Assembly (NCBI GenBank): GCA_963718895.1
Contig: CAVRAG010000008.1
Span: 672,001 to 736,000 of the forward strand
Length of the DNA stretch: 64,000 bases
From: an uncultured Nitrososphaerota archaeon
GTDB lineage: Archaea; Thermoproteota; Nitrososphaeria; Nitrososphaerales; Gagatemarchaeaceae
Direction of reading: 5' to 3'
Part shown: in pieces, positions 1-64,000 of the stretch
Layout: every line of letters begins with the position of its first letter
Position numbering within the stretch: the stretch's first letter is position 1
Notes under the pieces: generated by a model
Seen by the model: the letters and a program-made list of their open reading frames with translations, nothing else
What the model was told of the DNA's origin: nothing
The model's database searches: none
Position numbers and translations under genes: made by a program

Positions 1-1063
1 TCTCGACTGGCCCTTCTTGGCGTTAAGCGAGTGCGACCAGCCGAAGACTTCGCCGAATGCCCAAGCGCTCGTCATTGAGATGGCAATGGCACCTAGGAGC
101 CCGGCGTCGAACAGCCCGATGGCAACAAATGTCCCGATGTAGTTGTTGATCGGAATCAGTAACTTCGCGGCGTCCGCCGCAGAGTCAACGTTCCTTCCGA
201 ACAAGAGCGTACCCGCTACTATGACGAGAACGCTGGCGGTCACGACCGTGAAGAAGGCGCCGAGGGCGGTGTCAGCGCGCTCATAGGGGATGTCCTTGGC
301 GCGAAGGCCCTTGTCGATCACGGAGCTCTGGTGGAAGAATAACATCCAGGGCGCTACGGTGGTGCCGACATTTGCCATCAGGAGAAAGACCACCGGACCT
401 GTGATGCCGAAGGGGAAGCCAGGAACCACGCCGGTCCAGAAGACCTTGGACAGATCGGGATGCACGAGAAAGGCGGCAGGAATGTAGATGAGGTTCACGA
501 CGCAGAGCATCAGGACGATCTTCTCCCAGGTCCAGTATCGGCCGTTGATGACTATGGCCATGATGAAGGCGATGACGCAGATCTCCGTTATCCAAGGAGC
601 CACACCGAATATGCTCATGGCCGCGGTCATGCCTATGAACTCGGTGACTATCGTCAGCGCATCGGTTAGCGTGAGGTCCGCCAGAGAGAACCATCCCCAG
701 AACGGGCCAAAGGCGTCGAAGATCGATTCGGCGAAACCTCGCTTAGTTATCGCCCCCAGCCTGACGCACATCTCCTGGCAGGTATAGGCCACCGGGAAGA
801 GCAGCAGCAGGACCCACACGAAGCTGAACCTGAACTGGGAACCGGTCACCATGTAGGTCGTAATTCCCCCGGCGTCGTTGTCCGCGACCATCACAATGAT
901 CCCGGGACCTAGGATGACTCCAAGGATGGCTAGCTGTTTCCGGAAACGGCGATAAGTGTAGTACAGCCGTGGGACCGGTTTCGTACTAAAGGACCTCCCT
1001 GATCACTCCTCTAGTAGGCTTTCTCGCCCGTTGGACTGCTCTCGCCGGTGGTTCGTTGCTCAT
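1..1063 (-). CDS. NRAMP/MntH-like divalent metal transporter (3' end runs off window; probable frameshift near 990)
   Basis: Manual minus-strand translation gives ILGPGIIVMVADNDAGG, CQEMCVRLGAITKRG and ANVGTTVAPWMLFFHQSS, typical NRAMP-family motifs. The frame is open from about 1000 to 1. The likely ATG at 1063 is in another frame. Not in the ORF track. Confidence 0.85.
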
Positions 1064-1103
1064 CCAACGGGTCGCCCTTGAGTCCCGTGCCGAGAGGCCA
1101 AAC

Positions 1104-1132
1104 GTATATACAGATATCCCCTCCCCATGGAT
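1104..1132. promoter_or_regulatory. Palindromic TATA element (GTATATAC) and C-tract-containing candidate CsoR-family operator between the divergent NRAMP and repressor genes
   Basis: GTATATAC at 1104-1111; ATCC-CCTCCCCAT-GGAT at 1116-1132. G/C tracts are typical of CsoR/RcnR operators. Confidence 0.35.
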
Positions 1133-1405
1133 GGCATAGACTTGGCGAACCACAAGAGAAAGGACGTTGCGAGGAGGGTCGCGAGGATACACGGCCACGT
1201 TCAGGGAGTCAGCGAGATGCTCGACGAAGGCAGATCATACTCTGAGGTCGTGCATCAGATTGTGGCGATCAGATCAGCTCTGGACAGCGTGATACAGGTA
1301 ATCGTGGACGATCTGGTTGAGGACTGCGTTCAAAAGGCAGACAGAAGGGAACCGATGACGGACAGCCTGGTAGAGCTCCAGCAGATCGTTGCCAAGATAA
1401 GATGA
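1127..1405 (+). CDS. CsoR/RcnR-family (DUF156) metal-sensing repressor
   Basis: 92 aa with RVARIHGHVQGVSEML...QIVAIRSAL pattern; divergent from a metal transporter. Confidence 0.85.
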   Translation: MDGIDLANHKRKDVARRVARIHGHVQGVSEMLDEGRSYSEVVHQIVAIRSALDSVIQVIVDDLVEDCVQKADRREPMTDSLVELQQIVAKIR

Positions 1406-1420
1406 GGTTGGGGGCTCACA

Positions 1421-1595
1421 GGGGTTGGCCCGCCCCATTCCAAACGCGCCCTCGCCAGGCGGGTTATGCCCGCGAACCTGCGAGCGGGACAGGCAATCAG
1501 TCTGGTTGAAGTGACCGGAGGCTTTGGCTCAACGACCTGAGCCACATGTGTGGAGGGTAGTCGCAGCCCTCCCGGCCCATCCAGCGGGTGACTCC
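1421..1595. ncRNA. Candidate structured RNA (unidentified)
   Basis: Ends can pair (1421-1433 with 1584-1595). Hairpins at 1525-1544 and 1552-1572 have complementary loops. Lies between convergent genes. Confidence 0.35.
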
Positions 1596-1608
1596 TCGTG
1601 TTCCGCCT

Positions 1609-2055
1609 CTAACCCGACCCGGCCTCGCCGCCGAACTCGTGAGGCCAGATCTCCTCCATGGCTTTCTGGCTGAAGTACTTGTGGCCCTTGTGAGCCTCCC
1701 TGTCGCTCTCGAAGAAGTTCTGCCTGCAGGTCATGCAGTAGAAGTCCTCGGGGACCGGCTCATGTCCGGCCTCCAGAGCGTGGACTCTCTCGGAGAACGA
1801 GATGACCGGGAAAGTCTCGACCTTTCCGCGCATGTAGAGAGGCTCCAGGTAGTCGCGCAGAGCCTCCACGCTCTCCGCTTCGAGAATGATAAAACGCGAG
1901 TGTTGTATGGGAGCGGTATAGAGCGCCAGGACCTTGACCCCAAGCCTCTCCGCCACATCAGACTGAAGGCTCCGGTAGTGCTTTTCGACGGCCTCCTCTC
2001 CCTCACGGGCGGGACAGTTCTCAAGAGTGTGCGAGTGCGCCACGAGATAGAGCAT
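1609..2055 (-). CDS. Hypothetical protein: DUF3303/GYD-like alpha-beta domain plus C-terminal CxxC...HxxH zinc-binding motif
   Basis: N-terminal HxHxxExCP motif; C-terminal CMTC-x11-HKGH. Confidence 0.65.
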   Translation of the reverse strand: MLYLVAHSHTLENCPAREGEEAVEKHYRSLQSDVAERLGVKVLALYTAPIQHSRFIILEAESVEALRDYLEPLYMRGKVETFPVISFSERVHALEAGHEPVPEDFYCMTCRQNFFESDREAHKGHKYFSQKAMEEIWPHEFGGEAGSG

Positions 2056-2310
2056 GGCGCCTTCAATCCGGGTCCCAGATTAATGCGTTGCGAAATCTCT
2101 CGTGAACCGTTCGTGAACGGTCTTCAAGGATGCGCAGCTAGAAAGTCGTAGAGAACCGATCGAATCCAATCCATTACAAGGATTCTTTGCAATTCCGTCC
2201 GGGCACGCTCCACAAGGCATAGTCACTTGAGGAAAGGGGGAGGTCTGAAGCCGCGGAGGCAACGGACGAGTAAGTACATATATATCTCGGCCGTACATTT
2301 TCAGAAACAG

Positions 2311-3009
2311 ATGGTCAGTTCGCCCAGTTCCGATGGTGCAGCAGAGAATCTCACCGAGGAAGACGGCCTAGACTCGATACTGCTCGCCATAGAGAACCCG
2401 GTCAGGAGGAAGATTATCAGGAGACTGAGCAGGCAGCCGAGCTACCAACTGCAGATCTCGAAGGAGTTAGGGTTCAGCCAGCAGTTGGTCGCGAAGCACC
2501 TCGACGCCATGGAGGGGACCGGTCTGGTCTCATCCCTCATGGAGAACAGCCCCCATGGACCCAGGAGGAGGGAGTATCTGCTCAACAGGAGCATTTCCCT
2601 CAGCATCGATTTTGCCCCCAATCTCTTCAGGGCGAGGCTCTTCTCGTTCGACTCGCCCGAGGCAGACACGAACGGTGACCCTAACGACCTCTTCAGGAGC
2701 CTCAACGACGTCGCCAAGCGGCCGGAGGAGAGCGGAAAGATGCGCCCCCTGGGTTCGATCATCTCCGAGATTGACAAGAGGCTTGCCAACATACAGGACG
2801 AGAGGTCTGTGCTGCTGTACGTGAGGCACCTTGCGATGAAGGAGGTCGCCAAGGCCATCAGCGGGATGCCCATGACCTGGGACGAGAAGAAGGCACTATA
2901 CCAGCTGATCAGCGAACGCGAGAACAGCGTCGAGGGAATATCGAGGACTCTCAAGCTGAGGGAGGATTGGGTCCGAGAGGTAATCTCGAACCTGCAGAGA
3001 AACCTCTAG
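2311..3009 (+). CDS. ArsR-type winged-helix regulator with coiled coil (COG1777 / Phr-HSR1-like)
   Basis: LAIENPVRRKIIRRL...QQLVAKHLDAME...GPRRREYLL, then coiled coil and a second HTH. ATG at 2311 follows a TATATA box at about 2279. Confidence 0.8.
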   Translation: MVSSPSSDGAAENLTEEDGLDSILLAIENPVRRKIIRRLSRQPSYQLQISKELGFSQQLVAKHLDAMEGTGLVSSLMENSPHGPRRREYLLNRSISLSIDFAPNLFRARLFSFDSPEADTNGDPNDLFRSLNDVAKRPEESGKMRPLGSIISEIDKRLANIQDERSVLLYVRHLAMKEVAKAISGMPMTWDEKKALYQLISERENSVEGISRTLKLREDWVREVISNLQRNL

Positions 3010-3066
3010 GGTTAGTTTCTAAAAAGAAGAGAAGGGGTCTCTTCCACGCAGGAAGATTACAGCTGA

Positions 3067-3234
3067 TTACGCCTGGAAGGTCGTTTGTGGAACGCCGAGC
3101 TGCGCCTGAAGCGTCCTGATGCGCTCGGAGTATTCCTTCAGCCTGACCGCGTCGTTCTGGACCTTGGCAATCTTGTATGCCTTCCAAGCCTTCCTCAGTG
3201 CCCCCCACGTCTGGCCGGTTGTGTAGGTACTCAT
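3067..3234 (-). CDS. Small basic hypothetical protein (55 aa)
   Basis: MSTYTTGQTWGALRKAWKAYKIAKVQNDAVRLKEYSERIRTLQAQLGVPQTTFQA*. Below the ORF-track cutoff, with normal codon usage and a T-rich tract downstream. Confidence 0.7.
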   Translation of the reverse strand: MSTYTTGQTWGALRKAWKAYKIAKVQNDAVRLKEYSERIRTLQAQLGVPQTTFQA

Positions 3235-3336
3235 CTTTATTCTACCTTGTAGGACGATATCGCGCCTAGGATATTTTGGGGACGGGGTCTAGAGAACTTG
3301 AGCAGTCGATGCGAACAGATTCAACCGGGTCGGCGG

Positions 3337-3957
3337 CTACTGGGCAGCGGGAGGGTCAGTCTTGACCTCGGCACCTTGAGCCTCGGGCGCAATCTGGGTC
3401 TCTGCAGAGGGGGCCGGGGTGGCCTCTGACGTGGCTGAGGCCTGGGCCTCTACCGGCGCCGCCGGGAGCGGCTTGGTGGCGACCTTGTCCATGATTGCCT
3501 GCGAGACCTCTTCCCTTGTCATCCCCGCCGTGTTTATTCTCAGCGACCTGGCCATCTCGATTAGCATCTGGTCTGCCGACTTCGGAGGCGCGGGTGGCAC
3601 GTTCACCACCGGGGCCGGCGCACCTGGTTCAAGCGTCGAGCCGGAAGTTGGCGCGCTCGGAGCAGGACCTCCCGCCGAGGCTTTGGCTATCTCCTCCGGG
3701 GTCGGGTTCCCTGGGATTCCCGGCGATGCCGCCCCCCCGAGCAGGGCGTTGCTGAGCGTGTCGATGTTCAGGTTGCCGGAATTCATCCCCGTCTGCAACT
3801 CCTTGGTAATTCCCTGGAGCTGTTTCGTGGCTCCGTCGAACTGCTTCTTCGCCTGGGCGAGAGTCTTTGCCATCTCTGGTATCCTGTCGGGTCCATAGAT
3901 CAGGATGCCGGCGCCCATGGCCAAGATAACACCCCACTCAAGTAAATCCAAGGCCAT
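3337..3957 (-). CDS. tatA: Twin-arginine translocase TatA/E-family subunit with Pro/Ala-rich tail
   Basis: N-terminal TM followed by YGPDRIPEMAKTLAQAKKQF amphipathic helix. Confidence 0.8.
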   Translation of the reverse strand: MALDLLEWGVILAMGAGILIYGPDRIPEMAKTLAQAKKQFDGATKQLQGITKELQTGMNSGNLNIDTLSNALLGGAASPGIPGNPTPEEIAKASAGGPAPSAPTSGSTLEPGAPAPVVNVPPAPPKSADQMLIEMARSLRINTAGMTREEVSQAIMDKVATKPLPAAPVEAQASATSEATPAPSAETQIAPEAQGAEVKTDPPAAQ

Positions 3958-4022
3958 GTAAGGTCAGATTGTTTCCGCCCGGCGCCGGTTATTTAAGGGA
4001 AGTGGCGCGAATGAGCTCCCGG

Positions 4023-4125
4023 AGAGACCGGCAGACCTTGTCAGGACCTCGCGCGGCTGGATACCGTAGGGAGGGACTTACCGGCCATCCCCCCGGGACG
4101 TCCTCGCTCGAATCCGCAGGTCTCT
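4023..4125. ncRNA. Candidate ~100-nt structured RNA (unidentified)
   Basis: Nested stems: AGAGACC/GGTCTCT (4023-4029/4119-4125), GCAGA/TCCGC and AGGAC/GTCCT, plus inner hairpins. Located between the two divergent TATA boxes. Confidence 0.3.
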
Positions 4126-4175
4126 AATCCAGGCCCCTTATAGCCACAAATAGCGGAATTGTTCTGGAATGTGGG

Positions 4176-5273
4176 ATGGCGAAAGGAACACCACCGCCCA
4201 GGATTGAGCGCCTCCGCAAGGGGGTCGCCAAGAGGGGTCTGAAAGGCGTCGTGCTAGCCCCCGGTCCGAACACTGAGTACTACACCGGCGTGCGCTCGAA
4301 GCTTCTCGAGCGACCTTTCCTTCTGTTCGTACCCGCGGAGGGAGACCCTCAGCTGGTCGCCCCGACGCTCGAATCGGGGCCATACACGAGGTCGCCGGTC
4401 GATATCACCGTGCACAGCTGGGATGATGCGAGCGGGCCCTCGGGTGCTTTCGCTTCGCTCCGTAGACAGATAGACCTAACCGGTGACTGGGGGTGCGAAG
4501 GTAGGGTCCCGTTCGGCTACCTCACCCACGTGGTGGGGGAGGGCCTCGAGCTCAGCCCAGCGGACCCGATCCTGCAGTCAATCCGAGAGGTCAAGGAGGC
4601 GTCAGAGATCAGGCTCCTGAAGGAGGCCGCGAAGATACTCGGTAAGGCGTTCCTGAGGATCCCGGAGTTGATGAAGGAGGGGATGACGGAGATCGAGCTC
4701 TCGGTCGCCATCAGGGAGGAGATATTCGCGCTGGGAGGAGAGGCCGTCGACTTCTGCGACGTGCAGGCCGGAGAGGACGCGGCAGATCCGCACTGGGCAC
4801 CCTCCAAGAGAAAGATAGCGCAGGGGCTGGGGGTCGTGACGGACGTGGGATGCACGCTCTCCGGATACAACGCCGACATCACGAGGACCTTCCTCCTGGG
4901 CAAGAACCAGGAGCTTGAGGATGCGTACGGGCATGTGCTCGAGGCTCAGAGGAAGGGCATCAGGGCGATAGGTCCGGGGAAGAGGGTGGGAGAGGTCGAC
5001 GCCGCAACCAGGGGCCATCTCGAGGCCAAGGGACTCGGGAAGTACTTCTTCCACAGGACCGGGCACGGACTCGGGCTTGAGATTCACGAGGAGCCCTACA
5101 TCATCTCGGGAGGGAGGAAGGCGCTCAGGGAGGGGATGGTATTCACGGTGGAGCCTGGGGTGTACGTGGCCGGGCGGTACGGGGTGAGGATCGAGGACAA
5201 CGTAATCGTGACCCCGGGAGGATGCGACGTCATATCCAGGTCCGTCCCGAAGGAATTCGGCTGGTGGGAGTGA
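4176..5273 (+). CDS. Xaa-Pro peptidase (M24 prolidase family)
   Basis: DVGC...YNADITRT, HRTGHGLGLEIHEEP, TVEPGVY and GVRIED motifs. Confidence 0.92.
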   Translation: MAKGTPPPRIERLRKGVAKRGLKGVVLAPGPNTEYYTGVRSKLLERPFLLFVPAEGDPQLVAPTLESGPYTRSPVDITVHSWDDASGPSGAFASLRRQIDLTGDWGCEGRVPFGYLTHVVGEGLELSPADPILQSIREVKEASEIRLLKEAAKILGKAFLRIPELMKEGMTEIELSVAIREEIFALGGEAVDFCDVQAGEDAADPHWAPSKRKIAQGLGVVTDVGCTLSGYNADITRTFLLGKNQELEDAYGHVLEAQRKGIRAIGPGKRVGEVDAATRGHLEAKGLGKYFFHRTGHGLGLEIHEEPYIISGGRKALREGMVFTVEPGVYVAGRYGVRIEDNVIVTPGGCDVISRSVPKEFGWWE

Positions 5274-6969
5274 TGCGGAACCACGACGTCGCCGAGCTGC
5301 TGGAGAGGCTCTCCCTGCTCTCGGAGGCGAGTGGCGAAGACAGGTTCAAGGCGATAGCGTACAGGAGGGCCGCGACGAGCGTAAAGAACCTGGGCGAGGA
5401 CATCGACGAGGTCCGAAAGCGCGGAGAACTGACCCAGATACAGTACATCGGTGAGGGCATCGCGAAGAAGATCGACGAGTATCTAAGGACTGGCAAGCTC
5501 GAGTTCCTGGACAGGCTCGAGAAGCAGGTCCCAGAAGGGACTCTCGAGCTGATGCAGGTGCCTGGCGTCGGGCCCCGGACCGCTCACAAGCTGTCGAAGG
5601 AGTATGGAGTGAGGAGCGTGGCTCAGCTCAGGGCCGAGCTGGGACGGGCAAGCTCAACGGACGCTCTGGGCGAGGTGATGGCCAAGAGAATCCTCGAGTC
5701 GGTCGAGAAGATGAAGACCGGACAGTCGCGGATGCTCCTGGTCGAGGCGGTCTATCTCTCCCGGGACCTTGTGGGCTACTTCGGGAGCCACGGACTGAAG
5801 GTAGACGTTGCCGGCAGCCTCCGAAGGGGTAAGAGCACGATAGGCGACCTCGACATCCTCTCAAGCGATGGCGAGGCGGCGGAGCGGCTAGTGGGATATC
5901 CCGGGGTGGACAGGGTCATCGAGAGGGGACCGACGAGGACGAGCGTCTTCCTGAAGAGCGGAGTCCAGGTCGACGTGCGGGTCCTCGCGAAGGAAGGAGT
6001 ACGGGGCAGCGCCTCCTCTACTTCACCGGCTCGAAGGAGCACAACATCATCCTGCGCAACCTCGCGATCGAGAAGGGCTGGAAGCTGAACGAGTACGGGC
6101 TCTTCGAGACGAAGACGGGCGAAGGGTCGCCGGGAAGAGCGAGACGGAAATCTACAGGAAGCTCGGGCTCGAGTTCATCCCGCCAGAGCTGAGGGAGGCG
6201 ACAGGGGAGGTAGAGGCTGCGAGAGAGGGAAGGCTTCCTCGCCTTGATCGAGGCGGGCGACCTCAGGGGAGACCTCCAGATGCACAGCACCTGGAGCGAC
6301 GGCGCCGACGAGCTGGAGCAGATGGCGAGGGCGGCGAAGGCGAAGGGATACGAGTACATCGCCGTTCACCGACCACTCGTTCTCGGTGGGGGTCGCGAAC
6401 GGCCTCTCCGAGGAGCGGTTCAGGAGGCAGTGGAAGGCGATAGACGACCTGAACGACGAGCTGAAGCCGTTCAGGATACTGAAGGGCGGTCGAGGCCGAG
6501 GTGAGGTCGGACGGAAGCCTCGACTACGACCGCCCTTTCTTCGAGAACTTCGACATGGTCGGCGCGTCAATCCATCAGGCCTACAGGCAGAGCCCCGAGA
6601 AGCTGACGGACAGGGCGGTCAAGGCACTGACCCATCCCTCGCGTCGACGTTCTCTTCCATCCCACGAACAGGCTCATCGGAAAGAGGGAGGGGAACCCGA
6701 TCGACCTTCCGAAGGTCATCGCTACGGCGAAGGACAACGGGAAGATGCTCGAGATCGACGGATCGCCGATGAGGCTCGACCTCGACGAGGTCTGGGCGAG
6801 GAAGGCGATGGAGGAGGGAGTGACGCTCCTCATCGACTCCGACGCTCACAGCACGGGCGAGCTCGAGAACGTCGAGTACGGCACGATAGTGGCCAGGAGG
6901 GCCTGGATGGAGAAGAAGAATGTCGCGAACACGCATACTCTCAAGGGTCTGATGAGGAAACTCGCATAG
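5273..6969 (+). CDS. polX: DNA polymerase X with C-terminal PHP domain (multiple frameshifts: assembly error or pseudogene)
   Basis: [52 protein letters not shown] and IDSDAH are distributed over several frames. Confidence 0.85.
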
Positions 6970-7059
6970 CTTCGAAACCCCCCTCTCGTAATCTGGCTGC
7001 CCGTGCAATTTCGCTGGGCCTCGTTTTCTGCATCTACTCTACGTACTACTGCACTCGCG

Positions 7060-7895
7060 CTAAGATGAGCGAGGTTTCTTCCAAGGGATAAGCATGAACC
7101 TGGCTATTTGCTTCTTCCATAGAGTGTTGCTTCTAGCCAGAACGTAAAGATCGAAACAATCCTTTTGCGCGTGAATCTTCGATCCTGGGTAGTCTTCATT
7201 TGCTTTCCTCTTGTAAATTGAGACCTCTATCCCGTAAAGAACCCCCATCGCTTCCGCAATCCTGTCAAGAAGAAAGAGATTCGAGTTGTAGAGATGCGCT
7301 CTGACAGTTCAATTCACCTCACGATAGATGCCGCCGTCGGCATCCCAGAATCCAGCGATTAGACAACGCGCGTATCTTGAGGAATCGAGAACGAAATCAA
7401 CATTCTGCCAGATCCGGGCCCCCTTTGGCGAACAGATAGCTCTTGACAAGACTGTCGAGTTACATCGAATAAGTAGCGCGCCGTTCCTTGGCACGATAAA
7501 GACGCTTCCGAAACTGCCGAGTACAGACCTAACTAACGGCTCAATGAACCTCTGTTCACGTTCTGAGACAATGGGATCTATCTCTCTCTTGTTGGTATAC
7601 CCGTCCCCGAGGACCCATCCCAGAGTATACGCCAATTCCGCGGTCAACCTGACTTGATGTTTGACAATTGACACACCGTTCTCCATCACAATTCGGGGAT
7701 GAAGGGGCGTCTCAATACTAGTTCAGTCATGATCGTCGGAGTTACTTGTGGCCGAGCTTCAACCCCAGAACGACGGAGCGTGCTGGCCACCGAACTACTG
7801 GAAATTCCCAGCTTTCGGGCAATCGAATCCCTGGACAAGCCTTCCTCAAGGTAAAGTCGCTTAACGGTTCTAGTTGGCACCACGACGCCTTTCAT
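7060..7895 (-). pseudogene. Free-standing HTH + double-motif LAGLIDADG homing-endonuclease-like gene, disrupted
   Basis: HTH ORF at 7686-7895; LAYTLGWVLGDG and IAGFWDADG motifs in 7309-7689. An in-frame TGA at 7309-7311 is followed by a same-frame continuation to 7060. GC is visibly lower than the flanks. Confidence 0.8.
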
Positions 7896-7946
7896 CGACC
7901 TAGAAGAGTCAATTCTTAATTAAACGCCAATAGGGAGGACGCGATT

Positions 7947-8056
7947 GCGGGGGTAGCTAAGCCTGGTCAACAGCTTGGGACTTAAGCACGTATCGGATAG
8001 CTCGTTGAGATATCCCATCCCCTAGGGGTTCGTGGGTTCGAATCCCACCCCCCGCA
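7947..8056 (+). tRNA. tRNA-Leu (UAA) with 25-nt intron (7987-8011) at canonical position 37/38
   Basis: Acceptor stem GCGGGGG/CCCCCGC, anticodon stem TGGGA/TCCCA, long variable arm, GGTTCGAATCC. BHB motif with central helix CUUA/UGAG and bulges AG^C and AU^A. TATA-like TTAATTAAA upstream; CCA not encoded. Confidence 0.95.
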
Positions 8057-8157
8057 CACAACCACGATTCGCGCGGCGCCGCGACACTCCCGTCGGGATA
8101 CCCCGTGGCAGGAAGGTATATCCCCCATCGAACTAGAGAATCTCAGGAAGGCGAGCA

Positions 8158-9042
8158 GTGTTGAGCAAACTGGAAGAGAACTGGATAGCCGGCAAGACGT
8201 GCATGATTACCGGGAGCAATTCGGGAATAGGGAAGGCGACGGCGGTAGCTCTCGCGGGGATGGGGGCGTCTGTCATCATGGTCTGCAGGGATAGGACGAA
8301 GGGGGAGGCGGCGAGGCGGGACGTAATCGCAAAGAGCGGAGCGAAGGAAGAGGGCGTGTCGCTGATGTTGGCCGACCTCGCCTCGCTTAGCTCAGTGCGG
8401 CAGCTAGCAAACGACTTCCTGAGCAGGAATCAGAGGCTTCATGTGCTGATAAACAACGCAGGCTTGATTCTGGGCGAACGGACAGTGACCCAGGATGGGT
8501 TCGAGACGACCTTCGAGGTGAACTACCTCTCTCACTTCCTACTGACGAATCTCCTGCTTGACGCAATCCGGGGAGCTGCCCCCTCGAGGATAATCAACGT
8601 CAGTTCTGACGCACATCTGAGTGGACACATCGACTTTGACGACCTCCAGGGGGAGAAGAAGTACGGGGCCACCAGGTCCTATTCCCAATCCAAGCTTGCC
8701 CAGGTCCTTTTCACTCGCGAACTTGCCAGAAGACTGCAGGGGACCGGCGTGACCGTGAACTGCCTTCACCCCGGGGTCGTGGCCACGAACTGGGGACGCC
8801 ATGCCGTGGGGGCGATGAGCCTGGGGATCAGGCTGGCCAGTCCTTTCATGGCCAGTCCCGAGAAGGGTGCCTCGATCTCAATCTTCCTTGCTTCCTCGCC
8901 GGAGGTGGCAGGCGTGACTGGCAAGTACTTCGCCAAGAAGAGAGAGACGAACTCATCCGCCGAGTCCAAAGACGACGCCGAAGCGCTCAAACTGTGGAAC
9001 GTCAGCCTCGCCCTGGCGGGCGTTCCTGCCGGCGCAGCGTGA
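8158..9042 (+). CDS. SDR oxidoreductase (retinol dehydrogenase-like)
   Basis: TGSNSGIG, NNAG, YSQSK and HPGVVAT motifs. Confidence 0.92.
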   Translation: MLSKLEENWIAGKTCMITGSNSGIGKATAVALAGMGASVIMVCRDRTKGEAARRDVIAKSGAKEEGVSLMLADLASLSSVRQLANDFLSRNQRLHVLINNAGLILGERTVTQDGFETTFEVNYLSHFLLTNLLLDAIRGAAPSRIINVSSDAHLSGHIDFDDLQGEKKYGATRSYSQSKLAQVLFTRELARRLQGTGVTVNCLHPGVVATNWGRHAVGAMSLGIRLASPFMASPEKGASISIFLASSPEVAGVTGKYFAKKRETNSSAESKDDAEALKLWNVSLALAGVPAGAA

Positions 9043-9057
9043 ACGCGAGGCGGCCGC

Positions 9058-12000
9058 TCAGAAAGCCGAGGGCGCCGGTGATAGGCTGGGCTCGGCGCGC
9101 GGCCCGTTCTTCCTGAGCAGCGCGATGGTCGCGACGACAAGGGCCACGACGATTGCGAGAACGAGCACGTACACCAGGTTGGTCAGGGTCCGGAGGTTGT
9201 TCATCATCGAGCTTATCGTGCTCTGGTCAGAGCTCAGCTGAGAGTTGAGGTTCCCAATCGTGCCGTTCGCCGACGACACCTGGGAGGTCAGGGAACCGAT
9301 GGAGCTGTTGACCATCGCAAGCTTGCCCTCGGAGCTGAAGCCGATTGTCGTCGAGGCAGACATTCCGTCCAGCTGCTCTGCGACGACTCGGAGAGAGTGG
9401 ACGCCCACAGAAAGCGATGCCGAGTCCAGCGGGAACGTGTAGGAGGACGAGCCTCCGCTCAGCGTCGTCAGCTGCTTTCCGTCCAAGAAGACCGACACCG
9501 AGGTGATCTGCTGTCCGGTCACCGTGAGACTCCCCACCGTACCGTTGTAGTTCTCGTTCTGCGCAGGCGACTGGACGGAAATTATAGGGATCGAGGGAGA
9601 GATCTGTAGAACTGTCGAATCGTTCAGAGAGACTGTGGAGGCGGTGAGCTTCAGCGAGCCGAGGGTGGTCTGCTGCACCGACAGCTTGCTGTTCTGGGCG
9701 ACTATCGACCCGCCCGAAACCCCGCTGAGGGTGACGGAGGCGTCACTCAGAATCAGCGTTCCCTCGATCTGTGAGGACGATATGGTGAAAGTCCCGCCCT
9801 CGACCGTGGTCGAACCCAGGAAGAGGTCGCCTGTGAGGGTCTGGGAGCCGGAGATCGTGTCGTTCACGAAGGCGGTCTGGGAGGTCTGAGCGAGGGAAGA
9901 AAGGTGCTGGCCGGCGAGGTACAGGTAGGGCTGCACCACGAGACCCTGCTGGGTCGAGATATCTGTCGACGAGGGAACGCCGTCGGCGGAGAGCCCTGAG
10001 ACGAATATCTCGTACGGGCCGCTCAAGTAGAGCGCCCCTGGGTCTATCGACACCGTCCCGCCCGAGTTGTAAGCCGAGGGGAGGGTCACGTTCCCCGACC
10101 AGAGCCCGGTGACGGCGTCATACCAGAGCGGAACCTGTATGGTCTGGGTGAGTGCGTTGTACGAGTTCTGGAGGTCTTTGGGATAGACGGCGGCCGAGTA
10201 CATTCCGTACTTCACACTGCTCCCGTTCGCGTAGTCTATCTTCGCAGAGACTCCAACCACCTGTCCCTCGAAGAGAGTCGGAGAAGATACCGTGATGCTC
10301 GGGCTGGACTCCGAGGGCCCGACGTAGACTTGGCCGAAGTAGTACCCGTCAATGGTCTTGCCCAGCGTGTACGAGTCGAAGGACGAGCGCATAATGACGT
10401 CGTAGAGGCCTGGCGCTGTGCCGCGAGGAACCGTCAATGCGCCCTGAATTCCTTGGACCGTCGAGAGGAAGCTGTTCTCGTAGATCGGCTCGATCGCCAC
10501 TGTCTTCCCGGACTGGCTGACAAGGGAGACGGTGACGTTCGACCCGACCTCGATGTCATAGTAGACCGGGAGACCAGTCTCCAGCGACAGGACATCAGGT
10601 ACGTTTGCCGGCGCGGCCAAGGTCGCGAGGACGAACAGAGACTGGCCGGGAGCGACGACGCCGGGCTCGGCCAAGACCGAGGTCTCGATGAAGGTCGACT
10701 GCATCCCGACCCCGTTTATGAAAGGCAGGTAGCCGTAGACTCCGTCGTTTCCGCTGAAGACCATGGGGCCATCGGCGTAGGCTCCCAGGAGCGTCCCGCT
10801 CCAGAAGCTCCCGATCGCGCCGCTGGTCTTGCCAGCCAGGGTCGCCGCCTTCGCGTAGGTGTTGGAGGCCAACGAGTACGTGGAGGCGGTGAAACTGAAG
10901 GTGGCAGGACCCGCAGGCGTACCGTCAAGGGCCGTGATGTTCGCGACCAGCAGGATGCCGAACTGCGAGTCGTATGGCGCGTCCGGCGAGGGCGTGGTGA
11001 AGTCTGCCAGATAGCCGGTGAAGACACCCGCGAAGCCGGTCCCGGAGACTCCTCCCGAACTCCCGATCACGGTGATGTACGCAAGCCCTGATGCGTTCTG
11101 CGGGGACACTAGCTGACCAACCCAGGACCCGCTCGAGGAGCTGAACGTGAGAGGGACCTTTGCGAGGGTTCCCGTCAGCGTATCCAGCTCTGCGCTGAAG
11201 CTTCCGGTGGAGACCGCCGATGGCCCACTAGCGACGGTCGCGCTCACGGCGAGGGTCGCTCCCGGCATGACATCGGAAGGAGGAAGACCGTTCTCGGTCA
11301 CGGTGACGTTGACCGCCAGGGCCTTCGTGGAGACCGCGCCGAGGCCGTAGTGTGCCATCTCGCCGATGTTGGGGGCGCCCCAACCCGTCGCCATGTTGTA
11401 GCCTGGTTGCGAGACCCATGGGATGATGTATCCGAACGTGATCGGATGGTAGACCTTCGGGTACACCGAGGGGCTCTGGGCGAGGGCGTAGAGGCTGGGG
11501 TTGATCAGGCCAAGCTCCGATCTGGCCGACGCCATGAGCAGCGTGAGCAGTCCAGCTAGGAGGGGTGAGGCCTCGCTCGTTCCTCCGGACACCTCTGTCA
11601 AGTTTCCGGGGACGACCACGGTCACTCCGGGATAGACGTTGGCGTTGAGCGAGAGGTCGGGAACCTCCCTGCCCTGGGCGAACCCGGAGGGGGCCGTGAG
11701 CCCCGCCTGGTACCACGGCAACGGCTCGAGGTCGCTCACGCCACCCGTTCCTCCTCCGTAGTTTACACCGGCGGGGACGAAGCCGTAGTTCGACCACGCC
11801 GTCTGATCGAAGGACGAGACCCGCGACCCGTCGAACGTCAGGTAGGTCGTCGTCCCGCCGACCGCGACGACATAGGGAGAGGTCGAGGGATAGCCCACCG
11901 TGCCCTCCGGCCCGCCGGCGTATCCGCTGCCTCCGACGTCTCCCGTCGACGAGATGAACGTGATGCCCTCTGCGGAGCCGAGCATGTAGTATTGATCAGT

Positions 12001-13134
12001 CAACACGATGTTGAGGTCGAACGAGCTCGCTGTGACGGAGGAGAGCGTGGACTCTGGGAAGCCGAAACTCTGCGAGAGGTCCCCGACCTTGTCCTGGGCA
12101 ACTATCGCCGCGATCGCCGCTGAGAGCGGGAGCGCGCCGTTGGCGACGTAGAGGTCGATGGTCGCCCCGGGGGCCATCGTGTGGGCGGACTCCACGTCCA
12201 GGCTGATCTCAGGCGCCCATCCCTCCGCTGTGCCCAGGCTAGGGTTGTACGCTTCGATCGGAATGACGTTCAGGGGGGAGTTGGGCAGGCCGTACAGCAG
12301 ATCAAAGTAGGCCAGCTGCTGCGCGATATAGGGATCGCCGTAGAAGTCGAGTATCCCAGCGGTGTAGCCCTTCCCGGTGTCCCCCTTCGAGTAGAGCGAG
12401 GTAGCGTTGTAGACGGACTGGAGGTCCGTCAGAGGGTAGGCCTCACCAGGTGCGGTCTGGTTGCTCTCCGAGGACCTCGAGTCGAGGGCCGAGACCATCT
12501 TCTGCGTCACAAGGTCTGGAGGACGGCTGAGAAGGACGGCGGTAACGTTCGAGGCATCGACGTACGCTCCGGGGATGGGGGAGACGCCGGACGCGCTGTA
12601 GTACGAGCTCGTGCCGTTCGAGTACAGCTCGAATCTCAGACCCATGGTCTGAGACACCTGGGACGCGGTTCCCTCGGCCGTGATGATCGAGTCGAGGCTG
12701 CTGCTCATGACCTTGAGGCCTCGCTGCTCGAGGTAGGCGAGGGCCGCTTCGTATTGCGAGGTGGGCAGGAAACTCTGGACCTGGGCCTGTGAGAGGAACT
12801 GGTGGTAGAGTGGCGAGCCTGGCATGGAGATCTGCTGGGTGAGGTACTCGAGAGACTGCACGTTCTGCAGGGGAATCCCCACGGTCACGATCACCGGAGT
12901 CGAGGGTGAGAGAAGACCCGCAGGTCTGTAGCCCGCGAGGAGGGTAGGCTTAACCTGCGCCGGGATGGGAGCAGACAAGGCTCCGGGGCTCGCCGGCGTG
13001 GCCTCGGCGGAGCCGTGCACCGGAATCGAGACTATCAGGGAGAGCGCGAGAAGGAAGACCACCAGCGACGAGAGGAAGAACGCTCGGAGACGCTTCTCGC
13101 CGGGAGGAATCAACGGCGTTTTGAGCCAGGCCAC
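9058..13134 (-). CDS. Membrane-anchored S53 (sedolisin/kumamolisin-family) protease
   Basis: Signal peptide, pro-domain, EISLD (E-x3-D), STGD, GGTSEASP and YNMATGWG motifs, long beta-rich stalk and C-terminal TM. True start may be TTG at 13113, since the TATA box abuts 13134. Confidence 0.92.
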   Translation of the reverse strand: MAWLKTPLIPPGEKRLRAFFLSSLVVFLLALSLIVSIPVHGSAEATPASPGALSAPIPAQVKPTLLAGYRPAGLLSPSTPVIVTVGIPLQNVQSLEYLTQQISMPGSPLYHQFLSQAQVQSFLPTSQYEAALAYLEQRGLKVMSSSLDSIITAEGTASQVSQTMGLRFELYSNGTSSYYSASGVSPIPGAYVDASNVTAVLLSRPPDLVTQKMVSALDSRSSESNQTAPGEAYPLTDLQSVYNATSLYSKGDTGKGYTAGILDFYGDPYIAQQLAYFDLLYGLPNSPLNVIPIEAYNPSLGTAEGWAPEISLDVESAHTMAPGATIDLYVANGALPLSAAIAAIVAQDKVGDLSQSFGFPESTLSSVTASSFDLNIVLTDQYYMLGSAEGITFISSTGDVGGSGYAGGPEGTVGYPSTSPYVVAVGGTTTYLTFDGSRVSSFDQTAWSNYGFVPAGVNYGGGTGGVSDLEPLPWYQAGLTAPSGFAQGREVPDLSLNANVYPGVTVVVPGNLTEVSGGTSEASPLLAGLLTLLMASARSELGLINPSLYALAQSPSVYPKVYHPITFGYIIPWVSQPGYNMATGWGAPNIGEMAHYGLGAVSTKALAVNVTVTENGLPPSDVMPGATLAVSATVASGPSAVSTGSFSAELDTLTGTLAKVPLTFSSSSGSWVGQLVSPQNASGLAYITVIGSSGGVSGTGFAGVFTGYLADFTTPSPDAPYDSQFGILLVANITALDGTPAGPATFSFTASTYSLASNTYAKAATLAGKTSGAIGSFWSGTLLGAYADGPMVFSGNDGVYGYLPFINGVGMQSTFIETSVLAEPGVVAPGQSLFVLATLAAPANVPDVLSLETGLPVYYDIEVGSNVTVSLVSQSGKTVAIEPIYENSFLSTVQGIQGALTVPRGTAPGLYDVIMRSSFDSYTLGKTIDGYYFGQVYVGPSESSPSITVSSPTLFEGQVVGVSAKIDYANGSSVKYGMYSAAVYPKDLQNSYNALTQTIQVPLWYDAVTGLWSGNVTLPSAYNSGGTVSIDPGALYLSGPYEIFVSGLSADGVPSSTDISTQQGLVVQPYLYLAGQHLSSLAQTSQTAFVNDTISGSQTLTGDLFLGSTTVEGGTFTISSSQIEGTLILSDASVTLSGVSGGSIVAQNSKLSVQQTTLGSLKLTASTVSLNDSTVLQISPSIPIISVQSPAQNENYNGTVGSLTVTGQQITSVSVFLDGKQLTTLSGGSSSYTFPLDSASLSVGVHSLRVVAEQLDGMSASTTIGFSSEGKLAMVNSSIGSLTSQVSSANGTIGNLNSQLSSDQSTISSMMNNLRTLTNLVYVLVLAIVVALVVATIALLRKNGPRAEPSLSPAPSAF

Positions 13135-13203
13135 GTTATTTAAGTCTCAGTCCAATTGTCACTTTGCATGACCACGGCACCGGGCCGCTGCAGACCCGGC
13201 TGG

Positions 13204-14394
13204 TCACCCGACGGTCGAGATGTCGTATCTGCTCTTCAGAAGCCTACCCGAACTGAACCGGTTCAGCCCGAAGACCGAGACGTCGTAGTCTGAGAACCGC
13301 CCGTCGATGACGAGCGAGGCCATGAGCCTGCCGAACTCGGGACACAGTTTGAACCCGTGCCCGCTGAGACCAACCAGGCAGTGGACTCCCGGATAGCCAT
13401 AGCCGGAGAGCTCGTCGATGATCGGCTGCTGGTCTGGGGTGTTGTCGTAGAGACCGCTGTACCCGCGCTCGTACTTCCCCCTCGACGCCATGACGGGGTA
13501 GAGCCCCGCCGTCCACTCGGAGTACTTCTGGACCTCTTCGAAAGTCACTCCCTCATTGTAATCGTCGGGGTCAGCGGCGGCGCTTGACGCGTCGAGCTGC
13601 GCCTCCATCGACCCGACAAAGAGCAGGTCTCTCCCCTCGGCCTTGCAGTAGGCTGAACGGGTGAAGTCGAAGACGGCTGGACGGGTCCCCTGGAACTCAT
13701 CTGGGCGCCCGAAGATCGCGACGGGGTGCCTGACCGGCTTGATCGGCACCGTAATCCCCAAGGCTTCGAAGATTGGGCCGGACCAGACTCCCGTGGCGAG
13801 CACGACCTTGCGCGCCTGCACCTCGCCGGCGGTCGTTTGGAGCGAGTACCCGTCGCCGGCCTTGCTGACATTGAGCAGGAAGGTCCCCGTCAGCACTCTG
13901 CCTCCGAGGGTAGCGGCCGCCGCCGCGAACGAGCCCGCAGTCGTGGATGGCTCTGCGTAGCCCATGTGCGGCTCGTAGACGACCGAGCTGAAACGGTCGG
14001 TGTCGAGAAGCGGCTCGATGCGCCTGGCCTCCTCCTTGTCCACGAAGTCCGACGTTATCCCCATCCGCCTGAACATCTCGAGGTTCTCGCGCACCAGCCC
14101 CTCCGAGCGTCCATCGACCCCTATCAGCAGCCCCGTCTCCCGGTATCCGGCGGTGTGTCCGGGGAGGACCTCACCGAAATCTCTGAAGAAGCGGTAGCTG
14201 AGCAGTGCCATCTTCGCGACCACGGGGACGCTGTAGTGGGTCCTGACGAGAGCGGTGGATCGGCTGGTCTGTCCGGAGGCGATCCCCGCCCCCCTCTCGA
14301 TCAGGAGAGGGCTAGGCGAGCCTCGCTTGGCGAGGTGATAGAGGATGCTGGATCCGGTGGAACCCCCTCCGATCACGGCGACCTCTGTTCGCAT
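13204..14394 (-). CDS. FAD-dependent oxidoreductase (sarcosine oxidase beta / DAO family)
   Basis: IGGGSTG, GQTSRS, YDNTPDQQPII and GLSGHGFK motifs. Confidence 0.9.
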   Translation of the reverse strand: MRTEVAVIGGGSTGSSILYHLAKRGSPSPLLIERGAGIASGQTSRSTALVRTHYSVPVVAKMALLSYRFFRDFGEVLPGHTAGYRETGLLIGVDGRSEGLVRENLEMFRRMGITSDFVDKEEARRIEPLLDTDRFSSVVYEPHMGYAEPSTTAGSFAAAAATLGGRVLTGTFLLNVSKAGDGYSLQTTAGEVQARKVVLATGVWSGPIFEALGITVPIKPVRHPVAIFGRPDEFQGTRPAVFDFTRSAYCKAEGRDLLFVGSMEAQLDASSAAADPDDYNEGVTFEEVQKYSEWTAGLYPVMASRGKYERGYSGLYDNTPDQQPIIDELSGYGYPGVHCLVGLSGHGFKLCPEFGRLMASLVIDGRFSDYDVSVFGLNRFSSGRLLKSRYDISTVG

Positions 14395-14404
14395 GCGAGT
14401 CGCT

Positions 14405-15208
14405 CTAGGCGGGTATCGAGGCGGCTCTTGTCTGGTTGAAGATGTCGGAGGCTTCTTTGACGGTTGCGCCCTCGTGGACCAGGGACCTGACCCCCTTTAT
14501 CATCGCGACCGGGTGGTCGTTCTGCCAGATGTTCCTTCCCATGTCGACGCCGATTGCTCCCGCCTGGAGAGCGTCGTATGTGAGCTGGAACGCGTCCACC
14601 TCGGTGTTGAGTTTGGGACCGCCTGCGACGACAAGTGGAACGGGGCAGCCTTCGACCACTTTTGAGAATCCTTCGCAGTAGTACGTCTTGACGATGTGGG
14701 CGCCTATCTCGGCCGCTATCCTGCAGGCGAGGCCCAGGTACCTCGCGTCCCTCTTTTCGAGCTCCTTCCCCACGGCGGTGATCGCGACGACCGGCATCCC
14801 ACGTTCCTCTCCTTCGTCGACAAGCTTAGCGAGGTTCAGGAGGGTCTGCCTCTCGTGGGCGGTTCCGACGAAGATCGAGATCGAGACAGCAGAGGCGTTC
14901 AATCGCAGGGCGTCCTTCATCCGCACGGTTAGTCCCTCGTCGCTGAGGTCGTTCTGGAGCACGCTCGTGCCTCCGGAGACGCGGAGAAGTATGGGGACCT
15001 CCCAGGTGGGGTCGACCGACGTCCTGAGGACGCCCCTGGTGACCGAGAGCGCGTCGGCGTACGGTACGAGGGGCTCGAAGGTCCTCCGGGGGACCTCGAG
15101 CTTGCGCGTCGGACCCATGAAGTAGCCGTGATCGCAGGCGAGCATTACGGTCCGGCCGTCGGAAGGCTTGATCATCCGGGCAAGCCTGTTCTTTAGACCC
15201 CAGTCCAT
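14405..15208 (-). CDS. lsrF: LsrF-like 3-hydroxy-5-phosphonooxypentane-2,4-dione thiolase
   Basis: MDWGLKNRLAR...TVMLACDHGYFMGPT, RIAAEIGAHIVKTYY and AGGPK...GVDMGRNIWQ match the LsrF subfamily of class I aldolases. Confidence 0.88.
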   Translation of the reverse strand: MDWGLKNRLARMIKPSDGRTVMLACDHGYFMGPTRKLEVPRRTFEPLVPYADALSVTRGVLRTSVDPTWEVPILLRVSGGTSVLQNDLSDEGLTVRMKDALRLNASAVSISIFVGTAHERQTLLNLAKLVDEGEERGMPVVAITAVGKELEKRDARYLGLACRIAAEIGAHIVKTYYCEGFSKVVEGCPVPLVVAGGPKLNTEVDAFQLTYDALQAGAIGVDMGRNIWQNDHPVAMIKGVRSLVHEGATVKEASDIFNQTRAASIPA

Positions 15209-15307
15209 CTCTCCAATTACACCCTGGATGCGTTTCCAACGAGTACGTGATATACGTTATGCTTCTCCCATCAACGTTTAAAAAACCGCGGCAGAGAATT
15301 CGAAGCC

Positions 15308-15808
15308 ATGGCAGGGGCCAGAGCGAAGGTTCCACCGGGCATGAAGATCACCCAGGTGGCTGTCGTCGCCAAGGATCTGAGGAAGACGATGGAGAACTAC
15401 CACAGGGTCATGGGATGGAGGCCGTGGAGCGTCTACGAGCACAAGCCTCCGGTGCTCCATCATACCGAGGTGAGGGGAAAGCCCGTCCGCTACACCATGC
15501 TGGGCGCGGAGGTCCACTGCGACCCCATCGACTTTGAGATCCTGCAGCCGGTCGAGGGCCCGAGCATATACAAGGAGTTCCTCAGGGAGAAGGGAGAGGG
15601 CCTACACCACGTCTCGGTCGTGAACCCCGCCGAGGACGTCCACAGGGCTCTCTTGGAATTCAAGAAGGACGGGATAGAGGTCCTGATGAGCGGGAGGCTC
15701 GAGGGCATCGAGTTCTACTACATGGACACGGAACCAGTCCTGAAGATGGTCGCGGAGACGGTCAGCGGCCACGCGATCTCGCTAAAGCCGAGCTATACGT
15801 ATCCCTAG
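15308..15808 (+). CDS. VOC/glyoxalase-family protein (methylmalonyl-CoA epimerase-like fold)
   Basis: QVAVV...FEILQPVEGPSIYKEFLREKGEGLHHVS motif. Confidence 0.85.
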   Translation: MAGARAKVPPGMKITQVAVVAKDLRKTMENYHRVMGWRPWSVYEHKPPVLHHTEVRGKPVRYTMLGAEVHCDPIDFEILQPVEGPSIYKEFLREKGEGLHHVSVVNPAEDVHRALLEFKKDGIEVLMSGRLEGIEFYYMDTEPVLKMVAETVSGHAISLKPSYTYP

Positions 15809-17373
15809 GTCCCGGCGGCGCGCCAGAGCGGTCTCACGAGGCCTTCGTCCACCATGGCCAGGGATCGCTCATAGACCTCGAGCCAGTTTGAGTAGAGGCC
15901 CCGGTAGAGCTCGTAGTTCGTGCGTGAGGGCTCGATCTTCTTCTCGGTTTTTGCGAGGCCGACCGCGGCCTCCTGCACGTCACCGTACCATCCTGCGCCT
16001 TTCCCGGCGCAGATCGCGGTCCCCAACGAGGTGCTCTCTTTGACGACCGGAATCTTCACCTCGACACCCAGGACGTCCGAGACGACCTGCGGCCATAGGC
16101 TCCCCTTGGAAGCGCCTCCCGTTAGGGTGACCTGCCGCGTGCGACCCCTAGTAATCTCCTCTATGATATTCAGGTGGCCCAGGGCCACGTAGGCCGCGGC
16201 CTCCTCGATGGCGCGGACGCACTCCTTCTTGCCCGATCGGCTCGGGTTGCCGACGTCGAACTGCATCAGAGCAGGGGAGGCGTGAATCCAGCGCTTTGAG
16301 TTCATCATGTTGGAGAAGATACCCAGTACGCCCTCCGAGCCAGGCGGGACCGAGCGCGCCGAGTCCTCCATTATGGTGTAGGCGTCGGTCCCGTGGCGCC
16401 TCGCCTCCTCCTTCTCGCTCTGGCAGAACCCGTCCCTGAACCACCTCATCGTCAGGCCGCAGTAGAAGCCTATCCCTTCCATCATCCACTGTCCCGGGAT
16501 AGCGTGGCAGAGGGTCCTGAGCCTCATCTTCCGGTCTATCCGCGCCGTGTCCATCAGCACCGTCGTCTGCCAGAAGCTTCCTCCCACTATCGTGATTCTG
16601 TTCGGACCGCCCGCGCCTATCCCGACGAGCCCCATCTGGGTGTCCCCGCCCCCTGTGACGACGGGAGTCCCAGGGGCCAGGCCGGTCTCGAGGGCTGCCT
16701 TAGGCGTGACTGCGCCAATCTCGTTCCCCGACTCGACCACCTCCGGGAAGATGTCTCTTTCAAGGCTGCAGAGTTCGGCTATCGCGGGAGACCATCTTCT
16801 CCGCTTAAGGTCGAACATCGCCGAGCTCGAGCCCACCGAAGGGTCGGTCACGAACCGACCCGAGAGCCGATAAAGTATCCAGTCACTCAGCATTCCCATG
16901 TGCGCGACCTTCCTGAAGATCTCGGGCCTGTTTCGCTGGATCCAGAGGAACCTCGGAGGGGCGGTTATCGAGACCCAGTCTCCGCTCTCAAAGTAGATCT
17001 TCTCGGCCGCGCCGTCCCTGACCATCATGCGGGCCTCCTCCAAGGCACGGGAATCGACGTTCGGACAGGCCCAGATCTCCCTGCCCCTGGCGTCGTAGAG
17101 GACCATGCCCTCCCTCATACTGCTTGCGCTCACGGCGCCGATCTGAGAAGGTTCAATCGACCCCGCGAACAGCGCCTCCCTGATGCAGTGTGAGATAAGC
17201 TTCCAGTTCCGTCTTGTCTCGAAGACCTGGGACCCCGGAACCCCGGGCACCGGCCGGTGGGTCCACTCGTGCTGTGCTATCGAGAGCTGGTGGCCCAGTC
17301 TGTCGAAGACCGTCGCCCGGCAGCTTCCCGTCCCCGCGTCTATCGCCATTACGTACTGCGGCAAACACGTCAC
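15805..17373 (-). CDS. lsrK: LsrK-like autoinducer-2 (DPD) kinase, FGGY family
   Basis: MAIDAGTGSCR, SSMREGMVLYD...IWACPNVDSRA, GGGDTQ, GGSFWQ, MRWFRDGFCQSEK, GGASKGSLWPQ and C-terminal LWRAAG, all characteristic of LsrK. Confidence 0.85.
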   Translation of the reverse strand: MTCLPQYVMAIDAGTGSCRATVFDRLGHQLSIAQHEWTHRPVPGVPGSQVFETRRNWKLISHCIREALFAGSIEPSQIGAVSASSMREGMVLYDARGREIWACPNVDSRALEEARMMVRDGAAEKIYFESGDWVSITAPPRFLWIQRNRPEIFRKVAHMGMLSDWILYRLSGRFVTDPSVGSSSAMFDLKRRRWSPAIAELCSLERDIFPEVVESGNEIGAVTPKAALETGLAPGTPVVTGGGDTQMGLVGIGAGGPNRITIVGGSFWQTTVLMDTARIDRKMRLRTLCHAIPGQWMMEGIGFYCGLTMRWFRDGFCQSEKEEARRHGTDAYTIMEDSARSVPPGSEGVLGIFSNMMNSKRWIHASPALMQFDVGNPSRSGKKECVRAIEEAAAYVALGHLNIIEEITRGRTRQVTLTGGASKGSLWPQVVSDVLGVEVKIPVVKESTSLGTAICAGKGAGWYGDVQEAAVGLAKTEKKIEPSRTNYELYRGLYSNWLEVYERSLAMVDEGLVRPLWRAAGT

Positions 17374-18413
17374 CTCAGGGTCTCGGGGTTGACGACTGTC
17401 TCGAGCGGTTCGCCCTCCAGGTATCGCTCCACCTGCTTCGCGACTATCATGGCACCCTTGGTCGTTGTCTCGAAGGTCGCCCCGCCGATGTGGGGCATGA
17501 CTATGGTGTTGTCCATCTCGATGAGCGGGTTGACCGGCCTCGACGGGTCATAGCGGACCACGTCCATCCCGGCGCCGGCAAGTCGACCCTCCCTGAGCGC
17601 AGAGCACAGGGCCCCCTCATCCACCATGCTGGGCCTGGAGGTGTTGATGAAGAAGGCCCCTCGCTTCATCATCGAGAACTGTCCCGATCCCATGAGGTTC
17701 TCGTTCTCCTTCGACTCCCGCGCATGAAGGGATACAAAGTCGGACCTTGTGAGCACCTCCTCGAGGCCGGCGACACGCACGCCTTCGGACTCGATCTTCG
17801 ACCTGTCGACGTAGGGGTCGTAGACCAGCACCGCCATCCCGAACCCTATGGCCCGCTTGGCTACCCGGGAGCCGACCCTGCCGAACCCGATCAGACCGAG
17901 TGTCTTCCCATCCAGCTCGTGCCCGAAGAACTGGTTCCCCTCGTAGTTGTCTTTCCCCGCAACCCGGGTCGTTCTCACATGCGTATAGGCGCGGACGAGG
18001 TTCCGAGAGAGCATGACCATGAGGGCGACGGTGAGCTCCGCCACTGCCTCGGCGTTCTTCCCCGGAGCGGTGATGACCGGGATGCGCCTCGCGCTGGCTG
18101 CCGCCACGTCGACGTTCACGGGTCCACCGCGGGCGCAGCAGAGTACCTTCAGGTTCCTTCCTGCGGCGAGGACCTCCTCCGAGACCGGCGCGCCGTGCAC
18201 GACGAGGACCTCGGCGTCACCAACCTCCGAGATGAGCTGGCGGTTGGATCCGAGATACTCTCGCAACGACTTCTCGGAGGCGCTCCCAGGCACGAGCTTC
18301 TCGTCCTCGTCGAGTTTCAGGAACCTGACCTCGTTGGCCTTCGCTATCCCCTCGAAAGCCTCCCTGAAGTAGTCCAGCGTGATGAAGCTGTCCCCGACGA
18401 TGAGCATCCTCAA
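17370..18413 (-). CDS. D-isomer-specific 2-hydroxyacid dehydrogenase
   Basis: ARGGPVNVD, PGKNAEAVAE, GFGRVG, INTSR and PHIGG motifs; 4-nt overlap with lsrK. Confidence 0.9.
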   Translation of the reverse strand: MRMLIVGDSFITLDYFREAFEGIAKANEVRFLKLDEDEKLVPGSASEKSLREYLGSNRQLISEVGDAEVLVVHGAPVSEEVLAAGRNLKVLCCARGGPVNVDVAAASARRIPVITAPGKNAEAVAELTVALMVMLSRNLVRAYTHVRTTRVAGKDNYEGNQFFGHELDGKTLGLIGFGRVGSRVAKRAIGFGMAVLVYDPYVDRSKIESEGVRVAGLEEVLTRSDFVSLHARESKENENLMGSGQFSMMKRGAFFINTSRPSMVDEGALCSALREGRLAGAGMDVVRYDPSRPVNPLIEMDNTIVMPHIGGATFETTTKGAMIVAKQVERYLEGEPLETVVNPETLR

Positions 18414-18419
18414 GGAGCC

Positions 18420-19175
18420 TTACCTCATCCCCCTGCCGCCGGCGACTGTGAGCACTTCTCCCGTTATCCAGTCGGCTTCGTCTGAAGCGAGGAAGGTCGC
18501 GGCGGCTGCCGTGTCGTAGGTTCTGCCCAGCCGCTTGAGGAAGGTCTCGCCCGCTATGAGGAGCTTCGTCTCCTGTGGCATCGAGGCGAGTATGTCAGTC
18601 TCCGTCGTTCCGGGGCAAATCGCGTTCACTGTGATCTCGGGTCCGAGCCTGACCGCGAGCGACCGGGTAAGCCCGATCATCCCGGCCTTTGACGAGACGT
18701 AGTCAGGATATCTCAGGGCCGAGGGCTGCGCGAGGGCCGAGACAGAGGAGATGTTGATGATCTTCCCCTTCTTCTGGGTGAGCATGAGGGGCGCGACCTC
18801 CCTGCAGCACAGGTAGGCTCCCTTGAGGTTCACGTCCAGCACGCGGTCCCAGTCCTCGTCCGTCGAGTCGAGGAAGTCCTTCGCGACTAATACCCCGGCG
18901 TTGTTGACCAGTATATCCACTCGACCGAACTTCCCGACGGTCTTGGAGACCATCCGCTTGACCTCGGGCGACTTCGAGACGTCAGCCTTCACGAGCAGAG
19001 ATCTGCCGCCTTCTCTCTTGATCTCCTCTACGACGTTCTTCGCCTCCTCCTCGGAGCTCCGGTAGTTCACCACCACCCTCGCACCCTCGGAGGCGTACAT
19101 TCTCGCGATCGCTGCGCCGATCCCCTTACTTGCGCCCGTCACTATAGCCACCTTTCCCCTGAGACGCTGCGCCAT
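18420..19175 (-). CDS. SDR (FabG-like) oxidoreductase A
   Basis: TGASKGIG, NNAG and YVSSK motifs; ATG at 19175 lies about 30 nt below a TATATTA box. Confidence 0.9.
   Translation of the reverse strand: MAQRLRGKVAIVTGASKGIGAAIARMYASEGARVVVNYRSSEEEAKNVVEEIKREGGRSLLVKADVSKSPEVKRMVSKTVGKFGRVDILVNNAGVLVAKDFLDSTDEDWDRVLDVNLKGAYLCCREVAPLMLTQKKGKIINISSVSALAQPSALRYPDYVSSKAGMIGLTRSLAVRLGPEITVNAICPGTTETDILASMPQETKLLIAGETFLKRLGRTYDTAAAATFLASDEADWITGEVLTVAGGRGMR
18745..18830. repeat. 86-bp perfect inverted repeat, copy 1
   Basis: Reverse complement is identical to 21319-21404 (checked base by base). Confidence 0.95.
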
Positions 19176-19223
19176 GGCTGCTCGGCCCACGCGGCAGATG
19201 CCCGTAATATAGGTTCAGACCGA

Positions 19224-20813
19224 TTACTCTGGCGGAATCTCTTGGAGGACCGCGCCTAGGTTGATGCCCTTGCCCTTGAAGTAGTAGTACCTGGCGACGT
19301 AGATGATTATGCCAGACCCGAAGATGGTCGCGAGGAGGGCGTCAGCGGCAGGGGTAGCAGGCCCGATAGCCGGGGTCGTGACCGCGAAGTAGAGGGTTAT
19401 CGCCATTGCGACGACCGAGAGAAACCCGAATATCTGGAGCACGCGGGGACCACCGGAAAGTCCCTTTGCCAGCTCCTTCCTCCGAATGGGGAAGACTATG
19501 GCAGATATCCCGACTATAATCCAGACGATCGACCAGATGGTGGTGGTGTTGAGGACCTGCCCGATGTAGCTCGTGTACGCGGTGAAGGCCACGAGGATGG
19601 CTCCAACTACAAGCGTGAGTATCGTGGCCTTGATCGGGATGTGCAACCTCTCGTTGATGTCCGCGAAGGTCGAGGGGAGTATCCTGTCGAAGGAGAACGC
19701 GAAGACGTACCTCGAGGCGCTCAGGACTAGTCCGCATGCCCACCAGGGGAAGAACACCAGGAACGAGAACTGAACGAAGGTCGCTAGGTACGCGTTCCCC
19801 AGAATCGCCGGTACAAAGACGGCCAGCCAGGGGGCGACACCGAGGGAGAGTTGGCCCGAACCGAAGAGCGAGAACGCGGCCTGATTGAACGGGTAGGAGA
19901 GCATGCGCATGGCGAAGAAGAGGCCGACAATGTCGATGATCGCGCATATCGCGAGCGCAATCACGACACCCCAGAGCATGCTGTACTTCGCGTTCTTGAC
20001 CTCACCCGAGATGTAGACCGAGTAGTTGAATCCGTTGAAGAGAAGGACCCCGAAGGGGATGCTGAGAAGAGTCGCGCTGGTCGTGATGGGGAGATAGGGG
20101 AAGTTGTTGCTCGCAGCCGCGGACAACACGCCGTTGTAGGTCACGCTCGGAGCGCCCGATGTGCCACTGAAGAAGTTCGTGAAGTCGGTTGCGAACGAGG
20201 CGTTGGACGTCCCTATCACGAACGCGAGCATTATGAAGGTCCCGAGGAAGACTATAATCGCCAAGGTTATCATGACCTTGCTGTAGATCTTCGCGCCCAG
20301 GCTCGTTATGATGACACCGAAAATTACCACCCCTAGCATCCCCGACAGGAAGACGTTGTTGGGGGTAACGAAACTTGTGGCCCAGTTGATCAACCCCACG
20401 TTGTGCCAGGTGTAACCCATCGTGAGCGCGAAGTCGGGTACTACGACCGAACCCCAGGCGCCCGCGCCGCCCGAGAGCAGCGCGACGAAGGACAGCCACA
20501 TAGCCCATCCCGCGACGAAGCCGACGCTCGGGTGAAGACTTCTGCCCATCCAGATGTAGTCGCCTCCGGAGCGAGGCATCTGAGTGGCAAAGATGTAGTA
20601 CATTATCCCGAGCGGGACCATGAAGAGGACGCCGATGATCGCGGAGATGGTGAACTCGGCTCCAGGGTCGGACGGTGCGATGTAGCCAATCTGGGAAGCG
20701 ATTCCGAAGTACGTGGGACCGGTGACGGCGAGACTTACGATGAGAGCGTCGTACCAGCTGAATGACCTTACTAGACCAGTAGCGTCCCGCATGAAAGCGG
20801 ACTTGCTAGCCAA
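19224..20813 (-). CDS. APC-family amino acid/amine permease
   Basis: FMRDATGLVR N-terminus, MPRSGGDYIW, RYVFAFSFDRILP, C-terminal EIPPE; about 12 or more TMs. Confidence 0.9.
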   Translation of the reverse strand: MASKSAFMRDATGLVRSFSWYDALIVSLAVTGPTYFGIASQIGYIAPSDPGAEFTISAIIGVLFMVPLGIMYYIFATQMPRSGGDYIWMGRSLHPSVGFVAGWAMWLSFVALLSGGAGAWGSVVVPDFALTMGYTWHNVGLINWATSFVTPNNVFLSGMLGVVIFGVIITSLGAKIYSKVMITLAIIVFLGTFIMLAFVIGTSNASFATDFTNFFSGTSGAPSVTYNGVLSAAASNNFPYLPITTSATLLSIPFGVLLFNGFNYSVYISGEVKNAKYSMLWGVVIALAICAIIDIVGLFFAMRMLSYPFNQAAFSLFGSGQLSLGVAPWLAVFVPAILGNAYLATFVQFSFLVFFPWWACGLVLSASRYVFAFSFDRILPSTFADINERLHIPIKATILTLVVGAILVAFTAYTSYIGQVLNTTTIWSIVWIIVGISAIVFPIRRKELAKGLSGGPRVLQIFGFLSVVAMAITLYFAVTTPAIGPATPAADALLATIFGSGIIIYVARYYYFKGKGINLGAVLQEIPPE

Positions 20814-20976
20814 TATGAGTTCACCTCTGGGTTAAGTTTACTATTTAACCTTTGAAAACCCAGGGATTCATCCAGCTTTTGTATCTTTTCATCTCTTAAC
20901 CTCTTAGTTCTTGTCGTATTTCCGGTCAGGTTCGCCGGTAGGGACAAGGCTTTAGGGGCCTCGAGAGAAAGCGGCT

Positions 20977-21729
20977 GTGATGCGCCTAAATGGCAGGGTA
21001 ACGATAGTGACGGGAGCTTCTCGAGGAATCGGCAGGGCGATCGCAAAACGCTTCGCCAAGGAAGGCGCGAAGGTCGTGATAAATTACAACCACTCCAGGT
21101 CCCAGGCAGCGAAGCTTCTCAGGGAGATACAGGGCGCGGGAGGCGAGGCGATCATAGTCAAGGCTGACGTCTCCAACCCCCGCGACGTCAAGAGGCTCGT
21201 GAAGAAAGCAGTTGAGGCTTACGGGCGGGTCGACGTGCTGGTCAACAACGCGGGAGTCTTGTTCCAAGAGACTTTCCTCGACGCGCCGGAAGACGTCTGG
21301 GACAAGACGATTGACATCAACCTCAAGGGAGCCTACCTGTGCTGCAGGGAGGTCGCGCCCCTCATGCTCACCCAGAAGAAGGGGAAGATCATCAACATCT
21401 CCTCGAACTCCGGAGCGTATCACCCTTCGGCGATGAGGCTTGTGGAGTACACCACCTCGAAGGCAGGAATGAACGGGCTGACCAAGGCCCTCGCTCTGAA
21501 GCTGGGACCGTACGTCACCGTCAATGCGATCCTACCCGGCAGGATAGAGACGGACATGACCGCCGGAGTCTCCCCGGAGTCTTCGAGGGCCGTCGTGGAC
21601 GAGACGCCCCTGAAGAGGTTGGGTACGCCCGACGAGGTGGCGAACGCCGCCGTTTACCTCGCTTCGGACGATTCGGACTTCGTTACGGGCGAACTGCATA
21701 TGGTCACCGGTGGCCGAGGCATGCACTGA
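20977..21729 (+). CDS. SDR (FabG-like) oxidoreductase B
   Basis: TGASRGIG, NNAG and YTTSK motifs. Confidence 0.92.
   Translation: MMRLNGRVTIVTGASRGIGRAIAKRFAKEGAKVVINYNHSRSQAAKLLREIQGAGGEAIIVKADVSNPRDVKRLVKKAVEAYGRVDVLVNNAGVLFQETFLDAPEDVWDKTIDINLKGAYLCCREVAPLMLTQKKGKIINISSNSGAYHPSAMRLVEYTTSKAGMNGLTKALALKLGPYVTVNAILPGRIETDMTAGVSPESSRAVVDETPLKRLGTPDEVANAAVYLASDDSDFVTGELHMVTGGRGMH
21319..21404. repeat. 86-bp perfect inverted repeat, copy 2
   Basis: Identical to the reverse complement of 18745-18830. Confidence 0.95.
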
Positions 21730-21791
21730 CCACGTGGACCCTGACCACCGACAACCATAAACAAGAGGACGGCCCGCCGGAAGCCTAAGGC

Positions 21792-22778
21792 ATGTCTGTC
21801 TCAAGACGGCGCAAAGACCGCGCGATACCCGCGGAAGAAAAAGTCAATGCACCGATGACCGAGGCCGAGTTCGACCAGCTCTTTCACGACGTCTCGAACT
21901 GGGGCCGCTGGGGCGAAGCGGACGAGAGGGGGACCCTCAACTACCTGACCCCCGAACACGTGAAGAACGCCGCCTCGCTGGTCCGCTCAGGTCGGTCCAT
22001 CTCGCTGTCGAGGGAGGTCGACTCGGTTCCGGAGGTCGACAACCCTAATCCGGCGATTCACCTTATGATCAGGGGCTACGACGTTCCCGCGAGCGGTGGC
22101 GAACCACAGTTCGTCTCAGACTACCTCGGTTGCGGCTGCCACGGGAATGCCCACTCTCACGTTGATGCGCTCTGCCACGTCGCCTACAAGGGGAGGCTCT
22201 ACAACAACAGACCGCTCAGCACTGTGACCACCCAGGGTGCGAACGCCATGGACATCACGACCTACGCCAACGGGATCGTGGGCCGGGGAGTACTCCTGGA
22301 CATACCGAAGGTGAGAGGGACCAGGTGGCTGGAACCTGGCGACGCGGTCACATCAGAGGACCTACTGGCCGCGGAACACAAGCAGGGGGTGCGCCTCGGC
22401 GAGGGAGACATCTTCGTGTTTCGCGTCGGCCATCCTCTGCGTCGTAAGGAGGTCGGGCCCTGGAACATCGAACACGGGGGCCAAGGCAGGGCGGGTCTCC
22501 ACCCGACGGCGATGCGCCTTCTGCACGAACGGAAGATAGCGGCGTTCCTCCCGGACGGGGACGGTGAGACCGTTCCGAGCAATGTCACGGGCGTGCTCCA
22601 TCCAGTCCACGCGCTTCAGATCGGCGCAATGGGCCTGGCGTGCGGCGACAGCCTGCAGTTCGAGGAGCTTGCAAAGGTCTGCGAGGAGGAGAGACGGTGG
22701 GAGTTCATGGTCACCCTCGCGCCGCTAAGGCTGCCCCACGGGACAGGCTCTCTCGTCAACCCGATCGCGATATTCTGA
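21792..22778 (+). CDS. Cyclase-family (kynurenine formamidase-like) metal-dependent hydrolase
   Basis: NWGRWG..DERGTLN, HGNAHSHVDALCH, GRGVLLD and GTGSLVNPIA motifs. Confidence 0.88.
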   Translation: MSVSRRRKDRAIPAEEKVNAPMTEAEFDQLFHDVSNWGRWGEADERGTLNYLTPEHVKNAASLVRSGRSISLSREVDSVPEVDNPNPAIHLMIRGYDVPASGGEPQFVSDYLGCGCHGNAHSHVDALCHVAYKGRLYNNRPLSTVTTQGANAMDITTYANGIVGRGVLLDIPKVRGTRWLEPGDAVTSEDLLAAEHKQGVRLGEGDIFVFRVGHPLRRKEVGPWNIEHGGQGRAGLHPTAMRLLHERKIAAFLPDGDGETVPSNVTGVLHPVHALQIGAMGLACGDSLQFEELAKVCEEERRWEFMVTLAPLRLPHGTGSLVNPIAIF

Positions 22779-22839
22779 ACATCCGTCCAGGCCGAGGGCA
22801 AGTTCAATACTCGGACGTTGGGGTAGACGGACGAGGAAA

Positions 22840-23928
22840 ATGAACATCGACGAGCTACCTACTCCGGCGGTCGTCATCGACCTCGACGCGGTCGAGCGGA
22901 ACATCAAGAAGATGCAGGACTTTGTGAACTCGAGGGGTTGCGGCGTCAGGCCGCACGCCAAGTCGCACAAGAGTCCGTTCATCGCGAGGAAGCAGATGGA
23001 CGCTGGCGCCGTGGGCCAGTGCTGCCAGACGATAGTCGAGGCGGAGGCGTTGATGCTGAACGGGATTGACCACGTGCTCCTCACGACCAACCTGGCGAGC
23101 CAGGGTTCCATCGAGAGGTTCCTAAACCTCGGCAGGAACGGGGACATCAAGATCATAGTAGACGGAAAGGAGAACGCTGAGATGCTCGCCAGGGCTGCCC
23201 GGCACAGAGGGATGACAGCGGACGTGGTGGTCGACCTGGACGTTGGGGGGAACAAGACGGGACAGCAGCCCGGGGAACCGGCCGCGAGGTTCGCCAAGTG
23301 GATAATCGAGACGGACGGACTGCGCTTCAGAGGAATCCAGGGGTACGAGGGGCACCTACAGATCAGCACGCCAGACTTTGAGGAGAGGAAGACCAAGACC
23401 ATGGAGGCGCTCGGGAAGATCACGGCTACCATCGAGGCGCTCAAGGCGCTCGGGATCACCCCTGAGATAGTCACCTGCGGCGGGACCGGGACCTACAACA
23501 TCTCCGCGGGATATCCTGGCGTGACGGACATCCAGCCTGGTTCGTACATCTATATGGACCGGCGGTACGGAGAGATTGGGTCTGCCGGGACAGACTTCGA
23601 GAAATCGATGTCCGTCGTCGCCACGGTCATCAGCGCCCCCACCCCAACCAGGGCGGTGACCGATCTGGGCTGGAAAGGAGTCGGCATCGAGTACGAGGCA
23701 ATCGGGTTCGGAGGAATGCCCACCCCGCTGCTCCCGGGCCTCAAGTACAGTCCCGGGGGCGACGAGCACGGGATCCTCACAGCGCAGGAGCCCAGATATC
23801 GGCCGAACGTCGGCGACAGGGTGAGGTTCCTACCCGCACACTGTGACACTACGCTGAACCTCTACGGATTCTTCTACGGGGTCAGGGGAGACAGGGTAGA
23901 GGTCGTCGGCCCTGTCGCCCGACGCTGA
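22840..23928 (+). CDS. DSD1-family PLP enzyme (D-threonine aldolase / D-serine dehydratase-like)
   Basis: LPTPAVVID, RPHAKSHK (PLP Lys), YEGH, GGTGT, QPGSY, DEHG and HCDTT motifs. Confidence 0.9.
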   Translation: MNIDELPTPAVVIDLDAVERNIKKMQDFVNSRGCGVRPHAKSHKSPFIARKQMDAGAVGQCCQTIVEAEALMLNGIDHVLLTTNLASQGSIERFLNLGRNGDIKIIVDGKENAEMLARAARHRGMTADVVVDLDVGGNKTGQQPGEPAARFAKWIIETDGLRFRGIQGYEGHLQISTPDFEERKTKTMEALGKITATIEALKALGITPEIVTCGGTGTYNISAGYPGVTDIQPGSYIYMDRRYGEIGSAGTDFEKSMSVVATVISAPTPTRAVTDLGWKGVGIEYEAIGFGGMPTPLLPGLKYSPGGDEHGILTAQEPRYRPNVGDRVRFLPAHCDTTLNLYGFFYGVRGDRVEVVGPVARR

Positions 23929-23940
23929 GGCGACTCGTGG

Positions 23941-24783
23941 TTGAAGTTCGGGCTGGCCGTCTCCGGCAGAGGCAATCTGAAGGTGATAGAGAAGATGGCG
24001 CTGAAGGCCGACGAGGTAGGGTACGACAGTTTCCTTGTCACGGATCACTTCCTTCACCCAGTGAGCAACGACCACATCGACGTCTGGTCCTTCCTGCCCT
24101 ACCTCGCCGGGAAGACCAACAGGATAAGGCTCGGGACGTGCGTAACTCCGCTTCCGCTCCGTCAGCCGGCGGTCCTTGCCAAGACGATAGCCTCCTGCGA
24201 CGTCCTGTCCGGGGGGAGGATGATCCTGGGCGCCGGCTTCGGCTGGTACAGGCCTGAGTTCGATGCGTTCTCAAAGTGGCTTGAGACCGGAGAGAGGATC
24301 GCCTACAGCAGGGAGGCGCTAGAGCTGATGCTCCGCCTCTGGCACGAGAAGGAGCCGTTCGACTTTCACGGGAGGTTCATCGAGGCCAAGGGGGTGGTTG
24401 TAGAGCCGAGACCAGTGCAGAAACCGCACCCGAGCATCCTCTGGGGTGGCCATCTGTCTGCCTCGCTAAGAACGGCCGGACGGTACGCAGATGGGTGGAT
24501 GCCCATCGGGCCGAGGTGGTTCGACGACGAGTATCCCAGACCCCAGGAGTACGCCGTGATGAGGGAGAAGATCCTCGGGGAGATGAAGAGGCTCGGACGC
24601 CCTACATCTGGGTTCATCTTCACCAATATCATCAACATGGCAGATACCAAGATAGTGCGGGCGGACCTTGAGCGGTATGTCCAGTCGGGCGTCAACTACT
24701 TCACCCTGGGCGACAAGGCCAAAGACGAAGCGTCGGTAAGAGAGATAGAGAGGGTCGCAAGGGAAGTCGGGGGGTCGTTCTGA
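23941..24783 (+). CDS. Luciferase-like monooxygenase (LLM) family, possibly F420-dependent
   Basis: GYDSFLVTDH, IRLGTCVT, SGGRMILGAGFGW, PRPVQKPHP and YADGW motifs. Confidence 0.9.
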   Translation: MKFGLAVSGRGNLKVIEKMALKADEVGYDSFLVTDHFLHPVSNDHIDVWSFLPYLAGKTNRIRLGTCVTPLPLRQPAVLAKTIASCDVLSGGRMILGAGFGWYRPEFDAFSKWLETGERIAYSREALELMLRLWHEKEPFDFHGRFIEAKGVVVEPRPVQKPHPSILWGGHLSASLRTAGRYADGWMPIGPRWFDDEYPRPQEYAVMREKILGEMKRLGRPTSGFIFTNIINMADTKIVRADLERYVQSGVNYFTLGDKAKDEASVREIERVAREVGGSF

Positions 24784-24784
24784 A

Positions 24785-25669
24785 ATGGGAACGGAGGCCC
24801 GCTGGAAGATATCGTTCATACCCTACTACATGACCGCGACCGCAAAGTGGAGCTCGCCGCCCGCGAGTGAGGCGATCAAGGTCCTGAAGGGAGCCGGCTA
24901 CGACGGGGTCGAATGGATGCTCGGGCAGCACTTCAGGAACACGAGGGAGCTCGGAGAGCTCACGGCCAGGACGCGGCAGAGCGGCCTGGCGGTCTCGAAC
25001 ATCATGTGCTGGAAGGATCTCGCGACCCGCGACCAAGATGCCAGGAAGGCGAGCGTGAAGACTCTTCAGGGGATGCTCACGGCGGCGGGCGACTTGGGCA
25101 TCCCGGTAATGAACACCTTCACCGGACCGATGACCTGGAACCCTGGCGCGGCCAGGGTTGGGAAGGACATCTCGGAAGGAGAAGCGTGGAAGGTCGTCAC
25201 CGAGTCGCTATCCTCTGTCGTCGAGACGGCCGAGAGGGCCAAGGTCGTCGTTACGGTGGAGCCGGTCTTCGGCATGCTCGTGCACGACTACTACACTCTC
25301 AAGGAGTTGCTCAGGCAGCTCGACTCCAGATATCTCGGGGTCAACCTGGATCCGTCGCACTTCGCCCTCTACGGGAACGACACGGCATGGGCGGTCCGGA
25401 TGCTAGGCGGCAAGGTCAGGCACGTCCACGTGAAGGACGTCTTCGGGAGACCGGGCGTCTTCGGCGAGACGTTCACCTTCCCGTTCCTGGGGGAGGGAGT
25501 CATCGACTGGCAAGGCTTCTTTGGAGCGCTGAAGGAGATCGACTATCAGGGGTTCCTCTCGCTCGAGTTCGAGAACGACAGATACCTCAATAACGTCTGC
25601 GACGGAGACTGGGCCAAGGCCGCGGTCCAGCTCAGGGAGAGGGCAGACGAGCTTCTTCCAAGACGGTGA
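24785..25669 (+). CDS. Sugar phosphate isomerase/epimerase (xylose isomerase-like TIM barrel)
   Basis: GYDGVE, VEP, DPSH, HVHVKD, GEGVIDW and SLEFE motifs. Confidence 0.88.
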   Translation: MGTEARWKISFIPYYMTATAKWSSPPASEAIKVLKGAGYDGVEWMLGQHFRNTRELGELTARTRQSGLAVSNIMCWKDLATRDQDARKASVKTLQGMLTAAGDLGIPVMNTFTGPMTWNPGAARVGKDISEGEAWKVVTESLSSVVETAERAKVVVTVEPVFGMLVHDYYTLKELLRQLDSRYLGVNLDPSHFALYGNDTAWAVRMLGGKVRHVHVKDVFGRPGVFGETFTFPFLGEGVIDWQGFFGALKEIDYQGFLSLEFENDRYLNNVCDGDWAKAAVQLRERADELLPRR

Positions 25670-25738
25670 GGGCAGGGCCGCACGCCCGCGGGAGACTGGA
25701 AAAAAGGATAAGGCCCGCCCCCTGCAGGCGTTCAGAAA

Positions 25739-26644
25739 GTGATCGCCTCCAAGGTCTCCGAAGGGGTCTACATCATCGACACGTTCGCGCTCGGCCAACC
25801 CGGTTCCGTCGCTGCCTACGTCCTCAAGGGGTCCAAGGTCGCCCTCGTCGACTGCGGCTACGCAACATCATCGAAGACGGTGCTGGAAGGATTGAAGGAG
25901 CTCGGGATCCCTCCATCCGGGGTCGACTTCATCGTACCGACGCACGTCCATCTGGACCACGCCGGCGGCGCTGGAGAGCTCGCCAGACAGATGACCGGGG
26001 CCACCGTCCTAGCCCAAGAGCGGGGCGTCCCCCATCTCGTCGACCCGACCCGCCTGATCCAGAGCGCGACCAGCGTGTTCGGGGAGGCGACGATCAATGC
26101 CTACGGGAGGCCTACCGGCATAGACAGAGAGAGAATCATCCCAGTCGGGGAGGAGCTGCACGTCGAGCTCGGAGGGCTCTCTTTCACGGCTCTGCACTCG
26201 CCCGGACACGCCCCTCACCAGATCTCGGTCTTCATCGAGGAGACCAAGGTCCTCATCACGGCCGACGCGGTCGGGGCGGTCTATCCCACCGTGCCCATCG
26301 TGATGCCGGTGACCCCTCCGCCGAGCCTCGACCCGTCTGAGCTCGGCAGGACCACCGATCATCTGGGACAGCTTGGCGCTCGGACGCTGCTCGCGCCCCA
26401 CTTCGGGGTCAGGGCAGACGTCGACCATGTCCTGGAGGCGACGAAGAGGAAGACCAGCGAGTGGGTCGCCAGCCTGAGACCTCTCAGGCAGGCCGGAGCC
26501 TCGCTCGACGAAGCGGCCGCTTTGCTGAAGAGAATGGTGTCCAGCGAATCCGGGATTCGCGAGAAGGACTTCCCCTCGTATGCCGACACCTCAATCAGGG
26601 TCAGCGCGATGGGGATCCTCCACTACCTCGAGAAGAACCCCTAG
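25739..26644 (+). CDS. MBL-fold metallo-hydrolase
   Basis: THVHLDHAGG, PGHAPH and PHFG motifs. Confidence 0.9.
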   Translation: MIASKVSEGVYIIDTFALGQPGSVAAYVLKGSKVALVDCGYATSSKTVLEGLKELGIPPSGVDFIVPTHVHLDHAGGAGELARQMTGATVLAQERGVPHLVDPTRLIQSATSVFGEATINAYGRPTGIDRERIIPVGEELHVELGGLSFTALHSPGHAPHQISVFIEETKVLITADAVGAVYPTVPIVMPVTPPPSLDPSELGRTTDHLGQLGARTLLAPHFGVRADVDHVLEATKRKTSEWVASLRPLRQAGASLDEAAALLKRMVSSESGIREKDFPSYADTSIRVSAMGILHYLEKNP

Positions 26645-26679
26645 AGAACTTTAAGTGACTTTCGGGAGCTTGCTCGGCC

Positions 26680-27201
26680 ATGGCCACGGAGAGGAGGTTC
26701 GCAGCATTCAGCAAGAAGGCCGTCCCGCCGAGGATGAGGAAGATGCCCGATGGGGGGATGTGCATCTCGGCGTTCGTGATCATCTCGAAACGCAGCGAAC
26801 CGGGCAGCGTGCTCATGGGCAAGATAGACAAGAACGCGAACTGGGACCACATCGGCGCCCTGGACCCCAAGAGGGTCGAGCGCCTGAGGACAGGATGGAT
26901 GCTCCCGTCCTCCCACCTTATGCTCTACGAGACCCCCGAGGGAGCCGCCCGGAGGATACTGAGGGAGCAGCTGAACATCCGCGGGATGAAGCTCGACGGC
27001 CCCCTGACGTTCGTGGACACCTCCGGCACCGAGAACCACTGGGACATCGGATTCATCTACACCGGGACCCGCGATCTGCCTCCCAAGAGCCCCGCCTGGC
27101 GCGAGCTCCGCTTCGTGAGGCCCGGCGAGCTCAAGAGCGAGGAGGTCGTCCGTTCCCAGGTCGACGTCCTGGCCTACGCCGGGAAGCGCAAGACCCAGTA
27201 G
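26680..27201 (+). CDS. Nudix-fold protein with degenerate Nudix box
   Basis: WMLPSSHLMLYETPEGAARRILREQL resembles a Nudix box. Confidence 0.6.
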   Translation: MATERRFAAFSKKAVPPRMRKMPDGGMCISAFVIISKRSEPGSVLMGKIDKNANWDHIGALDPKRVERLRTGWMLPSSHLMLYETPEGAARRILREQLNIRGMKLDGPLTFVDTSGTENHWDIGFIYTGTRDLPPKSPAWRELRFVRPGELKSEEVVRSQVDVLAYAGKRKTQ

Positions 27202-27250
27202 CGGGCGGGTTCAGGAAGCCTTATGCGGACCCGGGAGGCGCCAGGCCCGT

Positions 27251-28519
27251 TTGCGCAGCGCCCCTCCCGTCGACAAGTGGCGAGTCTTGGCGTTCACGTC
27301 CCTGGGTCACATGATAAACGACGGGTGGACCATGTTCCTACCCCTCGTCGCCGACATCGTCTCCAACGAGAAGCAGACCCTGCCCATCGTCGTAACGCTG
27401 ATCCTCGTCTCCTTCTACTCCTCATCGGCGCTCCTGAACTTCCTCGTGGGCCACCTGGCAGACCGGGGAGGTTCCCAGGGAAGTATCCTCGCGAGGGGCA
27501 TCGCCATCCTCTCGTTGGCGTTTCTCGGCTTCGCCCTGGCACTCGTCGCGCCGAGCAACGGCCTCCTCTACTTTCTCGTCGCAGCGGTCGCGATACTCGT
27601 GGGGCTGGGCAGCGCGTCATTCCACCCCATAGGAGCCGCGATACTGCAGACCTCCTTTGGGCCGGGGGACAGCGGGAAAGCGCTGGGTTTCAATGGGGCC
27701 CTCGGTCAGATAGGATCCGCTGTCTTCCCTCCCCTCTTCTTCGCGTTGGTGATAGTCTTCGGGGAGGACGGGGCGCTCGGGATCGACCAGGAGTACGCGC
27801 TAGCGCTCGTGACCATGTCCGTCATCGGGCTCGCCGCGGCATCGATAATCTGGAGGGGCATGCGAGGCTACGGGGTCCCCGGCGACCAGGCCGAGGGCCG
27901 GAGACGCAGCAGCATGAGGGCGGCCCTCACCAGGGGCATCGTGGTGCTCACTGTGATAACGGCCGTGCGCTCGATCGCCAACACCGGGATCTCGGCGTGG
28001 CTGCCCACGTACATCACGAAGGTCAAGGGGGAGGGGGTCGGCTCGCTCCTGGGCATAACGCTCGCCGTGATGTACCTCGGAGCGATCCCGGGCCAGCTCG
28101 TCTTCGGAACGCTGGTCGAGAGGCTCGACAAGAGATACGTCCTCGGGGTGAGCTCAGCGGGAGCCGCCCTCGGGATACTGGGCTACATCAACACCACGGG
28201 CTACCTAGCCATGGGGTTCATCGCGGTCTTCGGGTTCTTCTGCTTCAGCTCCTTCCCGACGCTCCTCAGCCTCGCCTCCGACTACGTCCCGCGCTCGTCG
28301 TGGTCGGCCGCGAACGGGTTCGTCTGGGGGCTGGGGATAATGGGAGGTAACGTCTTCGGGCCCGCGCTGACTCAGGTGATCATAGGTGAGGACTACTCGC
28401 GGCTGACCTTCGCATTCATCGTATTGGCGGCAATCGGTCTTGTAGGGGCCTTGGTGACGCCGCTGCTCGCCAACCCGAAGAGAACGCCCGAGGCGCCCTC
28501 AGAAAAAAGAGGTGGATGA
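27251..28519 (+). CDS. MFS transporter (Fsr-like)
   Basis: GHMIND, GHLADR and GLGSASFHP motifs; about 12 TMs. Confidence 0.9.
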   Translation: MRSAPPVDKWRVLAFTSLGHMINDGWTMFLPLVADIVSNEKQTLPIVVTLILVSFYSSSALLNFLVGHLADRGGSQGSILARGIAILSLAFLGFALALVAPSNGLLYFLVAAVAILVGLGSASFHPIGAAILQTSFGPGDSGKALGFNGALGQIGSAVFPPLFFALVIVFGEDGALGIDQEYALALVTMSVIGLAAASIIWRGMRGYGVPGDQAEGRRRSSMRAALTRGIVVLTVITAVRSIANTGISAWLPTYITKVKGEGVGSLLGITLAVMYLGAIPGQLVFGTLVERLDKRYVLGVSSAGAALGILGYINTTGYLAMGFIAVFGFFCFSSFPTLLSLASDYVPRSSWSAANGFVWGLGIMGGNVFGPALTQVIIGEDYSRLTFAFIVLAAIGLVGALVTPLLANPKRTPEAPSEKRGG

Positions 28520-28550
28520 TCCCACGACCGGCGTGGGATCGAGGCGGGAC

Positions 28551-30218
28551 CTACTCGAAGTCGCCGCCGCCCATGCCGCCCATTCCTCCTCCGCCGGGCG
28601 GCCCGGATGGGCCCTTGGACTTGCCGGAAGCGATGACGTCGTCGATCCTTAGTATCATGCATGCGGCCTCTGTGGCCGACCTGATGATCTGCTCCTTCAC
28701 GGCGAGCGGCTCGATGACGTTCTCTCTGTGCATGTCCATCACCTTGGCTTGCTTCGCTTCGATTCCGAACCACTTCCCGCCCTCGGCGTGCTTCGCCCTT
28801 ATCTCGACCATCGTGTCGATAGGGTCGAGGCCGGCATTGGTCGCAAGCGCGATCGGAATCGTCTCCAGGGCCTCCGCGAACTTCTGGGCTGCGAGCTGCT
28901 CCCTGCCCGAGAGGGTGTCCGTCCACTTCAGGATTCTCGTGGCCATCTCCGCCTCGGGGGCGCCTCCGCCCGCGACTATCGCAGGCTTCTCGATGACATC
29001 CTTGGTCACCATGAGCGCATCGTGCAGCGAGCGGTCAGCCTCATCGACGATCCTCTGTGTCCCTCCCCTGACGAGGATGGTTACCGCCTTCGGGTTCTTG
29101 GTGCCCTCGATAAAGACCCACTTGTCCTGCTCCACCTTGCGCTCTTCGACCAGGGCTGCGAAGCCCAGGTCCTTCGAGGAGAGGTCCTCGAAGTTGTTCG
29201 CGATGCGAGCTCCGGTTGCCTTTGCGAGGTTGGTCATGTCGCTCTCCTTGACACGCCTCACGGCGAGGATCCCTGCCTTGGAGAGGTAGTGTTGGGCGAT
29301 GTCGTCGAGGCCCTTCTGACAGATCAGCACGTTGGCACCGATGGCCACGACCTTGTCCACCATCTCCTTCAGCATGTGCGTCTCCTCGTCGAGGAACTTC
29401 TTCATCATCGAGGGGTCGCTGATGTTCAGCTTCGCGTCGAACTCGGTCTTCTCGATCTCGAAGGCCGCGTTTACAATCGCGATCTTTGCGTTCTCGATGC
29501 GCCTCGGCATGCCCGAGTGAGCGACTTCCTTGTCGAGCACGAAGCCCATGACGAGCTTGGTGTCCTTGAGAGAGCCCCCGGGCTTCTTCTCCACCTTGAT
29601 GTTGCTGATGTCCACCTTGTAGGTCGTACCCGTCTTCTCAGCTACCTGAGTGGCGGCGGCGACTACTATCTCCGCAAGGTCCTGCGCCTCGCGTGACACC
29701 AGCTTGGTCTGCATGCTGGTCCTTGCTATCTTGATGAGCCATTCCTTGTTGGTCGGAGGGATCTTCTCTGCGAACTCTTCCAAGAATTCGACGGCCTTCC
29801 GGGCCGCCTTGTTGTATCCCTCGACGATCACGGTGGGGTGGACGCCCTTGTCAATCAGCTCCTCGGCCTTCTCGAGCAGCGCTCCTGCGAGTATGACCGC
29901 AGAGGTGGTCCCGTCACCGACCTCGTTGTCGGTCGCCTTCGAGACCTCGACGAGCATCTTGGCGGCGGGGTGCTGGACGTCGATCTCCTTGAGCATGGTC
30001 GCGCCGTCGTTGGTGATGGTCACGTCGCCCAGCGAGTCGACGAGCATCTTGTCCATGCCGCGGGGACCCACCGAGGTCTTGACGATCTCGGCGATCAGCT
30101 TCGCTGCCGCGATGTTGTTCCGCTGTGCTTCCTTGCCCGACGACTTGTTGCTCCCTTCCTTCAGTATGAGAACGGGGGTGCCCCCAGAAGTCATTGCGGG
30201 AATAGCTGTTGTTGACAT
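28551..30218 (-). CDS. ths: Thermosome subunit (group II chaperonin)
   Basis: GPRGMDKM, TNDGAT, GDGTT and ILRIDD motifs, GGM tail; ATG at 30218. Confidence 0.97.
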   Translation of the reverse strand: MSTTAIPAMTSGGTPVLILKEGSNKSSGKEAQRNNIAAAKLIAEIVKTSVGPRGMDKMLVDSLGDVTITNDGATMLKEIDVQHPAAKMLVEVSKATDNEVGDGTTSAVILAGALLEKAEELIDKGVHPTVIVEGYNKAARKAVEFLEEFAEKIPPTNKEWLIKIARTSMQTKLVSREAQDLAEIVVAAATQVAEKTGTTYKVDISNIKVEKKPGGSLKDTKLVMGFVLDKEVAHSGMPRRIENAKIAIVNAAFEIEKTEFDAKLNISDPSMMKKFLDEETHMLKEMVDKVVAIGANVLICQKGLDDIAQHYLSKAGILAVRRVKESDMTNLAKATGARIANNFEDLSSKDLGFAALVEERKVEQDKWVFIEGTKNPKAVTILVRGGTQRIVDEADRSLHDALMVTKDVIEKPAIVAGGGAPEAEMATRILKWTDTLSGREQLAAQKFAEALETIPIALATNAGLDPIDTMVEIRAKHAEGGKWFGIEAKQAKVMDMHRENVIEPLAVKEQIIRSATEAACMILRIDDVIASGKSKGPSGPPGGGGMGGMGGGDFE

Positions 30219-30243
30219 ATTGTTCCTATAACACCACGCCAAC

Positions 30244-30270
30244 TATACAACTTCGAGTTGTATATAAAAA
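30244..30270 (-). promoter_or_regulatory. Thermosome promoter: TATA box plus perfect palindrome TATACAACT-TCG-AGTTGTATA
   Basis: 9-bp arms at 30244-30252 and 30256-30264, overlapping the minus-strand TTTTTATATA at 30261-30270. Confidence 0.7.
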
Positions 30271-30358
30271 ATTCGGATTGAGCTCACCTCGGGCGTATGG
30301 GGGCCACGCTCGGGCGGGACCAGACCCTAATAATGCCCTTCCCGCCTGACCGCGCCGC

Positions 30359-31660
30359 TTGAGTTTCGGCACCATCCAATCCTATGTCGCCCTTGTCATC
30401 TTTGGTGCCACCTACGCAGCCCTGATCCTCAGAAACGTGCGGAGGACCCCGGTGCCGATCTGGCTGATCTTCCTCGCGGGGGCCGCTGCCATGGTTCTCT
30501 CAGGTTCGATCGGGGTGTCCGACGCCTACGCCGCGGTGAACCTTCAGGTGATAGTCTTCCTGTTCAGCATGTTCGTCCTGGTGACCGCCCTGGACATCTC
30601 CGGCGCACTGGAGGCGTTCGCAGGTAGTATACTCCGCAGGGCGAGGAGACCGCAGGACGTCCTCTACCTCAGCTTCTTCGGGTTCGCTCTGCTCTCCATG
30701 GTTCTCATGAACGATACGCTGGCGCTGATGGGGACGCCGATCATGATCTCTCTCGCAAAGAGGATGAAGATGAACGCAAAGCCGCTCCTGCTGACGCTGG
30801 CCTTCGCCGTTACCGCGGGCAGCGCCGCGACCCCGATGGGCAACCCGCAGAACCTCCTGATTGCCGTCTCAAGCGGTCTCAGCGCTCCGGTGCTCCAGTT
30901 CGCCTACTATCTTCTGATCCCAGTCCTGATTGACCTCGTTCTGACCGCCCTGGCGCTCAGGTTCATCTTTAGGAAGGAGATCGATAACCTCTCCGTCCCC
31001 GCCCCTGCCGGACTAGGAGAATCGGGGGACGCCCGGAGAGATGTTCCCCTCGCCCGGAAGGCAACGGGAGTGGTGATTCTCACGATGTCGGGGATACTCC
31101 TCGTCAACGCCGTTGCCATCTTCGGCGTCCATGAGCCCTTCGGCATTAGCGAGGTGTCGCTCTTCGGAGCCGTCCTGCTCCTCGGGATCAGCGGGAAGGG
31201 GCGAGAGATCCTCGAGAGGCTCGACTGGGGGATTCTTGTCCTCTTCGCGGCCCTCTTCGTGCTCATGCAGGCGGTCTCTGACAACGGAATAATATCCTAC
31301 GTCGCCGGTTATCTCCCGTCGATAAGTGCTGCACACCCTGCGGCCGCAGTGGCTTCTATTCTTTCAACGTCGGTCGTCCTGAGTCAGATCCTCAGCAACG
31401 TGCCGATGGTCGCTCTGTATCTTCCGCTGATGAAGACGCTCGGGTTCACTTCAAGCTCCGCCTATGCGTGGGCCTCCCTCGCCGGTGGGAGCACGCTGGC
31501 GGGCAATCTGACACTTCTGGGTGCCGCGAGCAACCTGATAATCGCGCAGGGAGCGGAGAAGCACGGCTACCGACTCGGATTCTTCGAATTCATGAAGGTG
31601 GGAGCGCTGCTCACCGTGTTGGATGTGGCCGTCCTGTACGTCTACCTGCTGATCGTCTGA
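30359..31660 (+). CDS. ArsB/NhaD/SLC13-superfamily anion permease
   Basis: LMNDT, GSAATPMGNPQN, LSNVP and STLAGNLTLLGAASN motifs. Confidence 0.9.
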   Translation: MSFGTIQSYVALVIFGATYAALILRNVRRTPVPIWLIFLAGAAAMVLSGSIGVSDAYAAVNLQVIVFLFSMFVLVTALDISGALEAFAGSILRRARRPQDVLYLSFFGFALLSMVLMNDTLALMGTPIMISLAKRMKMNAKPLLLTLAFAVTAGSAATPMGNPQNLLIAVSSGLSAPVLQFAYYLLIPVLIDLVLTALALRFIFRKEIDNLSVPAPAGLGESGDARRDVPLARKATGVVILTMSGILLVNAVAIFGVHEPFGISEVSLFGAVLLLGISGKGREILERLDWGILVLFAALFVLMQAVSDNGIISYVAGYLPSISAAHPAAAVASILSTSVVLSQILSNVPMVALYLPLMKTLGFTSSSAYAWASLAGGSTLAGNLTLLGAASNLIIAQGAEKHGYRLGFFEFMKVGALLTVLDVAVLYVYLLIV

Positions 31661-31665
31661 CCGAG

Positions 31666-31956
31666 TCAGTCTGTCTTCTTCAGTTGCTTCTCGATCGCGG
31701 TCGCGAGCTTGATGTCGAGCGGTGTCACCCCGCCTTCGTCGTGCGTCTGGATCTCGAGGCGGACGGCCGTCCACCGGATGTGGATGTCTGGGTGGTGCTC
31801 GAGCTTCTCGGCGATGGCGGCGATCTCGTTCACAAACTCGATCCCGCCCATGAACTCGTCGAACTCGAAGGTCTTCGTGATGAAGCGGCCCTTCCTCTTC
31901 CATCCCGGGAGCGCGCGAATATTCTCGTCGACTTGGACCGCCGTCAGTCGCGTCAT
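31666..31956 (-). CDS. Pterin-4-alpha-carbinolamine dehydratase
   Basis: AEKLEHHPDI and THDEGGVTPLD motifs. Confidence 0.92.
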   Translation of the reverse strand: MTRLTAVQVDENIRALPGWKRKGRFITKTFEFDEFMGGIEFVNEIAAIAEKLEHHPDIHIRWTAVRLEIQTHDEGGVTPLDIKLATAIEKQLKKTD

Positions 31957-32076
31957 GGACCTTGCGCTTCGGGGGAGAGATTAAAGGCAATCGGAAGGCA
32001 AACTCGTGCGGGCATCGCCCCGCACCCGCTCTTTTGAGCGGATGGACAACCAGTATTGACCACCCCTGATTAACGG

Positions 32077-32427
32077 GTGTTGGTCGGCTTGTCCCCTGTG
32101 CCGGTAGATGTGAGGTTAGCGAAGGCCAGCGTCAGCGCGTTCGCTAGGACTTCACAGGACCTCATCGGCGTATCGACGATTGTGGCGAATCCTGAGACAA
32201 AGAAGAGGATGAAGATGGTCGTGGACCCTCCGAACATGTCGAAGACATTGAGGAACATGGGGATCGTGCTCCTGGTCACCCCGGACCCGTTCACGGGCAT
32301 CCCCGGCGCCGCGCTACTGGGAGCCTCGTACGCCATGAAGGAAAGGGAGGCAGCGAACCTCCAATCTCTCGCAGGGGAGACGGCTCGGACAGTGCGCATG
32401 ATCCGCGACCTTCAATCGCTTCTCTGA
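32077..32427 (+). CDS. Hypothetical protein
   Basis: ORF with a hydrophobic PDPFTGIPG segment; start uncertain. Confidence 0.5.
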   Translation: MLVGLSPVPVDVRLAKASVSAFARTSQDLIGVSTIVANPETKKRMKMVVDPPNMSKTLRNMGIVLLVTPDPFTGIPGAALLGASYAMKEREAANLQSLAGETARTVRMIRDLQSLL

Positions 32428-32477
32428 CTTGCGAATTATTCTTAAGCAGCCTGAATTGGATTGTGAGGCAGTCGTCC

Positions 32478-32784
32478 ATGGATGTGAAGCCGAGCAAGGG
32501 ATTGAAGGTGAAGGTCAACGCGGTCAGGGAGGCGGTCTTCGGGGAGGACGGTGTCGAGGTGAAGAAAGCGGCGGTTCCGCCAGGGAAGAAGGCCTCCGGA
32601 ACGATGACCGGGCGGACTCTTGTCGGGTACGCCGAGGTCGAGATGGAGGCACTCGATGGCACCAAGCACTGGTACCCCGTTGAACAGCTCACGACCGAGA
32701 AGGATGAGAAGATAGTCGAGGAAGAGATCCCGATCGAGAATCAAGGAAGACTCCTCCGAAGAAGCGGAAGAAGACGAAGAGTGA
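32478..32784 (+). CDS. Small hypothetical protein with acidic tail (probable frameshift near 32745)
   Basis: ATG at 32478. An alternative frame after about 32745 reads EDSSEEAEEDEE*. Confidence 0.6.
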
Positions 32785-32844
32785 CACCGTCGTCCGAATA
32801 AGCTAAAACCCCGTTGAGATTTCACTGCAGAGCGATAGCACAAC

Positions 32845-33804
32845 TTGGAACGACACGAGCTCCCCGGAATAGCTGACATCGAAGCGGCGGCCAGACGCAT
32901 TGAGGGAGTCGCGGTCAGGACCCCCCTGGTCGACTCACCCGCGCTCTCGAAAAGGTTGGGCCGACAGGTGTATCTGAAGCTCGAGTGCTTCCAGCCGATA
33001 CGCGTCTTCAAGATCAGGGGAGCGTACAACAAGCTCTCGCAGCTGAAGGCGGAGAGCGTCGTTGCTGTCTCCTCCGGCAACCACGGAATGGCCGTCGCTT
33101 TCTCGGCGAGGGCGTTCGGCAAGAAGTGCACGGTCTTCCTCCCGGAGAATCCCGTGAAGGAGAAGGCCGACGCCATCGCGGAGTACGGGGCCGCCATCGT
33201 GAAGTTCGGCAAGTACCACAACGAAAGAGAGGAGAAGGCACGACAGTTTGCCACCGAGACGGGAGCTGTCCTGGTGCACCCGTTCAACGACCCCGACATA
33301 ATCGCAGGTCAGGGGACCTGCGGCCTAGAGATCGCCGAGCAGCAGCCTGACGCCGACTCAGTTATCGTACCCGTGGGAGGCGGCGGGCTGATCTCGGGAA
33401 TCTCGATCGCCGTCAAGGCACGAAGCCCCGGAACGAAGGTCTTGGGAGTCGAGCCTGCGACCGCAGCCAAGCTCACCGCGTCGATGAAGGCCGGGAGACT
33501 CGTGAGCATCGAGAACCCGCACTCGATCGCAGACGGTCTAATCCCTCCCTCGGTGGGCGATCTGACCTTCAAGGCCTGCTCCGAGAACGTCAGCGGAGTG
33601 TTCACGGTGACGGACGACGAGATAATGGAGGCGATGAAGCTCCTCATCAGGGAGGCGAGGATATTCCCCGAGCCTTCCTCGGCGGCCTCTCTGGCGGCCC
33701 TCCTGACTGGGAAGGAGACTGATAAGCTGGGCGAGAAGGTCGTCCTCGTCGTCTCGGGCGGAAACGTCTCACAGAAGCTTCTGGGACAAATCCTCACGTC
33801 CTAG
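32845..33804 (+). CDS. Threonine/serine dehydratase (PLP, fold type II)
   Basis: LKLECFQ..FKIRGA, SSGNHG, VGGGGL and SGGN motifs. Confidence 0.92.
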   Translation: MERHELPGIADIEAAARRIEGVAVRTPLVDSPALSKRLGRQVYLKLECFQPIRVFKIRGAYNKLSQLKAESVVAVSSGNHGMAVAFSARAFGKKCTVFLPENPVKEKADAIAEYGAAIVKFGKYHNEREEKARQFATETGAVLVHPFNDPDIIAGQGTCGLEIAEQQPDADSVIVPVGGGGLISGISIAVKARSPGTKVLGVEPATAAKLTASMKAGRLVSIENPHSIADGLIPPSVGDLTFKACSENVSGVFTVTDDEIMEAMKLLIREARIFPEPSSAASLAALLTGKETDKLGEKVVLVVSGGNVSQKLLGQILTS

Positions 33805-34727
33805 GCTCCAGCAGCGGGCGCGGGACCCGCAGTGCGGATTTCGACGGCGCTTTCCAGGCAAGACTCTCAGGATGGAGCATCGGCGCGAGCATCTCCAACC
33901 CGTCGACCAGTCTCGGCCCGGGGCGTGAGAAGTACGATGAGCCGTCGGCAGCAAAGACCATCCCCTCCCTGACGGCCGCGAGGTCGCGCCAGCCGGAGTC
34001 CGGAGAGCAACCCGACGTCGGCGACCGCCCTCTGGACACCGAACCCGCAGGGGATCAGGACCAGGACCTCGGGGTCGTAGGCCACCACCGACTCCCAATC
34101 CACCCTCTTCGACTCGTTCCCGGCGGAGCCGAGACCTTCCTCTCCACCGGCCAGTCCCACCATCTCTGGTACCCAGTGACCTGAGGCGAAGACCGGGTCG
34201 TACCACTCGACGCAGAAGACGCGAGGGACGGAGAGACCGGCGACATTCGACTTCACCTGATCGATTCGGCTCCGAAGTCCGCGCACGAGCTGGGCAGCCT
34301 GCACCTGGGCACCGCACGCCCTCCCGATCGCTGTGATGTCTTGCAGGACTCCCTCGAGCCCCCGCGGCCTGAGCGAAATCACCTCGCACTCGCTGGACAG
34401 GTCGGACATCGTCTTCAGGGTCTCCCGAAGCGAGACCGAGCAGACTTCGCAGAGGTCCTGCGTCAGCACGACGTCGGGCTTCCGCTCGGCGAGGAGTTGC
34501 CTGTTGATCCGGTAGAGGCCGTGACCGTGGGAGAGGCTCTCGACCACCCGCGAATCGATTGCGCCCTGCGCCAGACCCGAAGGGTCCAGAAGTGACTGGA
34601 CGACGACGGGCTTCCTCCTCGCATCAGGGGGGAAGTCGCATTCACTAGTGACACCGCAGAGCTGGTCCCCCAGGCCGAGCGCGTAGACGGTCTCGGTGGC
34701 GCTCGGGAGGAACGAGTAGATCCTCAA
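33794..34727 (-). CDS. Cobalamin/Fe-siderophore-binding protein (BtuF-like), no signal peptide; frameshift near 34000
   Basis: RIYSFLPSATE, ECDFP, TQDLCEVC and GHWVPEM motifs; YFSRPGPRLVDGLE appears in a second frame. Confidence 0.85.
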
Positions 34728-34814
34728 ACCCTGGATTCCCGAGTCAGATGCGAATTTAGAGGTTCCTCCGCGACAGGCCGTGGTTTATAACACGACCCGC
34801 TTTCTCGGTCCAGG

Positions 34815-36584
34815 ATGTCAAGCGAGATAGCCGGCAGGCTCTCCGAACAGACCAAGGGGCTGGTCTCGAGGTTCGAGGGGAGGGTAGCCAGGTTCGAGGG
34901 GAGAGAGGACCTCCTGGGCCTGCTCAGACCGCTGGACAGGGATGCGGCGAACGCCCTCGCAAGGGAGTACTTCGGCGAGGGTGACCACCTCGCCATGGGA
35001 ATCGACGGCTCCAGGGACTTCGATGAAAGGCTGCAGATGATGCTATTCTACGCCAACGCCACCGGCTACTCTTGTCCGTTCCACGTGGGAAAGGAGATCA
35101 CGTTCGACCTGGCGGGCGCCAGAAGGGAGGGCAGGCTCTCGGCCTCGGCCGCCATCCCCCTCTGGGCCGAGGACTTCTCGGACGTTCTCCCGGACCTGCC
35201 CGAGGTCGAGCTCGAGCTGGAGTACTCGATGCAGCGCATCCCGAACTCGTTCATGACCCTGGCTGAGCTCTATCTGGGGGCCAGGGCGACAGAGAAGGCG
35301 AGGATAATCTTCATGGACAGACCGCTCTCCGGCACCTACTCCGCGCTCGCAAGGGACGCGAGGCTTCTCCTCAGGACCGGTTCGACCAATCTCTCCAAGA
35401 TGTCCGGGCAGGAGGGACGAGACACCATGCTGGACATCAGCCTTGCCGTGACCATGGGGGCGCCCTCCTTCTCCATCCCGAACCGGAGGAAGTTCGACGC
35501 CCACAGAGCGCTCCGCGAGCTGATGAAGGGAGAGCTTTCACGCGGTGAGCTGGCACAGAGGCTATCCTTCGACGAGAGGCAGCTCGCGACCGCCCTGAAG
35601 CGCCTCAAGAGGTTCGACGAGAAGCACTCGGGGGGTCTCCTCGAGGAGACGGGAGGAACCACGCTGAGGCTCAGGGACGGAGTGAGCGACTACTGGGACA
35701 ACTCGGTCGCTCTTGCGGAGGAGTACGCCCGGCGGGTGTACGAAAGGGGCGAGCCCCCTCTCAACCTCGGAGACGACGATTGGCTCACCATCCTCGACGT
35801 GAACGCCGTCGCCCTGATCATGCTGCAAAGGCTCTGCGAACTCTCCATCCAGAGGAAGGTGCTGCTCGTGGGAGTGGCGAAGGACACGACCGCGACGGAG
35901 ATCAGCAGGGCCGTCCTCCCCTTCGCGACCTCCAAGGGGCTGCTCAGCCTCAAGTCCAAGCCCCCCGGGCTGAACAACGACAGGGCGTTCCTGAGCATCC
36001 TCGGCTCGATGAACAGGCAGTTCCTGCCCCCCTGGAGGACATCGGGATACGACTCGGCGTTCACCACCATCTTCGCCCCGAAGGGCGAGGGGAGGTTCAC
36101 TCCCGCCAGGAAGGTCGTCTCCCGCGAGGAGCTGTTCGTGCGCGGCTACTTCCAGTCGGGGAGCCTCGGCGGCCGCGGCAAGATCAGGTCGCAGGTCTTC
36201 TTCTTCGACAGGGTCTTCGACCCTGACTCGGACGCCGGCTCGCTGGGCAGCCTTGACGTCGAGGAGGCGGGACGCACCATCGTAGTCACCCCCTACTACG
36301 AGGGTGCAGCGCTCTGCCAGAGCTCAAACCTCATCCTGAACATCCTCTCGCTCACCGACAACCCAGAGGTCTACGAGGCTTTCGGCCACAACCAGCTCCT
36401 GTATCTCGCCGACAAGGCCGTGAAGTCGGAGATCAGGCTCATGCGGAGCTCGCTCAGGGGCGTCGCAGACCTGAGGCTCGGCGCGATCTCGAAACGGGAA
36501 CAGGTTTACGGGATCATGACGCCTTATAGAGACCAGCGGTCGGAGGCAGAGGCGTCGCGAATGAGAGAGGCTTCGAGAAGTTGA
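34815..36584 (+). CDS. nurA: NurA-family nuclease with internal winged-helix insertion
   Basis: GIDGS, FMDRPL, VGVAKD and GHNQLLYLADKAVK motifs; overlaps herA by 4 nt. Confidence 0.75.
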   Translation: MSSEIAGRLSEQTKGLVSRFEGRVARFEGREDLLGLLRPLDRDAANALAREYFGEGDHLAMGIDGSRDFDERLQMMLFYANATGYSCPFHVGKEITFDLAGARREGRLSASAAIPLWAEDFSDVLPDLPEVELELEYSMQRIPNSFMTLAELYLGARATEKARIIFMDRPLSGTYSALARDARLLLRTGSTNLSKMSGQEGRDTMLDISLAVTMGAPSFSIPNRRKFDAHRALRELMKGELSRGELAQRLSFDERQLATALKRLKRFDEKHSGGLLEETGGTTLRLRDGVSDYWDNSVALAEEYARRVYERGEPPLNLGDDDWLTILDVNAVALIMLQRLCELSIQRKVLLVGVAKDTTATEISRAVLPFATSKGLLSLKSKPPGLNNDRAFLSILGSMNRQFLPPWRTSGYDSAFTTIFAPKGEGRFTPARKVVSREELFVRGYFQSGSLGGRGKIRSQVFFFDRVFDPDSDAGSLGSLDVEEAGRTIVVTPYYEGAALCQSSNLILNILSLTDNPEVYEAFGHNQLLYLADKAVKSEIRLMRSSLRGVADLRLGAISKREQVYGIMTPYRDQRSEAEASRMREASRS

Positions 36585-38353
36585 GCGCCCGGCCCGACGG
36601 CATCTTCGACGACATGGACGGGAAGTTCGACGCCAGGCTGAGGCGGGTCTTCCCATCCACGAAGACCGCGAAGAACGGAGACCAGGAGATCGTCGTCACC
36701 AACATCGTGGCAAACGTCGAAGCGAGGTTTGACTTCCAGACGCTGGAGCGGTTGTACTCACCGAACTTCGTCGCCATAGAGAGGCAGGGGAAGGGGGCGG
36801 GCAGCTACCTGATCTTCGAGGTCGTCGGGGTCAACCCCATGCACTTCCAGATGCTCGGGATGGACGTCTCGATGCCGACCCTCCTCCGGAGGGAGTACCT
36901 CGACACGATAAGCGAGAGCTGGGGCAGGTCGCAGGAGACGTGGATCGACATGGGGGCGATCCCGACGTGGTACTCGATGACCGTCGAGGGCGGGAAGGTG
37001 ACCTTCGACAAGTCGCGGGTCCTTCCCCTCGCGGGCGCCAAGGTCTATCTCCTCTCGAGGAAGACCGTCGAGGAGTTCCTGTGCGTCCCCAGGGGCGAGG
37101 TCGTGGGGACGATGCTAGGGTTCGAACTCCCTCTTACGATAAGTCTCGACAATCTGATCAGATATCATGCGGCCCTCTTTGGCTTCACCGGATCTGGAAA
37201 ATCCAACCTCACTAGCATTCTGTTACGAAAGGTCATGAGGTCCAGCCCCGACATCACGACGATAGTCCTCGATGTCTCCGGGGAGTACGCCACGCACCTC
37301 ATAGACCTGCTCGAGGAGGACGGCAGGATCCTCTCCTATGAGACCCTCGACGACCCCCAGCAGCTCTACAACTCGCAGGTGATACCCGAGAGCCTGGAGG
37401 GGACGGTCAGCGACGAGGCCATCCGGGGGATATTCTCCGGCCTGCTTTCTAAGAAACTCGTGCAGAGGCTCTCCTCCGGCACGGGCACATCGGCGCTCGA
37501 CCTTGCGGCATTGGAGCAGCTGCTAGTGACCACGGCGGACGACGGAAAGTCAGGGGCGGTGGCCGCCAGGATAGGGCTCGAGAAGCTGACGAGCAGGTTC
37601 TTCAGGGAGCTCAAGCTCCAGAGGAGCACCAAGCTCGCCGAGCTGGACGATGCCGCCAAGGCCGAGCTGCTCACCCTCATCGACGGCATAAAGGGGAAGG
37701 TGAACGATAGGACCTCCCTGTTCTCGGAGCTCAGCGCCATAGCGGAGTACATCGAGGAGCCGGTCCGGGCCGAAGCTGAGGGAGACGAGGACGAGCTGAC
37801 GCCGGAACGCCTGGCGTGGCAGGTCGTGAAAGAGGAAGCGCCGAGGCTCAACGTCCTCTACCTTCCCGACCCGAAGGAGGCGAGGATGGTCGCCAGCCGC
37901 CTGATCAACAGGCTTCTCTATCTGAGGAAGAAGCAGGGCAGCCGAAAGAAGGTGCTGATAGTCCTGGACGAAGCCCAGGAGTACATTCCTGGCGAGCCAC
38001 GGGAGAGAGATGGTACGATACAGTCGAACATCGCGGTCGAGGCACTGCTGAGACAGGGCAGGAAGTACAGGATCCATTGCTGGCTGGCAACGCAGAGGGT
38101 CGCACGCCTGAACGTCTCGGCGCTCCAGCAGGTCCACAGCTACTTTGTGAGCACCCTCCCGAGGTTCTACGACAGGATGGTGATCTCGGAGTCCTTCGCG
38201 CTGCCGCTCGAGGTGCTGGAAAGGACGGCGCAGCTGGACACCGGGGAGTGGATCTTCGTCTCCTACAAGGCGACGAAGCGCAAGAACGTCCCAGTCTTTC
38301 TCAGGACGGAGGACAACGAGAAGGTGATAGCAGCCTTTCTGAAGGACAGATAG
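36581..38353 (+). CDS. herA: HerA/FtsK-superfamily ATPase (DUF87) with N-terminal barrel domain
   Basis: Walker A GFTGSGKS, DVSGEY, Walker B VLDEAQ, RQGRKY and ATQR motifs. Confidence 0.88.
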   Translation: MSARPDGIFDDMDGKFDARLRRVFPSTKTAKNGDQEIVVTNIVANVEARFDFQTLERLYSPNFVAIERQGKGAGSYLIFEVVGVNPMHFQMLGMDVSMPTLLRREYLDTISESWGRSQETWIDMGAIPTWYSMTVEGGKVTFDKSRVLPLAGAKVYLLSRKTVEEFLCVPRGEVVGTMLGFELPLTISLDNLIRYHAALFGFTGSGKSNLTSILLRKVMRSSPDITTIVLDVSGEYATHLIDLLEEDGRILSYETLDDPQQLYNSQVIPESLEGTVSDEAIRGIFSGLLSKKLVQRLSSGTGTSALDLAALEQLLVTTADDGKSGAVAARIGLEKLTSRFFRELKLQRSTKLAELDDAAKAELLTLIDGIKGKVNDRTSLFSELSAIAEYIEEPVRAEAEGDEDELTPERLAWQVVKEEAPRLNVLYLPDPKEARMVASRLINRLLYLRKKQGSRKKVLIVLDEAQEYIPGEPRERDGTIQSNIAVEALLRQGRKYRIHCWLATQRVARLNVSALQQVHSYFVSTLPRFYDRMVISESFALPLEVLERTAQLDTGEWIFVSYKATKRKNVPVFLRTEDNEKVIAAFLKDR

Positions 38354-38492
38354 GCAGGCGGCCCATCAAGAGCTTTTCCGAACTTAAGTTCGTGCGATCG
38401 GCGCAAGCTGCGCCCCTGTTCGACACCAGGCGTATTGACATCCCGTCGAAGAATAGCTTAATAGTTGACGATGGAGCGGGCCCAGTTCACCT

Positions 38493-39866
38493 ATGACAAG
38501 AGTTGGAATAGAGGCACTTTACGTTTATTCGCCCGGATACTACGTCGACAACGCGGAGCTTGCGGTGGCGAGGGGCAAGGAGCCGAGGCACTTCACCGAG
38601 GGCGTGGGGATCAAAGCCTTCGCGGTGCCGCCGCCCAACGAAGACCAGGCGAGCATGGCCGCGACCGCCGCGCACCGGCTGATGGATGCCTACGGGATCT
38701 CGCCTTCGGACATCTTCAGGATAGACACCCCGACCGAGAGCGCCTTGGACTCGTCGAGGGCCCTGGTCTCCGACGTGGTCGGGATGCTGGAACAGGCCTA
38801 CGGGAAGGGTAGTCTATCCCACGTCCTCGGTTACGAGCAGAAGTTCGCCTGCGTGAGCGGGATGGAGAGATACATGGACACGTCCGCCTGGTTCGCGGCC
38901 AAGTGGAACCTGAGGAAGTATGCGCTCATCCTCGCCACGGACGTCGCAAAGTACAATCTGAACAGCGGGGAGGAGCCGACCCAGGGAGCGGCCGCGGCCG
39001 CTCTGCTCATCGGGAACGACGCGAGGGTCCTCGAGATTGTGCCTGGACAGATAGGTTCCGCCCTGAGGCACGAGATGAGGGACTTCAAGAAACCGGGAGC
39101 CAGGACCATCGCGATGGTCGACGGAGCGGTCTCCTACGCCTCCTACCTCACCGAGATGAAGGAGGCCTGGCTGAACTACCAGTCGGCGATTGCCCAGGCC
39201 GGGCTGATAAGGCCAAAGCCGGACCAGTCGACACTGGACTTCATCGACAGGGCGATCTACCACAACCCGCACAAGAAGATGGTGATATCCGCCTACGCCT
39301 CCCTCCTTATCCACGAGTGGAGGGACCTTCCCCGCTGGAAGAAGATCGAGGAGGAGATAGGGCCGGAGCCATCCCGCGCTGGGATGGGCGACCTCGAGTA
39401 CTACATGAGCGAGGGATACAAGGACTACAGGCGGAAGTTCATGAAGGCGCCTCAGTTCGCCAGCGACTTCGAGGAGCACATCGGAAGCTCACTGATCGCG
39501 CCTGACCTCATAGGGAACTCGTACTCCGTCTCGGTCTTCGTGGGGCTCGACAGCCTCCTCGAGAACGACAAGGAGGACCTGACCGGGAAGACGGTCGTCC
39601 TGTGCGGGTACGGGAGCGGGAGCCACGCCGTGATCCTCGGGAACAGGATTCCCGAAGGGTACAGGGAGGTCTCCAAGAGGCTTGACTTGATGCAGTTACT
39701 TGGGGCCAGAAGGAAGCTCAGCATCGAGGAGTACGAGCGGATCCATCGGGGGGAGATCAAACCGGAGGAGTGGGCGGCCGGCACGGGAAAGAAGTTCCTT
39801 TTGAACAGCATAGGGAAGAAGGAGACGCCCTCCGAGGGCGACAGAGAGTACACGCTCGTGGGCTAG
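38493..39866 (+). CDS. Hydroxymethylglutaryl-CoA synthase (long form)
   Basis: TES, KFAC (catalytic Cys), DVAKY..GEEPTQGAAA, YHNP, GNSY and YGSG motifs. Confidence 0.9.
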   Translation: MTRVGIEALYVYSPGYYVDNAELAVARGKEPRHFTEGVGIKAFAVPPPNEDQASMAATAAHRLMDAYGISPSDIFRIDTPTESALDSSRALVSDVVGMLEQAYGKGSLSHVLGYEQKFACVSGMERYMDTSAWFAAKWNLRKYALILATDVAKYNLNSGEEPTQGAAAAALLIGNDARVLEIVPGQIGSALRHEMRDFKKPGARTIAMVDGAVSYASYLTEMKEAWLNYQSAIAQAGLIRPKPDQSTLDFIDRAIYHNPHKKMVISAYASLLIHEWRDLPRWKKIEEEIGPEPSRAGMGDLEYYMSEGYKDYRRKFMKAPQFASDFEEHIGSSLIAPDLIGNSYSVSVFVGLDSLLENDKEDLTGKTVVLCGYGSGSHAVILGNRIPEGYREVSKRLDLMQLLGARRKLSIEEYERIHRGEIKPEEWAAGTGKKFLLNSIGKKETPSEGDREYTLVG

Positions 39867-39943
39867 TGCTCTCGTTAGCATCCCGAACCCGGTGGCGGTT
39901 CATGATATGCAGGGAATTCGTGCCTAGTCCCGGCTCTTGAGGT

Positions 39944-40600
39944 CTACTGGGCTACTGAGGGCGACGGATGCGGAGGCGGTATGTCCATCGGAGTCGGCGG
40001 GGGTTCCAGGGAGGTGTCGTCGGGCATCGAGAAGAAGGCTACGACTATCAGGATGTCTGCTACGAAGAGGACGGCAAGCCCTACCACGACTATGGTGAGG
40101 GCAGCACCGATGAGATAGACGAGCGCGGCGGTAGCGAACATCTTCACGTTCAGCCTCGTGGAGACCTTGGTGAAGGCCCTCCTCAGGAAGATGGCCGATG
40201 GGATGAGGAAGACCCAGATCAGGACCAGCCCGACAACAGCGCCCACAACCAGGGGTCCGAGGCCCACGACGTTGCCCGAGGCGAACGATGTCCTGTTGAG
40301 GCTGCGCAGGGCTGCGAGCCCAGACGATGAGTCCCACCCGTTCTGGTGGACGAACCGCAGGGCGCTCGCAATTACGACCAGCACCCCGATGACAATGCCC
40401 ACTATTGCGAGGACGACGGCGATCATCATGTCCCTGAATATCGACCTGTCCTTGACGACGTCGGCGATGTTGCTCACCGCGATGAGCACCAGGATCCACC
40501 CGACTATGGCGAGGAGCGTCCCCCAGGGCTGGAAGACGAAGAGCAAAATCATGAGTGAGCCGATGCCACCGAAGGTACGGGCCGTGGACAGCGAGCCCAA
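39944..40600 (-). CDS. DUF996-family membrane protein
   Basis: ARTFGGIGSL, LAIVGWILVLIAV and GAALTIVVVG motifs; probable TTG start at 40600. Confidence 0.8.
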   Translation of the reverse strand: MGSLSTARTFGGIGSLMILLFVFQPWGTLLAIVGWILVLIAVSNIADVVKDRSIFRDMMIAVVLAIVGIVIGVLVVIASALRFVHQNGWDSSSGLAALRSLNRTSFASGNVVGLGPLVVGAVVGLVLIWVFLIPSAIFLRRAFTKVSTRLNVKMFATAALVYLIGAALTIVVVGLAVLFVADILIVVAFFSMPDDTSLEPPPTPMDIPPPHPSPSVAQ

Positions 40601-40653
40601 GTCACTTGCGCCCTTCGAATATCTGCTAATAAGCGCGGCGCGTGCTAAAACCG

Positions 40654-41259
40654 TCAGAGGCGTCGCTGGGTCTTTCCCTCGGTGATGACGTAGAGATGGT
40701 CCGCGAGCGTGCCCTCCGGCTCCTCCTGGGTCGTGAAGATCACATCTACCTCCGACTCGGACGCGAGCTTCCGGTAGGCCGTGATGAAGGCTTCCCTGTC
40801 GTGGATGTTGGTGAAGGCCTCGTCGACCAGGATGGCATTGGGAGAGGCGAGCAGGGCGGTAGCCAGCGAGACCCTCTCCCTCATCCCCAGGCTGAGGTCT
40901 CTTGCTCGGCCGCCGAAGTCGATCCCGAGGTCCGCCTTCACCCTGGAGACCCGCCCCTCGTCCAGTCGGACCTTCCGGAGCGTGGCACCCCACCTGAGAT
41001 GAGAGTCCACTGAGAGATGGGGGATCGAGGAACCTGGGGTCACCATCACGACGCCTCTTCTCTCGACAGGTTGCCGGGTCACATCCTTCCCGCCGATCTT
41101 CACAAATCCCCGGTCGATTGACAGCTGCCCCGCTATCGTCCTGAGGAAGCAGGTCTTTCCGGAGCCGTTCTTTCCCGTCAGACAGATGAACCCTGCGTCA
41201 GTGAGCTCGGCGGACAAGGAGAAGGCCCCCAGCTTGCGCCTGACATTCGCCTCTATCAT
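40654..41259 (-). CDS. wtpC: Molybdate/tungstate ABC transporter ATPase
   Basis: GKNGSGKT, LSLGM and LVDE motifs; operon context. Confidence 0.8.
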   Translation of the reverse strand: MIEANVRRKLGAFSLSAELTDAGFICLTGKNGSGKTCFLRTIAGQLSIDRGFVKIGGKDVTRQPVERRGVVMVTPGSSIPHLSVDSHLRWGATLRKVRLDEGRVSRVKADLGIDFGGRARDLSLGMRERVSLATALLASPNAILVDEAFTNIHDREAFITAYRKLASESEVDVIFTTQEEPEGTLADHLYVITEGKTQRRL

Positions 41260-42041
41260 GTGCGACGCCCCCTCCTCCTGACGAAGTGGCCCGCCAGGGC
41301 TATCGGCAGGGCGACGAGGATCATGGCAGCCGAAGCGGTCACTGCGGCGTAGAGGCCCCCCGACATCGCGCCGCTGTAGAGCTCGAAGATCGTCACCGAC
41401 GCAGAGCTCACGCCGTAGAACGGGTACTGAAGCACGTAGAAGGCGATTATGGAGATCGACCCGAACTCGCTCAGCGCCCGGCTCATCGAAATCAGAGAAG
41501 CGCTCGTCAGCCCATCGAACGAATCCGGGAGCACGACGGAGAAGAGAGTCCGGAGCCGGGACGCACCGAGGCCCATCGCGAAGTCCTCTGCTGAAGGGTC
41601 TTTGGACTCAAAGTACGGCTGTATGGCCTTGACGTAGATCGGGGCAGACATTATCACCAGCGCGGCGACGAGCCCGAGTATGGTGTTGTAGAAGTTGATG
41701 TGGAGACCCAGGAGGAACTTCCCTGTCGGAGTGATAGGGCTGTCGAGGATGAGGAGCGCCACCCCGATGATCGGGTGGGGGACGCTGATTGGGATGTCCA
41801 CGAGCGACTCTGCGAGGCGGTCCTCCCCCCTCGCCAAGTAGTAGGCGAGCGGCGTGAACAGGAGGATATCGACCGCAACCGCCAGCGCAGAGGAGAGGAG
41901 CGAGAGCTCGATCGAGCGAAAGACGGCGTCGCTGTAGCCGGCTGGGTTGCGGAATGGACCGAGGCCGTAGTAGAGGAGGACGACGATGGGAACGAGGAGG
42001 AGGACCAGTGCACCGATGGAGATGGCCCTAAGCCAGTTCAT
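41256..42041 (-). CDS. wtpB: Molybdate/tungstate ABC transporter permease
   Basis: TPLAYYLAR, VDIPISVPH, LGAS and RALSEFG motifs. Confidence 0.85.
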   Translation of the reverse strand: MNWLRAISIGALVLLLVPIVVLLYYGLGPFRNPAGYSDAVFRSIELSLLSSALAVAVDILLFTPLAYYLARGEDRLAESLVDIPISVPHPIIGVALLILDSPITPTGKFLLGLHINFYNTILGLVAALVIMSAPIYVKAIQPYFESKDPSAEDFAMGLGASRLRTLFSVVLPDSFDGLTSASLISMSRALSEFGSISIIAFYVLQYPFYGVSSASVTIFELYSGAMSGGLYAAVTASAAMILVALPIALAGHFVRRRGRRT

Positions 42042-42075
42042 CTTTGGTGCGCCAGTACCTGTCGGGTGGGGCCCG

Positions 42076-43305
42076 CTATATAGGCCCTGCCGCCACCAGC
42101 GTCCGCTGCGTGAGCAGGGCCTGTATCGCCGGTGGCAGCGTCTGTGGTGCAGCTACGCTGCTGTACAGGAGTAGGGGTGTGGGGATCACGAGCCCGTAGG
42201 ATGAGAGGCTCGCGGCGTTCTTGACAACGTATTGCACGAACTGTATCGCCTCTGCGGTGTTGACGCTGCTCAGGGGCACCGTGATGCAGAGGACTATGGC
42301 AGCTCCAACGTTCTTCGTGGTACCGGCCGTGTAGGTGAAGTTGGAGTAGAATGCGTTCAGGCTTGCACTCGACAGGTTCACGTGGGAGTTCAGGGTAAGG
42401 TAGCCCACGCCGTCCCCAATCGCTGCGGACCTGTAGATGAAGAGGAACTGAATCTGCCCAGACTGGAGAGGGGCGACGAGCGCAGCCGCGCTAGCCGCTG
42501 TTACGTTACCTCCGGACTTGAGGAGGGGTGAGGCGTAGGCCTGCTGATTGCCGCCGGAGTAGACATAGCCTGCCGCCTCGAGTACCAGCCACGCTCTATA
42601 CCCCGCGGGGTCGGCGGAGGGGTTCGAGATTCCGACCTTGACGCCACCGGAGGTCAGTGCCGTGAAGAAGGCGTTCCAGTCGGAGGTCGCGTTGGACTTG
42701 ATCGCCGTCTGGTCCTGGGTTATGATGGCGGATGCCGCCGAGTTGGTGAGGGTGGCGTTCGAGTAGGCCAAGACCATCTGATCAGCCGCGAATCCTATGG
42801 CCCAGTTGGAGGAGAGAGTCCCAAGGTGCGCTGGCGCCGTCGCAGAGAGGGATGCCGAGACGAATATGTCGTCCGGGGCGCCCGCCACTATCGCGCTCGC
42901 GTCAGCGTTCGAACCTCCCGAGATGACGGGAGCTACTGGGATCCCGGTAGTCTTCGAGAAGCCAGCCAGAAGGGCCGTGGTCTCAGTCGAGTAGGCATCG
43001 GCCGAGTAGGAGATGACCGGAGCGAGGACGAATGAAGTCGTAGTGACTGTGTTAGTGTTCGTGATGGTGTTCGTGTTGGTCTGAGTGTTAGTGATCGTGT
43101 TCGTTACTGTTCCTGTTACCGCCAGTGTGAGCGTAGAAGTTACCGTTGTAGGGCTCTCAGTTATTGTTGTAGGGACAGAGACCGTCGTCGTCTGTCCAGA
43201 CACCGTCACGACTTCGTATGCAGAGATAATCAGGACAACTGCTACCACGACGGCGGCTATTCCAACCGCCGACGAGATTCCATTTCTTGGGTTGCTCGGA
43301 GACAT
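42076..43305 (-). CDS. wtpA: WtpA/ModA-type substrate-binding protein with N-terminal anchor and Thr-rich linker
   Basis: GGS, DIFVSA, QMVLAY, SNPSADPAGYR and FIYRS motifs. Confidence 0.82.
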   Translation of the reverse strand: MSPSNPRNGISSAVGIAAVVVAVVLIISAYEVVTVSGQTTTVSVPTTITESPTTVTSTLTLAVTGTVTNTITNTQTNTNTITNTNTVTTTSFVLAPVISYSADAYSTETTALLAGFSKTTGIPVAPVISGGSNADASAIVAGAPDDIFVSASLSATAPAHLGTLSSNWAIGFAADQMVLAYSNATLTNSAASAIITQDQTAIKSNATSDWNAFFTALTSGGVKVGISNPSADPAGYRAWLVLEAAGYVYSGGNQQAYASPLLKSGGNVTAASAAALVAPLQSGQIQFLFIYRSAAIGDGVGYLTLNSHVNLSSASLNAFYSNFTYTAGTTKNVGAAIVLCITVPLSSVNTAEAIQFVQYVVKNAASLSSYGLVIPTPLLLYSSVAAPQTLPPAIQALLTQRTLVAAGPI

Positions 43306-43306
43306 G

Positions 43307-43334
43307 AGCGTTATGCAGGGATTCGCATAACGCT
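43307..43334. promoter_or_regulatory. ModE-type operator AGCGTTATGC-N8-GCATAACGCT
   Basis: Perfect 10-bp arms between the TATA-like element and the wtpA ATG; resembles the bacterial ModE box CGTTAT..N..ATAACG. Confidence 0.85.
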
Positions 43335-43393
43335 ATTTATGTGTTTGGAGTGGGCCTGCCTCGGCCACCATCCCAGGGAAGTGTGAGGACGAC

Positions 43394-43603
43394 TCAGTCC
43401 TTGGCGATTATGACTTCGGTGGACTTGATGACCACCGACACCTTGTCGCCGGGCTTCAGCTTGAGCTCCTCCACCGCCTCCTTTGTGATCATGGAGGTTA
43501 TGGTGAACGGGTCATTGACATCCACCTTTACCACCGATGCGACTGCTCCTTTCTCGACTGCGCTTACTGTCCCGGTAATCTTGTTTCGTGCACTGAGTTT
43601 CAT
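43394..43603 (-). CDS. Molbindin/Mop (TOBE-domain molybdate-binding protein)
   Basis: MKLSARNKITG...TSMITKEAVEELKLKPGDKV..IKST. Confidence 0.92.
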   Translation of the reverse strand: MKLSARNKITGTVSAVEKGAVASVVKVDVNDPFTITSMITKEAVEELKLKPGDKVSVVIKSTEVIIAKD

Positions 43604-43639
43604 TTCGACTTCAATGCGCAGCCTGGTTTTGGCAATATA

Positions 43640-43667
43640 AGCGTTATGCATTGACTTGCGATTCGGT
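43640..43667. promoter_or_regulatory. Second, degenerate ModE-type site upstream of the mop TATA box
   Basis: Identical half-site AGCGTTATGC at 43640-43649; the other arm is only partly conserved. Confidence 0.55.
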
Positions 43668-43764
43668 CTTCAGTTGGGAACCAAGCATCGAATGAGTTCA
43701 GCGAGAACAAGGTTAAGGTCAGACTCAAGACTTAAAGTCAAGCCTCGAGCAAAATCGACACGAG

Positions 43765-44352
43765 ATGGGAACCGCCCGTAAGCCGAACTTGCAGCCCTCA
43801 TTCCGTCTTTCTCTTGAAGAGGGCAAGAATGTGGTCCTGGATCAGACAGACGCGCTTCTTCTCCGGCGGATTTCAGAGACCTCGTCTCTCACGGAGGGCG
43901 CCAAACTCGCCGACATATCATACCGAAACGCCTGGGACAGGATAAAGGCGATTGAGTCGAATCTTGACTTGAAGATCGTCGAGACGAAGGTCGGGGGAGC
44001 GACCGGGGGTGGCGCAACTCTGACGGCTGAGGGCATTTCCCTCCTGCATGATTTCCGCAAGGTGCGAAAGTATCTCCTCGACGCGCTCGACGAGCCGGAG
44101 TACATGGCCCACGCCAGCTACAAGTTGAGCGCAAGGAACAGGCTCAGGGTCCAGATAACGGACGTTCAGAAGGGCGAGGTGACCGCATCCATCAAGATGA
44201 AGGTGACCACCCCGGCCACGCTCACATCGATAATATCGAGGGAGGCAGTGGAAGACCTCGACCTGAAGGCCGGCGACGAAGTGGTGGCCATAATCAAGTC
44301 CACCGAGGTAATCATCGCAAAGGAGACCTCGGCTCGAAAGCGCGCGACCTGA
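43765..44352 (+). CDS. modE: ModE-family regulator (wHTH plus one TOBE domain)
   Basis: LLRRISETSSL..GAKLADISYRNAW, GGATGGGATLT, then LSARN TOBE domain. Confidence 0.9.
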   Translation: MGTARKPNLQPSFRLSLEEGKNVVLDQTDALLLRRISETSSLTEGAKLADISYRNAWDRIKAIESNLDLKIVETKVGGATGGGATLTAEGISLLHDFRKVRKYLLDALDEPEYMAHASYKLSARNRLRVQITDVQKGEVTASIKMKVTTPATLTSIISREAVEDLDLKAGDEVVAIIKSTEVIIAKETSARKRAT

Positions 44353-44384
44353 CCCACTCAGGACGCCTTTCGGAAGCTCTCCGC

Positions 44385-44717
44385 CTACTTCAGAGCTGCG
44401 TCTATCTTCTGCTTGTACATTGCCGCAGGACCGGCGCCCACCGTGGTCGAGTTGACCTGCCCGTTCTTGAAGACGATTATCGTTGGGATGCTCATGATCC
44501 CGAACTTCTGTGCTATCTCAGGGCTCTCGTCGGTGTTAATCTTGGCGAACTTAGCCCTGCCCGCGTACTCCTTCGAGAGAGCTTCGATTATCGGTGAGAC
44601 CATCCTGCAGGGGCCGCACCAGTCGGCGTAGAAATCCACCACTGTTGGTATCTCCGAGTGCAGAACCTCCTTCTCAAATTCCTCGCTATGCAGATGTAGC
44701 ATTGTCTTGCTTTCCAA
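44385..44717 (-). CDS. trxA: Thioredoxin
   Basis: DFYADWCGPC and SIPT motifs. Confidence 0.95.
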   Translation of the reverse strand: MESKTMLHLHSEEFEKEVLHSEIPTVVDFYADWCGPCRMVSPIIEALSKEYAGRAKFAKINTDESPEIAQKFGIMSIPTIIVFKNGQVNSTTVGAGPAAMYKQKIDAALK

Positions 44718-44782
44718 AGTAGCTCAGCTGAGGAATTGGTGTTCTTTCGCGTATATGAGGGTTGTTGTGGCCGCCGACGGGG

Positions 44783-45181
44783 CTAGAGCCCGAAGCGGGG
44801 AGAGGCTTCCTTGTCGTGCTTCTTGAGCTCGGCGAGGACGGCTTCCTTGTCGGATTCTTCGGTCACTTGCTTGTAGAGGAGCCCCTTCACCTCGCCACCC
44901 TCCCTGAACGTGTCGATGTACCACCCGCAGACGAGCCACTCGTGCGGACTCTTCTTGTTTCGCAGGATCGTTATCGCGTTGTGGGGGTTTGGATGATAGA
45001 CGTGGAACGGGACGATCTCGTACTGTTCTTTGACGCCCGTGGGTACGAGCTGGGCACCCGGGGGTACCGACTCGATGCCTCCGGACCTGAAGCTCCTCTT
45101 CGGCGGACGGGTGCCGTAGGCGTGGCTCAATCGCTCTCTCTCGGAGGGGAAAGTCGGAAGATTGTAAACGTTCCTCCTCAC
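44783..45181 (-). CDS. Hypothetical protein
   Basis: ORF with host-like codon usage; a possible GTG start overlaps the stop of the upstream HTH gene. Confidence 0.55.
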   Translation of the reverse strand: MRRNVYNLPTFPSERERLSHAYGTRPPKRSFRSGGIESVPPGAQLVPTGVKEQYEIVPFHVYHPNPHNAITILRNKKSPHEWLVCGWYIDTFREGGEVKGLLYKQVTEESDKEAVLAELKKHDKEASPRFGL

Positions 45182-45480
45182 TCCTTGAATCCGAGCTTGC
45201 CGCAAATCTGCTCGAAGATGTCGATATGGGCTTCGAACCACGGATTGAGCGAGTAGATGGTCCCGTACTTCTCCCCGGACGAGACGAGGAGCGAGTTGTT
45301 AACGAGGATGCGGACGTGGTGCTGGATGGCCTTGTACTGCAGACCGAGGTCGCCCGCAAGCTGGTTCATGTTGCTCGGCTTGGTCCGCAGCCTCCGGATT
45401 ATTCGGGCCCGGTTCTCTCCTCCGCGGCTGCCTCCAAGCAGGAAGAGGAGCAGCCTGCGAAAATCCGGGTCGTCGGACAT
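45178..45480 (-). CDS. Winged-helix (ArsR-like) transcription regulator
   Basis: LLGGSRGGENRARII...NMNQLA..LGLQYKAIQHH...GEKYG motif. Confidence 0.85.
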   Translation of the reverse strand: MSDDPDFRRLLLFLLGGSRGGENRARIIRRLRTKPSNMNQLAGDLGLQYKAIQHHVRILVNNSLLVSSGEKYGTIYSLNPWFEAHIDIFEQICGKLGFKE

Positions 45481-45572
45481 TCGTCCTGAACTCCACCGGA
45501 CGGTATTTATCACTTGAGAACCTGCAATTGGAAAAAGAGTTAAACGAGCCACGGTCTCGGCCGAAGTAAGAC

Positions 45573-45854
45573 ATGGAGCTTCTGATACTGGTCGCCACAC
45601 TTTTCGCGACCTTCAACGTCATCCTGCTCCTTGGACTCATCTATCTCTACGCCCGGATTCTGAAGAAGACGCGGGCGAACTACTCAGCCGGGCTTCTGAT
45701 TTTCGCGGTACTCCTCCTCTTCCACAACATCGTCACCCTTTTCGGCTACGCCGTGATGGGAGGCCTCTTCAACGACCAGCTCTACCCGGTCCTGGTTGCG
45801 ATAACGGTCTGCGAGTTCGGCGGTCTTCTTGCCCTGCTCAAAGTCACAGTTTAG
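45573..45854 (+). CDS. Small membrane protein (about 3 TMs)
   Basis: Hydrophobic 93-aa ORF divergent from the HTH regulator. Confidence 0.7.
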   Translation: MELLILVATLFATFNVILLLGLIYLYARILKKTRANYSAGLLIFAVLLLFHNIVTLFGYAVMGGLFNDQLYPVLVAITVCEFGGLLALLKVTV

Positions 45855-45880
45855 ATATGAGGACCCTGTGAGTCGCCGCC

Positions 45881-46060
45881 ATGAAGGGGTCGAGGGTATT
45901 CGGGGTATTTCTCCTGCTGATCGGTCTGCTCGCCGTCCCGTTCTTCAAGGATGCAATCTCGAGCCTCCTCCTGGTGGGCATCTGGGGAGGGATGATCGTC
46001 CTGGTCCTGGTCTTCGTGGTCGGCGGGACTATACTCGTGGCGATTCGGGGCGACGACTAG
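45881..46060 (+). CDS. Small 2-TM membrane protein (59 aa)
   Basis: MKGSRVFGVFLLLIGLLAVPFFKDAISSLLLVGIWGGMIVLVLVFVVGGTILVAIRGDD*; below the ORF-track cutoff. Confidence 0.55.
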   Translation: MKGSRVFGVFLLLIGLLAVPFFKDAISSLLLVGIWGGMIVLVLVFVVGGTILVAIRGDD

Positions 46061-46551
46061 CCGTAGCTTGGGTATCTGTTCCTTACTAGTCGCAACATCT
46101 CAGTGGAGAGTCTTTCGTCTATGTTCTCCTGCTCGGTATCGCAGATCCGACGTGCCCCGCTGGCTATGACGAACGGTCCCTGGGCATAGGCCTTGCCCTC
46201 CTCTGGAGTGACTGGCGCATGGGCCTTGAGCAGCTCTGCGAGTCCTGGGACAGCGCCACCCCCGCCCAGGGCCCTGAGGATCGAGGAATCCACCTCTCTG
46301 TATCCGTACGAAAACGGGCCGGAGGTATCATAGGGTTGAAGGCGGACTTCAGCCCTGGAGCCCAAGACGAGCGGGGATGGTTTGAAGATCGTGTCGAGCT
46401 TGAGCTGCCAGGTCGCTTCAGGGCTGCCCACGACCGCGTCGTAGAAGCCGTGCGATCTCGAAGGAGAGAGGGTGAAGAACCACTGATTCGGATTCCTCGC
46501 GTATCGTCTGAAGATAATCTCATCGAGCGCGGGTTTGTCGAGGATCTCCAT
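46057..46551 (-). CDS. Hypothetical protein
   Basis: 164-aa ORF with ATG start and an upstream TTATTA element. Confidence 0.6.
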   Translation of the reverse strand: MEILDKPALDEIIFRRYARNPNQWFFTLSPSRSHGFYDAVVGSPEATWQLKLDTIFKPSPLVLGSRAEVRLQPYDTSGPFSYGYREVDSSILRALGGGGAVPGLAELLKAHAPVTPEEGKAYAQGPFVIASGARRICDTEQENIDERLSTEMLRLVRNRYPSYG

Positions 46552-46614
46552 CCATCCGAGGACAGCCGGAGCCGTAATAAGCGTGAAGCGTATCGAGTCA
46601 GGGAGGGTGCGGGA

Positions 46615-48358
46615 TCACGGGATGAGAATCCTCCGCAGTTCTCTTCCATAGGCCTCCACGATTCCCGGGCCAAAATCCCATGGCAGGCCCGCCCTCTTGA
46701 ACAGCTCGGGCAGAGGTTTGGATCCGCCAAGACCTAGCGCATCCCTGTAGGCCCCGATCGCGCGTCTGGGGTCCTGAAGGTACCTTGACCAGACCCCGAG
46801 AGCGCCGAGCTGGGCGATACCGTACTCTATGTAGTAGAAGGGCGATTGGAACAGATGAATCTGCCTGTGCCAGAGCGAGCGCTTCTGATCCGTCCAGACC
46901 ATCCCAATCGACCCCAGGGCCGAACCTTTCGTAGGTCCTCACCCACGCGTCCCGGCGTTCCTCGCGGGTATGTGACGCGTTCGTGTAGAGCCAATGCTGG
47001 AAGGCATCTATCGTAGCGACCCACGGAAGGAGGCTGGCTACGGACAGGAAGTGGTCGTACCTGGAGCGAGCGGCGTCGGCCGAATCATAGATCGTTCCCG
47101 TTAGATGCTCACCGCCCAGAAGCTCCATGCTCATCGAGGCGACCTCGGCGATCTCGATGGGCGTGTTGTCGCTCCTGTAGAGGTAGTGGAGTCTGCGGTT
47201 CCTCATCTCAAAGACCTGAAAGGCGTGCCCCGACTCATGGAGAAGCGTCCAGACGTCCTGGTCCCTCCCGACGGAGTTCATGAAGATGAAAGGCAGCCCG
47301 ACATCGAGCAGTTCAGAGTTGTACCCTCCCGGGGCCTTTCCGGGTCGGCTCTCCAGATCGAGGAGGCCCATCTGCGTCATCCTTCGGAACCATTCGGAGA
47401 AGACATGGTCCACCTCCTCAAACACCCGTTCGCAGCCCCGCACGAGTTCTGGGGTGGACGCGAAGGGCCGCAGGGGCGCCCTTCCGCGAGTGTCTACGAT
47501 GAGGTCCCATGGCCTGATCGAATCAAGACCCATCTCCTTCTCCCTTCTCCTGTGGACCTCTCTCACCAGCGGCACGATCTGTCTCTCGATTGCTTCGTGA
47601 AAGCGGAAGCAGTCTTCCGGACCGTAGTCGAATCTCTCCCGGCTGACGAAGATATAGTCCCTGTAGTCCTTGAATCCGGCGTTCCTCCCTATCCTGTCCC
47701 GCAACCCAATCATCTTGTCGAAGATGTCGTCGAGCTGGTCTCTGTCCTTCCCCATCCGGCTCTGGGTGAGCCGCCAAGACTCTTCTCTCTTGGTCCGCTC
47801 GGGGAGCTCCAGGTACTTGCTCATCTCGGGGATCGTCCTCTCGCGACCTTCGTAGGAGACGGTCATGGAGCCGGCCAGGGACTGCTGCTGTTGGGCCAGC
47901 CTCTTCTCCTCGATCTCCAGTTCGACGTTCGCCTCTCGGAAGAGACTGACGCTGTTCTCTATCTTCTTGGCCAGGAGAAGGTATCGGTCAGGGGGCAGCG
48001 ATCGCCGGAACTGAGATTCAACGAATCTGCGGTTGAGATTGAACTGGGCGACCTTCACCTTCGGCTCGATCAATTCCACGAAGTCGAGGTAAGCCTCGCG
48101 GTACTCCCTCCTGTCGGTCTGTTCAGTCATCCTGATGTACCGAATTGAGGACGCCTCGGACAGGGCGATGAAGAGCTCGGAGTAGTCGTCGAGCCACTTC
48201 TGAAGCTCCTGCGCCGAACCGAGTTCGCGCTCCTGAAGCTCGGAGAAGTACTTCCCGACCTGGCTCCAGTCTGTAAGATCGATCTTCTGCGGCAGGAACC
48301 CCCGTGGATACTCGCGCGGGAGGGCCTCGTAGTCGAGCGACATCGTGGAGGAGGCCAA
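46615..48358 (-). CDS. M3-family oligoendopeptidase F (frameshift near 46900)
   Basis: GKAPGGY, HESGH and AEVASMSMEL motifs; WHRQIHLFQSPFYYIEY appears in a second frame. Confidence 0.9.
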
Positions 48359-48477
48359 GATTCGATACCTCCTAAAAGCTATCCCAATCAGCGGGCGCCT
48401 AAGTCATGGATGCGTGAAGAAGGGTCGTCTCCCAGGCTCAGAAGCGTTATATCGAGAAGATCAAATGACGCGGAACG

Positions 48478-48912
48478 ATGACAGCTTCCACGGAAGGACG
48501 TCAGGCAAGACAGGTTCGGGAGACGGTGCTCGGAATCTACCAGGCGTTTGAGGATCTCGACGCCCGGGCGCTCGACAAGAACTTTTCACACTCTGACGGC
48601 CTTTTGGCGTTTGGAACCGACTGGGACGAGAAGTTCGCGGGCTGGAAGATGTACAAGGACGTCCACACCGTCCAGTTCGCCGCCCTGAAGAAGTTCCGAT
48701 TCAAGAGCAGAGAGCTTGAGGTCCACGTCCACGGGGACGTTGCCTGGGCCGCCGACAGGCCCCACTGGCGGATCGAGACCAGGGCCGGCGAGAAGGTGGA
48801 GAGCGACGTCCGGATCACCGCCGTGCTGGGTTGGGACTCCAAAGCAAGGCGATGGCTGGTCGAGCAGTGGCATGTCTCCTCCGGCCTGAAAGAAAGGCTC
48901 CACGAATACTGA
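48478..48912 (+). CDS. SnoaL-like / NTF2-family protein
   Basis: FGTD..E..GW, GDVAW, RITAV and W..QWHVS motifs. Confidence 0.82.
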   Translation: MTASTEGRQARQVRETVLGIYQAFEDLDARALDKNFSHSDGLLAFGTDWDEKFAGWKMYKDVHTVQFAALKKFRFKSRELEVHVHGDVAWAADRPHWRIETRAGEKVESDVRITAVLGWDSKARRWLVEQWHVSSGLKERLHEY

Positions 48913-48967
48913 AGTGACTGGAATTGGGAATGCTTATCACGATTCCGCCCAGAGAGGTGGAAGGACT

Positions 48968-49807
48968 ATGAAGATCGATCACGTCTCGATAGCGTGGTCA
49001 GACCTCGGCGTGCTGCAGAAGGCGTTTGCGGCTGCGGGGATGGCGACCGAGTACGGTGGTCCGCACTCCACCGGGAACACGCACATGTCCCTTCTGGGTT
49101 TCAGAGACGGCTCCTACATTGAGCTCATCTCCACCGTGAGGCCCGGCGTCGAATCATCCTCTTGGAAGGAGCAGATTGCAAGAGACGGCGGCCCCTGCGC
49201 ATGGTGCATCGAAGTCCAGGACGTTGGGCAGGAGGTTGCGAAGGCGAAGCGGCTCGGGATACCTGCGAGCGGGCCGGCGGACTACACCAGGAAGAGACCA
49301 GACGGAGTTCTCGTCGAGTGGGAGCTGGGCTTCCTCGGGGACACGGAACCTGGTTCAACGCTCCCCTTCATGATAAAGGACAAGACGCCCAGGGAGTTGA
49401 GGGTCAAGCCGTCGGCGAGCGTCTCGGGCGGCGACGCGCCGCTCAGAGGAATCGGGACCGTCGTCCTCGCAGTCGAAGACCTGAAGGTCGCCGCCGCGCT
49501 CTTCCAGAAGATGTACGGGTGGAAGCGACCCGAGACAGACTATGGGACTCTCGCAGGAGCCACTCTCGCACGCTTTGAGGGCACTCCGGTCGTGCTGGCG
49601 ACGCCGAAGAGCGAGGGATGGTTGAGCGAGAGGCTCGCCGCGTTCGGGCCGTCCCCGTGCGCATTCCTCATCGACGCCGATGACCTCGATTCGGCCGGCA
49701 GAAGACATCAGCTGGGGCCAAGGCAACCGTGGTTCGACGGCAAGCAGCTGGAATGGGTGCAGCCGCTGGGAGACAAGGGCGTCATGCTTGGCGTGGTCGG
49801 GCCCTAG
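48968..49807 (+). CDS. VOC / glyoxalase-like domain protein
   Basis: KIDHV, GGPH..T, GSYIEL, RPDG..VEW and LPFMI motifs. Confidence 0.85.
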   Translation: MKIDHVSIAWSDLGVLQKAFAAAGMATEYGGPHSTGNTHMSLLGFRDGSYIELISTVRPGVESSSWKEQIARDGGPCAWCIEVQDVGQEVAKAKRLGIPASGPADYTRKRPDGVLVEWELGFLGDTEPGSTLPFMIKDKTPRELRVKPSASVSGGDAPLRGIGTVVLAVEDLKVAAALFQKMYGWKRPETDYGTLAGATLARFEGTPVVLATPKSEGWLSERLAAFGPSPCAFLIDADDLDSAGRRHQLGPRQPWFDGKQLEWVQPLGDKGVMLGVVGP

Positions 49808-49859
49808 AACCGACATCAGCTGCCTGGCTTATTTATCCCAGTGACCTGACACGAGAGCC

Positions 49860-50822
49860 ATGGGACGCGTAAAGATTGGAGTTCTTGTGCCGACTCGCGG
49901 CGAACTGATCCGTTCCCCAGAACATCCAAACTTCGACAACATCATGCGGATGGCGGAAGCCATCGAAGAGGAAGGATACCACTCAGTCTGGGTCGGGGAC
50001 AGCGTGACGGCCAAACCACGCTTCGAAGCTCTCACGTCCCTTGGCGCCATAGCCGCGAGGACGAAGAAGGCCCTGCTCGGAACGTCCGTCCTGCTCTCAG
50101 GGTTGAGGAACCCGGTGGTTCTCGGACATCAGGTCGCGACCCTTGACGTGATATCCAAGGGAAGAATCATCCTTGGCGTCGGCGTCGGCGGGGGTGACTC
50201 GAAGAACCTCATGACCGAGTTCCCGGCATCCGGCGTGGACTACGGCAAGCGGGCCGAGATCTTCGAACTCGGGATTGAGACGATGAGGAAGGTCTGGACC
50301 AAGGACAAAATCTCCATGAAGACGCCCTATTTCGAGCTTGACGGCATATCCGTGGAACCGAAGCCCGTTCAGAAGCCTCATCCTCCGGTCTGGATCGCGG
50401 GCGCTCACTTCGGACAGGCCGGCGAGAAGCAGCTGGCGAGGATCGCCAGACTTGGGGATGGCTTCATCTCCACTCTGATAACGCCGGAGGAGTATGGCCA
50501 CGCGCTCGGTCGGATCAGGGACATGGCAAGCGAGATGGGGAGGAAGCCCTCGGCGATCCGCGCGTGCCTCTACACGTCCGTGACCCTCAACGAGAGCAAG
50601 GCCGCCGCGACCAAGGAAGGCAACAGGTTCCTCACCGACTACTATGGATACTCGTTCTGGGGCGACCGCTGGGGTCCGTTCGGGCCCGCCGCTGGACTTG
50701 TAGAGTACATCCAGCGCTTCGCCGACGCCGGAGTGGATACCTTCGTCGTCAGGTTTGCTTCGAGGGATCAGGAGGGCCAGTTGAGTCTCTTCACCCGCGA
50801 GGTCTTCCCGAGCTTCAGATGA
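49860..50822 (+). CDS. LLM-family oxidoreductase
   Basis: SVWVGDS, LGTSV, GRIILGVGVG and PKPVQKPHPPVWIA motifs. Confidence 0.9.
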   Translation: MGRVKIGVLVPTRGELIRSPEHPNFDNIMRMAEAIEEEGYHSVWVGDSVTAKPRFEALTSLGAIAARTKKALLGTSVLLSGLRNPVVLGHQVATLDVISKGRIILGVGVGGGDSKNLMTEFPASGVDYGKRAEIFELGIETMRKVWTKDKISMKTPYFELDGISVEPKPVQKPHPPVWIAGAHFGQAGEKQLARIARLGDGFISTLITPEEYGHALGRIRDMASEMGRKPSAIRACLYTSVTLNESKAAATKEGNRFLTDYYGYSFWGDRWGPFGPAAGLVEYIQRFADAGVDTFVVRFASRDQEGQLSLFTREVFPSFR

Positions 50823-50867
50823 CGGCCCCACGAATCGATTAATAGCCGCGTCGGTCGTATTCATTCC

Positions 50868-51599
50868 ATGACGTCTGAGAAGAGAAAGCCCGGCGAGTTC
50901 ACCGTTGACTATCAGCTCCAGAAGGCCCGAAGAGACTATGAGATGGGGCTTGCCACCATAAAGATCGACCCGAAGAAGACGGCCCTCGTCGTCGTGGACA
51001 TGATCGAGGAGTTCACCAAGCCCGGCAGCGCCCCCTTCTGGGTGCCCGACGCGACGAAGATCCTCCCGCTGGTCAAACGGCTGATCGACGCGTGCAGGAC
51101 CGCAGGAACGCCTGTGATCTACACCTACTACACGTTCAATCCGACCTACACCGACATGAACCCGTGGTTCAGGGAGGCCTGGGCTCCCATCGACAAGACC
51201 GAGGACTACGAGGGGCCACCCCTCTTCACAAAGGAGAGCATCGACCCGGCGATAAGGCCAGACTATACCAAGGACATCCTAGTCGCCAAACCGAGCTACG
51301 GAGCATTCACGAACACTGCGCTCGACTACATCCTGAAGAACCTGGGGGTTGACACGGTGATAGTCTGCGGGACCATGACCAACTTCTGCTGCAGCACGAC
51401 GGCCCGGGAGGCACACGCACGGGGATACAAGGTAGTATTCGGGTCCGACTGCAACGCTACCGACGACCCCGCAATCCAGGAGGCCGAACTGAAGACACTC
51501 CGGCGGGGGTTCGCCCTGGTGCTCTCTACCAAGGAAATCGTCGACGCCGTCAACGGCGTCGGAGAATTTGCCGCTTCGTGGCTAGCGGGCGTCGGCTGA
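50868..51599 (+). CDS. Isochorismatase-family cysteine hydrolase
   Basis: TALVVVDM, K..YGAF and GTMTNFCC motifs. Confidence 0.9.
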   Translation: MTSEKRKPGEFTVDYQLQKARRDYEMGLATIKIDPKKTALVVVDMIEEFTKPGSAPFWVPDATKILPLVKRLIDACRTAGTPVIYTYYTFNPTYTDMNPWFREAWAPIDKTEDYEGPPLFTKESIDPAIRPDYTKDILVAKPSYGAFTNTALDYILKNLGVDTVIVCGTMTNFCCSTTAREAHARGYKVVFGSDCNATDDPAIQEAELKTLRRGFALVLSTKEIVDAVNGVGEFAASWLAGVG

Positions 51600-51625
51600 G
51601 GCCTAGGCGCTGGAGAGGTAGGGGC

Positions 51626-52855
51626 TCATCGCGCCCGGCTCTCCTCGAACGAATCCCTGCGCAAGAGCCGTCCACACTTCCAAATGCCCACGATCTCCCT
51701 GGTATCCGTGATGTGTACCGCCGGTTTGCCCCGTACCATCAGCATGTCGGCGCGGGCGCCGGGGGCAATCCGGCCACGGTCATCCAGGCCAAAGATCCGG
51801 GCGGGGACAGACGTTGCCGAAGTCAGGGCTTCCGTCGGCGTCATCCCCGAGCCGACCAAGAGCTCCAGCTCCCTGTGCATACTCGCCCCGTATGTCGTCC
51901 CAGGGTTAGGCGCGTCAGTGCCGGCCAATACTGGCACGTGGCCTCTCATCAGAAGGGGGATCGTCGATCGCGGCACTTCATAGTCCGGTGAAACCCCGCC
52001 CCGAGACCGAACTGACGCCCTGAGGCTCCCGATCGAGGATTCGGGAAGGTAGCGCCCGAAATCGCTCTCGGCAAGAAGGGCAACGCCTCCGAAGGCACCG
52101 CAGACGCTCTCGAGCACGGTGAGCGTCGGTATCACGAAGGCGTGGCCTCTGGAGAGCAGGCGCTTCAGGTCGGGTGTCGGAGGGGCGTCGATGAATAGGT
52201 GGACGAGCCCGTCCGCCCCACAATCCAGTGCGTCGATGACAAACCTCGACGAGAGGGCGTGCACGACCGCCAGCTTTCCTCGGGCGTGGGCGGCCCTGAC
52301 CACGGCGGACATGGTCGCCCTGTCGATCGTGGGGAACGGCCTGCCGTAGGCGCTCCCGTCATCGTAGACGATCTTGATGAACTGTGAGCCCTCCGATATC
52401 CTCGCATCGACGAAGGCCTCTGCCTCCTCAGGCGCTGAGATCGTCGGGATGGGCAGCCCATACTCGGTTCCGTGCCCGTTCGGCGCGGTCACAAGTGTCC
52501 CCGCGGTCAAGAAATCGGCGATATCTCGCACCCCGGCCGTGACGAGCTTCCGGAGGTCCATGGCCTCCCTGTAGTCGCAGAACATGTCGATGACCGTGGT
52601 CACTCCGAAGTTCAGGGACTGCCGCAGGGAGGCCTCTCCCTCGATGTGGACGTGAGAGTCGATCAGGCCAGGTAGGAGGGTGCAGCCTGCCCCTTCAATC
52701 GTCCGGATGCCTCTGGGGGGCCCGTCGGATGGTCCGACTGCAGTGATGCTGCCGTCGGCGACCGTCACGGTCCGGTCTCTGGAGAAGGTCGAGCCGTCGA
52801 ACAGGTCGGCGTGCGTGATCTCGAAAGAACTAAGGTCTGCGGACAACGGGGTCAC
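51626..52855 (-). CDS. Amidohydrolase-family protein
   Basis: LLPGLIDSHVH, FIKI, VHA, AGTDAP and GRIAPGARAD motifs. Confidence 0.9.
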   Translation of the reverse strand: MTPLSADLSSFEITHADLFDGSTFSRDRTVTVADGSITAVGPSDGPPRGIRTIEGAGCTLLPGLIDSHVHIEGEASLRQSLNFGVTTVIDMFCDYREAMDLRKLVTAGVRDIADFLTAGTLVTAPNGHGTEYGLPIPTISAPEEAEAFVDARISEGSQFIKIVYDDGSAYGRPFPTIDRATMSAVVRAAHARGKLAVVHALSSRFVIDALDCGADGLVHLFIDAPPTPDLKRLLSRGHAFVIPTLTVLESVCGAFGGVALLAESDFGRYLPESSIGSLRASVRSRGGVSPDYEVPRSTIPLLMRGHVPVLAGTDAPNPGTTYGASMHRELELLVGSGMTPTEALTSATSVPARIFGLDDRGRIAPGARADMLMVRGKPAVHITDTREIVGIWKCGRLLRRDSFEESRAR

Positions 52856-52914
52856 TAGGATACGGAAACGACTCCAAGATAAACGATATAACGCCTAAGC
52901 TGGGGACTGGCTAT

Positions 52915-53904
52915 GTGCGAAAGATCACCTTCGGAATTGTCCTTCCGACCAGGGGCGTCCTGTTCTCAGGCGCCGACCCCAGGAAGGACGTCATCGAGCT
53001 GAGCAAGCTTACTGAGGAGTACGGCTACGACGGCGTCTGGGCGGGAGACAGCATCCTCGCGAAGCCGCGGCTGGACTCCATAGCGGTCCTCTCGGCCGTC
53101 GCCGGGGCCACCGAGAAGCTGAAGCTTGGCACGTCGTGCTTCGCCAGCTTCCCGCTCAGGCACCCCATCCTGCTCGCCTACCAGTGGGCGACGCTCGACC
53201 AGCTCTCCGGGGGGCGGACGATACTGGTCGTCTGCCAGGGGACCCCGACCACGCACGGCAAGATCTACAGGAACGAGTACGACGCCTTCGGCATCCCTCC
53301 CATCGAGAAGGTGGAGAGGGTCAACGAAGGGATAGAGATTCTGAGGAAGCTCTGGAAGGAGGACGACGTGTCGTACGACGGGAAGATATTCAAGTTCAAG
53401 GACGTCACCGTTCTTCCCAAGCCAGTCCAGAAGAACTGTCCGATCTGGATAGCCTCCAACCCGAGGTCGACCGGGGAGCTCGAGGGTGCACCCGGGAACA
53501 TCGAGGGGAACTTCGAGAGGGTCGGGAAGTACGCGGATGGGTGGATGACGACGATGGTGACTCCGCAGGAATACGACGAAGACCTGACCAAGGTGCTGAG
53601 CTACGCCAAGAAGTATGGCAAGAGCAAGTCGAAGTTCAAGGCGTCCCTCTACTACAACGTGAACATGGGAGAGAAGGACAAAGCCGGCGCCGAGGCCGTG
53701 GACTTCCTCACGAAGTACTACAGGGAGGACGCGTCGCACGTCCTCGACAAGTGGGTCGCCTTCGGGTCCAAGGGGGACGTGATGAAGAAGCTCGAGGCTT
53801 TCGTGGACGCGGGCGTAGGGGACTTCAACATCAGGTTCGTCGCCTGGGACCAAATCAAGCAGCTCAAGAAGTTCAGCAAGGAGATACTCCCCTCCTTCTC
53901 CTAG
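52915..53904 (+). CDS. LLM-family oxidoreductase
   Basis: GVWAGDSILAKPR, SGGRT, PKPVQ and YADGW motifs. Confidence 0.9.
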   Translation: MRKITFGIVLPTRGVLFSGADPRKDVIELSKLTEEYGYDGVWAGDSILAKPRLDSIAVLSAVAGATEKLKLGTSCFASFPLRHPILLAYQWATLDQLSGGRTILVVCQGTPTTHGKIYRNEYDAFGIPPIEKVERVNEGIEILRKLWKEDDVSYDGKIFKFKDVTVLPKPVQKNCPIWIASNPRSTGELEGAPGNIEGNFERVGKYADGWMTTMVTPQEYDEDLTKVLSYAKKYGKSKSKFKASLYYNVNMGEKDKAGAEAVDFLTKYYREDASHVLDKWVAFGSKGDVMKKLEAFVDAGVGDFNIRFVAWDQIKQLKKFSKEILPSFS

Positions 53905-53906
53905 CG

Positions 53907-55108
53907 CTACCAGTGGACCTTCTCGTAGCGGGGTCAACACCTCGACCCCGCTGCCCGTTATCAACAGGCAGTCCTCGATGACGGCCGTCCCGAAGTCGAG
54001 GATGTGGGCCATCGGCTCGAACGCGAACGACATGTTCTTCCTTAGCCGGGTGTCGGGGAGCCCGAGCGAAGGTATCTCGAAGAAGGATGTGGCTATCGCG
54101 TGGTGGACGATGAGTCCGAGGTAAATCCGGCCGCGGTACTTCTCCTTCAGGCCTGAGCGCTGGGCCAGGTCGCTCGCCTTCTGAACCAGGCTGGACGTTC
54201 TGACGCCGGGCCGCATCATCCCTGTGAGAGTGTCATAGGCGTTCTCGATGACTTCGAGAACCTCCCTCTGCTCTGGATTGGCCCCGCCGACGACGACCGT
54301 CCTCGACATGTCGCTCTGGTAGCCGAACCTGACGGCGCCCATGTCAAGGTAGACCATATCCCCTCGCGTCATCTTCCTCGTCGTCGGGTAGCTGTGCTTG
54401 AGCCCGGACTTCGGGCCGGAGTTGACTATGATGGGGAAGCCGCCTCCGTGGCCTCCTTCGCTCGAGATTGTGTAGTTGGCGACGGCCGCGATCTCGCTCT
54501 CGGTCTTTCCGACGGAGATGCCTTCCACTGCTGCCTTCATCGCATGCGCGGTTATTCTTCCTACCTCGCGAAGCAGAGTCTATTTCCCTTGCGCTCCTGA
54601 TGCTCTTGACCGATGTGTACTCGAACCAGAAATCGATGCACCTCGCTCTGACCCGGGGGGACATCACCTGCCATATCGACATGGGCAGGTTGTCCCTTCC
54701 CACTACGCCGACCTTGCCTCCGCCGAGCTTCAGAATGGTGGTCGAGATCGCGTCTGCGAAGTCCTGGGCGGAGTGCAGGACAGGTCTGAACTCCCGAACC
54801 CAGGTCATCCAGGCGTACGAATTGATGGGTTCGCCGTGCAGGACCGCGTCGGTCACGATCTGGGGGGGCCCGCTCAGGGGCAGGAGCAGGGCGGCCCTGC
54901 CGAACGGGATGTAGTTGGATAGATAGACAAGGTCGCCCGGATCGCCAGCATCGCCGAAGACCATGAGGACACCGACGCCCTTCTCCTCCATCGCCTTCCT
55001 GACCCTCCGGATTCTGGAGTCGTACTCAGAAATCGGAAAGGGCAGGTCGATGTACTCCTTCCTTGTCTCCCAGTCGTAGGGGACCTGCGAATCGTAGCTG
55101 GTCGTCAT
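53907..55108 (-). CDS. M24-family peptidase (creatinase/prolidase-like), frameshifts near 54580 and 53930
   Basis: PFPISEYDSRIRRVR N-terminal domain; DMG...YQSDMSRT, HAI, FEP and IED motifs across two frames. Confidence 0.82.
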
Positions 55109-55174
55109 GGTTCTTCTCGGCTCTCTGACTTCGGAAGCTTGTGGGCCAGGTACGTCCCCGTTGTCAGCCAGACC

Positions 55175-56862
55175 CTACCTTCCCTTCGGAACAGTCGGGA
55201 GTATCACGCAGGAAGGGTGCGCGGCGTCGTGGAACACCGTCTGCTCGGCAACGAGGAGCTCCGAGTCCTGTCCGAAGTCGTGGCCCGTGTTGGGGTTCCT
55301 GTCGTACTTGGGGAAGGAACTGCTGGAGACGTCCAGCCTTATCCGGTGGCCCTTCATGAAGAGATTGCTGAGTCACCCAGAGGTCTATCCTAAACTCGTC
55401 GACCCTGCCGGGCAGAAGGAGCTTCGCTTTCCTCAGGCTCTTGCTGTAGCGCCCGCGGATTATGCCCTCGGTGAGGTGCATCGAGTAACCGTTCGGGAAC
55501 ACATCCACCAGCTGGGCCCAGAAGTCGGTGTCCCTGGCCGAGGTCGAGGCGAAGAGAGTGACCGTCACCGGCCCGCTTATCTCCGTCTCCCTCCCCAGCG
55601 GCATGGTTGAGTAGACGAGGACATCATCCCTCCGTTCGATGGGCCTTTGGTCAAAGGGGCCTTCCGCGCCCTGGCCCATGTCGTCGATGTTTGGGACAGG
55701 ATTGGCCGGGTCATACTGGTAGATATCTCGAGCTGCGTCGGCCGACGGCTTCCGAGTTTCAAGAAGCCCATCGCCGAACGAAGTGTTCGCCTTGCCTCCG
55801 CTTCGGAGGTAGTATGGGACTAGGCGCATCGCTCTCGGCGGCCACTGGTCCTGCTTCTGCCAGCGGTTCGAACCCATCGTGAAGATGTCCACGCTCGGCT
55901 CCCTCTCGATGCCGTTGACGGCCCCCTTCAACCAGTGATCGAACCAGCGGAGCCTGGTGTTGCGAAGGTCGATCAGGGCAGACTCTCCGAAGTCTATGTC
56001 ACCGAGCTTCCTCGTCGTGTTCACGTGGTGCGGCCAGGGCCCGATTATCAGCTTCTGGCTCTTCCTCGTCCGGCTGGACCTCCGGGGCGAAGTCATGCCG
56101 GAGGTAGTTTGCGTGTGTCCCTACTATGTCGTCGTCGTACCAACCTGAGATGTGGAGGACGGGGACGTCGACGCGGTCAAGCTTGTCCTCATAGAAGGCG
56201 CGGCGCCAGTACTCATCGGCGGCCGGGTGCGCGACCCACTCCTGCCACGTCCGGGAGCGCCTCCCGAACTCCTCGTCCATCGTCTTGAGAGGTAGGTGCC
56301 AGAAGAGCCTCTCGGTGTCGTAGAGCGATGTCGTGGTGTTCCTCTTTCCTTCGATCATGGCCATCCACTGGGCCATCCAGAGCACGAGCGCGCCGTTCTG
56401 ATACGGGACGTTAAGGACTGGGTCCGGGAGCGAGACCGTGCAGACCATGGCTTTCAGGCCCGGCGGGTTCAGTGTGGCCGTCGTCCACTGGTTCCAGGCA
56501 GAGTAGGATGCCCCTGTCGTGCCCAGGCTTCCGGTCGACCACTCCTGTCGCGCACACCAAGCCAGGGTGTCGAAGCCATCCCTTGCGTCGTCGTCCTGAA
56601 AGGGCCGATAGGTCCCCTCCGAGTCGTTCTTTCCCCTGCAGTCCTGGATGACGTAGGCGTACCCGTGCTTGGCGAAGAAGAGGGCCTCGTCGTTCTGCAT
56701 CTTCTGGTATCCGTCGACCGTCCGGTAGGGGGTCCTGGTGAGGATGACGGGGAACCTGCCATTCGCGTCGGGACGAAAGACATCGGACGAGAGTCTCTTC
56801 CCGTCCCGCATCCTCTGCCTGGTGCCGAGCTCTAACCTTACGGGATACTCGGGGCCCGGCAT
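55175..56862 (-). CDS. CocE/NonD-family hydrolase (S15-like), frameshifts near 56095 and 55370
   Basis: MRDG, RTPY, QDCRG, GASY (nucleophile), GWYD, IGPWPH and GHRIRLDVSSS motifs. Confidence 0.88.
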
Positions 56863-56882
56863 CGATCATCAGTCAGCCTTCC

Positions 56883-58505
56883 TCACTCGGGAGGAATCTC
56901 TTTGGAGATGAGGCCGAGGTTGATGCCCTGGCTGCGTCTTGCGAAGAAGGAGATCGCGTAGATGACGATGCCGAGCACGAAGGTGGGGATGATTCCTCTC
57001 TCAAGCACGTCCCCAAACGTGGGACCGCCTATCGCCGGCGCCAAGAGCGCATAGACGACATAGGCTGAGACCACGAATGAGAGGATGCCGAGTATCGTTA
57101 TGAGCGGCACTCCTCCGTACTTCTTCTTCGCGACCTCATCGGAGGCGCTATCGAAGAGGTCCTTTCTCCTGTACGGGTAGACCATCGCCGCGACGGCCAC
57201 GAACATGAAGGCGAGGAAGGTTCCCGCCGTAGAGTACGAGAACAGGACGCTGAGGAAGCTGGTCTGGTAGACCGAGATGTAGAGATAGATGAGAGACCCG
57301 ACCACCATGACGACAACGGCGTTCACCGGGGTCCTCGTCCTTGAGTTCACGGAAGCGAACGCGTTCGGAAGGACGCGGTCGAACGACCATGCGAAGAGGT
57401 TGCGGCTGAAGACGAACAGCTCCGAGATGAACATCACTACTATCGTGCCGGCGAAAGCCAGGTTGAACAGAACAATCAGGGCTGTGTTGTGGGTCCAGAA
57501 CATCGAAAGACCCGAGGACAACGGGATCGTGATGTACGGGTTGGCACCGCCCGACGCCCAAAGGCCTGCGATCGCGTTAACGAAGTCCGGCCCCTCGCCA
57601 AAGTATGCGACTGCGAAGATCAGAGTCACGACCACCATGAAGATGATGCTGCCTCCAACCTGCGCGAGGATCTGACTCCTCCTGTTCTGCTTCACCTCTC
57701 CCGCGAAGTACGCGGGGTAGTAGAACCCGAGATAGCCGAGAAGCCCCAGAGCGCCCGCTGCGAGTGTCGTCGTCGAGAAGATGGGAGGAACGCCGGGGTA
57801 GGTCCCGAGATTCGTCTCACCTGCCTGGATGACGGCGGTGTATGCAGAAGTTCCGTTGACCGAAGGATAGACTGCGTTGAAGTTAGATATGAAGGTCGTC
57901 TGCCCCGCTGACAGGACGGTTGCGACGAAGATTATCCCGATGATTATCGCAAGGACCGTCCAGTACTTGACGATCGCCCCAGAGAGTCTGGTGCTCCCAG
58001 CGACGACCAGCCCCGTGCCCAGCACGGAGATTGCCGCGATCCAGAAGGTCGGTCCGGGCTGCTGCAGGGTGTTGGCGAGACTGAGATAGGATTGGTTGTT
58101 CCCCAAGATTCCAAGGTCATAGAATATCGGGGAGAAAGACCATTGTGAGAGCCAAGGAGCCACCGCGCCTATCACCGAGAGCGTGAGGAGAGTTAGCGAG
58201 AAGTTGATCACAAACCCTACCCCGGAGTTCAGGACCCTGCTCGTCCAGACGTAGTCGCCTCCGGTCCTCGGCATGGCTATCGAGAACATGGCGTACATCC
58301 CGGCCACGGGGAGGATCAGGAACAGACCAATGAGCGGGCCCACCAGCGGGTTCGCATCCGGATAGAACGCGGGCGTGAAGACGGTCGCGTTGAAGACGTA
58401 GAGGAGCCCCATGCCAGAGAGGGCCATTCCAAGGGCCTCGAGCCCAGAGATCTGCTTCGTCAGTCCGGTAGCTTCCCGAACGAAAGTCGCCGGCGATTTC
58501 GCCAT
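56883..58505 (-). CDS. APC-family permease (paralog of 19224-20813)
   Basis: FVREATGL, MPRTGGDY and RNLFAWSFDR motifs; C-terminal EIPPE. Confidence 0.9.
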   Translation of the reverse strand: MAKSPATFVREATGLTKQISGLEALGMALSGMGLLYVFNATVFTPAFYPDANPLVGPLIGLFLILPVAGMYAMFSIAMPRTGGDYVWTSRVLNSGVGFVINFSLTLLTLSVIGAVAPWLSQWSFSPIFYDLGILGNNQSYLSLANTLQQPGPTFWIAAISVLGTGLVVAGSTRLSGAIVKYWTVLAIIIGIIFVATVLSAGQTTFISNFNAVYPSVNGTSAYTAVIQAGETNLGTYPGVPPIFSTTTLAAGALGLLGYLGFYYPAYFAGEVKQNRRSQILAQVGGSIIFMVVVTLIFAVAYFGEGPDFVNAIAGLWASGGANPYITIPLSSGLSMFWTHNTALIVLFNLAFAGTIVVMFISELFVFSRNLFAWSFDRVLPNAFASVNSRTRTPVNAVVVMVVGSLIYLYISVYQTSFLSVLFSYSTAGTFLAFMFVAVAAMVYPYRRKDLFDSASDEVAKKKYGGVPLITILGILSFVVSAYVVYALLAPAIGGPTFGDVLERGIIPTFVLGIVIYAISFFARRSQGINLGLISKEIPPE

Positions 58506-58622
58506 CGTTTAGCCTTGGGTTGAAGTAATATTTTAATTAGCTGAATTAGGCATTATTCATATAGTAATCACAGCGTCAGCGCTGGCGAGAGGGCCTTCTT
58601 CCGCAGACGCCCCTGTAATGAG

Positions 58623-59693
58623 TCAGCTAAGACGGCCCTGCGCGACCACGGTCTTGTCTCCTACGGTGAGCGAGCCGTGGTTCGTGGTGAAGTTCACCCC
58701 GAGAACCCTGATTCCGATAACGCCGGCCGAGTGTGCATTCTGACCGTACCCGTACTTCAGGAGGGGATTCAACCCCAGGGTCATCGAAGTTGCCTGTCTG
58801 CTCTTCTCCGAGGCCGCGGCCGCCAGCTTGCCGAACGCCGCTGACGAGACCTTGCTCTTCCACCCGACAACTCTGCCGTCCCTGAAGTCGATCGAGCCGT
58901 CCTTGATCAGGCCGAAGCGCGTCACGGTGGGGGCGAACGTGAACCTTCCCGATACAGACTTCGGGTCGATCTCGGCGTAGACGTAGCCGGGAGGGATGTA
59001 ACAGACGTTGTTCTCGCTCTCCACGTCTTTGGCGTCGACGACTCCGTCGTCGATCTCTTTCACACCCATCAGCTTGAAGCTGAGCTTGGAGCCTGGCGTC
59101 TTGACGATCGCGTCAGAGCCTTCGGTCAGGACCGAGGCGAGATCGCGGGCCTTCCTGCCCAGTGAAGTGAAGTCGGTTAGCGCTGCCTTCAGCTGGTGGG
59201 AGACTGCGGACCCTATGGATCTACCCAGGATCGATGGAGCATCCTCCCCGATGTATCCGAACGCGAGGCGGACCCCGCGCAGCTTCGCCTTGGCGGCTGC
59301 TCTGTACCAGGACTCGCCGTACGCGGTGGAGCCGGTCTGCTCTTCGCGTGAGAGCCTGTGCGAGTAGTTGCCCAGGACAGGTCCGGGTATGAAGACGTAC
59401 GCATCGGAGCCGGAGAGCAGCTTGTACTCCTGCTTCCCCATCTTCCCTAACACATCCTTGGGCGTATCGTGCACGCTCTCGACATAGGCATCTTCGTCCT
59501 CGAATATCGTCAACGGGATTGCGCCCATCTTCCTCGCCTCGAGTACCACTTGGCGGGCGAATGGCAGGCCGTTGTTCCAGGTCTCGACGGTCAGGGACTC
59601 ACCCTTCTTCAAACAGAGGGACTCGGTCAGCACCTTCCTAGCGACCTTTCTGTAGAGGTCGTCGGCAGAAGATTCGGTAGTCAACGCTCGCAC
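58623..59693 (-). CDS. M29 aminopeptidase-like protein, apparently lacking metal ligands
   Basis: SLCLKKGESL N-terminus, DDG, IPPG, FRDGRV, LGLNP and final VVAQG strand resemble the thermophilic metalloprotease fold. Confidence 0.65.
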   Translation of the reverse strand: MRALTTESSADDLYRKVARKVLTESLCLKKGESLTVETWNNGLPFARQVVLEARKMGAIPLTIFEDEDAYVESVHDTPKDVLGKMGKQEYKLLSGSDAYVFIPGPVLGNYSHRLSREEQTGSTAYGESWYRAAAKAKLRGVRLAFGYIGEDAPSILGRSIGSAVSHQLKAALTDFTSLGRKARDLASVLTEGSDAIVKTPGSKLSFKLMGVKEIDDGVVDAKDVESENNVCYIPPGYVYAEIDPKSVSGRFTFAPTVTRFGLIKDGSIDFRDGRVVGWKSKVSSAAFGKLAAAASEKSRQATSMTLGLNPLLKYGYGQNAHSAGVIGIRVLGVNFTTNHGSLTVGDKTVVAQGRLS

Positions 59694-59839
59694 TGTGAGC
59701 GCCCTTGATACTTAACAGTTTGAGGCTTGAGACATAGGGAAGGATGGGTTGAATTCGGCAGCGTCTCGACTCGTTCGGCGGAGGGTCAGATTCGTGGGCG
59801 CGGGAACGGACAAGGATTATAACGGACGTCCGCCCTTTC

Positions 59840-60748
59840 TTGAAGGGAATGGCACGGAAAACGCTCAGGGGAGTCTTCCCCCTCATGCCCTTTGTCGTGA
59901 AGAAGAATCGCGAGATCGACCTTGCCGGGCTGGAGGAGAACGTCCGCGCCTACGAGGAGGCGGGGTTCGACGGCTTCGTCTCCTTCGGCTGCATGGGCGA
60001 GTTCTATGCCTCTAACTTCGAGGAGTTCAAGAAGGTCGTCGATGTCGCTGTCGGAGCCTCACGCAAGATAATGTGCGTCTTCGGGACCACGTTCCACAAC
60101 ACCCGTGAATGTATCGAACGCACGAAGTACGCGCAGGCCGCAGGGGCCGACGGGGTGATGATCGGACTTCCATATCTGATTCCATGCACGCCCGAGGCGG
60201 CCTACGAGCACTACAGGCTCGTCAACGACATTGCAGACGACGTGCAGATCATGCTCTACAACAACCCGGGCTCCTTCAAGTTCAACATCGACGTCTCCCT
60301 CTGGGACAGGCTCATGCAGCTCGACCGGGTCAAGGCCGTAAAGGAGTCGAACGGCGATGTCACGCACAGGACCCGGGTCATCAGCCACATCTCCAAAGGA
60401 ATCAACGTCTTCTCTGGCGGAGAGAACTGGCTCCTGGGAGACTCGTTGGTCGGAGCAAACAGCCTCGTCGGCGTCGTTGCTCCCGGAGCCCCGCAGGCGG
60501 CGAGACAGTTCTTCGATGCCTGCATGAAGAGAGACGTTGCTCGGGCGGTACCCTATCACGTCAAGTTCACTCAGGTCTACGACGAACTGACGGCCCAGAA
60601 CGAGGTCGCCTGGGAGAAGGCCTGCGCCGAGCTCGGGGGCTTCAAAGCCGGCCCCCCGAGGGAACCCTACCTCCCGCTCGAGGGTCCCGTGAGGTCAAGG
60701 CTGGCCGCTGGGCTGCGGGCGCTGAACCGCATGGCAGCCAGTCGATGA
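59840..60748 (+). CDS. DapA/DHDPS-family class I aldolase or lyase
   Basis: GVFP..PF, GCMGE, PY, YNNP and VKES (Schiff-base Lys) motifs. Confidence 0.88.
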   Translation: MKGMARKTLRGVFPLMPFVVKKNREIDLAGLEENVRAYEEAGFDGFVSFGCMGEFYASNFEEFKKVVDVAVGASRKIMCVFGTTFHNTRECIERTKYAQAAGADGVMIGLPYLIPCTPEAAYEHYRLVNDIADDVQIMLYNNPGSFKFNIDVSLWDRLMQLDRVKAVKESNGDVTHRTRVISHISKGINVFSGGENWLLGDSLVGANSLVGVVAPGAPQAARQFFDACMKRDVARAVPYHVKFTQVYDELTAQNEVAWEKACAELGGFKAGPPREPYLPLEGPVRSRLAAGLRALNRMAASR

Positions 60749-60812
60749 TCCGCACGGGTCTTCCCTGGCGAAGGTATATCCACGGGAACTTCGCAGCGAA
60801 GGTCGTCAGATA

Positions 60813-62003
60813 TTGCGAGTCGTGGTTCTCGGGGGCGGCATAACGGGGATGTTCGTCTCGTACTATCTGCTCGAGGACGGTCACGAAGTGACCCTCGTAG
60901 AGGAGAGGGCCGGTGAGCTTACCACTTCGTCCTACAACGGGGGTTTCATCACACCCTCGTTCAGCCCGGCGCCCCCGATCGGGCTCGCCAAGGTGGCGTC
61001 GACGGTCTTTGGAGCGAGCGGGCCCCTCTACATCTCCCCGTTCGAGGTCGTGAGGAACGCGGGCTGGTTCATCAAGGCGGCCCGCGAGGGTGTCACGGCG
61101 CACGAGAAGGAGGTCCTGGATCTCGGGGCGAAGAGCCTCGAGCTGTATCAGGAGTTCTTCAAGAACGACGACCTCCAACCCGAGAGGCACCAGGGCATAA
61201 TCGGGCTCTACAAGGACGAGCGCGACGCCCAGAGGCTCGCAGAGAAGTTCGGCGAGAGGTTCGTCGGAGGGCGTGAGATCGCCGAGATGGGATATGTCGG
61301 CCTCGGAGGAGGCGTGATGGCGGAGAAGGAAATCTCCATCGACCCTGCGAAGTTCTGCGGTGCCCTGCTGGCGCGCCTGCGAGCGATGGGCGTGAAGGTG
61401 AGGCTCGGCGAGAAGGGTGTGCTCACGGGCTCGGGGGTTCGAGCAGAAGCGAAGCTGCAAAGCGGAGAGAGGTTGGAGGCCGACTCGATAGTCGTTGCCT
61501 CAGGGGCCATGAGTAAGGAAGTCCTCGCTCCCCTAGGATACGACCCAAAGGTGCTACCGGCGAGGGGCCTGGTTCTGCTCTATGACTCGGGAGGGAGGAA
61601 GATAGTCCCGATGCCGACCCTCCTCGAGGACTATGGGATAGCTCTGGTTCAGCACGAATCGGGGGCCGTCCGCCTCACCAGCTTCTTCGAGATGACAGGC
61701 TACAAGGACGACTTCGCCGAGGACAGGAAGGCTTGGCTGGAGGGGACCGGGCGGGCTCATCTGCCCGCGCTGGCAGGGCTCAAGCAGATCCAGGAAGGCA
61801 CGGGATTCAGGCCCTGCACGCCGGACCAGATGCCCGTCATAGGCAGGGTTCCCGAATACGACAACCTGTTCGTCGCGACCGGCAACTGCAGACTGGGCAT
61901 AACCCTCGCGCCGGTCACTGCGTACATCATTCGAGCCCTGGTAGACGGCGTTGAACCGGAGGGTGTCGCCTGGCGGCTCTTCGACCCTGCGAGGTTCGCC
62001 TAG
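60813..62003 (+). CDS. D-amino acid dehydrogenase-like FAD oxidoreductase
   Basis: GGGITG, TSSYNGG, GFRPCTPD..PVIG and G..LAPVTA motifs. Confidence 0.88.
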   Translation: MRVVVLGGGITGMFVSYYLLEDGHEVTLVEERAGELTTSSYNGGFITPSFSPAPPIGLAKVASTVFGASGPLYISPFEVVRNAGWFIKAAREGVTAHEKEVLDLGAKSLELYQEFFKNDDLQPERHQGIIGLYKDERDAQRLAEKFGERFVGGREIAEMGYVGLGGGVMAEKEISIDPAKFCGALLARLRAMGVKVRLGEKGVLTGSGVRAEAKLQSGERLEADSIVVASGAMSKEVLAPLGYDPKVLPARGLVLLYDSGGRKIVPMPTLLEDYGIALVQHESGAVRLTSFFEMTGYKDDFAEDRKAWLEGTGRAHLPALAGLKQIQEGTGFRPCTPDQMPVIGRVPEYDNLFVATGNCRLGITLAPVTAYIIRALVDGVEPEGVAWRLFDPARFA

Positions 62004-62046
62004 GTTCTGACCAACTTTTTAAACCGAGGAAGCTGGCTTTTCCCGC

Positions 62047-63018
62047 ATGGCAGGCCAAACACGACCAGGCACAATCGACCTCCACGCTGACCTTCCCGCA
62101 GACGTCATCAAGTATCGCGATCTGGGGGAGCACTCGGTCACGGAGAGGAGACACCTCCCGAAGCTGAAGAAGGGCGGGGTCACCGGTCTCGTGGCGCCGA
62201 TATGGGTCGAGAGCAAGTTCAAGCCGAGGGGGGCCATGAAGAGGGGGCTGCGAATCGCCGACGCCTTCTTCGAAGACCTTTCGGAATCGACCAGCTTCGC
62301 CCTGGCGAAGGACCATTCGAGCCTGACGAAGGCGGAGTCGAAGGGAAAGGTCGCGGTCGTGCTGGGCTGCGAAGGCGGTGAGTTCATCGATGGCGACCTG
62401 GGAGTCCTCCGCAACTACCACCGGCTCGGGCTTCGCACCTTCGGATTCGTCTGGAACGAGAGGAACGCGCTCGCGGACGGGATGTATCACAGGGACGACG
62501 ACAGGGGTCTGACCAAGCTCGGAAGGCAGGTCGTGGAAGAGCTGGACGATCTGAGGATACTCGTCGACCTCGCGCACATCGCTCCGAAGAGCTTCTGGGG
62601 CGTGGTCGACGTGGCCAAGAGGCCCGTCATGGTCTCCCACGGAGCCACTTCCGTGCACAAGTCCCTCCGGAACTCGACCGACGACCAGCTGAGGGCGGTC
62701 GCCCAGAGCGGCGGCGTGTTCGGAATCTTCGCGGTCAACTCCGGCGAGACGCACAACATCGACGATTACGTCGACCACGTGATGCACGCGGTCAAGGTGG
62801 CGGGAGTCGAACATGTGGCCCTGGGACCCGACTTCTATGACTACCTCTACGACGAGCTGAAGGGCAGCGGCGAGCTCCCTCCGATGGACGGCCTCGAGGA
62901 CACCACCAAACTTGGCGCCGTCGCCGGGAGGCTCTCAAAGAGAGGGCTCTCGGAGGAGGAGATCCGGATGATAGCCAGGGACAACTTTCTGCGCGTATTC
63001 CGTGCAGTCGTGGGATAA
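62047..63018 (+). CDS. Membrane dipeptidase (M19)
   Basis: DLHAD, EG, GLTKLGR, VDLAH, SH, RN and GPDF motifs. Confidence 0.9.
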   Translation: MAGQTRPGTIDLHADLPADVIKYRDLGEHSVTERRHLPKLKKGGVTGLVAPIWVESKFKPRGAMKRGLRIADAFFEDLSESTSFALAKDHSSLTKAESKGKVAVVLGCEGGEFIDGDLGVLRNYHRLGLRTFGFVWNERNALADGMYHRDDDRGLTKLGRQVVEELDDLRILVDLAHIAPKSFWGVVDVAKRPVMVSHGATSVHKSLRNSTDDQLRAVAQSGGVFGIFAVNSGETHNIDDYVDHVMHAVKVAGVEHVALGPDFYDYLYDELKGSGELPPMDGLEDTTKLGAVAGRLSKRGLSEEEIRMIARDNFLRVFRAVVG

Positions 63019-63041
63019 GAATCAGCGGAAAGGGGCGGGTC

Positions 63042-64000
63042 TCAAATCTTCCCGTCGTACAGGTGGCACGCGACGAAGTGGCCCTTCGAGACCTCCTGAA
63101 GCACCGGATCGATCTTCGAACACACTTCCATGGCGGCGGGGCAGCGGGTGTGGAACCTGCACCCCTCTGGGAGGTCCATTGGGCTCGGTATGCTCCCGGA
63201 CAGAGGGACCCTCCGGCTCGTCTTTGTCGGGTCGGGAACCGGCACGGCATCGAGAAGCGCCTTCGTGTAGGGGTGAAGCGGGTTCTCGAAGAGCTCCTGC
63301 GTCTCGCACATCTCGACTATCCTCCCGAGGTACATGACCGCGATGTTGTGGCACATGTAGCGCACGACGCTGAGGTCGTGGGCGATGAAGAGGTAGGTCA
63401 GGTCGAAGCCCCCCTGGATGTCCTGCAGCAGGTTCAGGACCTGTGCCCGGACCGACATGTCCAGTGCCGAGACAGGCTCGTCCAAGACGATGAGCTTGGG
63501 CTTGAGGGTCAGCGCCCGTGCGATCGCAACCCGCTGTTGCTGCCCGCCGCTCAACTCGTGGGCGTACCTCGAGTACGTCTCCCTCTTCAGGCCGACTGCC
63601 TGCAGTATCCCGAGCGCCGTCTCCCTCCTGTCGGTAGGGGTGCCCTGGTCGTGGATAACCATCGGCTCCTCGATTATCTGGCCTATCTTCATGCGCGGGT
63701 CGAGGGAGGCAGCGGGATCCTGAAAGACCGCCTGGATGTTGCGGCGGGCCGTCCTCCTGTCTGTACGGGAGAGAGGTCCGTTTAGGTCCTGTCCCTCAAA
63801 CCGGACTGACCCGGAGGTCGGATGATACATCCCGAGGATTATCTTTGCCGTGGTCGTCTTTCCGCACCCGCTCTCGCCGACAAGCCCCAGGGTATCGCCC
63901 CGTCTTATCGTGAAGGAGATGCCGTCGACCGCCCGCACCGACCTCCTCTTCCCCGCGAAGAAGTCGCTGATGGTCCTCGCCGCAGGGAACTGCTTCGTCA
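63042..64000 (-). CDS. Oligopeptide/dipeptide ABC transporter ATP-binding subunit (5' end outside window)
   Basis: [24 protein letters not shown] and GCRFHTRC motifs. Confidence 0.93.

Follow-up and report, generated by a model that had tools for sequence, protein, structure and literature searches.

A locus with LsrK-type and LsrF-type genes in a Nitrososphaerales archaeon and its possible role in sugar catabolism

The locus analyzed here is compared with the classical lsr operons. In E. coli, LsrG carries out the shift from the 2,3-dione to the 2,4-dione. The 10 classical loci of our comparison all carry LsrF, LsrB, LsrACD and LsrR, and LuxS was found in four of five classical carriers. A previous sequence-only reading of the window (i.e. 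the whole stretch of 64,000 nucleotides that was analyzed) reported an LsrK-like gene (15805-17373) and an LsrF-like gene (14405-15208) in an archaeal context, and proposed that they may serve either to scavenge AI-2 or to degrade a reduced pentose-like precursor, fed into the pathway by two dehydrogenases. Our analysis covers 96 related loci, hereafter called variant-side loci, and the classical ones.

Organization of the locus

All the genes named in the sequence-only reading were found where it had placed them. The features of the region are the following:

13204..14394, minus strand: DAO-family FAD oxidase, sarcosine/glycine-oxidase-like (Pfam DAO, 194.8 bits)
14405..15208, minus strand: LsrF-family class I (Schiff-base) aldolase-fold enzyme of 267 aa, presumed CoA-dependent thiolase (NF006081, 381.3 bits)
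15209..15307, no strand: divergent intergenic region between lsrF and the VOC gene, with AT-rich TATA-like elements (read from the sequence)
15308..15808, plus strand: VOC-fold, methylmalonyl-CoA-epimerase-like protein (Pfam Glyoxalase_4, 38.6 bits)
15805..17373, minus strand: LsrK-family FGGY kinase of 522 aa, non-classical (Thr254) clade (NF008187, 625.3 bits)
17370..18413, minus strand: D-2-hydroxyacid dehydrogenase (HADH), phosphoglycerate-dehydrogenase (PGDH)-like (Pfam 2-Hacid_dh_C, 180 bits)
18420..19190, minus strand: SDR-family oxidoreductase (Pfam adh_short_C2, 218.7 bits; 249 bits against NF005559, the glucose-1-dehydrogenase subfamily, above its cut-off of 215)
19224..20813, minus strand: APC-superfamily permease, heading the minus-strand run (Pfam AA_permease_2, 93 bits)
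20977..21729, plus strand: second SDR oxidoreductase, opening a divergent plus-strand run (Pfam adh_short_C2, 225.5 bits)
21792..22778, plus strand: cyclase-family (PF04199) metal-hydrolase-like protein (Pfam Cyclase, 51.9 bits)
22840..23928, plus strand: PLP enzyme of the D-threonine aldolase / D-serine dehydratase fold-type III family (Pfam Ala_racemase_N and D-ser_dehydrat)
23941..24783, plus strand: luciferase-like (F420-type) oxidoreductase (TIGR03619, 163.6 bits, slightly below the cut-off of 166.9)
24785..25669, plus strand: xylose-isomerase-like TIM-barrel protein (Pfam AP_endonuc_2, 137 bits)

The SDR-HADH-lsrK run described previously is real, though it begins further upstream, at the APC permease; the HADH stop and the kinase start overlap by 4 bases. 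The DAO-family flavoenzyme indeed lies 10 bases downstream of lsrF. The VOC gene is located between lsrF and lsrK on the opposite strand, convergent with the kinase gene; this glyoxalase-fold gene (15308-15808) is absent from the earlier account. In the intergenic region 15209..15307, TTTAAA-type and TATATC-type elements are kept in three related loci (L040, L009 and L007), and their TATA-like character is a resemblance to the consensus only.

The kinase and the LsrF-family enzyme

The identities proposed for the two lsr-like products hold, both scores exceeding the NCBI equivalog cut-offs. The kinase reaches 625.3 bits against NF008187 "autoinducer-2 kinase" (cut-off 528), far above the runner-up family XylB (209), and its best solved relative is E. 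coli LsrK (5ya0, 478.7 bits), followed by glycerol kinase (138.5 bits). Likewise, the LsrF-family enzyme reaches 381.3 bits against NF006081 "3-hydroxy-5-phosphonooxypentane-2,4-dione thiolase" (cut-off 297), above ADH synthase (196), and E. coli LsrF (3gkf, 269.8 bits) precedes MJ0400 (150.4 bits) among solved structures.

Alignment with the predicted DPD-pocket residues of LsrK named in passages of PMC8016206, which derive from homology models and not from a ligand complex, shows that nine of the 10 are kept in the window kinase, the exception being V254T. This residue, beside the catalytic Asp253, is Thr in all 90 non-classical kinases and Val, Ala or Cys in the 13 kinases of the classical clade. 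Given this near-identity to the pocket of E. coli LsrK, DPD could be the true substrate. The classical kinase clade, from lsrACDB/lsrR operons, reaches an SH-aLRT of 100 both in the LG+G4 tree of 105 rows and in the LG+C20 PMSF tree of 48 rows. The window kinase lies outside it, in a separate clade of 26 rows (SH-aLRT 98 in the 48-row tree); as the root of the kinase tree depends on two very long outgroups, a nesting of the classical kinases within the variant ones is not established. The non-classical clade is larger than the classical one and undescribed. Among Chloroflexota and Actinomycetota of soils, and in a number of archaea, it is linked to a VOC-fold isomerase, to a PGDH-like enzyme encoded just upstream of the kinase and, in most cases, to LsrF.

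The 10 catalytic and phosphate-binding residues of E. coli LsrF taken from passages of PMC2728841 (D57, H58, K203, Y205, G226, G227, D251, M252, G253 and R254) are all kept in the window enzyme. However, the N-terminal arm seen in E. coli LsrF is missing from it: the window enzyme starts at the equivalent of E. coli residue 33/34, and an in-frame stop is located 18 codons upstream. In the tree, the Nitrososphaerales LsrF clade is inside the LsrF family, in the same polytomy as two separate groups of LsrF from classical operons and 1.62 substitutions per site from paralogues. Both proteins are genuine members of the LsrK and LsrF families, which, with the kept residues, speaks for a chemistry like that of P-DPD; the position of the kinase outside the classical lsrACDB clade, however, counts in part against the earlier AI-2 reading. 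In our best reading, the cluster is probably built around two enzymes, a non-classical kinase of the LsrK type and a thiolase of the LsrF type.

Genes associated with the kinase in archaeal and bacterial loci

Linkage was counted in the 54 variant-side loci flanked by 8 kb or more on each side (full-flank loci) and in the 10 classical loci; the groups of loci are partly defined by neighbour genes, and because the genomes sampled are related, the counts do not represent independent loci. The full-flank variant loci carry genes encoding VOC (n = 48), HADH (n = 48), SDR (n = 46), LsrF (n = 41), D-threonine-aldolase-like (n = 39), APC permease (n = 34, non-orthologous to that of the window), RPE-like (n = 29), SorC regulator (n = 29) and cyclase-family (n = 25) proteins, compared to none of the 10 classical loci for VOC and HADH. 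LsrB was found in only one of these 54 loci and LsrG in none of them. Of 77 occurrences of the HADH gene, 72 are directly upstream of the kinase gene and share its orientation. The set consisting of VOC, PGDH-like HADH, SDRs, D-threonine-aldolase-like, cyclase-family and APC proteins is shared by the window locus with soil Chloroflexota and Actinomycetota; the archaeal cluster differs by the lack of the RPE-like epimerase and of the SorC regulator, which the bacterial clusters have. The luciferase-like and xylose-isomerase-like genes continue the plus-strand run and are syntenic in L007 and L008; they occur in eight and six of the 54 loci, respectively, and their membership of the cluster is uncertain.

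The closest solved relatives of the HADH are D-3-phosphoglycerate dehydrogenases (1wwk, 176 bits). The VOC protein has a mean column identity of 65% across 43 sequences, and its AF2 model (pLDDT 91.3) has 3gm5 and methylmalonyl-CoA epimerases as top Foldseek matches; we propose it as a possible functional stand-in for LsrG, acting as an enediol(ate) isomerase or epimerase. The DAO enzyme, which among solved structures most resembles 1y56_B "sarcosine oxidase" (102 bits), along with MSOX and glycine oxidase, is an archaeal-only addition, its gene being present in six of the 96 variant-side loci, every one from Nitrososphaerales. The second SDR (20977..21729) has orthologues with about 60% identity in Limnocylindria loci, the cyclase-family protein has the uncharacterised 5ibz as single solved relative, and the best solved relative of the PLP enzyme is D-threonine aldolase (7dib, 246 bits). 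PDH/acetoin-type E1/E2 genes were found in 12 of the 96 variant-side loci, six of which lack both HADH and LsrF, and in four loci (L041, L048, L054 and L093) the kinase is accompanied by a ribulose-5-P-4-epimerase-like class II aldolase and E1/E2 genes. In both back-ends, an epimerase for pentulose phosphates thus occurs together with a single oxidation and a cleavage that forms an acyl-CoA, a make-up that fits the needs of a ketol-level methyl-ketone pentulose phosphate and not those of DPD itself.

As previously noted, no lsrG, lsrR or lsrACDB was found within the window. The search of the genome (3.13 Mb) for LuxS, ABM (the LsrG fold), SorC sugar-binding (LsrR) and Peripla_BP_4 (LsrB) proteins also revealed none, although with 80.5% completeness their absence is not proven. 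LuxS was found in none of five bacterial and five archaeal sampled variant carriers. It should also be emphasized that all five non-enterobacterial classical loci are devoid of any ABM gene within 10 kb, and in two of these five cases the entire genome is without one; the lack of lsrG is therefore less telling than the sequence-only reading assumed.

Possible pathways and origin of the cluster

We favour, with moderate confidence, the view that the locus represents, in an archaeon, a catabolic cluster that is widespread among soil and peat microbes and has so far not been described; it would serve nutrition and not signalling by converting a DPD-like sugar into DHAP and acetyl-CoA. The data establish to which families the proteins belong, which residues are kept, how the genes are linked and how they are related and distributed, whereas all the substrates and the whole order of reactions are inferred. 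The APC permease would import a small keto-sugar of five carbons that resembles DPD, most probably a 1-deoxy-ketopentose that is one step more reduced, and the LsrK-like kinase would phosphorylate it at its terminal hydroxyl. The PGDH-like HADH would oxidise the hydroxyl adjoining the CH2-O-phosphate, giving 3-hydroxy-2,4-pentanedione 5-phosphate or a close analogue, which the VOC-fold enzyme would adjust by enediolate chemistry (C3 epimerisation or a shift from 2,3-dione to 2,4-dione) before LsrF moves the acetyl end to CoA, yielding acetyl-CoA and DHAP. A front end, consisting of the SDRs, the cyclase-family protein, the D-threonine-aldolase-like PLP enzyme and, in archaea only, the DAO oxidase, would free the sugar from a precursor that possibly carries an amino acid; these enzymes might instead belong to a separate, simply co-localising pathway. 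AI-2 (DPD) may be a side substrate. Points that weigh against this scheme are the close match of the kinase pocket to that of E. coli LsrK, the missing N-terminal arm of the archaeal LsrF and the lack of the RPE-like epimerase and SorC regulator in the archaeal cluster. Since the cluster is shared with many soil bacteria and has no uptake system for the signal, breakdown of a related small sugar is a more likely role of these LsrK and LsrF relatives than the quenching of bacterial signalling.

Between the two roles proposed by the sequence-only reading, the evidence favours the sugar route and disfavours specific AI-2 scavenging or quorum quenching, since the kinase is outside the classical clade, the catabolic set is conserved and the sampled carriers are devoid of LuxS. 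Genuine scavenging, in which DPD from LuxS-positive neighbours would be imported, phosphorylated, isomerised either spontaneously or by the VOC protein and then cleaved by LsrF, so that the archaeon would both feed on the signal and quench it, seems unlikely to us. It would agree with the equivalog scores, with the kept residues (nine of 10 and 10 of 10 among those in the passages mentioned above), with the placement of the window LsrF among those of classical operons, with the dispensability of LsrG suggested by non-enterobacterial classical loci and with the VOC fold, which would be chemically suited, judging from its superfamily, to chelate a vicinal dicarbonyl. However, it is at odds with the clade-wide V254T, with the lack of any LsrB-type receptor or ABC importer among the genes found in the genome, with the many extra catabolic genes of the cluster, and with the dehydrogenase so regularly joined to the kinase operon, whereas DPD catabolism needs no redox step; furthermore, the alternative E1/E2 back-end would be unworkable on a 2,3-dione. 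A substrate of an unrelated kind (for instance, a sugar acid or an amino-sugar acid) appears less likely still: the HADH product would then be a 2-oxo acid, whose keto group the VOC protein would shift and which the kinase would phosphorylate, and the LsrF homologue, working as a decarboxylase or aldolase of the Schiff-base type, would release DHAP without CoA, a logic that would parallel that of tetronate catabolism (OtnK/OtnI/OtnC). In favour of this reading, the HADH family normally acts on 2-hydroxy acids, amino-acid permeases are linked to the cluster, as is a PLP enzyme of the kind that acts on D-beta-hydroxy-amino acids, and DhaK/DhaL, triose-phosphate isomerase and RpiB recur nearby, RpiB also matching the D-erythrulose-4-P isomerase model at 152 bits (cut-off 240). 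A class II aldolase-family protein also accompanies the kinase in 18 loci, directly following it in L092, L093 and L103; the 3-oxo-tetronate-4-phosphate decarboxylase model gives it 82 bits (cut-off 250), but its highest score (187 bits) is as a ribulose-5-P 4-epimerase, and LsrF is present in 12 of 17 loci having it, so that simple replacement is not the rule. The LsrF residues fully shared with E. coli (Asp251 included), the 59-64% identity of bacterial variant LsrFs to E. coli LsrF and the kept family-specific kinase pocket also argue against such a substrate.

An artefact or relic, i.e. a chimeric MAG contig with bacterial DNA or a recently transferred, decaying and disused cluster, is very improbable, even though the estimated contamination of the MAG is 5.4%, the cluster is patchy in the family and the kinase gene of a relative (G436) contains an internal TGA. 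The archaeal context is borne out by a thermosome gene (28551-30242, 795 bits) 9 kb away and by the closest kinase homologues, which belong to Nitrososphaerota MAGs (62-86% identity). Moreover, five other Nitrososphaerales MAGs from separate records (L007, L008, L009, L034 and L040) have their genes in the same arrangement, down to the sedolisin and SDR genes at its flanks, and four of them (L007, L008, L034 and L040) carry orthologues of the APC permease at the same position (75-83% identity). A chimeric join at this locus, the event that would have undermined the earlier account, is therefore very unlikely, and the contig is genuinely of the Gagatemarchaeaceae type of thaumarchaea. GC content is even throughout the region, all ORFs are intact with conserved active sites, and kinase identity of 60-83% within the archaeal clade points to a long residence.

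Returning to the catabolic cluster that we favour, its distribution in archaea is patchy: two of 401 genomes in the phylum sample and nine of 97 in the family, eight of these nine (counting the window's own genome) being in the window's genus. Our best reading is that the cluster entered one Gagatemarchaeaceae genus by lateral transfer. The archaeon itself is from peat soil, and it shares the cluster with many soil bacteria.

Layout of the cluster and its archaeal host

The ORF map and family scans agree with the coordinates, gene identities and spacing proposed by the sequence-only reading, and extend the locus to a divergent run of genes.

Genes of the cluster (ORF map and family scans) and of the divergent run
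13204-14394, minus strand: DAO flavoenzyme
14405-15208, minus strand: DhnA-type aldolase of the LsrF family
15308-15808, plus strand: VOC-fold gene, convergent, between the kinase and DhnA-type aldolase genes
15805-17373, minus strand: FGGY kinase of the LsrK family
17370-18413, minus strand: D-2-hydroxyacid dehydrogenase (HADH)
18420-19190, minus strand: SDR
19224-20813, minus strand: APC permease
20977-21729, plus strand: second SDR, divergent from the permease
21792-22778, plus strand: cyclase-family protein, in the divergent run
22840-23928, plus strand: fold-type III PLP enzyme, in the divergent run
23941-24783, plus strand: luciferase-like oxidoreductase, in the divergent run
24785-25669, plus strand: xylose-isomerase-like TIM barrel, in the divergent run

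The contig that carries the cluster is longer than 736 kb and belongs to a MAG of 3.13 Mb that is 80.5% complete, with an estimated contamination of 5.4%. A chimeric contig at this locus, an objection raised by the sequence-only reading itself, is ruled out since (i) the full gene order, together with the flanking S53 sedolisin-like gene and SDR, recurs with archaeal flanks in five other MAGs (L007, L008, L009, L034 and L040), (ii) the nearest kinase homologues come from Nitrososphaerota MAGs, (iii) the GC content is even throughout the region and (iv) a thermosome gene is located at 28551-30242. One related locus is recorded under the name Candidatus Gagatemarchaeum.

Two regions, 15209-15307 and 20814-20976, contain AT-rich TATA-like elements (TTTAAA-type, TATATC-type and GGTTAAATA-type) that recur at corresponding positions when these regions are compared with their orthologues in L007, L008, L009 and L040. 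By their resemblance to the consensus, these elements would be compatible with archaeal promoters of three transcription units. A shared operator was considered and discarded, the two divergent promoter regions having no common 9- or 10-base word but only AT-rich TATA-like elements. Downstream of the plus-strand run, three plus-strand ORFs (25666-26340, 26655-27314 and 27223-28350) have no Pfam or NCBIfam match, and some of them may be spurious high-GC frames. On the other side, the gene at 9058-13134 (minus strand) encodes a 1358-aa protein in which a pro-kumamolisin activation domain (S53 sedolisin type) is the only domain recognised; this protein adjoins the cluster in five archaeal MAGs, with 58-78% identity. 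S53 peptidases of Gagatemarchaeaceae are described, in portions of the genomic study of this family, as acid-active secreted enzymes (PMC10640624).

Family placement of the kinase and of the thiolase

The kinase scores 624.8-625.3 bits on the NCBIfam LsrK equivalog NF008187 (cut-off 528) in the protein scan and the genome search, and the aldolase 381.3-383.4 bits on the LsrF equivalog NF006081 (cut-off 297), being the only one of the five DhnA-type matches of the genome above this cut-off. The assignment of both proteins to the LsrK and LsrF families, on which the sequence-only reading was built, is therefore sound. Their best solved relatives are the E. coli proteins, LsrK for the kinase (479 bits compared to 138 for the next one; 43% identity) and LsrF for the aldolase (270 bits compared to 150; 50% identity). 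In the genome search with the LsrK profile, the control E. coli genome matched below the cut-off, whereas lsrK is present in E. coli K-12; either the control strain is devoid of lsr or the first step of the search loses lsrK, and negatives of the profile genome search for long families warrant caution.

Loci carrying lsrACDB/lsrR are hereafter called classical, and the remaining kinase-bearing loci, with the exceptions given below, are called variant. In a first kinase tree (105 rows, LG+G4; short or interrupted sequences of L009, L103, L033, L102, L107 and L105 left out), the classical kinases (E. coli, Bacillaceae, Clostridia, Vecturithrix and three Campylobacterota) form a single 13-row clade (SH-aLRT 100, branch 0.4), and the window kinase is found outside it, in a 6-row Nitrososphaerales clade (SH-aLRT 95). 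A second tree (48 rows, LG+C20 PMSF, quick tree with SH-aLRT support) recovers the classical clade (SH-aLRT 100, branch 0.72), includes the window kinase in a 26-row clade of VOC/HADH-linked kinases (SH-aLRT 98) and places the Bathyarchaeia kinases at two other positions. The root inside the kinase family is open because the outgroups are very long. The phylogenetic placement suggested by the sequence-only reading thus keeps this kinase within the LsrK family but sets it outside the clade encoded beside lsrACDB/lsrR.

According to the available portion of PMC8016206, no ligand complex of LsrK exists, and the DPD pocket predicted from homology models comprises T21, S91, M92, R93, D253, V254, F276, Q278, E308 and I310. 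In the alignment, nine of these ten model-predicted residues are identical in the window kinase, the sole change being V254T, next to the catalytic Asp253. Among the 105 kinases aligned, position 254 is Val, Ala or Cys in 13/13 rows of the classical clade and Thr in 90/90 other family members, and Arg93, Phe276, Gln278 and Glu308 are family-wide, the two outgroups differing. We read this substitution as probably meaning that the substrate is of the same kind, but for a single polar difference. If the route proposed below is right, residue 254 would be a one-residue marker separating signalling-linked from catabolic kinases.

Two other kinase genes deserve mention. A relative of the same genus carries an LsrK homologue (G436:C104:28492-29766) with an internal TGA that scores 509 bits, below the cut-off; this copy may be decaying, or may result from an assembly error. 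A Bathyarchaeota locus carries, 5 kb from its LsrK-like gene and beside a DhaK gene, a second FGGY kinase gene (L048:3647-5119, minus strand) whose product is 29% identical to the window kinase.

The key residues of E. coli LsrF, as given in parts of PMC2728841, are Asp57, His58, Lys203, Tyr205, Gly226, Gly227, Asp251, Met252, Gly253 and Arg254, with Lys203 forming the Schiff base and His58, Gly226, Gly227, Gly253 and Arg254 binding the phosphate. All ten are kept in the window LsrF; the Schiff-base lysine, Asp57, Asp251 and the phosphate-binding residues are kept in all the intact variant LsrFs aligned, both archaeal and bacterial. In the LsrF tree (72 rows; L023, L014, L068, L100, L104 and L072 left out), the family, window protein included, is separated from its paralogues by a branch of 1.62 (SH-aLRT 99). 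It forms a polytomy of classical Bacillaceae sequences (four rows), Nitrososphaerales sequences (seven rows, SH-aLRT 99), L103 and a 57-row clade that groups six classical sequences from E. coli and Clostridia with 51 bacterial variant ones. The placement of the aldolase within the LsrF family therefore stands, in a polytomy with the classical LsrFs, and the archaeal LsrF would belong to the family, flanked in the tree by proteins of classical operons. Identity to E. coli LsrF is 59-64% for the bacterial variant LsrFs. The archaeal ones begin at E. coli residue 33/34 (in the window, an in-frame stop lies 18 codons upstream), so that the N-terminal arm of about 32 residues, kept in the bacterial variants, is missing from archaeal LsrFs in the alignment. 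In the E. coli LsrF decamer, this arm is the domain swap. The thiolase is reportedly the subject of a paper by Marques et al. in 2014. Two Solirubrobacterales loci (L049 and L071) each encode a second, very divergent LsrF-like paralogue; this pair lies outside the LsrF family, on a branch of 2.0 substitutions per site.

Partners of the kinase and distribution of the locus

Domain searches of the 80.5%-complete genome for LuxS, ABM (the LsrG fold), the SorC sugar-binding domain PF04198 (LsrR) and Peripla_BP_4 (LsrB), which were positive in 4 to 12 of 14 control genomes, found none of them, and E. coli LsrA, B, C, D, G and R used as queries gave no relevant match in the window. The sequence-only reading was thus right that lsrG, lsrR and lsrACDB are absent from the window, and the whole-genome search that it called for (lsrG, lsrB, lsrR and luxS) was negative as well. 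The missing lsrG carries little weight because classical loci outside enterobacteria commonly have no ABM gene either: none was found within 10 kb of lsrK at the five such loci surveyed, and two of these five genomes are devoid of any ABM domain. It was therefore dropped as an argument. On the collected loci, tblastn with E. coli LsrG gave weak matches only, in two Campylobacterota loci.

The survey included 111 related loci, L039 and the E. coli operon, searched with three groups of query proteins: those of the window, the Lsr proteins of E. coli and four additional ones from a Limnocylindria locus (L016). The variant side comprises 96 kinase-bearing loci, window included, some of them short-flanked; classical loci, the outgroup loci L035 and L036, the Campylobacterota loci L028-L030, and L037, which has no kinase match, were left out. 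Full flanks (at least 8 kb on both sides) are available for 54 variant-side loci. All 10 classical loci have LsrB, LsrACD, an LsrR-type regulator and LsrF, and none has the VOC or HADH gene. The counts for the 54 full-flank loci, which are non-independent samples from related genomes, are as follows: VOC (n = 48), HADH (n = 48), SDR (n = 46), LsrF (n = 41), a PLP enzyme resembling D-threonine aldolases (n = 39), APC permease (n = 34), RPE-like epimerase (n = 29), SorC regulator (n = 29), cyclase (n = 25), DUF4432 (n = 19), LsrACD-like proteins (n = 7), DAO (n = 3), LsrB (n = 1) and LsrG (n = 0). The SorC-type regulator of L016, for example, scores 122 bits on the LsrR model (cut-off 486).

In 72 of its 77 occurrences, the HADH gene immediately precedes the kinase gene on the same strand, and lsrF immediately follows the kinase gene in 51 of 67. 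In L016, what reads as a single operon, with a divergent SorC regulator, carries, in this order, VOC, HADH, kinase, LsrF, RPE, PLP enzyme, SDR, cyclase, SDR, APC permease and DUF4432 genes; L032 (Solirubrobacteraceae) has the same set in a different order. As this set is found in varied orders in Chloroflexota, Actinomycetota, Dormibacterota, Acidobacteriota and Nitrososphaerales, it argues for a functional unit. The permeases of the window and of L016 are not orthologous, and the DAO gene is an archaeal addition (six of the 96 loci, all from Nitrososphaerales). Two loci, L031 (from the cultured strain Roseovarius sp. MMSF_3281) and L112 (from a Proteobacteria MAG), have a Thr254 kinase together with VOC and HADH, and in addition a SorC regulator and an ABC transporter for sugars; LsrF was not found within 10 kb at either, and they look like hybrids of the classical and variant locus types.

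LuxS was found in none of five bacterial and none of five archaeal genomes carrying the variant locus, nor in that of the window, and in four of five genomes with classical loci. The kinase is encoded by two of the 401 genomes sampled in the phylum, that of the window included. Within the family, nine of 97 genomes match at E <= 1e-100, eight of them above the cut-off; by genus, these are 7 of 22 in the genus of the window in addition to the window genome itself, 1 of 55 in the most populous of the other genera and none of the 19 genomes spread over eight more genera. This patchiness in archaea, together with the scattering of the kinases of Nitrososphaerales and Bathyarchaeia among bacterial relatives, fits a lateral acquisition of the cluster, and the 60-83% identity within the Nitrososphaerales clade points to a long residence there.

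Candidate substrate and route

In E. coli, the conversion of P-DPD to DHAP and acetyl-CoA involves no redox step, LsrG isomerising the substrate and LsrF moving the acetyl to CoA (PMC8016206, in the portion available). Since an HADH or a lipoyl-dependent oxidative complex adjoins the variant kinase, its substrate may be one reduction level below DPD, which suggests a methyl-ketol pentulose, such as a 1-deoxy-ketopentose. The nearest solved relatives of the HADH are D-3-phosphoglycerate dehydrogenases (176 bits), which oxidise the hydroxyl adjoining a CH2-O-phosphate. The kinase would phosphorylate the ketopentose, then oxidation of the C4 hydroxyl would directly give P-HPD, the substrate of LsrF. 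The VOC protein has a mean column identity of 65% over 43 sequences, in which Gln16, Glu77, Glu150 and His155 are invariant and His101 almost so. Its predicted fold (pLDDT 91.3) best matches 3gm5 and methylmalonyl-CoA epimerases, then HPPD and glyoxalase I, and the protein is probably a metal-dependent enolate-forming scaffold.

A second back-end emerged from de novo clustering and family scans of the remaining ORFs. A set of PDH/acetoin-type E1 alpha, E1 beta and E2 genes recurs near the kinase gene in 12 of the 96 loci, and in six of these 12 neither HADH nor LsrF is present. A protein of the class II aldolase family occurs in 18 loci (best model L-ribulose-5-phosphate 4-epimerase, 187 bits, below the cut-off of 251), besides triose-phosphate isomerase (n = 16), RpiB (n = 15), DhaK (n = 14), DhaL (n = 12) and GntR regulators (n = 13). 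In L048, one strand carries, in this order, genes for an APC permease, VOC, class II aldolase, kinase, E1 alpha, E1 beta and E2, and a comparable set, accompanied by an ABC system, is found in a cultured Pseudogracilibacillus (L054). That the class II aldolase simply takes the place of LsrF is ruled out because 12 of 17 aldolase-bearing loci have LsrF too. In gene make-up, the two back-ends thus resemble each other: each couples the kinase with a pentulose-phosphate epimerase, a single oxidation step and a carbon-carbon cleavage that forms an acyl-CoA. In the E1/E2 route, the ketol would be cleaved into an acetyl unit and glyceraldehyde 3-phosphate; both routes would yield acetyl-CoA, triose phosphate and reducing equivalents. 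The VOC enzyme, which the two versions share, could catalyse a C3 epimerisation or a shift from 2,3-dione to 2,4-dione.

The sugar might arrive bound to, or along with, an amino compound, as the front-end enzymes and amino-acid-type permeases hint at an amino-linked sugar. The PLP enzyme is nearest to D-threonine aldolases (246 bits) and the DAO enzyme to sarcosine and glycine oxidases; the sole solved match of the cyclase-family protein is uncharacterised. The E. coli frl operon for Amadori compounds encodes an APC permease (FrlA), a TIM-barrel epimerase (FrlC), a kinase (FrlD) and a GntR regulator (FrlR). Permease, kinase and TIM barrel are also present in the window, and GntR/UTRA regulators in 13 variant loci. 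However, FrlA is only 23% identical to the window permease (E 8e-7), FrlC matches the TIM barrel at E 6e-5, FrlD is a PfkB kinase whereas that of the window is of the FGGY type, and no match to an FrlB-type deglycase was found. These superfamily-level matches make the likeness one of layout, and no amadoriase occurs among 39 solved relatives of the DAO enzyme; an Amadori/frl link was therefore set aside as a low-probability idea.

The sequence-only reading proposed that this cluster may scavenge AI-2, amounting to cross-domain quorum quenching, or else may be a new sugar route fed by a reduced pentose-like precursor. It was right in that true LsrK- and LsrF-family members occur in a true archaeon: with the E. 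coli/Salmonella Lsr system the window shares a homologous kinase with a nearly identical predicted pocket, a thiolase with identical catalytic residues and probably the end products, DHAP and acetyl-CoA. As in the window, non-enterobacterial classical operons (L027, L109-L111 and L113-L117) have LsrK and LsrF and no ABM/LsrG gene nearby. However, all nine of these operons retain LsrB, LsrACD and a regulator of the LsrR type, none has VOC or HADH, and LuxS is present in four of the five genomes tested. Unlike E. coli, which has the LsrACDB importer, LsrR and LsrG, the window has an APC permease in place of the ABC system, a Thr254 kinase outside the classical clade, a linked PGDH-like dehydrogenase and VOC protein, and an LsrF devoid of the swap arm; hosts of the variant are devoid of LuxS. 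The most likely reading of the locus is a catabolic operon, acquired laterally and of a new and widespread variant type, rather than an AI-2 quorum-quenching device, and AI-2 itself is a possible, though unlikely, substrate. The known systems nearest to the sister version (L041, L048, L054 and L093) are the pentose and deoxy-hexose routes with an FGGY kinase and a class II aldolase or epimerase (AraB/AraD, FucK/FucA) and the acetoin/pyruvate dehydrogenase E1-E2 complexes. The sister version joins a kinase of the variant clade to a ribulose-5-P-4-epimerase-like protein and a PDH/acetoin-type E1/E2 set, and would be an alternative route from a methyl-ketol to acetyl-CoA and triose phosphate. The window has neither of the latter parts, HADH and LsrF being found instead. 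No characterised member of the E1/E2 version was found in the literature search.

DPD is chemically a 1-deoxy-pentosone. A broader reading, to which we give little credence, is that most of the "AI-2 kinase/thiolase" diversity of two archaeal phyla and many soil bacteria serves the catabolism of DPD-type 1-deoxy-pentose dicarbonyls or ketols, with VOC replacing LsrG; in that case, the Lsr system of enterobacteria would have arisen late, as a specialised form of this route, and peat archaea would degrade AI-2 incidentally. Such compounds may include abiotic sugar-breakdown or Maillard products, possibly bound to amino acids.

Among titles and the beginnings of abstracts, no paper on archaeal LsrK/LsrF homologues or on the variant cluster was found, and the words autoinducer, quorum and kinase do not occur in the main text of the Gagatemarchaeaceae genomic study (PMC10640624). 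Public records carry the label "autoinducer-2 kinase" in Thaumarchaeota, Bathyarchaeia, Chloroflexota and Actinomycetota; read literally, it would mean widespread AI-2 sensing or quenching in soils and archaea. The evidence says that this label is over-specific for the large Thr254 clade, which has its own conserved partners. If the catabolic route is right, it would constitute a new pathway from a deoxy-ketopentose to DHAP and acetyl-CoA, VOC would be a candidate non-homologous replacement for LsrG, and non-ammonia-oxidising soil Thaumarchaeota would have a laterally acquired route for organic carbon. It would also bear on where the Lsr system arose.

Finally, an apiosidase-like glycoside hydrolase (Pfam PF13204, 179 bits) is encoded near the kinase gene in five loci, including L015:3898-5181 and the Bathyarchaeia locus L060, a neighbourhood that hints at plant-wall pentose breakdown.
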